From the NCBI GenBank assembly GCA_031416075.1, contig JANOSY010000019.1:1-29396 (forward strand): a stretch of 29,396 nucleotides of DNA, read 5' to 3'. The notes beneath the pieces are model-generated. The model was given only the letters and a program-made list of their open reading frames with translations, had not been told where the DNA came from and searched no databases. The translations under genes were made by a program, and so were the position numbers. Shown here piece by piece: positions 1 through 29,396 of this stretch; positions within the stretch are counted from its first letter, which is position 1, and each line of letters opens with the position of its first letter. Origin of the DNA: Candidatus Tenderia sp. Lineage in GTDB: Bacteria; Pseudomonadota; Gammaproteobacteria; Tenderiales; Tenderiaceae.

Positions 1-177
1 GTCGTGGTGTTTTTTCGTCAGTAACAGACCTGGAACAAAAGATTATGGAATTCATTGAGGTCCACAATACCGATCCAAAACCCTTTGTGTGGACAAAAAC
101 AACTGAAGCGATTTTAGAGAAAATCGGGCGTGCTAAGGCTGTCTTGGTATGAGTATATTATTTGTTACAGTACACTA
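1..177 (+). mobile_element. IS630-family insertion sequence, 3' end (transposase C-terminus 3..152 and right end)
   Basis: Frame +3 reads RGVFSSVTDLEQKIMEFIEVHNTDPKPFVWTKTTEAILEKIGRAKAVLV*, the typical IS630 C-terminus (RG.F.SV..L...I..F...HN..PKPF.W). It is followed by ...TACACTA (171-177), consistent with an IS630 end plus TA target. Truncated by the window edge. Confidence 0.88.
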
Positions 178-260
178 AACAGTCAAATCGACTTTGATTG
201 TTTAGCAGTTGTGGTTTTTCATTGAAGGACTGGCTTCTGCCGAGCAATGTGTCGTACCGG

Positions 261-995
261 CTATTTTAATAGTTTGGCGGCAGACTGATCCATAAACCAG
301 GTGATTGCGCCCTGTGCAGTGATTCGCTCTACAGGCAACGGCTCGGAGGCCGTGGGCGGGTTAAAAACCCGTTCAACAATAGCCTGTTTGTTTTCACCGG
401 CGACAAAAAACCAGAGATTGCAGGCATTATTGATGATGGGATAGGTGATGCTCATGCGCCAGGATTTCTGCTTTTCCACCCATACGGCCGCACAGTAAGC
501 TTGATGGTTATCTAAAATATCGGTGCCTGGAAAAAGGGATGCGATATGGCCATCAGGCCCAAGACCAAGCAGTACAAGATCAGGTTGTGGTTTGCCATCT
601 TTGTCGCTGGGAATCAGTGAGTCGATGACTTTATGGTAGGTCTCTGCCGCTTGATCGGCGCTTAACTCACCTTGAATGCGATGAACATGGGTCGGGTCAA
701 TACTAATTTTTGTCAAAAGTGCGTCGTTGACCATTCTGTAGTTGCTTTCGGAGTGGTCAGGGGTGACATGGCGCTCATCACCGAAGTAAAGGTGCACCTT
801 TCCCCAGGGGATTGCGCTGGCGTAGATCGGACTCGCCAGAAGTTTATAAAAACTTTTTGGGGTTGAGCCGCCAGCCAAAAAGAGGTGGAATATATCGCGC
901 TCTTCAATGGTCCGGTGTATTAAACGTAACAGCTCTTTGGCAGCATCCTGGCAAAGTGTATCCATACTGGGTAGAACACGTTTTAAACCTTGCAT
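261..995 (-). CDS. pgl: 6-phosphogluconolactonase
   Basis: Motifs LAGGSTP, GDERHV, SNYRM and LLGLGPDGHIASLFP. Confidence 0.95.
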   Translation of the reverse strand: MQGLKRVLPSMDTLCQDAAKELLRLIHRTIEERDIFHLFLAGGSTPKSFYKLLASPIYASAIPWGKVHLYFGDERHVTPDHSESNYRMVNDALLTKISIDPTHVHRIQGELSADQAAETYHKVIDSLIPSDKDGKPQPDLVLLGLGPDGHIASLFPGTDILDNHQAYCAAVWVEKQKSWRMSITYPIINNACNLWFFVAGENKQAIVERVFNPPTASEPLPVERITAQGAITWFMDQSAAKLLK

Positions 996-1223
996 TAGCT
1001 GATCTCATTATGGATGTAGTTAATGTGGTAATGCCCATTACGGTAGTTACTCAATCTGCAAGAGTCAATTTGAGTGCCGTTGATCAACGGAGCAATTATT
1101 ACCGGATAACGTACCGTTAGTTTTATCAATAATCGTTATAAGCAGTTTTACTGCCAGCTCATACCATCGGCAGCATAAACGTAAACTTTAGCGAAAATTT
1201 TTAATTGATGAGTGTTGGCAGGA

Positions 1224-1712
1224 TTATCTTTTTCGTTCCAAAACGGTAAAGCTGTAACTGAAACAGTTCTGAGCATCAGCAGGGTGATCTATGCGCGCTA
1301 TTTCATGCCACTCGGTGGGGTTGAGCGGCGGAAAATAGGCATCGCCTTTAATGTTAGCGTGGACGAGGGTGAGATAGAGCAGGTCAGCTTGGGGAAGGGT
1401 CTGTTGGTAGAAAGAGGCACCACCAATGATCATGACCTCGTCAACGGTTGAACAGCGCTCCAAGGCTGTTTCGATGGTATTGACTACTTCGCAGCCCTCT
1501 AGAGTCAGGGTGCTGTCGCGGGAGATGATGATGTTACGACGTCCTGGCAGGGGTTTGCCGATTGAGTCGTAGGTTTTACGCCCCATCAGCACCGGTTTGC
1601 CCAAGGTCTGTTGGCGGAACCACTTCATGTCGGCGGGCAGATTCCAGGGCAGACGGTTTTCGATGCCAATAACACCGTCGTCTGTCATGGCGGCAATGAT
1701 CGATATCTTCAT
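1224..1712 (-). CDS. folA: dihydrofolate reductase
   Basis: Motifs [38 protein letters not shown] and GDAYFP; 4-nt overlap with thyA. Confidence 0.97.
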
Positions 1713-2542
1713 ATGGCAATCGGGGCTTTAATGTGGGGATGGCTCTGATAGTTGATCAGCTCAAAATCCTCAATGCGGAAATCGAAGATGTTTTTGATCT
1801 CCGGATTAAGAATCATCTGTGGCAGTGGATAGGGGGTGCGTGAAAGCTGTAGCTCCGTCTGTTCAAGGTGGTTAAGGTAGAGATGGGCATCACCAAAGGT
1901 GTGCACAAAATCACCGGGCTCCAGTTCACATACCTGAGCGATCATCATGGTCAGCAGGGCGTAAGAGGCGATGTTGAAAGGTACGCCAATAAAGATATCG
2001 GCGCTGCGCTGGTAGAGCTGGCAGGAGAGGCGGCCATTGCTGACATAAAACTGGAAAAAGGCGTGGCAGGGGGCCAGCGCCATGCGTCCTTCCTTAACAT
2101 TGGCTTGGGGGCTGATCGTTTCATTGGGCAGATCAGCCACATTCCAGGCACTGACGATCAGGCGGCGTGAATTGGGTTTACGTTTGATCTGCTCAACCAC
2201 CTCACTGATCTGATCGACAGTACGGTTATCAGCGGTTGCCCAGGAGCGCCACTGGTGGCCATAGACCGGACCGAGGTCCCCCTGCTCTGTTGCCCACTCA
2301 TCCCAGATGGTGACGCCATTTTCTTTCAGGTAACGGGTATTGGTCTCGCCCTTTAGGAACCAGAGCAGCTCATGGATGATAGAGCGTAGGTGGCATTTTT
2401 TGGTGGTGACCAGGGGGAAGCCCTGGCTCAGGTCAAAACGCATCTGGTAGCCAAACACACTCACGGTACCGGTACCGGTGCGATCCCCCTTGCGGTCACC
2501 ATGTTCGTAGACATGGCGCATTAAGTCGAGATATTGCTGCAT
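1709..2542 (-). CDS. thyA: thymidylate synthase
   Basis: Motifs [15 protein letters not shown], catalytic LAPCH, YQRSAD, PFNIASY and HLYLNH; 277-aa variant with a short loop insertion before MALAPCH. Confidence 0.98.
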
Positions 2543-2590
2543 GATAATCCTGTATTGCAGTGATGTAATTTGAGGGGAGAGGTTAACAAA

Positions 2591-3382
2591 CTAGTCGGTT
2601 CTGGTCTTCCTTTTATAGGCCCATACCATGATAGCAATACCGGCAATCACCATGGGCAGTGATAATTCCTGACCACGGGTGAGCCAGCCAAAGGCCTGGT
2701 AACCCAGATGGGCATCGGGTTCGCGCACAAATTCCACGATAAAACGGAAGCTGCCATAGCCGATCAGAAACAGCCCGGAGACCGCCATGGTGGGGCGCGG
2801 TTTACGTGAAAAGAGCCATAGCATAAGGAAGAGCACCAACCCTTCAAGCAGCGCCTGATAGAGCTGTGAGGGGTGGCGTGGCAGATCACCGGCGTAGGGA
2901 AAGACGATACCCCACGAGACATCCGTCACCTTGCCCCAGAGCTCGCCGTTGATGAAGTTGCCAATACGCCCCATGCCGAGGCCAATGGGGACCAGTGGTG
3001 CCAGGAAGTCGGTGACGGTGAAAAAACTGAGGTTAAATTTGCGACCGTAGAGCCACATCGCCACAAATACCCCGAGCATACCGCCGTGAAACGCCATGCC
3101 GCCTTCCCATACCTTAAATATGTTGAGTGGATGGTTGAGGTAGTTGGCCAGATCGTAAAAGAGGATGTAACCGAGCCGTCCGCCCAGTACCGCCCCCAGC
3201 GCGCCGTAGAAAATCAGATCGGCGATCTGTTCTTTCTTAAAAGGAGAGTGTGGCTGTTTGGCCTGTTGGGTACCGAGCCACCAGGCGGCGGCAAAACCCA
3301 CCAGATACATCAGGCCGTACCAATGGATCTTGAGTGGACCAAGCTGCAGGGCGACAGGATCGATTTGAGGAAAGCTGAGCAT
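2591..3382 (-). CDS. lgt: prolipoprotein diacylglyceryl transferase
   Basis: Motifs [34 protein letters not shown] and RHPSQLY; usual position upstream of thyA. Confidence 0.97.
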
Positions 3383-3406
3383 CAGGATAAAGGTCTCGGT
3401 AATGGG

Positions 3407-4597
3407 TTAACTGGGCAGTACGCGACAGATGAAGGATTTGAGATAACTGGTCTCCTGGATCGCCGGATGAACGGGGTGATCCGGCCCCTGATGGCCCTGC
3501 TCCAGCAGCACCAGATTGCGGTCCATGTGGCGGCTGCTCTTGAGCAACAGGTCGTGCAGCCCCTCCCGTGGCAGATGGTAGGAGCAGGAGGCCGAGACCA
3601 GAATACCGTCACGCTCCAGCAGCGACATGGCCAGCGAGTTGATGCGGCGATAGGCCTCCAGACCGTTGGCCGCATCTTTGCGCCGCTTGATGAAGGCGGG
3701 CGGGTCGAGAATGATCATGTCGAAGTGCTGGCGCTCATCGCGCAGACCACGCAGGATCTCAAAGGCGTCGCCGGCCAGGGTGCTGACCCTATCGCCGACG
3801 TTGTTGAGGTTGGCGTTGTGGTGTACCAGCTCGAGGGCGCGGGCCGAGTCATCAACAAAGACCACCTCTTTGGCGCCACTGACCGCTGCCGGAATGCCCC
3901 AGCCGCCGAGATAACTGAAGACATCCAAGACCCGCATCCCCTTGGCGTACTGGCTGGCGCGTTGGCGGTTGAGGCGATGGTCGTAAAACCAGCCGGTCTT
4001 CTGACTAGTGAGGGTATCGGCCTGAAAGCGGCAACCGTTTTCGACTATATCAAGGAACTCTGGCGTTTCACCCAGCGCTGTTTCAATGTAGGAGGGAAGT
4101 CCCTCAAGCGCCCGAATTGCGCCGTCATTGCGGAGGATGATGGTGGTCGGTTTGAGTGTCTTCTCCAGTGCGGCGATGATCTCATCCTTACGCCGCTCCA
4201 TGCCCGCCGTGGTGATCTGCACACTCACCACAGCGCCAAAACGGTCGATCACCAGCCCCGGCAGACCGTCGCTCTCGCCATAGACCAGACGGTAGAAGGG
4301 ATCGGCAAAGAGGCGCTGGCGCAGCGACAGGGCAACATTAATACGGTGCACCAGCAGTGAGGCATCCAACCCATGTTTAGGATCGCGGCTCACCAGTCGG
4401 GCGCAGATCAGCGAGTGGGGATTGACGTAGCCGTGGCCCATAAACTTGCCCTTCTCATCCACCACCTCCACATCCTGGCCCGGCTCGAACTGCTCCAGTG
4501 GCGTGACTTTGGTATCAACCTCGTTGCTGAAGACCCAAAGATGGCCGACGCGGAGACGGCGTGATTCGTTCTTCTTAAGTTGCAGGCGGGCGGTCAT
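3407..4597 (-). CDS. rlmI: class I SAM-dependent rRNA methyltransferase, RlmI (23S m5C1962) family
   Basis: PUA-like N-terminus (GHLWVFSNE), GESDGLPGLVIDRF, QKTGWFYDHR, LDVFSYLGG, LDPPAF, SCS and E..YLK. Start placed at ATG 4597; the ORF track extends to 4618. Confidence 0.85.
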   Translation of the reverse strand: MTARLQLKKNESRRLRVGHLWVFSNEVDTKVTPLEQFEPGQDVEVVDEKGKFMGHGYVNPHSLICARLVSRDPKHGLDASLLVHRINVALSLRQRLFADPFYRLVYGESDGLPGLVIDRFGAVVSVQITTAGMERRKDEIIAALEKTLKPTTIILRNDGAIRALEGLPSYIETALGETPEFLDIVENGCRFQADTLTSQKTGWFYDHRLNRQRASQYAKGMRVLDVFSYLGGWGIPAAVSGAKEVVFVDDSARALELVHHNANLNNVGDRVSTLAGDAFEILRGLRDERQHFDMIILDPPAFIKRRKDAANGLEAYRRINSLAMSLLERDGILVSASCSYHLPREGLHDLLLKSSRHMDRNLVLLEQGHQGPDHPVHPAIQETSYLKSFICRVLPS

Positions 4598-4750
4598 TGG
4601 GGGATTACCAAGTGGCAAATGTGGTCGGAATTATAACGTTTGCGGGGTAAACTTGGGCTGAAACTTTATTTCGCGGCTGGAAACCCGGATAATGGCCGGT
4701 TTCGAATTTCGATCATGGTTTCATAGTCCACAACATCAAGGAATACGCAA

Positions 4751-5755
4751 ATGCATAATGGTGTATCAGTTACCCAGTTCATCATCGAAGAGCAGCGCCG
4801 TCTGCCGGGCGCTACCGGTGATTTTACTTCACTGCTGAATGATGTTGTCAGCGCTTGCAAGGTGATCTCCAACGCCGTCAACAAGGGTGCCTTGATCGGT
4901 GTGCTCGGGACCGCTGGCAGTGAAAATATCCAGGGTGAAACCCAGAAAAAACTGGATGTCATCACCAATGATGTCTTCCTGAAGTCCAACGAGTGGGCCG
5001 GTCACCTGGCCGCCATGGCCTCTGAAGAGATGGACGAGATCTATCCGATCCCAGCTCAGTACCCACGTGGCAAGTACCTGATGACCTTTGATCCGCTTGA
5101 TGGCTCCTCCAACATCGACGTCAACATCTCTGTGGGTACCATTTTCTCTATTCTGCGTTGCCCAGAAGGTGTGACCGATCCAAAAGAGGCTGACTTCCTG
5201 CAGCCCGGTACCAAACAGATCTGTGCCGGTTACGCCCTGTATGGCCCCTCCACCATGCTGGTATTGACCACAGGCAGCGGTGTCAACGGCTTCACCCTGG
5301 ATCGTGATATCGGTGAATTCATCCTTACCCATCCTAATATGCGGATTCCTGCGGATACCCGTGAATTCGCCATCAACGCCTCCAACCAACGTTACTGGGA
5401 AGCGCCGGTGCAGCGTTACGTTGATGAGTGCCTGAAGGGTAAAGAGGGTCCTCGCGGTGACAACTTCAACATGCGCTGGGTTGCCTCCATGGTGGCAGAA
5501 GTACATCGTATCCTGGTGCGTGGCGGTATCTTCATGTACCCCATGGACAGCAAACTTAAGGCTCAGGGCGGCAAGCTGCGTCTGATGTATGAAGCTAATC
5601 CGATGTCATTCATCGTTGAGCAGGCCGGTGGTGTATCAAGCACTGGCCGCGAGCGCATCATGGATATCAAGCCCAGCGGTATTCATCAGCGTGTACCGGT
5701 TATTCTTGGTTCCAAAAACGAAGTTGATATTGTGGTCTCTTATCACCAGTCGTAA
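4751..5755 (+). CDS. fbp: class 1 fructose-1,6-bisphosphatase
   Basis: Motifs [30 protein letters not shown] and [11 protein letters not shown]. Confidence 0.97.
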
Positions 5756-5778
5756 TACGCGACATTGTGATGTTGGTT

Positions 5779-5816
5779 AAAAGCCTGGCCCCAGAAATGG
5801 GGCTGGGCTTTTTTTT
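5779..5816 (+). terminator. intrinsic terminator after fbp
   Basis: Hairpin GCCTGGCCCCA-GAAA-TGGGGCTGGGC followed by T8. Confidence 0.9.
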
Positions 5817-5884
5817 GGCAGTAAATTGTATTTCGTTAAAAATTACATAATAACAATGAGGTATTGTATGACTATAAAAAACAC

Positions 5885-5911
5885 TAAAACTATTGGGAGA
5901 TTAACCGATAA
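5885..5911 (+). promoter_or_regulatory. putative sigma-28 (FliA) promoter for the ThDP-enzyme gene
   Basis: TAAA-N15-ACCGATAA against consensus TAAA-N15-GCCGATAA, 50 nt upstream of ATG 5962; RBS AAGGAG near 5944-5949. Confidence 0.65.
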
Positions 5912-5961
5912 ACCACAGTGGTAACCAGCTATTCATAATGTCAAAGGAGTGACGACAAACC

Positions 5962-7809
5962 ATGACTAAACATGCAACACAGATAGAGTCAGTTAAGGCT
6001 ACTGAAGTTAATACCCAGGCAGACTTGCTGATCCGTTATTTACTGCAAGTAGGGGTGGATTACATTTTTGGTGTGCCGGGGGGGGCAATAGAGCCTTTGT
6101 ATGATGCGATTGGTCGCAATCTGCGCCGTTCGTTTGACCCCGAATCTTCCGAATCAGCCGAGACCAGCTTACTGCCCGTTCGCAGGCGTAACCGCCCACA
6201 GCAGATCCAGTCAGTAGTCGCCCGCCATGAGTCGGGTGCTGCTTTTATGGCAGATGGTTATGCCCGTGAAACCGGTAAAATCGGGGTCTGTTGCGCAACC
6301 ACCGGGCCAGGTGCAACTAACCTGCTTACCGGTGTTGCCGCCGCGTATGCCGACCATATACCGATGTTGGTGATTACCGGGCAAACGGCGCTGTCCAATT
6401 TTGGCCGGGGCGGTTTTCAGGAGTCCTCCAGTGATGCCATTGATATAGTAGGCATGTTTGAACACTGTACCCGCTACAACAGCCAGGTTTCACACCCCGA
6501 TCAACTGGAAGGCAAGCTCTATAAAGCGCTGTTACACGCCTTCAGATTGCCCAGAGGGCCGGTGCATTTGAGTATCCCTATGGATGTTTTCAAAGCGTCC
6601 TGCGCAAGAGGCACTGATTTGTACCCGATTGGGCAGCTGTTCCGGCGCTCAAAGACGGTGAGTGCAGAGTCCTATCAGGCACTGCTGAGCAAGGTTAATC
6701 AGGATAAAAAGCGGGTGCTGTTCATTGGCAGTGGCTGTAAGGATGCGATGGATGCGCTGATCGCCTTTGCTGAACATACCAATACCCCCATCGTAACAAC
6801 CCCGTCGGGCAAGGGGTTGATCAATAACTATCATCCGCTTTATCGTGGGGTGTTTGGTTTTGCTGGCCATGAAAGTGCACACAGAACCCTGCAGGATAAA
6901 GGGCTGGAGTTGATCATGGCTGTTGGTACCTCTTTGGGGGAGATGTCAACGGGCGGTTGGGATACGGCGATCCTGAACAGCAGATTGGTACACCTGTCGG
7001 CAACAGAAGAGGATTTTGACTACTCGCCAATGGCCTGTTTGCATGTATTGGGTGACCTGCAAACACTCTTTAACGGATTGCTCAAAGATCTGCCAGCCGT
7101 TACCAAAAAAGTAGCCATCGTTGCCAAGAGTGTTGCTCAGGCAGGTAATAGTTTGCCAACGGGGTTAAGTTTTCTGAGGGAAGAGGCGTTATCTTCAGAC
7201 GCTGTGCCGTTAAAACCACAACGGGTCATGCAAGAGTTAATGCGGCAGTTGCCTGACGATACCCGTTTTATTGTGGATGCGGGCAATGTCCTTGCTTGGG
7301 CAACCCATTATTTGATGTTGAATAGTGCTAATTTACACCGCACCTCCTTTGGCTTTGGTGCCATGGGTTGGGCGATAGGGGCGGCTGTTGGAACCGCGTT
7401 GGGATCGGGTAACAAACCGGTTGTCTGTATTACCGGGGATGGCAGCTATCTGATGAGCGGTCAGGAGATCAGCGTGGCGGTGGCTGAGCATCTACCAGTA
7501 CTGTTTATTGTGCTGAATGATCAGGCGTTGGGCATGGTTAAACATGGTCAACGCATGACCGGTGCTGAGTCGATAGGTTATACATTGCCAGTGGTGGATT
7601 TTGCACAAATAGCCCGCGCACAGGGGGCCAAGGCGTATACCATACGCACGGTTGAAGATTTTGAGCAGTTAGAGTGGACCGAGTTGTTGGTGGCTGCAGG
7701 CCCAACACTGCTGGATATTCAGATAGATCCGGAAGAGGTACCACCGATGAATGCCAGGGTTAAAACCTTGCGTAAGACAGGGGGTGGTTCTGATATCTGG
7801 ATGCCGTAA
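5962..7809 (+). CDS. thiamine-diphosphate-dependent enzyme (acetolactate synthase-like fold; function unknown)
   Basis: FGVPGG, RHE catalytic Glu, ADGYAR, TTGPGATN, FGAMGW and the GDGS...LND ThDP motif. No RFDDR motif and no adjacent regulatory subunit. Confidence 0.9.
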   Translation: MTKHATQIESVKATEVNTQADLLIRYLLQVGVDYIFGVPGGAIEPLYDAIGRNLRRSFDPESSESAETSLLPVRRRNRPQQIQSVVARHESGAAFMADGYARETGKIGVCCATTGPGATNLLTGVAAAYADHIPMLVITGQTALSNFGRGGFQESSSDAIDIVGMFEHCTRYNSQVSHPDQLEGKLYKALLHAFRLPRGPVHLSIPMDVFKASCARGTDLYPIGQLFRRSKTVSAESYQALLSKVNQDKKRVLFIGSGCKDAMDALIAFAEHTNTPIVTTPSGKGLINNYHPLYRGVFGFAGHESAHRTLQDKGLELIMAVGTSLGEMSTGGWDTAILNSRLVHLSATEEDFDYSPMACLHVLGDLQTLFNGLLKDLPAVTKKVAIVAKSVAQAGNSLPTGLSFLREEALSSDAVPLKPQRVMQELMRQLPDDTRFIVDAGNVLAWATHYLMLNSANLHRTSFGFGAMGWAIGAAVGTALGSGNKPVVCITGDGSYLMSGQEISVAVAEHLPVLFIVLNDQALGMVKHGQRMTGAESIGYTLPVVDFAQIARAQGAKAYTIRTVEDFEQLEWTELLVAAGPTLLDIQIDPEEVPPMNARVKTLRKTGGGSDIWMP

Positions 7810-8000
7810 TTGGCAACAGTGTGTTGGTCTGCTTTATTAACTAGAATTAAGAGTCGTTTAATTGTATATGTATTGTTCACAAAATTAGTTGAAAAAATCT
7901 ATTCAGTTACGAATCAAATAATTATTCTGTAGTGGGCAGGTGAGGGCAGGGCACGGGGGGCCTGTTTTTCCTGGGTGCAGGATTTAAATGGAGAGGCGTT

Positions 8001-10181
8001 GTGTTTAAACACAAGCAAAAAATGTTGGTTGTTCTGTGTAGCTTGGTGAGCGCGCAGCCTCAGGCCCAGATGGTGGTGGCACCGGACGATGATCTGTTGC
8101 AGCTCTATGGCAGCGAGGAGATGATCAGCATTGCCACCGGTACGCAGAAACCGATCCACCTGGCCCCTGCTGTTGCCAGTATTGTCACTGCTGCGGATAT
8201 CAAGGCGATGGGGGTGACCAGTCTGGATGAGGCGCTGGAGCTGATTCCTGGCTTGCATGTGTCCGTTTCAAATATTAATCGTCTTAATTCTGTGTATTCA
8301 ATTCGAGGAATTCATACGGGCAATAATGCTCAGGTATTGCTGACTATTAACGGTATTCCCTTGAAAGATACTTATACGGGTTCGCGACTGAACACTTTTC
8401 GCCTGCCAGCGGCGAATATATCCCGTATCGAGGTGATTCGTGGCCCTGGTTCTGCTGTGCATGGGGCTGATGCCTTTGCCGGTGTGATCAATGTTGTGAC
8501 CAAAGATGCAAAAGAGCTTAAGGGTGTTGTTGCGGGCGGGCGAATCGGATCGTTTGACTCCCAGGAGAGCTGGGTTCAATACGGTGGTCGTGCCGCTGAT
8601 TGGAATGTTGGTTTCAGTATGGAACATGCCATCAGTGATGGTGATCAAGCCAGAAGGGTAGACAGTGATGCGGCAACGGCGCTGGGCACATCTTTTGCGC
8701 CCGCTGCCCCCTTGCAGTCACGGTATAACATTCTCAATACCCGTATTGGTATAGCCAATGATGATTGGGATATCAGTCTCTGGAGCTGGATGCAACGGGA
8801 TGGTGGTACTGGTCCGGGCATAGCGCAGGCGATCGATCCGGTCGGAGGGGCTGAGATTGACTATTTTCAGTTGGATGTGAATTTTCGCTTCCCGGCTGAG
8901 TTGAACGGTTGGGCGATGGGTTCGCGGTTAAACATTCAGTATGAAACTGAGAAAAATGGGTATCTGATATTACCGCCAGGCTCAGTTCTGCCGGTGGGGG
9001 ATGATGGCAATATTGGCACCACACCTAATAGTGGCTGTCCGGTGGTGACAGGGTTGGGGAAGGCTTGTTTAGTGAGTTTTGTTGATGGTCTTTACGGCAG
9101 CCCGGGAGGAAGAGCTAATAACAGCAGCGCTGAATTGAATGGTCTTTATGATAAGCAGCGCAACCACTTGGTACGCCTTAGCGTTGGCTTTAGTCAGCAG
9201 CGTCTTTATGTATCAGAAACAAAAAACTTTGGCCCTGGCACACCTGCAGCACAAGTGGGAGAGGTGGCGGCTGGTTCTGGTGGCATCTGGGTTATTCCGG
9301 GTGTTTTAACCGACGTGACGGGGACAGCGGATGTGTTTATTGCTGATCAGATACGGGATGTCTGGTATCTTGCATTTCAGGATGAGTGGCAATTTGCGCC
9401 TGACTGGGAGCTGACCGGAGGGGTGCGTTATGACCATTACACTGAGTTTGGATCAACGGTGAATCCACGTTTGGCGCTGGTATGGGCGATGGATTACAAC
9501 CTGACCAGCAAACTGTTGCTGGGGTCGGCGTTTCGTGCCCCCTCCTTTGGTGAAGAGTTTGCCAAAAACAACCCCGTTGCCTTGGGCAATTCACAGTTGC
9601 GCCCCGAGACCATTAATACCGCAGAGATTGCGTTTGACTATCGCCCCAACTTTGATCTGCAGGAGATGTTTAATCTTTTCTACTACGAGGCGAAAGATCT
9701 GATTGATTATGGCACTACAACTAGCGGTGCCCAGGCCCAAAATCTGAATAATCAAAAGGGTTACGGTGTGGAGATGGAGTCAAAATGGAAGCCACTCGAC
9801 AGCTTAACGTTGGGCGCTGCGTTTGCCTGGCAACATTCGGAAGATATGCGGACCGGCGCACCGATTGCCGATGCACCAGGGCGGCAACTGTCGCTCTCGT
9901 TATTGTGGAAGGTACAGCCTGCCTGGTCGGTATATGGGAGTGCCAACTGGGTGGCGGATCGTAAGCGGGCAACCAATGACAGCCGTCCGCAGATTGATGA
10001 CTATACAGTTGTCAATGTAACCCTGCGCCGACGTCTGGGCCAGCAGTGGGAGCTGGCGGCATCATTGCGGAATCTCCTGGATGCGGATGCCCGTGAACCA
10101 AGCAGTGGTACCATCCCGAAGGATTTCCCCCTGGAGGGGCGTAGTCTCTATGCCGAGGTCCGTTATAACCTGACCAACTGA
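8001..10181 (+). CDS. TonB-dependent outer-membrane receptor
   Basis: Signal peptide; plug motifs ASIVTAADI, IRG and ISRIEVIRGPGSAVHGADAFAGVINVVTK; barrel motifs GVRYDHY, NPRLAL, AFRAPS, LRPE and NLLD...GRSLY. Confidence 0.93.
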   Translation: MFKHKQKMLVVLCSLVSAQPQAQMVVAPDDDLLQLYGSEEMISIATGTQKPIHLAPAVASIVTAADIKAMGVTSLDEALELIPGLHVSVSNINRLNSVYSIRGIHTGNNAQVLLTINGIPLKDTYTGSRLNTFRLPAANISRIEVIRGPGSAVHGADAFAGVINVVTKDAKELKGVVAGGRIGSFDSQESWVQYGGRAADWNVGFSMEHAISDGDQARRVDSDAATALGTSFAPAAPLQSRYNILNTRIGIANDDWDISLWSWMQRDGGTGPGIAQAIDPVGGAEIDYFQLDVNFRFPAELNGWAMGSRLNIQYETEKNGYLILPPGSVLPVGDDGNIGTTPNSGCPVVTGLGKACLVSFVDGLYGSPGGRANNSSAELNGLYDKQRNHLVRLSVGFSQQRLYVSETKNFGPGTPAAQVGEVAAGSGGIWVIPGVLTDVTGTADVFIADQIRDVWYLAFQDEWQFAPDWELTGGVRYDHYTEFGSTVNPRLALVWAMDYNLTSKLLLGSAFRAPSFGEEFAKNNPVALGNSQLRPETINTAEIAFDYRPNFDLQEMFNLFYYEAKDLIDYGTTTSGAQAQNLNNQKGYGVEMESKWKPLDSLTLGAAFAWQHSEDMRTGAPIADAPGRQLSLSLLWKVQPAWSVYGSANWVADRKRATNDSRPQIDDYTVVNVTLRRRLGQQWELAASLRNLLDADAREPSSGTIPKDFPLEGRSLYAEVRYNLTN

Positions 10182-10235
10182 TCTGTTGGCCAGGTATCAG
10201 CCTCTTGTGTCACAACATCGCCGTACATAAAGTGG

Positions 10236-10267
10236 TCACCATACCCGGTTATATTAGGGTATGGTGA
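10236..10267. repeat. perfect 11-bp inverted repeat upstream of the citrate-synthase-like pair
   Basis: TCACCATACCC-N10-GGGTATGGTGA; no long T tract follows. Confidence 0.8.
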
Positions 10268-10303
10268 TGTTCTGTTATGTCTGGTGTATGGAGGTGGATA
10301 GTC

Positions 10304-11116
10304 ATGGAGAGAAAAAGTGAGGTGCGGCGCAACGATCTGTTTGTAGAGCGGACCGCCACCAACATCTGGCAGGAGGTTGCAAGCCCCGATAATCCATATC
10401 TAACCGAGAGCGCCCGCTGTCACGGTTATGAGTTGATGGAGCTGGTTAAAAAACGGAGTTTTGTGGATGTTTTTTATCTAATGTTTCGTGGTGAGTTACC
10501 AGATGCCAATGAGGCGGTATTGTTGGAGCAGTTGATGATCGGGTTGATCAACCCCGGTCCTCGCCACCCTGCTGTACGGGCAGCGATGAACGCGGGTGTT
10601 GGCAGCAGCAGTGTGGAACATATTTTACCCATTGCCTTGACGATTTATGGTGGTGAACATCTTGGCGCGGCAGAGGTAGCGCCAGCGATGAGGTTTTTAA
10701 GAAAACATCGTAATCAAGATCCGCAGCTGTTAGTCCGCAAACTGTTTGAGGAGTGTGTGCCGCCCAGTGAGGGTGATTGGCACATCGTGCCGGGTTTTGG
10801 TAGCCGGTTTGGTGGTGTAGATGGGGTTGCGAAAAAAATTGCAGACCATTTGGATAGTCTGCCCGGCAATCACGAAACCTTAACGTGGGGGTGCAGATTT
10901 GCAGCTGCCCTGAACGGGTACTCGCAGGGGTGGTTGGCCCCGGCCATGGCGGCGGCGGTTTTTACCGATCTTGGGTTTAGCCCCCGTGCCGGTGCCGGGC
11001 TGTTTCAGCTGCTGGGGGCACCGGGACTGCTGGCCCATGGGGTGGAGCTGGCCAGCAAACCGATTACCGCCATGCCGTTTTTGAAGGATGAGAACTATGT
11101 CATCCAATATGAATAA
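10304..11116 (+). CDS. citrate synthase/citryl-CoA lyase-fold protein A (divergent)
   Basis: HGYELMELV..RSFVDVFYLMFRGELP, GGEHLGAA, VPGFG and DLGF...G.GLF match the citryl-CoA lyase-like fold. Start at ATG 10304 behind GGAGG; the ORF track starts at 10277. Confidence 0.78.
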   Translation: MERKSEVRRNDLFVERTATNIWQEVASPDNPYLTESARCHGYELMELVKKRSFVDVFYLMFRGELPDANEAVLLEQLMIGLINPGPRHPAVRAAMNAGVGSSSVEHILPIALTIYGGEHLGAAEVAPAMRFLRKHRNQDPQLLVRKLFEECVPPSEGDWHIVPGFGSRFGGVDGVAKKIADHLDSLPGNHETLTWGCRFAAALNGYSQGWLAPAMAAAVFTDLGFSPRAGAGLFQLLGAPGLLAHGVELASKPITAMPFLKDENYVIQYE

Positions 11117-11924
11117 CAACCCGTTCCAGTTTTGGGATAAACACCGTGGCACTATACGGAGCAAAAAAGGGGGCTGGGTGGTGGGTAAAGGGGTGTTCAG
11201 TCATGGCTACTCCATGATGGATGAACTGGTGGGCAAGGTTTCATATATGCAGGTTGTGATGCTTAATGCGACAGGCCGTCTGCCGCAGCGGCAGATTGCT
11301 GATTGGTGTGAGGCGGCATTTATTTGTTTGAGCTGGCCCGATCCACGTATCTGGTGCAATCAGATTGGTGCTTTGGGTGGCGCAGCCCGCACATCAGTGG
11401 TGGCGGCGACAACAGCGGGTATTTTGGCGGCAGATGCAAATTCATATGGAATAAAACCGTTGTTACTGGGTGTGCAGTTTATTCAGGACGCGATGCTGGA
11501 TTATAAAAATGGTGTGAGTGTTGATGAGATAGTAAAAAAGGAGTGCGCCAAACATCGTGGCAAACCTCATATCATGGGCTATGCACGGCCGATTGCCAAA
11601 GGGGATGAGCGGGTTGTAGCTATGAAGCGGGTTCAAAATGAGTTGGGGCTCTCTGATGGCGAGCATTTACGGCTTGCGTATCAAATTGAAGCGGTGTTGT
11701 TACGGGATTTTGATGAGAGCATGAATATCAACGGTTATGCGTCCGCCTTTCTCTCTGATCGGGGTCATACTGCTGGTGAGGTCAATCGAATATGCGCCGT
11801 AGTGGTGAGTAGCGGCGTCACCGCCTGTTACATCGATACACGGGACCGCCCGCCCGAGGCGTTTTTACCGTTACGTTGTGACGATATCGAATATACGGGC
11901 AAGCCAGCGCGGGCTGTGCCTTAA
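11109..11924 (+). CDS. citrate synthase/citryl-CoA lyase-fold protein B (divergent)
   Basis: HGYSMMDELVGKVSYMQ...GRLP, SWPDPRIWCN, IMGYARP...DER, MNIN and C-terminal IEYTG..R.VP. Probable start ATG 11109 overlaps the stop of gene A by 8 nt. Confidence 0.75.
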   Translation: MNNNPFQFWDKHRGTIRSKKGGWVVGKGVFSHGYSMMDELVGKVSYMQVVMLNATGRLPQRQIADWCEAAFICLSWPDPRIWCNQIGALGGAARTSVVAATTAGILAADANSYGIKPLLLGVQFIQDAMLDYKNGVSVDEIVKKECAKHRGKPHIMGYARPIAKGDERVVAMKRVQNELGLSDGEHLRLAYQIEAVLLRDFDESMNINGYASAFLSDRGHTAGEVNRICAVVVSSGVTACYIDTRDRPPEAFLPLRCDDIEYTGKPARAVP

Positions 11925-11945
11925 ACAGGTGTGCTATTTTTGCGG

Positions 11946-14435
11946 TTATGTGGTCAGGAGTGTTGCGATGCTCACGGGTTTGCTGATGGCATAACCTTGC
12001 AGGAAATCGACACCAATAATTTTCAGCTCGTTCATGATGGCCTCATTTTCAACATATTCGGCGATGGTTTTCAGGCCAAAGACATGGCCGATGTCGTTGA
12101 TTGATTTGACCATGGCGTGGTCGATGGGGTCCTCCATGATGCCTTTGATAAACATGCCATCAATTTTGAGGTAATCAACGGGCAGGTTTTTGAGGTAGGC
12201 ATAGGATGACATGCCACTGCCAAAGTCATCGAGTGCAAATGAGCAGCCCAGTTTTTTGATGTTAACAATGAACTGTATCGCCTCTTGAAGATTGTGGATG
12301 GCGGCTGTTTCGGTGATTTCAAAACAGAATTTTGTCGGTGGCAACTTATATTTTGCGAATGCCTGGCTGATAAAATTGACAAAACTTTGATCACCCAGAG
12401 TGAGACCGGACAGGTTGATAGAGCAGGTCTGCAGCCGGTCTAAACCGGCGGGATTTTGTGCAAACCAACGTAGGGTTGCATCCAGGACCCAGCGATCTAT
12501 TTTGGTGGCGATGTTGTAACGCTCCGCAGCGGGCAGAAACAGTGCCGGGGAGATCCAGTTGCCATCGGAGTCTTTCATTCGCAGCAATATTTCAATGTGG
12601 CTTGGGTAGGGGTATTCCCCTTTAAGCTCCAGAATGGTCTGGTAAAAGAGTGCAAAGCCATCATGTTCAAAGGCGTGGTTGATCTTTGAGACAACGTGCA
12701 TTTCGCTGCGCCGTTTTATCAGCTCCTGGTCGTCTACATGATAAAGGTGTATACGGCCACGTCCGCGCTCTTTGGCGATGTAGCAGGCGTTGTCAGCCAT
12801 GCTGAGTGCTTCGTTGACACTCAGTGTGTCGCGGGTGATGGGAACGACCCCAACACTGGCACCGACGGCGAAGGTGTTGTTGTCATAGACAAAGCGGTGT
12901 GCCTGAATGGCATCGCAGATCACCTGGGCGATACGAACGGCGGACTCGGCGGAGCACTCTTCGAGCAGCAGTACAAACTCATCGCCCCCAAATCGGGCGA
13001 GGGTGTCGTGATGGCGACGGATTTTGCCAAGGATGATGTTTTTGATCTGGCGCAGTAGCTGGTCGCCGGCAATGTGGCCGCAGGTATCGTTGATGACTTT
13101 GAACTGGTCGAGATCGATATAACAGAGTGCATATTCAACATCCTGATGCTGCTGCTCTTCCAGTACAACACGTAACCGTTCTTCAAAGGTGGTGCGGTTG
13201 GTCAGGCCGGTGAGCAGGTCATGTTTGGATTGGTACTCCAGCCGTTTTTCCAGCTGATCGGTATGGGTGATGTCGCGGAAGACCATGACGGCGCCGATGA
13301 TCTCATTCTGGCGGTTGCGTATGGGGGAGGTGACGTGATCCAGCTTGAGCTGCCGGTTATCGTGGTTGATAAAGGTGAGCTGTTTTGCACCGTAGACAGG
13401 ACGGCTTGATTCAAGACAGCTGGTGGCTGGGTCATTGCTTTCCGTGGCGGTTGAGTCGCTGGTGCCATGCAGTATCTCGTGTACGTGTTTACCGGCGGCA
13501 TCGCTCAGCGTCCAGCCGGAGATCCGTTCTGCGACCGGGTTCATGTACTCAATGGTGCCGCTAAGATCGGTGGTGATGACACCTTCGGCAATGGAGTGCA
13601 GTGTGACTTGCGCCAGCTCTTTTTCGTGGAACAGCGCCTCCTGGTTTTGGGCAAATTCGCGGTTGCTGACCAGAAAATCTTCACGTTGTACGGCGATTTC
13701 ACAGACACGTCGTAACTGTTCGGTACGAAAAGGTTTGGAGATAAAGTCAACCGCGCCATCGAGGATCAGTTCGCCAGCGCGTTCGGGTGAGGAGCGGGCG
13801 GTCATCATGACAACCGACTGTGCCGGATTAACTTTTATGATCTCCTGCAGTACTTCGCGGCCAGACATCTCTGGCAGCATGACATCGAGCAGCACAAGGT
13901 CATGGCGTCGTGCCAGCCACGCCTCCAATCCCGCTTTACCAGTGATGGTCACTTCGATGTCAAAGCGGTGGCTGAGCACACGTTTGATCAGTTCCACCGT
14001 ATCTAAATAGTCTTCAACCACCAGCAGGGAGCCCCTGGGGGTACCGCTGCTGTTGCTGGAGCGGAATATCTCATCGAGCACAGCAGGTAGAGTTGCCTGC
14101 GCCTGGAATGGGAGAAAGCGGTTAACTTCAAAGGCGTGACAGGTGGCGGCGGCGATGCGCTCGCTATGGATGCTGGAGACGATGATGATGGGGGTGTTGG
14201 CCGATATGGTTAATGCACCAGAACGAACCAGCCGGGCAAAGCGCCAGCCATCCAGTGTGCCCAGATCGACATCGCAGATAATGATGTCAATCTGTTTGAA
14301 ACTCAGAATATCGAAGGCCTCTTTGGTGGTGGTGGCTTCGGATAGCTCGGTGTAACCTGCGGCGTGCAACGTTGCCATCAGCGTGGCGCTCTGATCAACG
14401 TTGGGGGTAAATATTAATATCTGTTTGCTGAACAA
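11946..14435 (-). CDS. REC-REC-PAS-GGDEF-EAL c-di-GMP enzyme
   Basis: Atypical REC1 and canonical REC2 (VED, LLDVMLP, MTA, KPF); PAS domain (IAEGVITTD..MNP.AE); RHHD I-site and GGDEF; EAL motifs EIL, INLS, EITE, DDFGSG, KID, EYVE and QGY. Confidence 0.95.
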   Translation of the reverse strand: MFSKQILIFTPNVDQSATLMATLHAAGYTELSEATTTKEAFDILSFKQIDIIICDVDLGTLDGWRFARLVRSGALTISANTPIIIVSSIHSERIAAATCHAFEVNRFLPFQAQATLPAVLDEIFRSSNSSGTPRGSLLVVEDYLDTVELIKRVLSHRFDIEVTITGKAGLEAWLARRHDLVLLDVMLPEMSGREVLQEIIKVNPAQSVVMMTARSSPERAGELILDGAVDFISKPFRTEQLRRVCEIAVQREDFLVSNREFAQNQEALFHEKELAQVTLHSIAEGVITTDLSGTIEYMNPVAERISGWTLSDAAGKHVHEILHGTSDSTATESNDPATSCLESSRPVYGAKQLTFINHDNRQLKLDHVTSPIRNRQNEIIGAVMVFRDITHTDQLEKRLEYQSKHDLLTGLTNRTTFEERLRVVLEEQQHQDVEYALCYIDLDQFKVINDTCGHIAGDQLLRQIKNIILGKIRRHHDTLARFGGDEFVLLLEECSAESAVRIAQVICDAIQAHRFVYDNNTFAVGASVGVVPITRDTLSVNEALSMADNACYIAKERGRGRIHLYHVDDQELIKRRSEMHVVSKINHAFEHDGFALFYQTILELKGEYPYPSHIEILLRMKDSDGNWISPALFLPAAERYNIATKIDRWVLDATLRWFAQNPAGLDRLQTCSINLSGLTLGDQSFVNFISQAFAKYKLPPTKFCFEITETAAIHNLQEAIQFIVNIKKLGCSFALDDFGSGMSSYAYLKNLPVDYLKIDGMFIKGIMEDPIDHAMVKSINDIGHVFGLKTIAEYVENEAIMNELKIIGVDFLQGYAISKPVSIATLLTT

Positions 14436-14506
14436 ACCAACACTCCCTTGTGGTTATAAGACTGTATTGGGGCAGGATAGACAGTCCATCAAGTATATAG
14501 GGTGCC

Positions 14507-16084
14507 CTACCTATCGGCACTTCCCCGGCTTTCATTAAGAAATATTGGGATTGATACGGTAAACGTTGACCCTTGTTCAGGGGCGCTGGTGACACGTATG
14601 GTCCCTCCCATCAGTGTGCAGAACTGATGGGTGATTGCTAATCCCAGTCCAGTCCCCTCAAAGCGGCGAGTGATGCTGCTTTCAACCTGATAAAAGGGGT
14701 CAAAGATATGTTCGATCTGGCTTTCTGGTATGCCAATGCCACTATCCTTGATGATCAGTTGCAGCATTTTGGCACTCTGCGTCACGGTGAGCTGTATGAT
14801 GCCATGTTGGGTGAACTTGGTGGCATTGCTCAGCAAGTTGAGCAGGATCTGTCGTAACTTTGCCTCATCGATTACCAACAGCTCCGGTTGTAGCTGGAGT
14901 GTTGTTTCAAGTTGGTTGTGATTGTTTTTAAGCAGCGGTGTAATAGTCTCTATTACGCCACTGACAAGCAGGCGGATATTGGCGGGTGCCGGTTGCAGTG
15001 TCATTTGCCCCGACTCCAGTTTGGACATGTCAAGGATGGAGTTGATCATGGCCAATAGGTGGGTAGCATTGGCAGTAATGGTCTCCAGGTCGCGGCGGGT
15101 TTCACCCATTTCGGTGGGTAGATCCTCAAGGATCAGGTCGCTGTAACCGAGAATCGATTGTAACGGAGTGCGGAGCTCGTGGCTGACGCGGGAGAGAAAG
15201 TCAGATTTATTCTGGTTGGCTTGCACCGCTAAATCGCGGGTGTAGACCAGCTCCTGAGTCCGTTGGTTAACCTCATATTCGAGCATTTCATTGTGCTGCC
15301 GCAAACGGGTGTCGCGTTCGGCCAGGGCCTCCATCATCTTGTTGAAGGCGCGGCCAATGTTATGTACCTCGGTGGGTCCTTTCAAGGCTGCATAGCTTTG
15401 TGTATCACCATTTTCGGCCCGCTCCATCACCTTTGCCAACGCTGACAGCGGTTGGGTGAGACGTGAAAAGCTGCGCTGAACTATGAGCAGCAGGATAATG
15501 GCGATCAGGATGGTGATACCGAGATTGTTGGCAAAGGTGGCGGTAACGGTCTGTCCGAGTTTGGTTTTGCTTTTAATAACTACGACACTGCCCAATAGCT
15601 CAGGAAGGGTGTTATCGGGTTGTGCCAGTGAAACAGCGCTGTCGTCGGACTCAATCTGACTGTCACTGTAGACCGGCGCGATAAATATCCACTCAGCACC
15701 ATTCTCCTCTGCCAGTATTGCGGTTTTTTGTTCACCGGAAAGCTTGGGCAATTTGGTCAGGCTGAACCCTTTTTTGAGTAGCACGTTGCCGCTGTTGGTG
15801 AGCAGCGTGACTTGGCTGATGGAGGGAAACCCCAATGCAGCACTTAATGCCTCTTCAGCATTGTCGCCGCTGCCGTAGAGCAGTGATAATACCGACCGCT
15901 GGGCGACACTGTTGGTTACCTGGAGTCCATCTTCTACCATCTGATCATACACGTTGGAGGAGGTGACCCAGGCGGTGGTCAATGAGGTGCCAATCGCCAG
16001 CGCAAAAATACCGAGGGTGAAGGTAGTGGTGAGCTGTCTGCGAAAGCTGCTGTGTGATCTCTTGTTTATATTCATGGGGTGCAT
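14507..16084 (-). CDS. membrane-bound HAMP histidine kinase
   Basis: Two TM segments around a periplasmic domain; HAMP (PLSAL..E...IGRAFN.M); H-box SHELRTPL, N-box NLLSNA.KFT, G1 DSGIGI, F-box and G2 GTGLGL. Confidence 0.95.
   Translation of the reverse strand: MHPMNINKRSHSSFRRQLTTTFTLGIFALAIGTSLTTAWVTSSNVYDQMVEDGLQVTNSVAQRSVLSLLYGSGDNAEEALSAALGFPSISQVTLLTNSGNVLLKKGFSLTKLPKLSGEQKTAILAEENGAEWIFIAPVYSDSQIESDDSAVSLAQPDNTLPELLGSVVVIKSKTKLGQTVTATFANNLGITILIAIILLLIVQRSFSRLTQPLSALAKVMERAENGDTQSYAALKGPTEVHNIGRAFNKMMEALAERDTRLRQHNEMLEYEVNQRTQELVYTRDLAVQANQNKSDFLSRVSHELRTPLQSILGYSDLILEDLPTEMGETRRDLETITANATHLLAMINSILDMSKLESGQMTLQPAPANIRLLVSGVIETITPLLKNNHNQLETTLQLQPELLVIDEAKLRQILLNLLSNATKFTQHGIIQLTVTQSAKMLQLIIKDSGIGIPESQIEHIFDPFYQVESSITRRFEGTGLGLAITHQFCTLMGGTIRVTSAPEQGSTFTVSIPIFLNESRGSADR
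14511..14537 (-). promoter_or_regulatory. putative internal sigma-28 promoter for the GGDEF-EAL gene
   Basis: Minus strand reads TAAT-N15-GCCGATAG within the last codons of the kinase gene, about 75 nt upstream of the start at 14435. Confidence 0.55.
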
Positions 16085-16094
16085 CGATCAGCCA

Positions 16095-17039
16095 TTATCG
16101 TACTGGATAGACCACATCAAGCTCTTCCTCAACGGTTTTTGAGTAGGTAATCCCAAGGTGCGCGGCAGTACGACGGTTAAGTGAGATCTTAAGATCGTTA
16201 AGCGGGATGACCCGCCGCTGAGGGGTGGTCTCTGCTGCCTTTTCCAGTGCCAGTGTGGCCAAGCTGTTACCCATCTGCTGGTGATCAGGGAAGAGGGCAA
16301 AGAGGGCTCCGCGGCGGCTATGGGAGGGGTTATTGGAGAAAAGTATAAATTTGCGCTGCCAGGCGCTTTCAAGTGCCATGGGCAAAATGGTCTTATCGGG
16401 CAAAGTATTATCCAGCAGTAGCCAAACGCTATCACTGGGGCCGTTGGCCTGTTCAAGAATGGTTTTAAATTTATGTACGGCTTCACGAAGATCGTTAGCG
16501 GCATAGGCTTTTAACTCAATACCACGACTTTTTGCCGACTGCTGCGCCAGCCGCATGATCCAGCCACTGTTCTCCTCGTTGTAAACGGTAAATACCCGTT
16601 TGACGGTGGGGGCGATATCGGTGAGCTTGTTAAAAAACTGCTCAGGCGCCCCTAACAGACTGATACCGTTATGGTCACCGGGTGTGATCAGCAGTCCGCC
16701 GTGGACGATAGGAATCTCGCTCTGTAATATGTGTACAAGATCGTAGCTCTGCTTGCCCAGCGCAATGACGGCGCTAATATCGTTACGGCGGATGTAGCGG
16801 CTGATCTCCTGTGCGGTTGTTGATGGTTGTATTACCAAGGTGGCGTAATCAGCTTTTGGGTGGGCTGCGATACCAGCGATGATCTCATCGAAGATTTGAT
16901 CATAGGCCGGATTGATCTTGGGGTAGACCACCAGCAGCTTGGGTGGGGTGGCAGCTTGAGATGCAAAAGCGATCAGCAGGCCAAACATGGCCACTGCCAA
17001 TCCTTTTACAAGTCGCCGTACTAGAGTAGCGGTGATCAA
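16095..17039 (-). CDS. periplasmic ABC-type substrate-binding protein, with no permease or ATPase nearby
   Basis: Signal peptide (..ASQA-AT); VIALG, KRVFTVYN, RRGALFALFPD..QMG..LA and LNRRTAAHLG resemble the ABC_sub_bind family; 10 nt upstream of the kinase gene. Confidence 0.75.
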   Translation of the reverse strand: MITATLVRRLVKGLAVAMFGLLIAFASQAATPPKLLVVYPKINPAYDQIFDEIIAGIAAHPKADYATLVIQPSTTAQEISRYIRRNDISAVIALGKQSYDLVHILQSEIPIVHGGLLITPGDHNGISLLGAPEQFFNKLTDIAPTVKRVFTVYNEENSGWIMRLAQQSAKSRGIELKAYAANDLREAVHKFKTILEQANGPSDSVWLLLDNTLPDKTILPMALESAWQRKFILFSNNPSHSRRGALFALFPDHQQMGNSLATLALEKAAETTPQRRVIPLNDLKISLNRRTAAHLGITYSKTVEEELDVVYPVR

Positions 17040-17176
17040 TCTGGGAATACACCGTGTCTGTGTTTAACTAAGAGGCAGGTACGCATTGCCAACTCCCGTC
17101 CGTGGTCTTTTCAGTTTACCAGCGGGCTGCTCATCATCCCGCTTATTTATTATTACTTTACTCTATGGGTGCCCCT

Positions 17177-19918
17177 CTATTGAGGCACGCTGAAGAGCGT
17201 AGGGTCATCTCTTTTTAGTTCTAACAGCTTTTTAAACTCATCTGTACTCATTTTTGGTTTGGAGAATGTTGGCATTACCACGTTGACTACATTGTTAAGC
17301 TGCTGCTCCGTACCATCCTGATAGCGAATATAGAGATGGTAGCTGCCAGGTACCACTGTTGCCGGCAGTGTAAAACGGCCGTCAGCCGCCTCTTTAAGGC
17401 GGATAGACGGCAGCAGCCGTAGTGCGGTGATGGTGGTGGCACCGCTCAGGTAGAGTACCCCTTCATGGAGCCGCAGCCGATTAACCCTGTTTAACATCGG
17501 ATAATGTTCGATAATCTTGAGCGTTGTTGGTTCAAGTCGCATCACCTCGTACTCACCGCTGACGATTAGCGTCTTTCCTGCATGGGCAATGGCGTGAATG
17601 GCGCGGTTCAGTGTCCGTTCTGATTGTAGTGTGATCTCGGTTTTACTCACCTCAAACTGGAGCAGCTGGGTACCGTGGCCAACGTAGAGGGTATCGCCCA
17701 CCGCCAGCAGTGGCCCGGTCTCACCAGTGAGTGGGTGGTATCCCAGCGCTGCCACTTTGCCAGTGGCATCCACACCATAACGGTGCAGGCCATCGTGGCT
17801 GGCGACAATCAGACCATGGCTGGTCAGGGCGATGGCACTGGCCTTGAGGTTGATGCGCGCCAGCTGGCGCGGCAGTTTGGGGCTGCTGATGTCATAGAGC
17901 AGCACCCCTTGCAGTTCATCGAGCAGCCAGAGGTGGTTCTGATCGACGATGACATCGACAACACGGCCATCGGTCGGCGTGGTACTGAGCCAGCGCGCCT
18001 CGAAGGGGTTGCCGATGTCGGCAATCGCCAGACCGCCATCCCCCATCGCCAGATAGGCGCGGCCATTTGCCAGGGCGATACGTCGGGCATCACCGGGGAA
18101 GTTAACACCGGTGATCCAGGTGGGGTTGAGCGGGTTGTTGATATCGAAGATCTGCAAGCCGTTGCTGCCCTGGGCCACAAAGGCGTAATTATCCTGAGTG
18201 GTAATGTCATTCACACGACCACGCTCGTGGTAGTCCCCCACTACATGCACGGCGGCAGGATCGCTGACATCGAGCACCGCAATGCCGCCCCACCAATCCA
18301 TGGCAAAGAGGTGGTTACCCTCCACCTTCAGCCCCCAGGTGGCACCACGGGTATCAAAACTGCTGACGACCTTGGGTACCTTGAGATTGCTGATATCGAG
18401 GATATGAATCCCCGCCAGCCAGCTGGCGACATAGAGTTTGTCGCCGATCAGGTCGAGGCCGCGGCTGTTGCCGGGCAGGGCGGTGTGGCTGAGCACCTTG
18501 GGTGCAGCCGGGTCAGCGATATCGAGTACGTAGACGCCGTCATCAAAAAAGGCCACAAAGGCGATGTTGTCACGGATCATCACCTCCTCCGCCGCTGTGC
18601 CGGGGGTGAACTGGCCGAGTAGCTGCGGCGCTTTGGCATCTTTCACATCAAAGATCAGCAGGCCGGTATCGTCATCGGCGACGTAGAGCCGCTCGCCCTG
18701 AATCTCCAGTGACCACGCCTTGCCGGGGGTATCGACTTCGCTGAGTTGTTCTGGCTTGGCAGGATCACTGACGTCGATGATCTGAAAGCCGCCGCGATGG
18801 CTGGCAAGGTAGAGCAGATCGCCCGCCAGCTTCGGCGTGTAACCGAGGCCGCCGGTCTGAATGTGCGAGATCAGCTTTGGCGCACGCGGATTTTTTACAT
18901 CAATGATCTGCAGCCCATGGTCATCGTCCGGCACATAGGCGACGTTGTCGCGCACCACCATCCCCTTAGGCGAGCCGGGAGTATGAAAGCTGGAGAGCAG
19001 CAGCGGCAGGTGGGGGTTGCTGATGTCGTAGAGGTGGATGCCGGAGAACCAGTCGGCCACATAGGCGATGTGGTTGGCGATGAAGACGCGGCGCTCACCG
19101 CCAAAGTTGACCCCTTGGCCAAAGTTCAGCCCCTCGTTGCTGATTTGTGGCATGGGGGCGCTGAAGTCGATCACATCGATGGTGTTGTCGGTACGCAGAT
19201 AGACGTTCTGGTCAAACCAGGCCAGGTCACGCACCGCCGTCGCGCTGCGCCAGGCGTTGATCACCGTCGGCTCCGCCGGGTTGTTGATGTCGATGAGGTA
19301 GACAATGCCGCCGTCGCTCAGCGCCAGCACCTTGTCATCAGCGGCGACCACACGCACGATGCGCCCCAGCTTCTGGTGGCTGCCGCGCCAGCGTGGATAT
19401 TTGGCGTCACTGATGTCGAGCACCGTGACGCCATTTCTGTCGTTGGCGAGGATGGCCAGGGAATCGACCACCACCAGGTCGTGCAGTGGCGCGGGGGCGC
19501 GGTAGCGACCGGTCACCTTGGCCTGTTTCTGTTGGGCCGAATAGAGCACCAGCTCGTTACCCTGTTCGATGCGAAGCCCCTGGCCATTTTGCTGCACTGT
19601 GGGGGGTGAGGTGTTGAAGTGTGCCGCCTCCACGCCCTCCGGCCCCATCTGTTGTAACAGGTGCAGGCCATCAGGTTGGTTGATCAGGGTGTAGTCGCCA
19701 TGGCTACCGGGGGTCAGTGGCAGCTGTTGCAGCAGATGGGGGCCACCGGGCAGCAGGCTGATCTGCTGGATTGTTCTGGCATCTACCCCGTGTAACTGGA
19801 GCGTGGCCTCCTTACCAACGGTGACGGTGGTTGGTGTGATCTCAATCGCGGCCATGGCTGATGGAGTCAGGCTGGAGGCGAGCAGGAGGGCGACTAATAA
19901 GGGTTGCTTATAAGACAA
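17177..19918 (-). CDS. secreted LVIVD-repeat (beta-propeller-like) protein
   Basis: Signal peptide (..SAMA-A); about 13 recognisable ~42-aa repeats of the form G..LYVA....GL.I.DIS.P..P. Confidence 0.88.
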   Translation of the reverse strand: MSYKQPLLVALLLASSLTPSAMAAIEITPTTVTVGKEATLQLHGVDARTIQQISLLPGGPHLLQQLPLTPGSHGDYTLINQPDGLHLLQQMGPEGVEAAHFNTSPPTVQQNGQGLRIEQGNELVLYSAQQKQAKVTGRYRAPAPLHDLVVVDSLAILANDRNGVTVLDISDAKYPRWRGSHQKLGRIVRVVAADDKVLALSDGGIVYLIDINNPAEPTVINAWRSATAVRDLAWFDQNVYLRTDNTIDVIDFSAPMPQISNEGLNFGQGVNFGGERRVFIANHIAYVADWFSGIHLYDISNPHLPLLLSSFHTPGSPKGMVVRDNVAYVPDDDHGLQIIDVKNPRAPKLISHIQTGGLGYTPKLAGDLLYLASHRGGFQIIDVSDPAKPEQLSEVDTPGKAWSLEIQGERLYVADDDTGLLIFDVKDAKAPQLLGQFTPGTAAEEVMIRDNIAFVAFFDDGVYVLDIADPAAPKVLSHTALPGNSRGLDLIGDKLYVASWLAGIHILDISNLKVPKVVSSFDTRGATWGLKVEGNHLFAMDWWGGIAVLDVSDPAAVHVVGDYHERGRVNDITTQDNYAFVAQGSNGLQIFDINNPLNPTWITGVNFPGDARRIALANGRAYLAMGDGGLAIADIGNPFEARWLSTTPTDGRVVDVIVDQNHLWLLDELQGVLLYDISSPKLPRQLARINLKASAIALTSHGLIVASHDGLHRYGVDATGKVAALGYHPLTGETGPLLAVGDTLYVGHGTQLLQFEVSKTEITLQSERTLNRAIHAIAHAGKTLIVSGEYEVMRLEPTTLKIIEHYPMLNRVNRLRLHEGVLYLSGATTITALRLLPSIRLKEAADGRFTLPATVVPGSYHLYIRYQDGTEQQLNNVVNVVMPTFSKPKMSTDEFKKLLELKRDDPTLFSVPQ

Positions 19919-19935
19919 TATGCATTCCTTTCAAG

Positions 19936-19972
19936 CAGACGGTGCGGGGGTGCAACCCCCCGCTCTGGTCTG
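19936..19972. repeat. GC-rich hairpin between hemL and the LVIVD gene
   Basis: CAGAC..GCGGGGG-TGCAAC-CCCCCGC..GTCTG; no U tract on the minus strand. Confidence 0.5.
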
Positions 19973-19981
19973 TTATCAGCG

Positions 19982-21268
19982 TTAGAGGGTGGAAAAAACC
20001 TTCTCCGCCGCAATCAGGGTATTTTTGATATCGCGATCGGTATGGGCCGAGGAGACAAAACCGGCCTCGTAGGCCGACGGTGCCAGATAGATACCCTCAT
20101 CCAACATGGCGTGGAAGAACTTCTTGAAGCGCTCCACATCGCACTGGGTCGCTTGTTGAAAGTTTTCGACCTTTGCTTCAGCGCTGAAAAAGAGGCCAAA
20201 CATACCGCCGACAACATTGCTGGTCATGGGGATGTTGAAGGCGTGGGCGCGGGTGACAAAGCCGTGCACCAGCTTTTCGGTCATGGCGTTCAGATTCTCG
20301 TAGAAGCCGGGTTTGGATATCTCCTCCAGATTGGCCAGACCGGCGGCCATGGCGATGGGGTTGCCGGACAAGGTACCCGCCTGATAGATCGGGCCGAGTG
20401 GTGCAATCTGCGACATGATGTCACGACGGCCGCCAAAGGCACCCACCGGCATGCCACCACCAATCACCTTACCGAGGGTGGTGAGGTCGGGTGTGACGTT
20501 GTAATAGGCCTGAGCGCCGCCCAGGGCGACACGGAAACCGGTCATCACCTCATCGAATATCAGCACCGTGCCGTACTGGTCGCACACCTCACGCAGCCCT
20601 TCAAGGAAACCGGCCTTGGGCGGAATGCAGTTCATGTTACCGGCAACGGGTTCAACGATGATGCAGGCGATCTGGCCGCCAACCTTGGCGAAGGTATCGC
20701 GCACCTGATCAAGGTTGTTGTAGTCCAGGGTGATGGTATGTTCCGCCAGCGCCACCGGTACACCAGGGGAGGTGGGCACGCCGAGGGTCAACGCGCCGGA
20801 ACCGGCCTTCACCAGCAGCGAGTCCGAGTGGCCGTGGTAACACCCTTCAAACTTGACGATCTTGTCGCGGTTGGTAAAACCACGGGCCAGACGGATGGCG
20901 CTCATGGTCGCCTCGGTGCCAGAGCTGACCATGCGGATCATTTCTATGGCGGGCATAATTTCGCAGACCCGGTCCGCCAGCTCGGTTTCAAGGGCTGTTG
21001 GGGCACCAAAACTGAGGCCGTTTTTCAGCGCTGCCGTTACTGCCGCCAATACCTTGGGGTGGGCGTGACCGAGGATGGCCGGCCCCCATGAGCCGACGTA
21101 GTCGATGTACTGTTTGTCATCTTCATCAAATAGATAGGGGCCTTCACCACGTTTGAAAAAGATTGGATCACCACCGACACCACGAAAGGCACGGACCGGT
21201 GAATTAACACCACCGGGAATATGTATCTGGGCAGCCTGGAACAGGTCGTGTGAGCGGGTCATGGTCAA
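19982..21268 (-). CDS. hemL: glutamate-1-semialdehyde 2,1-aminomutase
   Basis: Motifs [41 protein letters not shown] (PLP Lys) and QAGTLSGNP. Confidence 0.98.
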
Positions 21269-21297
21269 TCCTTCTCTATTAATTTTAATGTTCAGTG

Positions 21298-21915
21298 TTA
21301 AAACAGCGCGGCGTAACGGCGTGCCGCGCTCTGGATATCCGGTTGGCCAAACACCCCCTGTACCACGGCCAGCATATCAGCACCGGCGGCGATTAGATCA
21401 GCGCCATTCTCAGGTGTGATGCCGCCAATGGCGACCACCGGGAGGTTGAGTTCGTGGCGGCTGCGTAACAGTAGCTCAGGTGTGGCGTGTACAGCAGCAG
21501 GTTTGGTGGCCGATGGAAAAAAGGCACCAAAGGCGATGTAGTCAGCCCCGTCTCTTGCCGCGGCCTCCGCCAGTGCCCACTCATTGTAACAAGAGAGACC
21601 AATAATGCCGTCCCTCAGTTGCTGACGTGTCTCTTTTACAGTGCCATCACCTCGGCCAAGGTGGATACCGTCAGCACCAATGGCGGCGGCCAGCGCCACG
21701 TCATCATTGATAATAAAGGTTACACCGTGTTGGCGGCAGAGTGTCAGTAATGCCTCGGCCTCCTGTCGGCGACGTGAGGGCTGGTCACTTTTGTCGCGGT
21801 ATTGAATAATCCGGGCACCACCGTGAATCGCCTGTTCTGCGGCGACCAGCAGCTGGCCATGGGGGCTGAGCGTGCTATCGGTAATGGCATAGAGTCCGCG
21901 TAAACGGCTGCTCAC
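21298..21915 (-). CDS. thiE: thiamine-phosphate synthase
   Basis: Motifs LYAITD, QYRDK, IINDD, GIHLG, S.TKP and VAIGGIT; 4-nt overlap with thiD. Confidence 0.95.
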
Positions 21916-22724
21916 CCCTGTTCATCCTCATCGCCCCGTGCCCAGAAGAGCCGATTGGGGATGGTCTGCCCCATGCCAATGCGGTAGCCATGTTTGAGCG
22001 TCTCCCACGCATATTGCTGGGCTTCGTGAATGGCGGCAAAGGGATCGAGTCCCTGCGCCAGCAGGCCGGCAATGGCCGAGGCCAGTGTACAGCCAGAGCC
22101 GTGGTAGCTGCCGGGTAGTCGCTCCCAACTAAAGGTTTCAAGGTTGCGGTGCTCGGCGTAGAGGCGGTTCTCCACCATCGGGCTGTTTTCATGGGCACCG
22201 GTAATCAGCACAAATTCACACCCCATGTCGAGCAGCGCCTGGGCACAGGCATCCAGATTGTCAGCGGTGGAGGCAAAACGGCGCGCCTCGATACTGTTGG
22301 GGGTGAGCACGGTGGTTTGAGGCAACAGTAGTGAGATGATGGCATCAATAATCTCGTCACCAGCCAGTTCACCACCACCGCCAGCGGTGATGATGGGGTC
22401 CAGCACCACCGGGATAGCGGGGTAGTCCATCAGCAGGGTGTGAATCGCCTCGACATTCGCGACGCTGCCGATCATGCCGATCTTGAAGGCGGCCACGGGC
22501 ATATCTTCAAGCACGGCGCGGGCCTGTTCGATCAACACCGTGGCGTCGACGGCCTCAAAGCGGAAGACTTTCTGGGTATCTTGTATGGTCAGTGCGGTAA
22601 TCACTGGCGCGGCGTGGCAGCCCATGCTGAGCAGCGCCTCAATATCGGCCTGAATACCGGCGCCACCGGTAGGGTCGTTGCCGGAGAGTGTCATCACTAC
22701 CGGTACGGTGTGCAGTTGTGTCAC
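21912..22724 (-). CDS. thiD: hydroxymethylpyrimidine/phosphomethylpyrimidine kinase
   Basis: Motifs G.DPTGGAGIQAD, KIGM, VVLDP, TPN..EA and HGSGCTLASAIA. Start uncertain (GTG 22724 or ATG 22769). Confidence 0.93.
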   Translation of the reverse strand: MTQLHTVPVVMTLSGNDPTGGAGIQADIEALLSMGCHAAPVITALTIQDTQKVFRFEAVDATVLIEQARAVLEDMPVAAFKIGMIGSVANVEAIHTLLMDYPAIPVVLDPIITAGGGGELAGDEIIDAIISLLLPQTTVLTPNSIEARRFASTADNLDACAQALLDMGCEFVLITGAHENSPMVENRLYAEHRNLETFSWERLPGSYHGSGCTLASAIAGLLAQGLDPFAAIHEAQQYAWETLKHGYRIGMGQTIPNRLFWARGDEDEQG

Positions 22725-22789
22725 TTGGGTTCCCTGTCTGTGTTGCTGTGAAGCAGAGGATTTTATCATTGTGAGGTGAGTTGGCGGAG

Positions 22790-22819
22790 AAAAAAAAGCC
22801 AGCCCGAAGGCTGGCTTTT
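22790..22819 (-). terminator. intrinsic terminator after the cytochrome c gene
   Basis: Minus strand AAAAGCCAGCC-TTCG-GGCTGGC followed by T8. Confidence 0.9.
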
Positions 22820-22843
22820 GCGGTACTGTTTTGCTGTAAGCGA

Positions 22844-23173
22844 TTACAGGGCGATAATGAAATCGACCAGCTTCTCGATATCGGCATCTGCAACACGTGG
22901 TGAGTACGGAGGCATTGGTACGCCGCCGGTGACGGCAGTCCAGTTACCCTTGCCGCCCTTCTTCACTTTGTCAACCAGTGCGGCCTTGGCACCGGCGTCG
23001 CCCTTGTACTTGGCGGCAACATCTTTCCAGCCTGGACCTACAACCTTTTTGTCGACGCTATGGCATGCCAGGCAGCCGCTCTTCTTGGCCAGTTCCAGAT
23101 CGGCGTTTGCCTGACCGGCAACACCCAACATCAGAACTGCAGCAGCAGAAATACTCAACAGACGTGTCTTCAT
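22844..23173 (-). CDS. periplasmic monoheme cytochrome c (c551/c552, c8-like)
   Basis: Signal peptide (..QANA-D), CLACH heme site, KVVGP, KGG.G.W and axial Met in PMPP; RBS GAGGGGAG before ATG 23173. Confidence 0.95.
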   Translation of the reverse strand: MKTRLLSISAAAVLMLGVAGQANADLELAKKSGCLACHSVDKKVVGPGWKDVAAKYKGDAGAKAALVDKVKKGGKGNWTAVTGGVPMPPYSPRVADADIEKLVDFIIAL

Positions 23174-23412
23174 GATAAATCTCCCCTCATAACGAGTTAA
23201 TGAAAAAAAACAGCAATAGTGCCATTCCATCATGATCCGATTGCTGTTATCAGTCTCCCCTAGTTTCAAACAGCATCTTTGATCGTACTACAGGAACATA
23301 TTGCTTGTTGTGTCACTACGTTCCACTTCCACAACAGTTCCGTACCGTGGTTATGCCACGGACAATTTACTACTGTCAAGTATTATCGGGTTGCAGCTAA
23401 GTCAATTATTAT

Positions 23413-24261
23413 TCAGGTATTTTGTGTGGTTTTAGCGGTTGAGGGCGCTTCATCGCGGTTGATTGGGTAGCTGCCGACCTTGCCAATGATGGGAAGTATC
23501 AGGAGCCACGGTAAGGTGAGGCGTGAACGATCGCGGAACTGTGTCAGGCCGACCTCCATCGTCTCATGGCCCGCGCTGGGTTGGGCACGGTAGGTGCCAA
23601 AGAGGCGGTCCCAGCAGGCGAGACTGAAACCGTAATTACTGTTGGTTTCGCGCTTGATGCTGGAGTGGTGAATGTGGTGCATATCGGGCGTGACAATGAC
23701 CCAGCGGAGGGCTCTGTCCAGTCTTTCAGGTAACCGTAAATTGCCATGGTTGAACATGGAGCTGGCGTTGAGCAGCAGCTCAAAGATGATGACCGCCATG
23801 ACGGGAGCGCCCAGCACGGCGATGGCGGCAAACTTGATAATCATCGACAGCGCTATTTCAACGGGATGAAAGCGCAAGCCGGTGGTCAGGTCGTACTCCA
23901 GATCGGCATGATGCACCATGTGTAGTCGCCACAACAGTGGAACGGCGTGGAAAAGTATGTGCTGAAAGTAGATGATCAGGTCTAATGCGATGACACTTAA
24001 TAGCAGGGCTAAACTGGGGCTGAGGGTGTAATAGTTGAATAAACCCCACTGTTCCTGTTCCACAAAGATGGCCATACCGATGGCAGCGGCTGGAAAAATG
24101 AGTCGTAAAATCAGTGCGTTGATAAAAATCAGGGCAAGGTTATTAAGCCAGCGAGCCGCCTTGTGTAAGGGCGCGCGACGTGGATAGCGGGTTTCAAAGA
24201 AGGCTACGGTGGCAAACACGCCGAAAAACACAGCCAGGCGGATAAGTGGTTCGTGTTCCAT
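23413..24261 (-). CDS. sterol desaturase/fatty acid hydroxylase family membrane protein
   Basis: His boxes HILFH, HMVHH, FNH and HHIHH; RFHPVE and NYG....WDRLFGT. Confidence 0.9.
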   Translation of the reverse strand: MEHEPLIRLAVFFGVFATVAFFETRYPRRAPLHKAARWLNNLALIFINALILRLIFPAAAIGMAIFVEQEQWGLFNYYTLSPSLALLLSVIALDLIIYFQHILFHAVPLLWRLHMVHHADLEYDLTTGLRFHPVEIALSMIIKFAAIAVLGAPVMAVIIFELLLNASSMFNHGNLRLPERLDRALRWVIVTPDMHHIHHSSIKRETNSNYGFSLACWDRLFGTYRAQPSAGHETMEVGLTQFRDRSRLTLPWLLILPIIGKVGSYPINRDEAPSTAKTTQNT

Positions 24262-24320
24262 GGGGTTGTTAGTGCTCCTAAGTCGTGTGGAGTTGCAATG
24301 TTGCCGGATGCACCTATAAC

Positions 24321-24336
24321 ATTAGAGAATTCTAAT
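24321..24336. promoter_or_regulatory. palindromic operator-like site
   Basis: ATTAGA-GAAT-TCTAAT in the divergent intergenic region, 31 nt upstream of the DUF2892 gene. Confidence 0.55.
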
Positions 24337-24367
24337 ATTATCTATGTCACCATTGAGAGGCGCAACT

Positions 24368-24607
24368 ATGAACATTACACGCATTACACGAACGATGGCA
24401 GGGACCTTTATTTTACTTTCATTGGCGTTAGGCGTTGAAGCCAGCCCGCTGTTCCATAGCAGCCAGTGGTTGTGGTTCACCCTGTTTGTGGGCATTAACC
24501 TCTTTCAGAGTGGTATTACTGGTTGGTGTTTGATGGATAAAATACTTGCTAAACTGGGAGGGGTATCGGCAGCAGGTGCGGGTTGCTCCGCTAAAACATG
24601 CCAATAA
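24368..24607 (+). CDS. DUF2892 (YgaP-like) small membrane protein
   Basis: R..AG..IL, W..FT.FVG.NLFQSG.TGWC.M..IL.KLG pattern; RBS GAGG before ATG 24368. Confidence 0.88.
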   Translation: MNITRITRTMAGTFILLSLALGVEASPLFHSSQWLWFTLFVGINLFQSGITGWCLMDKILAKLGGVSAAGAGCSAKTCQ

Positions 24608-24634
24608 AGCTTTCAAAATCAGAATATTGAAAAT

Positions 24635-25264
24635 TTATTGGCGTGCGAGGTAGCTCATGATGAACTCGATAATCTCAACCCGGTTGTAGGTCTGCTGCAG
24701 TGAGTCTCCCCACACGGTGATGCCATGGTTGCGGATCATCAGCGCGGGGATTTGGGGTGGTTCGGCGGTAAAGCGTTTGTGAATCTCATGGGCGATGCTC
24801 GGCACATCAAGTCTGTTATCAAAAAGAGCCAGAGTCACTTGCGGTGACTCCTCCCAAATATCCAGCCCCTTGATCATCTCCAGTGGTGGTAGCGGCATTG
24901 CCTTGATCCGAGGTTCAATTTTTGCGGTGGCAAGACAGGCATCAATAGTGTGGATATGAAAACAGGCCTGTGCGTTTGGGAAGAGGGTATAGATGGCTTG
25001 GTGGATACTGGTCTCTGCTGATGGCCGAGCATCATCACGTAAACGTTGCAGGATTTTGTTACCCTCGAGCCCCATCAAAATCAGATCGCGGGTATCAAGT
25101 TTGCCTTTGGGTAGGCCGCTGCTGGTGATCCATAATCCCTTCCCATCCTCAGATCGGGTACTGAGATTGCCCGCAGTACCCGCCATCCAGCCACGGCGAT
25201 GAAAATCGTAAGCGATGGCGGTTATAGCCGCGTGGACCGGCATCTGGTTAAAATCACTGGCCAT
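24635..25264 (-). CDS. mtnB: methylthioribulose-1-phosphate dehydratase (class II aldolase fold)
   Basis: Motifs GW..GTAGNLS, IT.SG..KG.L, PSAET..H, H.H, EMIKG and IRNHG..VWG. Confidence 0.88.
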   Translation of the reverse strand: MASDFNQMPVHAAITAIAYDFHRRGWMAGTAGNLSTRSEDGKGLWITSSGLPKGKLDTRDLILMGLEGNKILQRLRDDARPSAETSIHQAIYTLFPNAQACFHIHTIDACLATAKIEPRIKAMPLPPLEMIKGLDIWEESPQVTLALFDNRLDVPSIAHEIHKRFTAEPPQIPALMIRNHGITVWGDSLQQTYNRVEIIEFIMSYLARQ

Positions 25265-25270
25265 GGTTAT

Positions 25271-26593
25271 TTATGACTGTTTGGGACCCGCTGGGCGTGG
25301 CTTTTGGCGTGGCGAGGCACGGTTGTTGGAGCGGTTTTGTGCCCCATCTTTGTGTGAACCCTTGTGGTGTGGCTTTGGGGTCTGGCGTTCTACCCTGACA
25401 GGTGGCAGGGGCGTGAGTAATAAGTCAGTGCTGACAGCCTGAGAGTTGAGCTTTGACCCAATGTACTCCTCAACTTCCGGTAGGTGGAACGAATAATCTT
25501 CGCAGGCGAAACTGATGGCAACGCCGCTGGCACCGGCACGGGCAGTGCGGCCGATGCGGTGTACATAATCCTCTGCGCTTTGTGGCAGATCAAAATTAAA
25601 GACATGGCTAATGGCGGGAATGTGCAGCCCCCGTGCAGCGACATCGGTGGCCACCAGAATAGGCAATTCCCCCTGTTGAAACTCCCCCAGTAGACGTTGG
25701 CGTTTGTTTTGTGGAATGTCGCCAGAGAGCAGCCCCGATTTGTAACCATTGCCCTCAAGATAGCCCCATACCTGTTCAGCCGCACGCTTGGTGTTTACAA
25801 AGACAATAGAGCGTTCGGGTTGCAGTTTTTTTAGCAATCCTAGTAATAATGGGATTTTTTCATCGTTGGCTGTGTAGTAGACACTCTGTTCCACATTGTC
25901 CGCAGTAATTGAGTCGCTCTCAATTTTAACCACTTGTGGGTTGTTCATATGTTCGTAGGCCAGTTCAGTCACGCGGTGTGACATGGTGGCGGAGAAGAGC
26001 ATATTCAGGCGTTGCTCAGGGTGGGGCATACGCCGTAACAGAAAACGGACATCACTGATAAAACCAAGATCGAACATACGATCAGCCTCATCCAGCACCA
26101 TCGCCTGAATGGCCTTGAGATCAAAAACTTTCTGTTTAAAAAAATCGATGATGCGTCCAGGGGTACCTATTAATATATCAATACCTTCGGTCAATGCGTT
26201 ACGCTGTGATTCGTAGTTGGCACCACCGTAGGCCAGCCCCAGCATTAGACCTGTGTGGCTATTAAGGGCCGTTGCGTCTTTATGAATCTGTATCGCCAGT
26301 TCGCGGGTGGGGGCCATGATGAGCACCCGGGGCTGGTTGGGGCGGCGGTGCTCTGAAGCAGGCACGGTTAATAACCTGTTCATCACCGCTACCAGAAAGG
26401 CAATGGTTTTCCCCGTCCCTGTTTTGGCTTGGCCAGCAACATCGTTGCCGTTGAGCAGCAGAGGTAATGTATCTCCCTGAATCGGAGTGCAAAATTCATA
26501 GCCAGAATCGGTAATCCCCTGCATCAGCGGGGCGGACAACTTAAGGCTGGAAAAGCGGATATCAGAGAGGTGTGTAACTTCCATAAGGCCCAT
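25271..26593 (-). CDS. rhlB: DEAD-box RNA helicase RhlB
   Basis: Q motif CTPIQ, A.TGTGKT, PTRELA, TPGR, DEAD, SAT, ARGLH and HRIGRT; divergent from trxA-rho, which is the canonical synteny. Start may be 26584. Confidence 0.95.
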
Positions 26594-26755
26594 TAGCTTA
26601 GTTTTTAAAGGGGTCCGGACAGTGCCGGACTTGCATTATTGTTCAGCATAAGCTTGAATCTTACAGAGAATAATCTCATTAAGACACTTGATTCGAAGAT
26701 GTTTTTGTATGATTCTGTTGGGATTGCCAATAATGGCCTGAATGGAGGCATTACA

Positions 26756-27082
26756 GTGAGTGATAATATCGTCTACGTAACAGACGCAAGTTTTGATCAA
26801 GAAGTTTTGAGTGCGGACGGGCCAGTGTTGGTCGATTTTTGGGCTGAATGGTGTGGCCCCTGCAAAATGATTGCGCCAATTCTGGATGAGATTGCAACTG
26901 AGTATGCGGGTCGGGTACGTGTTGCCAAGTTGAATATTGATGAAAATTCAGGCACACCGCCAAAATATGGTATTCGTGGCATCCCTACCTTGATGTTGTT
27001 TAAGGGTGGAAATGTTGAGGCTACCAAGGTGGGGGCCGTATCCAAGTCACAGTTGATAGCCTTTTTGGACACTAATATCTAG
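26756..27082 (+). CDS. trxA: thioredoxin
   Basis: WCGPC and GIPTL; GTG start at 26756 behind GGAGG gives 108 aa. Confidence 0.97.
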
Positions 27083-27103
27083 GTCTTGCTAGGTTGTCGA
27101 GAG

Positions 27104-27153
27104 GCCGTGCCTAGCAATTAGGGCTAGACACGGCAATTTAAAAGTGGTAGGGT
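27104..27153 (+). promoter_or_regulatory. hairpin after trxA overlapping a putative sigma-70 promoter of rho
   Basis: Stem GCCGTGCCTAGC/GCTAGACACGGC (27104-27134); -35 TAGACA (27125-27130), 17-nt spacer and extended -10 TGG-TAGGGT (27148-27153). Confidence 0.55.
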
Positions 27154-27309
27154 TGCAGAATAACGATTATAATTAATCCGACATTTACAAATAATTAATA
27201 GATCATCCCTCACCGATGATTTCCGAGTCGGTCTTTTCCGGCGTATTCCGAACTCCCTCAGAACCTTTCGTTTTCCCTATATCTTTCAGTGGCCGACAAT
27301 AAATCACTT

Positions 27310-28566
27310 ATGAATCTAACCGAACTAAAAAAAATGACCGCAGCCGAGCTTATCGAGCTGTCGATGGAGATGGGCCTTGAGAATATGGCCCGTAGTCGTA
27401 AGCAGGACATAATTTTTGCTGTCTTGAAAGGGCACGCCAAAAAGGGTGAGCCAATCTCCGGGGATGGTGTGTTGGAGATATTGCAGGATGGTTTTGGCTT
27501 TTTGCGCTCTGCAGACTGCTCATATCTTGCCGGGCCTGATGATATCTATGTATCGCCCAGTCAGATTCGTCGTTTTAATCTTCGCACGGGTGACAGTGTC
27601 ACCGGCAAGATTCGCCCACCTAAGGAGGGTGAACGTTATTTTGCGTTGTTGAAAGTTGATTTGATCAATTTCGAGCCGCCTGAGAACTCTAAAAACAAAG
27701 TATTGTTTGAGAATCTTACCCCGCTGTTTGCCAATCAGCGCCTCAAGGTGGAGCAGGGCAATGGCAGTACTGAAGATTTGACTGCTCGTGTGATTGAGCT
27801 GGTGGCACCTACCGGTAAAGGTCAGCGGGCCATGATTGTTTCTCCGCCTAAAGCGGGTAAGACTATGATGTTACAGAACATTGCCCAATCCATCGCTGCC
27901 AATCACCCAGAGTGTTATCTGATCGTCTTACTTATCGACGAGCGTCCCGAAGAGGTGACAGAGATGTTGCGTTCTGTGCGTGGTGAGGTGGTTGCCAGTA
28001 CCTTTGATGAGCCTGCCAGCCGTCATGTACAAGTGGCGGAGATGGTCATTGAGAAGGCCAAACGTCTGGTTGAGCATAAACGTGATGTGGTGATTTTGCT
28101 TGATTCGATTACCCGTCTGGCGCGTGCTTACAATACGGTTATTCCTTCGTCAGGCAAGGTATTGACAGGGGGTGTCGATGCCAACGCCCTGCACCGTCCA
28201 AAGCGCTTCTTTGGTGCTGCCCGTAACATCGAAGAGGGTGGCAGTTTGACGATTATTGCTACGGCGCTGGTTGAAACTGGCTCACGTATGGATGATGTAA
28301 TTTACGAAGAGTTCAAGGGTACCGGTAACATGGAGTTACACCTTGATCGTAAGATTGCTGAAAGACGTGTCTATCCGGCTATCAATATCAATCGTTCGGG
28401 TACCCGTCGTGAAGAGTTGCTTACTAAGCAGGATGAGTTGCAGAAGATGTGGATTCTGCGCAAGCTGCTGCATCCGATGGATGAGTTGGCGGCGATGGAG
28501 TTTCTGCTCGATAAGCTTAAGGATACCAAGACTAACGATGAGTTTTTTGACTCGATGAGACGTTAG
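27310..28566 (+). CDS. rho: transcription termination factor Rho
   Basis: Motifs [50 protein letters not shown] and GTGNME. Confidence 0.99.
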
Positions 28567-28765
28567 TCAGCCATCTAAGTGAATGGTGGGTCTTAGAGCC
28601 TATTCCAAATCTTTCTGACTTCTTCTCAAGAGCAGCACGAGGAAAGCCAGATTCACAAATTGCAGGCTGGTATTGAGTTGTCGTTCGCAGTTTTTCCATA
28701 ACCTCCGACATTTTTCAATCCAGGCAAACGAACGTTCGACGACCCAGCGCTGCGGTATGACAGCA

Positions 28766-28788
28766 CCAAAAGTAGGCGCCTCTAGGCG
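28766..28788 (-). repeat. 23-bp insert, copy 1 (CGCCTAGAGGCGCCTACTTTTGG on the - strand)
   Basis: Interrupts codon TT|T of HTFAVIP and introduces an in-frame TAG; exact reverse complement of 29292-29314. Confidence 0.93.
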
Positions 28789-29160
28789 AAGGTGTGTAGC
28801 TCATTGCGCTTCGCAATCTCCACGGAGGCGCCCAATAGCTCTCGCACTCCATCGGCAAAAGGCTGTCCGGTATAACCCCCGTCAGCCAGGACATTGACAA
28901 CTCTGGACAGCGTTTTTTTGTGCATAGTAAACGCCTCCAGTGCCCCTGCCCTATCCGTGACATCCGCCGTCGTAACTGCTATCGCATGAGGTAAGCCTTG
29001 GGTATCCACCGCAATATGGCGCTTGATGCCCGAAACCTTTTTACCTGCGTCGTAGCCTTTCTGTTCTGCCGTATCGGTGTTTTTGACGCTTTGGCTATCT
29101 ACGATCAGGAAGGTTGTGCTCTCGCTCCGTCCATTGTTTATACGGGCCTCGCCAACCACA

Positions 29161-29170
29161 TTTTTTTAAA
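29161..29170 (-). other. probable programmed -1 frameshift site of the IS5 transposase
   Basis: Minus strand TTT-AAAAAAA joins ORF A (..ALKK) to ORF B (KNVVGEAR..) in the -1 frame. Confidence 0.75.
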
Positions 29171-29291
29171 GCCTGCTCCAGCAGACTTGGCTCATCTTCC
29201 GACGGCTTTTCTTTCCATAGCTTGAAGTAGTGATACACCGTGCTTTTCGCAGGAAAATCACTCGGTAACATGTCCCATTGACAGCCACTTT

Positions 29292-29314
29292 CGCCTAGAG
29301 GCGCCTACTTTTGG
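29292..29314 (+). repeat. 23-bp insert, copy 2 (CGCCTAGAGGCGCCTACTTTTGG on the + strand)
   Basis: Interrupts the Lys codon of ILKSGCQW; removing it restores the frame. Confidence 0.93.
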
Positions 29315-29396
29315 TAAGAATATACAGAATCGCGCAAAACACCTCGTATAAATCGACTTGCCGAGGCCGCGTCTTCTTTCTTGCGCTTTCAAGTAA

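Follow-up and report, generated by a model that had tools for sequence, protein, structure and literature searches.

Comparison of gene neighbourhoods across genomes shows that a predicted ThDP enzyme, two citrate-synthase-fold proteins (CCL1 and CCL2), a TonB-dependent receptor, an orphan PF04392 binding protein and a membrane sensor with a PDC domain are inherited and rearranged together, forming one module. In the window, a stretch of 29,396 nucleotides from Candidatus Tenderia sp., all seven open reading frames are present, and a four-gene run on the + strand (5962-11924) converges on a three-gene run on the - strand (17039-11946). We consider it rather probable that the cytoplasmic enzymes make a small acid that re-enters through the receptor, is captured by the orphan binding protein and acts on the PDC-type sensor to set c-di-GMP, the product and the binding steps being those parts of the scheme that we infer.

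5790-5807: terminator-like hairpin of fbp, just before the promoter match
5815..5843, + strand: sigma-70-like promoter match upstream of the ThDP gene (consensus match only)
5962..7809, + strand: ThDP-dependent carboligase-type enzyme, 615 aa (Pfam N, M and C domains)
8001..10181, + strand: TonB-dependent outer-membrane receptor, 726 aa (Pfam plug and barrel, signal peptide)
10277..11116, + strand: CCL1, citrate-synthase-fold protein, 279 aa (match to PDB 6hxp)
11088..11924, + strand: CCL2, second, more divergent citrate-synthase-fold protein, 278 aa (match to PDB 6hxp)
11946..14435, - strand: REC-REC-PAS-GGDEF-EAL response regulator with predicted c-di-GMP output, 829 aa (Pfam, motifs in the translation)
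14507..16084, - strand: membrane sensor histidine kinase with HAMP, 525 aa (Pfam, translation, domain model)
16095..17039, - strand: orphan periplasmic solute-binding protein, PF04392, 314 aa (Pfam, signal peptide)

The reading frames of CCL1 and CCL2 overlap by 29 nt, and the two runs end with 21 bp between their stop codons (11922-11924 and 11946-11948), as the preliminary description had it; its domain assignments for the seven proteins likewise hold in Pfam and NCBIfam. By consensus matching, sigma-70-like sites are no more numerous in the region than in shuffles. That description also saw the locus as inserted between housekeeping blocks. The housekeeping flanks are indeed there, with pgl, folA, thyA, lgt, an RNA methyltransferase gene and fbp to the left, and genes for an LVIVD-repeat protein and a class-III aminotransferase, followed by thiE and thiD, to the right. 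The insertion is not borne out: because the G+C content of the module is ordinary (0.519 vs 0.528 for the genome, with 31% of 11-kb windows as low or lower) and five other genomes of the family carry the module at the identical site, between fbp and the LVIVD gene, it is an old resident rather than a recent arrival.

We then surveyed an even sample of the class, comprising about 400 Gamma- and Betaproteobacterial genomes, with the ThDP enzyme, CCL2 and the binding protein as markers. These were found in 47/400, 42/400 and 55/401 genomes, respectively, the ThDP search having scored three candidates per genome with at least one false negative (G137). The binding protein is also present in 43 of the 47 genomes with a ThDP orthologue, all three markers occur together in 35 genomes from 25 families, and every ThDP/binding-protein pair on one contig lies within 15 kb (29/29), as does every such CCL2/binding-protein pair (32/32), although these counts overstate the statistical weight because related genomes are not independent. 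The preliminary description had staked its reading on the enzyme and sensory genes co-occurring in other genomes; the reading stands up strongly, with enzyme, receptor and sensory genes found together in at least 25 families of the class.

Of nine loci from relatives, five hold all seven genes between fbp and the LVIVD gene, and two more reach the contig edge after CCL2. A ThDP-profile search of other species yielded 60 loci, 59 of them with a ThDP match over at least half of the query; where at least 8 kb was available on both sides, CCL2, the receptor and the binding protein were all present in 29 of 34. Gene order is variable, 26 of 38 full loci are wholly co-directional, and the sensor gene follows the binding-protein gene by no more than 400 nt in 34 of 40 cases. 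One locus from another family (G034, L015), for example, presents a tight co-directional run of ThDP enzyme, methyltransferase, receptor, binding protein and kinase, and another class of the phylum has the receptor, CCL1, CCL2, ThDP enzyme, binding protein and a hybrid kinase in yet another order. Unbiased clustering of all ORFs of 67 loci recovered as conserved families only the ThDP enzyme (59 loci), receptor (50), CCL2 (45), binding protein (36) and CCL1 (33), together with the sensor/output forms, an SDR in nine loci and an OMT in five. The same 67 loci share neither an exporter nor an ABC permease nor a transcription factor, and the genes that flank the module are not conserved either.

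The module is not always complete. Three genomes that are 98-100% complete (G317, G339 and G090) have the sensor side only, their ThDP matches being only ALS-level, and the first of these retains the receptor with the sensor genes and no enzyme genes; in a further genome (G060) the binding protein survives next to ThDP and CCL2 genes that are broken. Conversely, the enzyme trio occurs without receptor and binding protein in three loci (L086, L087 and L056), the ThDP and CCL2 genes lie far apart in two genomes where the binding protein was not found (G193 and G357), and one locus (L014) has the ThDP orthologue alone. Nor is the c-di-GMP output universal, since the kinase of G034 is a plain one that lacks a neighbouring GGDEF-EAL gene, and a hybrid kinase is present in the variant from the other class. 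No NCBIfam model reaches its cut-off for the module, and neither the literature nor the NCBIfam models yielded a characterised system with this gene set, in agreement with what had been claimed for it.

The ThDP enzyme matches PF02776, PF00205 and PF02775, all above cut-off, corresponding to the N-terminal pyrimidine-binding, middle and C-terminal diphosphate-binding domains, and has no signal peptide. E90, G492-D493-G494 and N519-D520 are invariant in 12 orthologues; E90 and the GDG...N(N/D) stretch correspond to the catalytic Glu and the cofactor motif of ThDP enzymes. The closest solved structures are those titled ‘ThDP-dependent HKA synthase’ (8x3x/8xod; 310 bits, 34% identity; Z 40.1 and rmsd 19.1 Å over 502 residues for our model), and in the PDB the HKA synthases BbmA/CsmA (8x3x, 8xod and 8x3z; 310 and 273 bits) outrank ALS (210 bits). 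The model itself (pLDDT 68) aligns with Z 36-40 to many structures of ALS and pyruvate-oxidase type, at an rmsd of 17-19 Å over about 480-500 residues. The window enzyme shares with BbmA/CsmA and with ALS the three-domain ThDP fold and the cofactor-binding and catalytic Glu motifs; it differs from BbmA/CsmA, to which identity is about one third, in an additional stretch of about 25 residues (about 52-80) ahead of the catalytic-Glu helix. For the substrates of BbmA/CsmA we follow the PDB entry title. An acetolactate synthase identity was considered and rejected: the best model, TIGR00118, gives 331.4 bits vs a cut-off of 538.35, AlsS (NF006378) gives 259 vs 510, the rest are relatively lower, and every NCBIfam model, ALS and ScyA included, remains under its cut-off.

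CCL1 and CCL2, neither of which has a signal peptide, both match the citryl-CoA lyase 6hxp over nearly their full length (E 1.9e-16 and 7e-7, respectively; about 220-245 residues aligned). On the citryl-CoA-lyase NCBIfam models, whose cut-offs are 212-261, they score one quarter to one third of what is called for: CCL1 78.4 bits vs 212, with Pfam Citrate_synt at 23.2 vs 27, and CCL2 55.8 bits vs 245, with no Pfam match. The catalytic His, His and Asp, placed by the alignment to 6hxp, are absent from the window proteins and are not kept across 36 CCL2 and 33 CCL1 orthologues. The first His is unconserved in both families, the His of the GYGHR stretch is Ser in the window CCL1 and an invariant Arg in CCL2, and the Asp of the LNVDG stretch is missing from both. 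Each family has invariants of its own, namely N92, G94, R96, P249, G250 and H254 in CCL1, and P84, W89, N91, R167, P168, D173-E174-R175 and C247 in CCL2. The claim that all three enzymes deviate from their canonical relatives is therefore upheld, both by the sub-threshold NCBIfam scores of the ThDP enzyme and the CCL proteins and by the absence from the latter of the catalytic residues of 6hxp. Natural CCL1-CCL2 fusion proteins exist (four clear and one weaker among nine long matches), for which reason CCL2 is probably the partner of CCL1 in a heterodimer. The fold is homologous to that of citrate synthase and citryl-CoA lyase, and the CCL proteins are likewise probably dimeric, but the three catalytic positions of those enzymes are not retained; lacking them, CCL1 and CCL2 may not be enzymes at all.

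In the receptor, a signal peptide is followed by a TonB-box-like stretch, a plug (PF07715, 56-162) and a 22-strand-barrel domain (PF00593, 376-692), both Pfam domains being above cut-off. Every NCBIfam receptor family stays under its cut-off, the best of the partial matches being with receptors for heme, siderophores and B12. We also considered a TonB-dependent transducer and rejected it, as Pfam detects no N-terminal signalling extension and only about 30 residues separate the signal peptide from the plug.

The binding protein, whose translation begins with a Sec signal peptide, matches PF04392 at 45.1 bits vs a cut-off of 25.9, and its nearest structure is 3lkv (E 4.8e-9). Neither an ABC permease nor an ATPase lies close to its gene in the window, and the earlier view of it as a binding protein with no transporter extends to relatives: none of the 40 loci holding the gene has a transporter, and no permease or ATPase is conserved in the 67 loci. 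The three PF04392 proteins with solved ligands in Table 1 of PMC10443332 have L-Trp, L-Tyr or L-Phe bound.

The kinase is composed of a transmembrane segment, a periplasmic PDC/sCache-type domain (about 43-185), a second transmembrane segment, HAMP, HisKA and HATPase, and its phospho-accepting His, H302, is invariant in 35 orthologues. Pfam sCache_4 matches the sensor domain weakly and in relatives only (E 1e-4 to 5e-4). The model of the periplasmic domain (pLDDT 88.7) finds its best fold match in the CitA sensor domain (2j80; Z 12.5, rmsd 2.5 Å, 111 residues), followed by CdgS9 (4u64, Z 11.2), LuxQ (3c38, Z 8.2) and many PDC/Cache domains; as modelled, it is a PDC fold, common to CitA and LuxQ. 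PDC domains can themselves bind small ligands, as in CitA.

The output protein, a predicted c-di-GMP enzyme, consists of a divergent receiver-like domain, a canonical REC, PAS, GGDEF with an RxxD I-site, and EAL; its GGDEF and EAL domains are above the Pfam cut-off, and its translation contains the GGDEF, RxxD, EILLR and DDFGSG motifs. In relatives, GGDEF is intact in 39/42 output proteins and EAL in 40/42. Two loci (L028 and L036) encode a single HAMP-HisKA-HATPase-REC-Hpt-REC-GGDEF-EAL protein, in which kinase and c-di-GMP enzyme are fused, and in three others (L035, L039 and L049) the same sensor domain is joined straight to HAMP-PAS-GGDEF-EAL, directly after the binding-protein gene. Nearly all sensors from Gamma- and Betaproteobacteria terminate in GGDEF-EAL. 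These natural fusions of kinase and output in relatives back the proposal that the window kinase is tied to the c-di-GMP protein.

Several known systems resemble parts of this arrangement. In the LuxS/LuxP-LuxQ system of Vibrio, which responds to autoinducer-2, a transporter-less periplasmic binding protein serves as co-sensor of a kinase and the ligand is self-made. The window sensor-domain model aligns to LuxQ and also to the LuxP-LuxQ complex (2hj9, Z 8.0), but LuxQ has two tandem periplasmic domains whereas the window kinase has one, and the binding-protein families differ. LuxPQ also lacks a TonB-dependent receptor, has LuxS rather than ThDP and citrate-synthase-like proteins as its synthase, and has as its output a phosphorelay that leads to a transcription factor in place of c-di-GMP. 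As a LuxQ equivalog the window kinase was rejected (221.8 bits vs an NCBIfam cut-off of 1200). In NspS-MbaA of Vibrio cholerae, the periplasmic domain of a membrane GGDEF-EAL protein is the point at which an orphan binding protein exerts control, a logic matched by the kinase-less variants described above. The ligands of NspS are polyamines, and NspS belongs to a different binding-protein family; furthermore, NspS-MbaA is without the co-encoded enzymes, TonB-dependent receptor and kinase step found in the window. The kinase TorS likewise relies on TorT, a binding protein of the periplasm, and the best NCBIfam scores of the window kinase core are to TorS-type models, although the sensor part of TorS is helical whereas the window sensor fold is PDC, and TorS senses a respiratory substrate with transcription as its output. 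A TorS equivalog was rejected as well (TIGR02956, 232.5 bits vs 676.5). Finally, in siderophore signalling of the FecA-FecR-FecI type, a self-made secreted compound is detected as it returns, its entry point being a dedicated TonB-dependent receptor whose gene adjoins those for biosynthesis. The window receptor differs in having no N-terminal signalling extension, an anti-sigma/ECF-sigma pair is not conserved in the 67 loci, and it is in the periplasm, by a binding protein and a PDC sensor, that the signal would be detected here.

In the scheme that we propose, the enzymes would be producers and not consumers of the ligand, the receptor would let the ligand through, the sensor would be the docking site of the binding protein, and c-di-GMP levels would change; the analogy with quorum sensing is used here as a model. 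Accessory SDR and methyltransferase genes, enzymes without signal peptides and the lack of a conserved inner-membrane importer are signs of biosynthesis. By analogy with the ‘HKA synthases’, the cytoplasmic ThDP enzyme would join two 2-oxo acids into an alpha-hydroxy-beta-keto acid. The putative CCL1/CCL2 heterodimer, with the citrate-synthase fold and a remodelled active site, would bind and convert that tertiary-alcohol acid. Some lineages may use a short-chain dehydrogenase and an O-methyltransferase to tailor the product, which would then exit the cell. At low outside concentration, the dedicated receptor would pump the product back across the outer membrane for capture by the periplasmic binding protein, and the loaded binding protein might then dock on the kinase through its PDC domain, in the manner of LuxP and LuxQ. 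In response, the kinase would alter the phosphorylation state of the output protein at its second receiver domain and so tip c-di-GMP turnover towards synthesis or towards breakdown. A self-made, shared small molecule would thus be reported and a lifestyle switch driven, with sensor-only genomes as putative listeners. The lack of a conserved exporter or transcription factor speaks against this scheme where product release and any feedback are concerned.

Alternatively, the enzymes could make a small polycarboxylate or hydroxy-acid chelator, whose metal-loaded form the receptor retrieves while the binding protein and sensor monitor supply only. A dedicated TonB-dependent receptor, here with partial matches to heme, siderophore and B12 receptors, is typical of chelator uptake, biosynthesis genes beside a receptor are the usual siderophore layout, and the genome with receptor and sensor genes alone (G317) recalls siderophore piracy; in addition, citrate-like alpha-hydroxy acids could arise from citrate-synthase-fold proteins acting with a 2-oxo-acid carboligase. 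We nevertheless regard such a metallophore as unlikely. An inner-membrane ABC importer, a reductase and an exporter are not conserved in the 67 loci, and the conserved output is c-di-GMP turnover rather than an iron-type regulator. Upstream of 59 ThDP genes there is no enrichment of Fur-box-like sites, and the intergenic regions of the window contain none that scores at least 13/19, both being weak tests by consensus matching. The ligands tabulated for the binding-protein family in PMC10443332 are, moreover, aromatic amino acids only.

It seems less likely again that the locus serves foraging or catabolism, with the receptor importing a compound made by others, the binding protein and kinase sensing it, and the ThDP and CCL proteins cleaving C-C bonds. 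Going by family names, ThDP enzymes and citryl-CoA-lyase-type proteins can act as lyases, many utilisation loci combine a TonB receptor, a sensor and enzymes, and both sensor-only and enzyme-only genomes occur. The enzymes are cytoplasmic, yet an inner-membrane transporter is not conserved; the accessory methyltransferases and SDR are typical tailoring enzymes, the ThDP enzyme has synthases as its closest solved relatives, the residues for lyase catalysis are missing from the CCL proteins, and the output is c-di-GMP rather than an induced catabolic regulator. That two unrelated operons, one for the enzymes and receptor and one for sensing, happen to abut in this lineage is hardly credible: they converge in the window, so that co-transcription is not required, and within the family plain vertical synteny could account for the arrangement, but in many other families the genes are co-directional and tightly packed (26/38 full loci), same-contig ThDP/binding-protein pairs never exceed 15 kb (29/29), and orders differ while flanks do not match.

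Returning to a self-made signal read through c-di-GMP, we tentatively suggest, at somewhat less than even confidence, that the module represents an unnamed, widespread family of extracellular signalling systems, present in about a tenth of the sampled Gamma- and Betaproteobacterial genomes and in at least one other class. Its new type of signal would come from a ThDP carboligase and a remodelled citrate-synthase-fold heterodimer, be gated by its own TonB-dependent receptor and be read by a binding-protein/PDC pair wired to c-di-GMP, with listener-only genomes and two deep variants in chemistry, namely CCL types A and B, in which SDR or methyltransferase tailoring may be present or absent. If true, bacterial cell-cell or cell-environment signalling would be extended by a signal chemistry and a route of perception that are both new, the route being active outer-membrane uptake and then a periplasmic binding protein from which a c-di-GMP switch takes its cue. 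An orphan branch of PF04392 binding proteins would gain a function. So would one branch of citrate-synthase-fold proteins, in which the classical catalytic residues have been replaced and new chemistry may be hidden. With three to five enzymes and with carriers among cultured strains, the small module is directly testable. Judging from record titles, its carriers belong to groups of environmental importance that include methane, sulfur and iron oxidisers, hydrocarbon degraders and denitrifying Rhodocyclaceae.

Open reading frame calls in the window recover the seven genes as the preliminary description, made from the sequence alone, had set them out, with 21 bp separating the ends of the two gene runs, and its domain calls were all borne out by Pfam and NCBIfam. 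The module, flanked as described by ordinary housekeeping genes, comprises the following features, of which CCL1 and CCL2 are two citrate-synthase-fold proteins related to citryl-CoA lyase.

Features of the module in the window (ORF calls; Pfam and NCBIfam domains)
5962-7809, + strand: ThDP enzyme
8001-10181, + strand: TonB-dependent receptor
10277-11116, + strand: CCL1 (~279 aa), overlapping CCL2
11088-11924, + strand: CCL2 (~279 aa), overlapping CCL1
17039-16095, - strand: PF04392 binding protein
16084-14507, - strand: HAMP histidine kinase
14435-11946, - strand: REC-REC-PAS-GGDEF-EAL output protein, 829 aa

The further proposal that the module had been inserted did not hold, as its G+C content is 0.519 versus 0.528 for the genome, and the same site between fbp and the gene for an LVIVD-repeat protein is used in other genera of the family. 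In the family members that have no ThDP match (G002, G004, G006, G009 and G013) the fbp match is absent as well, the whole region being unassembled there, and in genome G003 the contig stops directly after the receptor gene. The LVIVD-repeat/beta-propeller protein (913 aa, 17177-19918, - strand) adjoins the binding-protein gene, a position kept in two genomes of the same genus, G001 (locus L009) and G003 (L079), and in G008 (L012) of the same family, with partial conservation in G007 (L011); by ORF clustering it lies outside the module in other families. The thiE and thiD genes (thiamine-phosphate synthase and HMP-P kinase; 21298-22769, - strand) lie 4 kb from the ThDP enzyme gene, which is probably a coincidence since the pairing is unseen in other families; an Rfam scan found no TPP riboswitch in the window, nothing within the module, and two weak sub-threshold matches elsewhere. 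Promoter and terminator scans gave no more matches than shuffled sequences did. The sole trace of a mobile element in the window is a DDE transposase fragment (PF01609, 125 aa, 28782-29159, - strand) at the right end, after rho and 11 kb from the module, and a plasmid collection searched with CCL2 returned no match. A 495-aa frame (2873-4360, + strand), antisense to lgt and a methyltransferase gene in a stretch of ~59% G+C, is most likely spurious.

We show that the seven genes are functionally coupled. The preliminary description had named cross-genome co-occurrence as a test, and the enzyme and sensory genes do co-occur, and stay close, across the class. Among nine loci fetched from the window's family and its relatives, five hold all seven genes, two reach a contig end after CCL2 and one (L014) has only the ThDP gene; in another family, the ThDP, methyltransferase, receptor, binding-protein and kinase genes of locus L015 (genome G034) are closely packed and all point the same way. 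A scan with the ThDP profile, using one genome per species, gave 61 loci, of which one belongs to a same-genus MAG and the other 60 were analysed. In this sample, biased by selection on similarity to the ThDP enzyme of the window, the ThDP match covers at least half of the query in 59 of 60 loci, CCL2, receptor and binding protein are all found in 29 of the 34 loci with at least 8 kb on either side (the exceptions being L053, L056, L058, L067 and L068), 26 of 38 full loci are entirely co-directional, and the sensor gene follows the binding-protein gene within 400 nt in 34 of 40 cases. Clustering of all ORFs from 67 loci identified as conserved the module's own families together with an SDR (nine loci) and an O-methyltransferase (five loci), and no conserved exporter, ABC permease, TonB complex, DNA-binding regulator or common flanks.

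An even sample of the class (~400 genomes) provides a less biased test. The binding protein was detected in 55 of these genomes, CCL2 in 42 and a ThDP orthologue in 47, the last from a search that scored three candidates per genome only and for which G137 is a false negative. ThDP enzyme and binding protein occur together in 43 genomes, and all 29 pairs on the same contig lie no more than 15 kb apart, the remaining 14 being split between contigs in draft assemblies; 39 genomes have both CCL2 and the binding protein, with all 32 same-contig pairs again within 15 kb. All three are present in 35 genomes from 25 families. These tallies take in two unpublished genomes, G055 (three genes) and G157 (binding protein only), and the conclusions are independent of both. 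Across the phylum, CCL2 was found in 11 of 401 sampled genomes, nine of them from other classes, and two of the four loci fetched from this sample have the order receptor, CCL1, CCL2, ThDP, binding protein, hybrid kinase. Among the named carriers are Dechloromonas, Collimonas, Pelomonas, Uliginosibacterium, Aquabacterium, Catenovulum, Colwellia, Porticoccaceae, Cycloclasticus, Methylococcaceae, Gallionella/Sideroxydans and a Desulfuromonadales MAG. Cultured strains in which the complete locus forms a single co-directional run include Dechloromonas hankyongensis XY25 (L028), Collimonas humicola RLT1W51 (L060), Pelomonas candidula BYS78W (L076), Uliginosibacterium sp. H1 (L075) and Catenovulum sediminis D2 (L059). 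The distance matrices of the components give positive Mantel correlations (r 0.25-0.80, p <= 0.002, 25 loci), which are inseparable from shared phylogeny and were discounted as evidence of co-evolution.

All three ThDP-enzyme domains are present in the ThDP enzyme (Pfam), and its catalytic Glu and cofactor motif are invariant among 12 orthologues. It falls under the cut-off of all 55 NCBIfam models that it touches, and its closest solved relatives are BbmA (8x3x/8xod), whose entries are titled 'ThDP-dependent HKA synthase', and CsmA (8x3z); it scores 310 and 273 bits against these HKA synthases, at 34% identity, versus at most 210 bits for acetolactate synthases. Its structure model is of middling quality (pLDDT 68). 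Homology to citryl-CoA lyase 6hxp extends along the entire length of CCL1 (E 1.9e-16) and of CCL2 (E 7e-7), and neither family keeps the residues at the His, His and Asp positions of 6hxp, which we take to be catalytic from what is known of citrate synthase; each family has its own distinct set of invariant residues. Across loci, the CCL pair is of two deeply separated types, sharing 42-72% or 25-32% identity with CCL2 of the window. A profile search of 1.84 billion representatives revealed a small family, with 180 clusters at E <= 1e-30. CCL2-like clusters in the ESM Atlas carry automatic 'putative citrate synthase' names only. Among nine long matches from the profile search, four proteins (P0043, P0047, P0102 and P0149), and more weakly P0121, join a CCL1-like N-terminus to a CCL2-like C-terminus, fusions that support a putative CCL1/CCL2 heterodimer. 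In another protein from this search, P0007 (523 aa), both of the tandem halves resemble CCL2; it could represent either two gene calls merged into one or a variant akin to a homodimer.

On the sensory side, the receptor has a signal peptide, a TonB-box-like stretch, a plug and a barrel, and no N-terminal signalling extension by Pfam or on reading of its N-terminus. The binding protein carries a Sec signal peptide; the only solved ligands of PF04392 proteins listed in Table 1 of PMC10443332 are aromatic amino acids. In the kinase, two membrane helices flank a periplasmic domain of ~140 residues, modelled (pLDDT 88.7) as a PDC/single-Cache fold that best matches the domain with which CitA senses citrate (2j80; Z 12.5, rmsd 2.5 A over 111 residues), with LapD-type 4u64 (Z 11.2), DctB and LuxQ 3c38 (Z 8.2) next. 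A complex prediction for binding protein residues 30-314 with kinase periplasmic residues 43-185, both with alignments, scored 0.03 against a mark of 0.32 and speaks neither for nor against binding. In the output protein the second of the receiver domains is canonical, GGDEF is intact and includes an RxxD I-site, and EAL-type motifs are present. Across loci the sensor side takes three forms: a split kinase and output protein, as in the window; single proteins of 1340-1520 aa with the order sensor domain-HAMP-kinase-REC-Hpt-REC-GGDEF-EAL (L028 and L036); and the same sensor domain and HAMP joined straight to PAS-GGDEF-EAL with no kinase (L035, L039 and L049). Of 42 output proteins, 39 retain an intact GGDEF and 40 an intact EAL motif, from which the predicted output of the module in Gamma- and Betaproteobacteria is c-di-GMP turnover; the exceptions are G034, with a plain kinase, and the other-class variant, with a hybrid kinase.

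On balance we favour a reading in which the module makes a small molecule and senses its return. The cytoplasmic enzymes would build a small acid from 2-oxo acids, which the TonB-dependent receptor would pump into the periplasm, there to be sensed by the binding protein and the PDC sensor, as suggested by a dedicated receptor, a transporter-less binding protein and a PDC sensor occurring together; the sensor/output fusions suggest that the signal would end in c-di-GMP control. Aromatic 2-oxo acids are frequent substrates of the ThDP carboligases found in secondary metabolism. With the aromatic ligands tabulated for solved PF04392 proteins, this makes an aromatic hydroxy-keto acid a reasonable guess at the product, and no more. 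The molecule might instead be a metal chelator with a monitoring sensor, which we regard as unlikely. In a weak test, a 19-base Fur-box consensus scored p <= 0.05 against shuffles upstream of two of 59 ThDP genes, about the chance level, and the intergenic regions of the window hold no site that matches it at 13 or more of the 19 bases. A role in taking in and degrading a foreign compound is still less probable; biosynthesis is favoured because the enzymes are cytoplasmic, the accessory genes encode tailoring enzymes, the nearest solved relatives are synthases and there is no conserved inner-membrane importer. Beside the recurrence of the genes across families, chance adjacency of the two gene runs is very improbable indeed.

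The proposed make-and-sense module would use a binding protein in the role of co-sensor, as do LuxS/LuxPQ, NspS-MbaA and TorT-TorS, and, like siderophore surface signalling, would detect a compound of its own making when this re-enters through a TonB-dependent receptor. It belongs to none of these systems, because its kinase scores far under the cut-offs of the LuxQ and TorS NCBIfam models, the transducer extension of siderophore surface signalling is absent from its receptor, clustering of the 67 loci showed no conserved sigma/anti-sigma pair, and its enzymes fit no curated NCBIfam family. Searches of a literature collection with few subscription journals returned nothing on BbmA/CsmA or on this gene set, and either may still have been described in print. 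Binding-protein-dependent signalling is a known kind, here coupled to a small biosynthetic set; the proposed entry route and the enzymes are probably new.

Enlarged and partial modules also occur. Some genomes of the window's family additionally carry another ThDP paralogue, an SDR and one more receptor; in one genus of this family (L010, 6078-8866 and 10524-14870; L013, 5608-7488) the stretch from the output gene to CCL2 contains the second ThDP paralogue (50-51% identity) and the SDR, and receptor genes occur as a tandem pair in L010 and L016. Sensor-only genomes (G317, G339 and G090) have ThDP matches at the ALS level only. In the complete genome G060 (G060:C1:3410924-3419349), an intact binding-protein gene stands beside broken ThDP pieces and a CCL2 gene with an internal TGA, an arrangement suggestive of decay on the enzyme side and retention on the sensor side. 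Enzyme-only loci are L086, L087 and L056. In another class, L086 (7230-16801) has, after ThDP-CCL1-CCL2, a gene for a 1727-aa Ser/Thr kinase-AAA_16(STAND)-GAF-HisKA_3-HATPase protein and one for a LuxR-type response regulator; it lacks both receptor and binding protein, and may represent a variant of the same scheme in which sensing is cytoplasmic. Finally, in L051 (5777-15705, a Sideroxydans MAG) the CCL pair is 71-72% identical to that of the window, and the ThDP enzyme, receptor and binding protein only 34-46%, unequal identities that suggest an exchange of module parts between lineages.

Follow-up and report, generated by a model that had tools for sequence, protein, structure and literature searches.

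A conserved pair of citrate-synthase-fold proteins with degenerate catalytic motifs accompanies a dedicated ALS-like ThDP enzyme beside outer-membrane receptor and c-di-GMP signalling genes

The stretch of DNA analysed here (29,396 nt, hereafter the window) comes from contig JANOSY010000019.1 of Candidatus Tenderia sp. Its forward strand carries genes for an ALS-like ThDP enzyme (positions 5962–7809, 615 aa, three TPP_enzyme Pfam domains) and a TonB-dependent outer-membrane receptor (8001–10181, 726 aa, with plug and beta-barrel Pfam domains), followed by two overlapping genes, A (10304–11116, 270 aa) and B (11097–11924, 275 aa), whose products belong to the citryl-CoA-lyase (CCL) / citrate-synthase (CS) fold. 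Beyond B, and on the reverse strand, Pfam domains identify a response regulator with two receiver domains, PAS, GGDEF and EAL (11946–14435, 829 aa), a sensor histidine kinase of HAMP-HisKA-HATPase type (14507–16084, 525 aa), a periplasmic-type binding protein (PF04392; 16095–17039, 314 aa) and an LVIVD-repeat beta-propeller protein (17177–19918, 913 aa).

The open frame of gene A can start at 10277 or at 10304, and GGAGGTG stands just 5' of the ATG at 10304. That of gene B can start at 11088, 11097 or 11109. Since GAAGGA lies 8 nt 5' of the ATG at 11097 and the database homologues of B, which are 275 aa long, cover 100% of the 11097 form, this start is the most likely one; no GAAGGA-like site precedes 11109. 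The overlap between A and B is thus most likely 20 nt (11097–11116), and the 8 nt given in a previous, sequence-only reading of the locus, which require the 11109 start, are less well supported. The spacer between the receptor gene and gene A contains a 12-bp hairpin (10235–10268, forward strand), which is identical in locus L001 and partial in locus L007; the RNA fold of positions 10182–10303 reaches -46.3 kcal/mol (z -3.89), and 0 of 200 shuffled sequences folded equally well. As an Rfam scan of the whole window returned 0 families at gathering score, no riboswitch gives a clue to the receptor's ligand. Counts of predicted promoters and terminators were within the expectation from shuffles, and B had no match by tblastn in the plasmid collection.

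The citrate-synthase fold, which the sequence-only reading had assigned by eye, was confirmed for both proteins by phmmer and Foldseek, with the CCL 6HXP as the best solved match. Using phmmer against PDB sequences, 6hxp_A was matched by A at E 1.8e-16 and by B at E 6.9e-7 (9.4e-14 with a B profile). The AlphaFold2 models (pLDDT 91.0 for A and 87.1 for B) both had 6hxp as top Foldseek match (E 7.9e-12 and TM 0.71 for A; E 3.0e-10 and TM 0.74 for B), followed by the CCL modules of ACLY and then by citrate synthases. Moreover, A and B are homologous to each other (hhalign probability 97%, 27% identity). Family models place both at a distance from known enzymes: the best NCBIfam CCL scores (PRK06224; EC 4.1.3.34) are 78.5 bits against a cut-off of 212 for A and 55.5 bits against 245 for B, while Pfam PF00285 reaches A with only 23.4 bits over residues 37–72, below its gathering score of 27 bits, and does not match B. 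Both are also short compared with the ~370–430 residues of a full-length two-domain citrate synthase, and three canonical PF00285 synthase genes (open frames of 420–437 residues) are present elsewhere in the same genome.

At E <= 0.001, 1309 database proteins match A and 1344 match B; clustered at 50% identity, the B-like proteins amount to 576 representatives at this threshold and 111 at E <= 1e-30. These relatives are named 'citrate synthase' or 'hypothetical', and one B homologue (P0168) leads only to generic 'putative citrate synthase' clusters in the protein atlas. Both families are under purifying selection and show no gene decay, as indicated by low dN/dS values (0.07–0.11 for A, 0.09–0.13 for B), by a mean column identity of 60% (A) and 68% (B) in a set of relatives that extends to a Nitrospirota locus, and by the size of the families. 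The cluster was also considered as hypervariable between close relatives, an idea that we rejected in this form: in the genome of L007 the flanking genes likewise show 72 to 98% identity, and in that of L001 the high dS of B (0.58) is matched by that of ThiD (0.52).

Motifs were read by aligning A and B, with HMMER and hhalign, to 6hxp and to the GltA-type synthase of the same genome, columns were counted over 79 relatives of A and 58 of B, and residue roles in CCL and CS were taken from general knowledge of these enzymes and from the alignments. In A, GGEHLGAA aligns with GSAHGGAL, PGFGSRF takes the place of PGYGHRY, and NVD is absent; in B, SYG stands at the first His, GYAR replaces G(Y/F)GH, GDER replaces DPR and NIN replaces NVD. 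The alignments return the same motifs as had been read by eye. The first His of A, also noted then, is indeed present, but it is not invariant (H 66, Y 7, F 3, N 2, Q 1; n = 79), so it appears too little conserved to be essential. The second-His column of A is Ser in 55 of 79 relatives, and His is absent from the six most frequent residues listed. All 58 B relatives have Tyr (Y117) at the first His and Arg (R164) at the second, and their Asp column reads N 51, G 5, C 1 and A 1. Judged from these alignments, neither A nor B has the His/His/Asp triad.

The conserved residues differ between the two chains. Sequence alignment to CCL and CS indicates that B probably retains an arginine-lined cationic pocket, formed by R84, R172 and, in the second-His position, R164, together with R272 of the C-terminal arm; it should be noted that the loop around R164 is modelled with a pLDDT of 65 over residues 161–170. 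Invariant in B are the motifs SWPDPRIWCN, Y117, G-Y-A-R164-P and G-D-E-R172, together with E207, N210, D221, C244, D263 and R272. In a wider sample of 90 full-length representatives of the B-like clade, R164 (90/90), R172 (90/90), D170 (89/90), N210 (87/90) and R84 (84/90) persist, while C87 (35/90) and C244 (64/90) are not kept. The first-His column is there Y in 65 and F in 23, and the column of the Asp base is A, G or S in 76 of 90, and Asp is missing from the eight most frequent residues listed. With Tyr or Phe at the former and a small residue at the latter, an acid/base catalyst is not apparent in B, and a binding role would fit just as well as a catalytic one. A is the more degenerate partner, in which the pocket arginines as well as the citrate/oxaloacetate-binding and catalytic residues have been lost; its invariant residues over the 79 relatives are R9, E24, N30, G41, Y42, G85, R87, P109, G117, W195, A217, A218, D222, Q235, P240, E248 and Y265. 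The C-terminal arm, which in citrate synthases extends into the site of the partner, is present in CCL and B, whereas A ends short of it; R272 within the arm is found in 58 of 58 B relatives.

A and B are adjacent and on the same strand in all 22 pairs examined and in six of six further, distant loci (28/28 in total). The stop of A lies beyond the start of B in 21 of the 22 pairs, where the overlap measures exactly 20 nt in 13, and five natural A-B fusion proteins were found (P0254, P0282, P0292, P0320 and P0401), each rare and present on 1–2 contigs. Some B-like proteins are encoded singly, others in B-B tandems. The constant adjacency, the overlap and the fusions lend indirect support to the heterodimer with coupled expression that had been proposed from the overlap, and we infer from the sequences that A and B are two chains of one heteromer.

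The ThDP enzyme exceeds the Pfam cut-offs for PF02776, PF00205 and PF02775, but none of the 25 NCBIfam families listed for it reaches its cut-off: the best equivalog is TIGR00118 (331.4 against 538.35), and the 'ScyA-related' model (E 4.8e-81) also falls short. Among solved chains, it is nearest to BbmA (8x3x, E 2.4e-91) and CsmA (8x3z), for which we found no publication, these names being PDB labels only. Its gene adjoins A-B in 14 of 24 loci besides the window and, at ~33% identity, in six of six distant loci. The four genomes without an adjacent ThDP gene each contain a full-length orthologue elsewhere, at 47–48% identity; the relatives searched have a separate ThDP paralogue at 29–30% identity. 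In a sample of 400 other genomes, the 10 that contain B (E <= 1e-20) are also the 10 that contain the ThDP enzyme (E <= 1e-100), and the genes are adjacent in every one of them, although these 10 represent only five genera besides the window's own and related genomes are not independent. This link, merely hinted at in the sequence-only reading, is the strongest result of the analysis: A and B have a dedicated partner in the ThDP enzyme.

An SDR is a further partner in some lineages. Fusions of B to an SDR are represented by P0398, P0399 (15 member sequences) and P0400 (18), and an SDR gene lies directly 3' of B in L002, L004, L005 and L013; the window's own cluster has none. Two loci have CoA-related neighbours: in L045, B is followed by an AMP-binding gene (acyl-CoA-synthetase type), and in L044 a MaoC-SDR gene stands close to those of the ThDP enzyme, A and B.

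The usual companions of the ThDP-A-B trio are the receptor, the binding protein with the histidine kinase, and the GGDEF/EAL regulator. The receptor gene, whose product is without an NCBIfam equivalog at its cut-off, adjoins A-B in most related loci. A homologue of the GGDEF/EAL regulator lies beside the cluster in 17 loci, and the gene of the histidine kinase, whose core is similar to TorS and LuxQ and scores far under their cut-offs, recurs in related loci. The PF04392 binding protein (weak TrpX match, 29 bits against a cut-off of 390) is found beside the cluster repeatedly, including in distant loci at ~33% identity. The LVIVD-repeat protein gene accompanies the cluster only in L001, L007 and L009, its closest relatives, and its membership of the system is doubtful. 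In five related Pseudomonadales loci, modABC adjoins the cluster; these are effectively one lineage, too little on which to build a link to molybdate.

We found no description of the A/B pair or of the cluster in the literature, and the available text of PMC3751524, on a CitE-type lyase, and of PMC8942020, on FrbC-type phosphonate chemistry, has no bearing on A/B. Overall, the closest known protein is the CCL of Hydrogenobacter thermophilus (6HXP), which besides being the best sequence and structure match is of the same size class (256–268 residues) and shares with B the RGELP-type, G-x-G and C-terminal EYTG...R motifs. Unlike A and B, it has the His of GSAHGG, the His of GYGHRY and the Asp of LNVDG, and it is a single gene product rather than one of two always-paired, diverged paralogues. 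The partner of CCL is citryl-CoA synthetase, in the reductive TCA cycle, whereas A and B travel with a ThDP enzyme. A Pfam scan of 21 ORFs of the window, each 150 aa or longer, gave no hit to a family of succinyl/citryl-CoA-synthetase type. Citrate and 2-methylcitrate synthases (PF00285; GltA, PrpC) share the core of the fold, can be matched motif by motif through the genome's own synthase, and weakly resemble the N-terminal 'HGY...GELP' stretch of A, yet A and B are ~150 residues shorter, lie below the Pfam threshold and are without the triad. The CSH (CCL) module of ATP-citrate lyase, the next-best structural match for both proteins, has the same fold, binds CoA and has a disputed catalytic role, according to the text available to us of PMC10115795. 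Unlike A/B, this module is fused to an acyl-CoA-synthetase-like part, keeps D1026 and H900, forms a homotetrameric core and has no ThDP partner.

Two further comparisons concern gene arrangement. Acetoin/butanediol operons combine ALS, acetolactate decarboxylase and a reductase. The logic of the genes is alike, in that a carboligase dependent on ThDP is combined with a protein that acts on the resulting alpha-hydroxy-beta-keto acid and with a reductase of SDR type, but the middle component is there an unrelated Zn enzyme and receptor or sensor genes are lacking. LuxP-LuxQ and TorT-TorS are binding-protein-dependent sensor kinases. The window resembles them in having a binding-protein gene beside that of a HAMP histidine kinase with a TorS- and LuxQ-like core, and differs in the low kinase scores, the PF04392 type of the binding protein and the GGDEF/EAL output.

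Taking these results together, A/B most likely form a heteromer that binds a carboxylate and serves the ThDP carboligase as partner. We give a probability of roughly 45% to the reading in which the heteromer has given up the Claisen / retro-Claisen machinery and works with the carboligase on its product. The pair would act in the cytoplasm, alongside one dedicated subfamily of ALS-like ThDP carboligase that may couple 2-oxo acids to an alpha-hydroxy-beta-keto acid. Such an acid would have a tertiary hydroxy-carboxylate centre, as in citrate, and might be bound by A/B in the former citrate/oxaloacetate pocket, then processed or passed on. By analogy with acetoin operons, where acetolactate decarboxylase fills this slot, the step could be a decarboxylation or a rearrangement, and a reductase may come next, as the SDRs fused to B or encoded right after it in some lineages would allow. 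The genes for receptor, binding protein, kinase and c-di-GMP regulator that in most cases surround the trio suggest outer-membrane uptake and periplasmic sensing of the product, or of a metal complex of it. The data themselves show the fold, the missing triad, the conservation, the gene coupling, the fusions and the joint occurrence with the ThDP enzyme. From these we infer the heteromer, the class of ligand, the reaction and the link of the product to receptor and sensor; the lack of an inner-membrane exporter or importer conserved in the cluster counts against this last link.

That A and B are ordinary subunits of a CCL or citrate synthase, as the database names of their relatives and their best family matches (CCL models) would have it, is hardly credible. 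The NCBIfam scores far below cut-off, the PF00285 result, the loss of the triad and of most substrate-binding residues, the three canonical synthases of the genome and the lack of any succinyl/citryl-CoA-synthetase-type family match among the 21 window ORFs scanned all speak against it; the triad, the scores and the canonical genes thereby bear out the conclusion of the sequence-only reading that neither protein should be a normal enzyme of these kinds. Independent homodimers with separate roles, sharing nothing but an operon, seem quite improbable. The singletons and B-B tandems do indicate that B-type chains probably self-pair, but A and B are never apart in 28 pairs, their stop/start overlap is conserved, five fusions join them, and A is without the arm that completes the partner's site in this fold.

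The acyl-CoA chemistry of a new kind envisaged in the sequence-only reading deserves more weight, since every characterised member of the citrate-synthase fold, to our knowledge, uses acyl-CoA in Claisen or retro-Claisen chemistry. A/B would here condense or cleave an acyl-CoA with the keto/hydroxy acid of the ThDP enzyme through other catalytic residues, e.g., D82, E171, D221, C87 or C244 of B. We regard this as unlikely: close to the old site B does have acidic residues and cysteines that are invariant, and the AMP-binding gene of L045 and the MaoC-SDR gene of L044 would fit, but the two cysteines are not kept in the wider B-like clade, both His and the Asp, the core of acetyl-CoA enolisation, are replaced by non-catalytic Y/F, R and A/G/N, and CoA-related neighbours are limited to these two loci. 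A non-catalytic module of the ThDP enzyme, either a scaffold or an effector- or CoA-binding regulatory pair, is likewise a minority possibility. Its models would be the small subunits of acetohydroxyacid synthase and, according to one school, the citrate-synthase-homology module of ACLY (CoA loading/unloading, allostery), argued in the available text of PMC10115795 to be allosteric and CoA-handling rather than catalytic. The disappearance of all canonical catalytic residues from both chains and the strict co-occurrence with one ThDP subfamily would agree with such a module, and the high conservation of B would suit a protein with many contacts. However, the B-SDR fusions and SDR adjacency resemble a metabolic chain more than regulation, B-like chains also exist alone or in tandem, and a substrate would suit the invariant triple-arginine pocket no less than an effector would.

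The carboxylate-binding heteromer thus remains our preferred reading, and the locus points to an undescribed small-molecule pathway tied to an outer-membrane receptor and c-di-GMP signalling. In its boldest form, which we consider speculative and rather unlikely, the ThDP enzyme, A and B would be a three-protein machine for a new signal or metal carrier of alpha-hydroxy-acid type, recaptured by the TonB receptor and read out by the binding protein and kinase into a c-di-GMP decision. Were this true, the CS fold would have been turned from a Claisen enzyme into a specificity or processing subunit, within a self-contained locus to make, take up and sense a molecule, patchily distributed in Pseudomonadota and with at least one Nitrospirota locus.

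Several carriers of A/B are lithoautotrophs. A cultivable carrier exists in Pseudomaricurvus alkylphenolicus KCTC 32386 (L012). The label 'citrate synthase' would mislead metabolic reconstruction, e.g., of (reverse) TCA cycles in lithoautotrophs, when applied to this large conserved clade, in which, judging by the alignments, both His and the Asp are replaced while the carboxylate-holding arginines are kept and added to, and which is genetically locked to one ThDP carboligase subfamily. If the product of the trio is secreted and feeds back on c-di-GMP, the cluster would represent new signalling or metal-uptake chemistry.

Gene A (10304-11116, + strand) encodes 270 aa, with GGAGGTG directly 5' of its ATG, and gene B, on the same strand and ending at 11924, offers in-frame ATGs at 11088, 11097 and 11109. 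Both open reading frames lie where the sequence-only reading had placed them. That reading gave an overlap of 8 nt, which requires the ATG at 11109; the overlap stands, but not its length. We read it as 20 nt, from the ATG at 11097, because a GAAGGA site lies 8 nt upstream, B's database relatives are 275 aa and span 100% of this form, and an ATG occurs at the same aligned spot, 20 nt within the end of A, in 13/22 A-B pairs from other organisms (starts in these pairs were chosen by alignment to the window, which biases the choice toward the 20-nt result).

The fold of the two proteins was examined by sequence and by structure. In Pfam, A reached PF00285 only below threshold (23.4 bits, cut-off 27, residues 37-72) and B had no match, while in NCBIfam both matched only citryl-CoA lyase models (A, 78.5 bits against a cut-off of 212; B, 55.5 bits against 245). 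The single clear relative of both among PDB sequences is the citryl-CoA lyase 6hxp_A (E 1.8e-16 for A and 6.9e-7 for B; 9.4e-14 with a B profile). AlphaFold2 models were confident (pLDDT 91.0 for A, 87.1 for B), and their top Foldseek match was again 6hxp (TM 0.71 and 0.74, respectively), followed by the citryl-CoA lyase modules of ATP-citrate lyases and then by citrate and methylcitrate synthases. With 6hxp first by both routes, the citrate-synthase fold initially proposed for both proteins is confirmed. The two proteins are themselves homologues (hhalign probability 97%, 27% identity).

The catalytic motifs, which we take to be those of citrate-synthase enzymology, were mapped onto A and B with 6hxp and the GltA-type synthase of the same genome as references in HMMER and hhalign alignments. 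The alignments returned the motifs first read by eye: GGEHLGAA and PGFGSRF without any NVD-like stretch in A, and SYG, GYARP, GDER and NIN in B. In 79 relatives of A, the first-His column holds H 66, Y 7, F 3, N 2 and Q 1, the second-His column is chiefly S (55), His being absent from the six commonest residues listed, and the columns facing NVD are variable. In 58 relatives of B, Y117 and R164 never vary, and the Asp column holds N 51, G 5, C 1 and A 1. A also lacks the oxaloacetate-holding arginines (DPR and GR..G positions) and stops short of the C-terminal EYTG...R arm; B retains both the DPR arginine (R172, 58/58) and the arm (R272, 58/58). Common to A (NPGPRHPA) and B (WPDPRIWC) is a new P-x-P-R loop, located where synthases carry a substrate-binding His. 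Among 90 full-length representatives of the wider B-like clade, R164 (90/90), R172 (90/90), D170 (89/90), N210 (87/90) and R84 (84/90) are conserved, the first-His column is Y (65) or F (23), and the Asp column is A, G or S in 76/90, with Asp absent from the eight commonest residues listed. This signature indicates that, at the level of sequence, the whole clade has exchanged acid/base residues for a site rich in arginines and suited to carboxylates.

A and B are not relics. In comparisons with four relatives, A has a dN/dS of 0.07-0.11 (three usable values) and B one of 0.09-0.13. Database proteins matching at E <= 0.001 number 1309 for A and 1344 for B, the best 120 matches being at least 56% and 64% identical, respectively, and 1.84 billion representatives searched with a profile yielded 576 B-like clusters at E <= 0.001, of which 111 reached E <= 1e-30. 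The genome can do without A and B as a synthase, since three other contigs (C80, C24 and C40) carry full-length canonical PF00285 genes (E 1e-139 to 1e-127). Set against the close relative at locus L001, gene B (11101-11800) shows 78-87% nucleotide identity and patches of the upstream receptor gene (8301-8400 and 9001-9300) 72-79%, on a background of 94-100%; dS is 0.58 for B and 0.11-0.31 for 12 other genes. These patches look like a recombination mosaic, which is not unique to B given that ThiD also has a high dS (0.52). One B homologue (L034, G025:C2:13926-14732) contains a single in-frame TGA, which may reflect a sequencing error, gene breakage or recoding.

Full A and B genes adjoin in 21/24 related genome loci, the remaining three being broken by contig ends or too short, and in six further loci, identity in some of these being as low as about 33%. 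In 21/22 pairs the stop of A and the start of B overlap. Five database proteins are A-B fusions with A first (P0254, P0282, P0292, P0320 and P0401); these fusions have linkers of their own and diverge from one another, and each occurs on 1-2 contigs. Three others are B-B tandem fusions (P0241, P0391 and P0397), in which the first copy looks more degenerate by sequence. Adjacency, overlap, fusions and tandems together suggest that A and B would form a heteromer of one well-kept and one degenerate chain.

Upstream of A-B lies a gene for an ALS-like ThDP enzyme with three TPP domains (5962-7809), which reached no NCBIfam equivalog at its cut-off and which, among solved chains, is nearest to those named BbmA and CsmA. 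It adjoins A-B in the window, in 14/24 loci (five others reach a contig edge before its position and one is too short) and in 6/6 distant loci. The four genomes without an adjacent copy each have a full-length orthologue on another contig (47-48% identity), separate from a 29-30% paralogue; the gene is relocated elsewhere in the genome for L004, L005, L006 and L013, and L006 keeps a short ThDP-like remnant. Among 400 other genomes of the phylum, evenly drawn, B (profile E <= 1e-20) and the ThDP enzyme (E <= 1e-100, since anything looser would admit ordinary ALS paralogues) occur in exactly the same 10, which represent 5 genera and hence are non-independent, and neither occurs in the other 390 at those thresholds. 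In 10/10 they share a contig and lie no more than about 2 kb apart. In P0398, P0399 (15 member sequences) and P0400 (18), B continues at its C-terminus into a short-chain reductase, and in L002, L004, L005 and L013 such a reductase is encoded directly 3' of B. A and B are linked genetically with one another and with a single ThDP carboligase subfamily, and in some cases with a reductase.

Usual around the trio are one or two TonB-dependent receptors, a PF04392 binding protein adjoining a HAMP histidine kinase, and a receiver-PAS-GGDEF-EAL regulator, replaced in some loci by a YfiR-like protein. Across the related loci compared, no inner-membrane transporter is conserved, and an LVIVD protein clusters with the trio only in the nearest relatives. 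The cluster of L004, L005, L006 and L013 carries the reductase, a class II aldolase-reductase fusion and a YfiR-like (DUF4154) gene, near an ArsR-type gene, so read by eye, and an apparently ArsM-like SAM-dependent methyltransferase (in Pfam, generic methyltransferase domains only). In L014, L015, L017, L018 and L019, effectively one lineage (Pseudomonadales), a molybdate-type ABC transporter (binding protein, permease and TOBE-domain ATPase) is encoded next to the cluster, downstream of the regulator gene, and may hint at an oxyanion link. Two B-like proteins have C-terminal additions, an SRPBCC/polyketide-cyclase-like domain in P0342 and, in P0315, a domain of about 130 residues with no family assignment. 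In the window, the receptor-A spacer contains a perfect 12-bp hairpin with a 10-nt loop (10235-10268; spacer z -3.89), identical in L001 and only in part kept in L007; it may act as intercistronic stabiliser, attenuator or protein site. Some 10 kb away from the ThDP gene are thiE and thiD (thiamine phosphate synthase and HMP-P kinase, 21298-22769), and Rfam found no TPP riboswitch or other family at gathering score over the window.

A and B are a pair of citryl-CoA lyase fold without the Claisen machinery, under selection; an ordinary citrate synthase or citryl-CoA lyase is excluded as far as sequence permits, in keeping with the original suspicion. The sequence data are compatible with a non-catalytic regulatory or CoA-handling module, for which the citrate-synthase-homology module of ATP-citrate lyase, whose role is disputed (PMC10115795), offers a parallel. 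They are also compatible with acyl-CoA chemistry through new catalytic residues, and with independent homodimers of A and of B.

No curated family in Pfam or NCBIfam covers A or B, their relatives are labelled 'citrate synthase' or 'hypothetical', and neither pair nor cluster is described in the literature searched, a scope short of most subscription journals. We rate the pair as a new variant within a known fold family. In the reading we propose, B's arginine pocket would still bind an organic acid, namely the alpha-hydroxy-beta-keto acid that an ALS-like carboligase should make; its tertiary hydroxy-carboxylate centre is like that of citrate. In acetoin operons, the position proposed here for A and B is held by acetolactate decarboxylase. 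By analogy, A and B would process or channel the acid, and the receptor and sensor genes would handle the product.

Follow-up and report, generated by a model that had tools for sequence, protein, structure and literature searches.

A 23-nt REP-like hairpin, probably mobile, interrupts an IS5 transposase gene at two sites

Two inserts in an IS5 transposase gene

Here we describe two identical 23-nt inserts in an IS5 transposase gene at the right-hand end of the window, the 29,396-nt stretch of DNA that was analysed as a whole. The gene lies next to the rho open reading frame (27289-28566): similarity to IS5 begins just after the rho stop at 28566, and blastn matches to the IS5 copies on contigs C49, C66 and C18 start at ∼28590-28593. 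On the other side the N-terminal piece of the gene runs off position 29396, where both the window and its contig end; contigs from sequencing runs X3 and X8 extend past this point. The features of the locus are as follows.

28590..28602, no strand assigned: approximate right end of the IS5 element, from blastn similarity to other IS5 copies
28603..28764, minus strand: C-terminal piece of the IS5 transposase, downstream of site 1 (Pfam DDE_Tnp_1 positions 157-199 of 200; DDE_Tnp_1_2; NCBIfam transpos_IS5_3 positions 214-258 of 258)
28766..28788, minus strand: 23-nt hairpin insert, copy 1 (site 1); exact match, frame restored on removal
28791..29165, minus strand: DDE-domain piece of the transposase between the inserts (DDE_Tnp_1 4-98; transpos_IS5_3 80-204)
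29098..29289, minus strand: first IS5 reading frame, from site 2 to the slippery run (transpos_IS5_3 44-85; ORF list)
29161..29167, minus strand: A7 run (T7 on the plus strand) at the overlap of the two IS5 frames, read from the sequence
29292..29314, plus strand: 23-nt hairpin insert, copy 2 (site 2); exact match, frame restored on removal
29315..29396, minus strand: N-terminal piece of the transposase, upstream of site 2 (open frame ...LLESARKKTRPRQVDLYEVFCAILYIL)

An exact search placed the 23-mer at these two positions, 503 bases apart, with no third copy in the window, as the first-pass annotation had it, and 100 dinucleotide-preserving shuffles gave no match. Each copy has TT to its left and T to its right on its own strand, so that the pair forms a 26-bp perfect inverted repeat, with no target duplication. 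Copy 1 stands in sense orientation between HT-F and AVIPQRW, about eight codons upstream of the VVERSF motif, and copy 2 is antisense to the gene, between ILYIL and KSGCQW in the N-terminal DUF4096/HTH part. In-silico removal of the 23-mers joins ...CAILYIL/KSGCQWDMLP... and ...RNELHT/FAVIPQRWVVERSF... (here and below a slash marks the junction), and the flanking pieces match Pfam DDE_Tnp_1 and NCBIfam transpos_IS5_3 at adjacent profile positions. Together with a gap in the paralogue on C49, described below, these results confirm the earlier view of both 23-mers as genuine insertions, in a gene that is otherwise readable. The frameshift-site run noted between them is likewise present, where ORFs 29095-29271 and 28782-29159 of our ORF list overlap; from general knowledge of the IS5 family we take it to be a likely programmed -1 frameshift site. 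Each 23-mer shifts the frame, and the IS5 gene is therefore knocked out unless the insert is precisely removed.

Sequence and fold of the 23-mer

The insert at both window sites reads CGCCTAGAGGCGCCTACTTTTGG. In it CGCC-TAGA-GGCG forms a hairpin, with a stem of 4 bp and a loop of 4 nt, and the remaining 11 nt, CCTACTTTTGG, make up a tail. Its reverse complement is CCAAAAGTAGG-CGCC-TCTA-GGCG, or, split differently, CCAAAA-GTAG-G-CGCC-TCTA-GGCG; on this strand a head, AAAAGTAGG, precedes the hairpin, which is a small perfect palindrome. There is one hairpin per unit, the two ends are not inverted repeats of each other and no open reading frame lies within the 23 nt. At positions 15-17, TAC is unchanged or almost unchanged in 39 variants. 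Stem positions 1-4 and 9-12 pair in 88.5% of cells; cells with both sides of the stem changed number 10, compared with 2.0 ± 1.3 in shuffles (none of 500 reached the observed value), and compensatory changes are found in three of the four stem pairs. The stem-loop has thus been maintained in evolution. An Rfam scan of 12 loci, with E up to 1, produced five weak and unrelated matches and none at any 23-mer, and 15-mers of the repeat matched no paper in the collection searched, where searches by wording led to papers on REPs, REPINs and RAYTs and on small dispersed repeats (SDRs), none of which describes this 23-mer.

Copies across the genome

The first-pass annotation knew the 23-mer as a pair; searched genome-wide, it proved to be a natural repeat with five further copies in the genome that carries the window (G000), giving six perfect copies and one truncated copy. 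All seven lie within IS genes or IS remnants. The six perfect copies each interrupt a transposition gene (IS5 twice, a second IS5, IS4, IS91 and IS21 istB), three in sense and three in antisense orientation, and at all six removal of the 23-mer restores a long ORF (IS5, IS4, IS91 or IstB) with profile positions adjacent across the two sides of the insert. The pattern behind an earlier suggestion of targeted IS inactivation is therefore real to the extent that transposition genes of four IS families are interrupted. Ordinary intergenic DNA of G000 holds no copy, an absence that tolerance by itself leaves unexplained.

The IS5 on C49 is 78% identical to the IS5 of the window (contig C19), carries an identical 23-mer at site 1 and has a clean 23-base gap at site 2, which is thus an empty paralogous site. 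Around site 1 the C19 and C49 genes give a pS of 0.71 and a dN/dS of 0.04 over 148 codons, and their 23-mers are identical at 23 of 23 positions; we read this as a sign that both site-1 insertions may be recent and that the site is a likely hot spot. For the N-terminal block, where the frames were picked by eye and C49 has a stop, dN/dS is ∼1, a value that we do not rely on.

G000 has another very small hairpin insert, 28 nt long and present in 22 copies, which is similar, by eye, to the inverted repeats that flank the RAYT gene on C87.

Occurrence in other genomes and metagenomes

Among the relatives, 8 of 61 genomes have the 23-mer, with natural variants, and a scan of genome contigs gave at least 126 stretches that hold it. 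The carriers listed are isolates and MAGs of Pseudomonadota, Desulfobacterota and Nitrospirota; Methylobacter tundripaludum SV96, Methylobacter svalbardensis LS7T4A, Methylotuvimicrobium sp. KM1 and Geotalea toluenoxydans JCM 15764 are named isolates among the matches listed. Copy number ranges from 7 to 19 per genome, genomes other than G000 having 18-19 (18 in the isolate genome G061). Viral contigs gave no match, and no RNA run stood among the sequencing runs listed as holders. The evidence from sequencing runs consists of assembled Logan contigs; X3 and X8 come from independent studies, and their contigs (X3 record 16, X8 record 23) carry site 2 without gaps.

The 23-mer can be parsed as 20 nt followed by TGG, with a GGCGCC site inside it, which would suit a non-natural origin, be it an adapter, an error of assembly or a landing pad for Cas9. 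Such an artefact or engineered tag is refuted by the named isolates, the many independent assemblies, the natural variants, including those in the related genomes, and the contigs of independent studies and metagenomes. The compensatory stem changes also speak against it; we give it practically no chance.

Genes interrupted in the relatives comprise ISAs1, a RAYT, IS5 at both sites and a gene with a weak Phage_integrase match, plus one methyltransferase gene; separate IS5 copies of a relative have site 1 or site 2 filled, and a relative's IS5 (L168) carries a diverged 23-mer at site 2. In the public sample a Pfam domain is split at the junction in three cases, namely IstB_IS21, RVT_1 and Y2_Tnp, and no housekeeping domain was seen to be split. 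Most long frames across the junctions of public loci match no Pfam family and are probably not genes. Non-coding hosts are MITE- or REPIN-like repeats. Besides such repeats, the 23-mer has landed in transposase genes from no fewer than six families, in a RAYT gene and in a gene for reverse transcriptase.

Filled sites, empty sites and nesting

In run X3, an independent metagenome, a 432-nt contig aligns over 28727-29181 with no other letters and 23 gap positions, leaving site 1 empty, and the same run holds a contig in which site 2 is filled. Contigs of diverged IS5 relatives from X1 and X9 join 28765 directly to the post-insert sequence. The relative G004 has a 143-nt element with terminal inverted repeats (a MITE), of which four copies are empty (...CCGCCT/TGCGC...) and others contain one, two nested or three to four nested 23-mers, without duplication. 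In G061 the hairpin-repeat arm ATCNGYGT/CATCYGYGTTCYAT has 55 matches: 39 lack an insert, 6 contain one of exactly 23 bases and 10 fall into neither class. In C49, G004 and G061 alike, a filled site is longer than an empty one by exactly 23 bases, and no target is duplicated. That the inserts are scars of another element was the closer of the earlier readings, but the 23-mer acts as the insertion unit itself, as the nested copies indicate.

Among 78 flank clusters the base before the insert is T in 69, and the base after it is T in 60 and C in 17; the target is therefore roughly T/Y plus weak flanks. Many of these clusters are single sites beside ordinary genes, and CCT/TGC is common to many sites of the window's family. 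No strand bias was apparent in G061 (8 of 18 copies by local GC skew, 9 of 18 by coding strand), where both proxies are crude and the copies lie inside larger repeats. The 23-mers are insertions, they spread naturally and they are polymorphic between filled and empty sites. What best explains the window itself is that two of them entered the same IS5 transposase gene in separate events, each at a recurrent hot spot.

The first-pass annotation had also proposed that the inverted pair are recombination sites bounding a functional invertible or excisable 549-bp segment of the gene, and a 26-bp perfect inverted repeat with its arms 503 bp apart is what such a segment would show. However, each site is filled alone in other IS5 copies (on C49, in X3 and in a relative), single 23-mers are present in genes and repeats that are unrelated to this IS5, and neither joints nor inversions were seen in the assembled contigs of the four runs compared. 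G000 has no match to the Resolvase family (PF00239), and none of six matches to PF00589 (Phage_integrase) lies on contig C19. We regard an invertible segment as very improbable.

RAYT genes and REP sequences

One strand of the 23-mer carries GTAG (GTRG) 5′ of the palindrome, a feature by which REPs are recognised. RAYT genes are present on C87, C55, C89 and C36 of G000, and the canonical REPs flanking one of them read ..AAAAAGTAGGGTGGGCatcGCCCAC, with a head that matches that of the 23-mer. A second class of Y1 genes, on C26 and C77, has tandem 10-nt units around it.

None of the eight PF01797 (Y1_Tnp) matches in G000 is on a contig that holds the 23-mer, and none of the 11 Y1 matches in G061 is within 1 kb of any of its 18 copies, the nearest being 3.9 and 7.4 kb away. 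Searching the public loci L023-L148 by tblastn with the Y1 proteins of G000 gave no match. Overall, neither G000 nor G061, nor the RAYT loci of relatives, where other REPs are present, nor L023-L148 yielded a cognate RAYT with 23-mers on its flanks. RAYT homologues occur in 14 of 17 family genomes, some of them without the 23-mer, so the presence of a RAYT is not discriminating. Neither CT nor CA recurs as a constant dinucleotide at both borders of the inserts, in contrast to what is reported for TnpA_REP cleavage.

Discussion

On balance we think that the 23-mer is a mobile, REP-like hairpin of minimal size, and that a RAYT-type HUH transposase probably moves it in single-stranded form. Each copy would mark an insertion event of its own, by a minute mobile stretch of DNA that would enter between T and T or C and add exactly 23 bases without duplicating the target, and that could land in either orientation, even within earlier copies of itself. 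The unit may be recognised as a folded single strand that a RAYT-type (REP-associated, Y1 HUH) transposase cuts and rejoins, by analogy with REP sequences and IS200/IS605 ends, which are processed in this way; as no RAYT flanked by 23-mers was found, this enzyme step is one that we infer. Intragenic copies lie almost only in mobile-element genes, most likely because frameshifting inserts persist only in dispensable genes and because such genes also carry inserts between hosts. A point against the RAYT-type reading is the near-identity of the 23-mer in different phyla, which suggests horizontal spread more than the vertical inheritance that excerpts of the literature describe for REPIN-RAYT systems.

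The same near-identity is also compatible with a 23-mer that is mobile as described and has a mover outside the RAYT/HUH group, either a so far unrecognised nuclease or recombinase whose carrier element spreads horizontally, or template switching guided by microhomology, in which a donor copy is used during replication. This we consider possible, if tentative: the searched genomes and loci yielded no cognate RAYT, and the CCT/TGC at many window-family sites could act as microhomology. Template switching, however, would not deliver exactly the same 23 bases to dozens of sites unrelated to each other, nor would it keep a stem by compensatory change, and the REP head, the hairpin and the lack of a target duplication all fit HUH chemistry. 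A different proposal concerns the bias of landing, namely that the mechanism itself directs the 23-mer to mobile DNA, be the 23-mer a transposon parasite or a host device for turning transposases off and perhaps, by precise excision, on again. It would account for the interruption of transposition genes by every perfect copy in G000, for the mostly mobile-element genes hit in relatives as against one methyltransferase gene, for the three split Pfam domains of the public sample and for the MITE- or REPIN-like hosts; the filling of the same two IS5 sites in lineages with saturated synonymous sites, and the contig identical to the window's IS5 but 23 bases shorter across site 1, also agree with it. 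Yet the survival of frameshifting inserts in none but dispensable genes is already predicted by selection, the target amounts to no more than T/Y plus weak flanks, and many flank clusters consist of one site with ordinary genes as neighbours. We found no protein or guide that recognises unrelated transposase genes, and know of none that could, and we judge aiming by mechanism unlikely.

The inserts might also be removed or bypassed at the level of RNA or translation, as an intron-like or hop element, and the transposases still be functional. In favour of this, the rest of each interrupted ORF is intact, and the insert-bearing IS91 and IS21 contigs join several other contigs and hence may be multi-copy. 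Against it, sense and antisense copies are equal in number, copies are also found in non-coding repeats and nested in each other, no Rfam family matched, and inserts that do no harm should reach housekeeping genes, of which no domain was seen split. We attach very little weight to a bypass of this kind.

The REP-like hairpin might be the smallest self-contained insertion unit so far observed at work in several phyla and also be biased towards mobile DNA by its mechanism of landing, a combination that we hold to be doubtful. It could then be a hyperparasite of transposons, or a reversible off-switch acting through seamless excision, and a bias proved to be mechanistic would represent a new kind of interaction between mobile elements. 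How REP-type hairpins spread is still argued: in the excerpts at hand, cleavage and strand transfer of REPs are reported in vitro only (PMC8266576), and REPIN doublets are proposed as the replicating unit (PMC3116915). The 23-mer family offers clean natural evidence for the addition of a single 23-nt hairpin at an exact position, in the form of seamless empty and filled alleles, nesting, recurrent hot spots and the same sequence in distant phyla, and opens the question to tests in carriers that can be cultivated, among them the Methylobacter and Geotalea isolates. On a practical level, annotators should be aware that 23-mers turn intact-looking IS genes into apparent pseudogenes and can be mistaken for engineering scars or assembly errors.

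Comparison with known systems

Of the systems compared, invertible segments of the Hin/Gin/Fim type share with the window the inverted repeats at their borders (26 bp, perfect), but no dedicated recombinase is found near the window's IS5. MITEs resemble the 23-mer in being short, non-coding, multi-copy and non-autonomous; in contrast, the 23-mer has neither terminal inverted repeats nor a target-site duplication, is several-fold smaller and is found inside MITE-like elements. Elements of the IS200/IS605 type, whose mechanism we take from excerpts of PMC8266576, likewise insert 3′ of a short motif without target duplication, have a hairpin and leave seamless empty sites, whereas the 23-mer has one hairpin in place of distinct left and right subterminal ends, and no tnpA or coding capacity in its mere 23 nt.

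For REPs, excerpts of PMC8266576 give as definition a GTAG 5′ of a palindrome and describe cutting of the single strand by TnpA_REP, with cleavage at CT or CA beside the hairpin; a Stenotrophomonas REP of 23 nt and a Marinomonas REP with a 5-bp stem and a 4-nt loop are among their examples. The 23-mer resembles the REP/RAYT systems (REPtrons, REPINs) in its GTAG, placed one base 5′ of the palindrome as in group 3 REPs, in a stem kept by compensatory changes, in a head that matches the canonical REPs of G000 and in the several RAYT genes of that carrier genome. It differs in that its stem is only 4 bp, that it inserts as a single unit and not as a REPIN doublet, that it is near-identical across phyla and that no RAYT gene flanked by 23-mers was found; nor does it share the high copy number and extragenic location of REPs, with 7-19 copies per genome and all those of G000 intragenic.

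The SDRs of heterocyst-forming cyanobacteria (Elhai et al. 2008, Genome Res 18:1484) are reported to be 21-27 nt long and to make precise and nested insertions. They are not known to interrupt transposase genes. Compared by description only, they share with the 23-mer its length, its exact filled and empty sites and its two- to four-fold nesting, and differ in belonging to cyanobacteria, where the 23-mer belongs to Pseudomonadota, Desulfobacterota and Nitrospirota. Excerpts of two papers cite SDRs as repeats of ∼20 bp that are possibly mobile (PMC3116915, PMC2884548). REPs and the small dispersed repeats of cyanobacteria are thus the nearest described things to the 23-mer.

Results

The 23-mer CGCCTAGAGGCGCCTACTTTTGG occurs in two exact copies in the window and in none of 100 shuffled versions of it, and both copies lie in the transposase gene of an IS5 element that forms the final 800 bases of the window, directly downstream of rho, and runs off the contig end:

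27289-28566, +: intact Rho-like open frame of 425 aa, judged by eye to encode transcription termination factor Rho, ending ∼25 bases before the IS5 end
28766-28788, -: 23-mer, site 1
29292-29314, +: 23-mer, site 2

Read on its own strand, each copy is preceded by TT and followed by T, so that the inverted repeat extends to 26 bp, with 503 bases between the 23-mers. Their removal in silico rejoins the transposase frame (...ILYIL^KSGCQW... and ...NELHT^FAVIPQRW..., a caret marking the junction here and below), and the pieces flanking the inserts match adjacent positions of the DDE_Tnp_1 (Pfam) and transpos_IS5_3 (NCBIfam) profiles. The first-pass annotation had described the pair correctly in its positions, orientation, spacing, 26-bp repeat and restored frame.

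The source genome (G000; 3.49 Mb in 95 contigs, the window being the entire contig C19) holds six perfect copies and one with differing first bases. Removing the 23-mer regains a long reading frame at all six perfect copies, and the family profile runs on past the break in every case; relative to the interrupted gene, three copies are in sense and three in antisense orientation. The interrupted genes, from Pfam and NCBIfam matches, are:

Window, two copies (sites 1 and 2): IS5
C49, one copy: IS5, 78% identical to that of the window
C14, one copy: IS4
C82, one copy at 898-920: IS91 (Zn_Tnp_IS91, Y2_Tnp)
C83, one copy: IS21 helper IstB

Contigs C82 and C83 have 139-141-base ends common to four and four other contigs, respectively, which marks them as either collapsed repeats or variants from different strains in the assembly graph; in that case, the insert-bearing IS copies may be multi-copy. 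A Phage_integrase-family gene adjoining the IS91 transposase (C82:1279-1787) is matched as two overlapping pieces in different frames; it too may carry a frameshift, though one not caused by the 23-mer. The seventh copy (C18:37186-37208) is followed by the 3′ part of an IS5, with unrelated DNA on its other side. In this copy and those at the public loci L067 and L099 the first 2-3 bases are altered (CTG.. or CTC..) and the DNA on the 5′ side is unrelated, as if a rearrangement or truncation had its breakpoint at the hairpin foot.

In related genomes the following genes are interrupted:

L009: ISAs1 transposase
L161: REP-associated tyrosine transposase (RAYT); one flank matches NF047646, and tblastn gives 44% identity with a RAYT of G000
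L012: weak Phage_integrase match
L020: methyltransferase gene, one case

For public genomes, every open frame that borders a junction and has at least 60 codons (135 frames, from 66 loci among the matches listed) was searched with Pfam. A domain is split at the junction in three of these loci, namely IstB_IS21 (L044, where the frame continues through the junction once the 23-mer is removed), RVT_1 (L058) and Y2_Tnp (L097). The remaining Pfam matches begin or finish within some tens of codons of the junction, which places these copies next to genes and not inside them, and most public copies among the matches listed are within hairpin repeats of tandem 8-9-nt units or MITE-like elements. Copies inside genes are therefore confined almost entirely to genes of mobile elements, a bias explained most simply by purifying selection against frameshifts in useful genes. 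The persistence of the 23-mer inside transposase genes is striking and probably selection-driven; purifying selection does not account for the lack of copies in ordinary intergenic DNA of G000.

The inserts are real and natural, and the engineered origin raised in the first-pass annotation is not supported. When up to 3 mismatches were allowed, 8 of 61 related genomes had the 23-mer. Among them are the four remaining species of the genus, without exception, and, at the level of the family, 7 of the 16 other genomes; none of 44 sampled genomes from other families of the class gave a match. A scan of one genome per bacterial or archaeal species, with positions 1, 2, 11 and 12 free, returned at least 126 matching stretches; those listed include Methylobacter (many), Sulfuricella, Sulfurimicrobium, Geobacter, Geotalea, Nitrospirota, Methylophilaceae and others, with the named isolates Methylobacter tundripaludum SV96 (18 copies in its record, up to 3 mismatches allowed), M. 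svalbardensis LS7T4A, Methylotuvimicrobium sp. KM1 and Geotalea toluenoxydans JCM 15764. Viral contigs gave no match. The window's assembly is a metagenome bin, and public runs were compared as assembled contigs; two of these from other studies (X3 record 16 and X8 record 23) span 29152-29396 ungapped, the former with 1 difference and the latter with 0, and hence also have site 2 filled.

Empty sites were also found. A 432-letter contig of X3 aligns to 28727-29181 (455 positions) with no other letters and 23 gap positions; since this interval holds the site-1 23-mer, we read the contig as the window's IS5 minus that insert, the gap being placed by span. Contigs of X1 and X9 follow the window to 28765 and continue with AAGGTGTGTAATTCATTGCGC..., the post-insert sequence of a diverged IS5 copy. 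In the related genome G004, a 143-nt MITE with terminal inverted repeats of ∼28 nt is empty in four occurrences (...CCGCCT^TGCGC...; ...CCGCCTCGCGC... in L184), carries one 23-mer in one occurrence (166 nt), a 23-mer nested in a 23-mer at CTACTT^TTGG in two, and three to four nested 23-mers, some within the hairpin loop, in two more, with no target duplication. Of 55 matches to the hairpin-repeat arm ATCNGYGT^CATCYGYGTTCYAT in the isolate genome G061, 39 are empty, 6 hold an insert of exactly 23 bases and 10 are of other kinds. When 168 distinct instances were reduced to 78 flank clusters, position -1 was T in 69 and +1 was T in 60 and C in 17, with weak preferences at -4 to -2; CCT^TGC recurs at many sites within the window's family. 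In L185, the same MITE as in L184 carries at GCGTT^GGAAAC a distinct 23-nt insert, CACCCCTCAAGGGGGTACCGAGG, in which a hairpin precedes a TAC-containing tail; this insert has no copy in G000 (up to 3 mismatches) and suggests a wider class of tiny hairpin inserts.

An invertible segment bounded by the two 23-mers, one of the options raised in the first-pass annotation, is not supported. In the C49 IS5, site 1 holds the identical 23-mer and site 2 is a clean 23-base gap, and a relative's IS5 copies have nested 23-mers at site 1 (L163, L165, L166) or a diverged 23-mer at site 2 (L168). As the sites are filled separately in the relative's copies, the window's pair represents two independent events and not one unit. 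In a 148-codon comparison around site 1, the IS5 genes of C19 and C49 differ at 71% of synonymous sites with dN/dS of 0.04, and thus separated long ago as functional genes; their 23-mers nevertheless agree at 23/23 bases, and the X3 copy lacking 23 bases is in line with this. The inserts are much younger than the IS lineages carrying them, and the same nucleotide position was struck more than once. Separately, an (AACAG)n run (window ∼29070-29085; alignment columns ∼361-370) is 10 bases longer in the C49 copy than in the window's, which shifts the C49 frame. The first 303 aligned bases differ at ∼10% of synonymous sites (frames chosen by eye) and the last 458 at 71%, which suggests a mosaic origin.

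Forty distinct variants were found and 39 aligned, one with 4 mismatches being left out. The stem formed by positions 1-4 and 9-12 is paired in 88.5% of cells, against only 28-47% in slid pairing controls. Both sides are altered in 10 cells versus 2.0 ± 1.3 in shuffles (observed value reached in 0/500), a test in which kinship among sequences can exceed shuffles without any structure. Compensatory changes occur in three of four stem pairs (1-12, CG to UA or GC; 2-11, GC to CG; 4-9, CG to UA); the public pattern fixed positions 3-10 and 13-23, and variation at 3, 4, 9 and 10 comes solely from mismatch-tolerant searches.

Discussion

The 23-mer may move by single-strand HUH transposition, as do IS200/IS605 and REP/TnpA_REP elements, with which, as PMC8266576 describes them, it shares the lack of target duplication, seamless empty sites, insertion in either orientation, a conserved hairpin and a short target. 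Its complementary strand reads CCAAAA-GTAG-G-CGCC-TCTA-GGCG, in which a single base separates GTAG from a small perfect palindrome on its 3′ side; the same source describes group 3 REPs with as little as a 5-bp stem and 4-nt loop, 2 bases from GTAG, and a REP of 23 nt. G000 has RAYT genes on C87, C55, C89 and C36, and the REPs adjoining the C55 gene (AAAAAGTAGGGTGGGCatcGCCCAC) have the head AAAAGTAGG in common with the 23-mer. No RAYT flanked by 23-mers was found among the RAYT loci of G000, G061 and relatives or the public loci listed, RAYT presence in the family does not correlate with that of the 23-mer, and no constant CT or CA was seen at the borders in the 78 flank clusters; we therefore only infer the enzyme step, and give it slightly less than an even chance.

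In G000, a second small hairpin insert of 28 nt, GAGCCTGCCCC[A/G]CGAAG[T/C]GCTTTGGGCA, has 22 copies (up to 4 mismatches) on C2, C15, C17, C24, C33, C45, C50, C56, C58, C66, C70, C75, C76 and C89, with an apparent compensatory A..T / G..C change; several copies lie at ...CTCACCACGAA^CGG... within another repeat, the empty form of which occurs in a Methylobacter locus (L059), and by eye the insert resembles the inverted repeats flanking the C87 RAYT gene. Y1 genes of a second class in G000 (232-237 aa; C26:35617-36931 and C77:12617-13312; L151-L153), with NF047646 scores below cut-off, have tandem 10-nt units such as CACAAAAGAT ahead of them. These units recall the tandem-unit arms of the Methylobacter hairpin repeats that host 23-mers.

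No Rfam family matches the 23-mer, and in a limited literature set no paper was found by the repeat string or on the family by words. The closest described elements are REPs/REPINs and, as portrayed in papers citing them, the small dispersed repeats of cyanobacteria; beside these, the 23-mer is a minimal mobile hairpin, REP-like and single-unit, that is spread across phyla.
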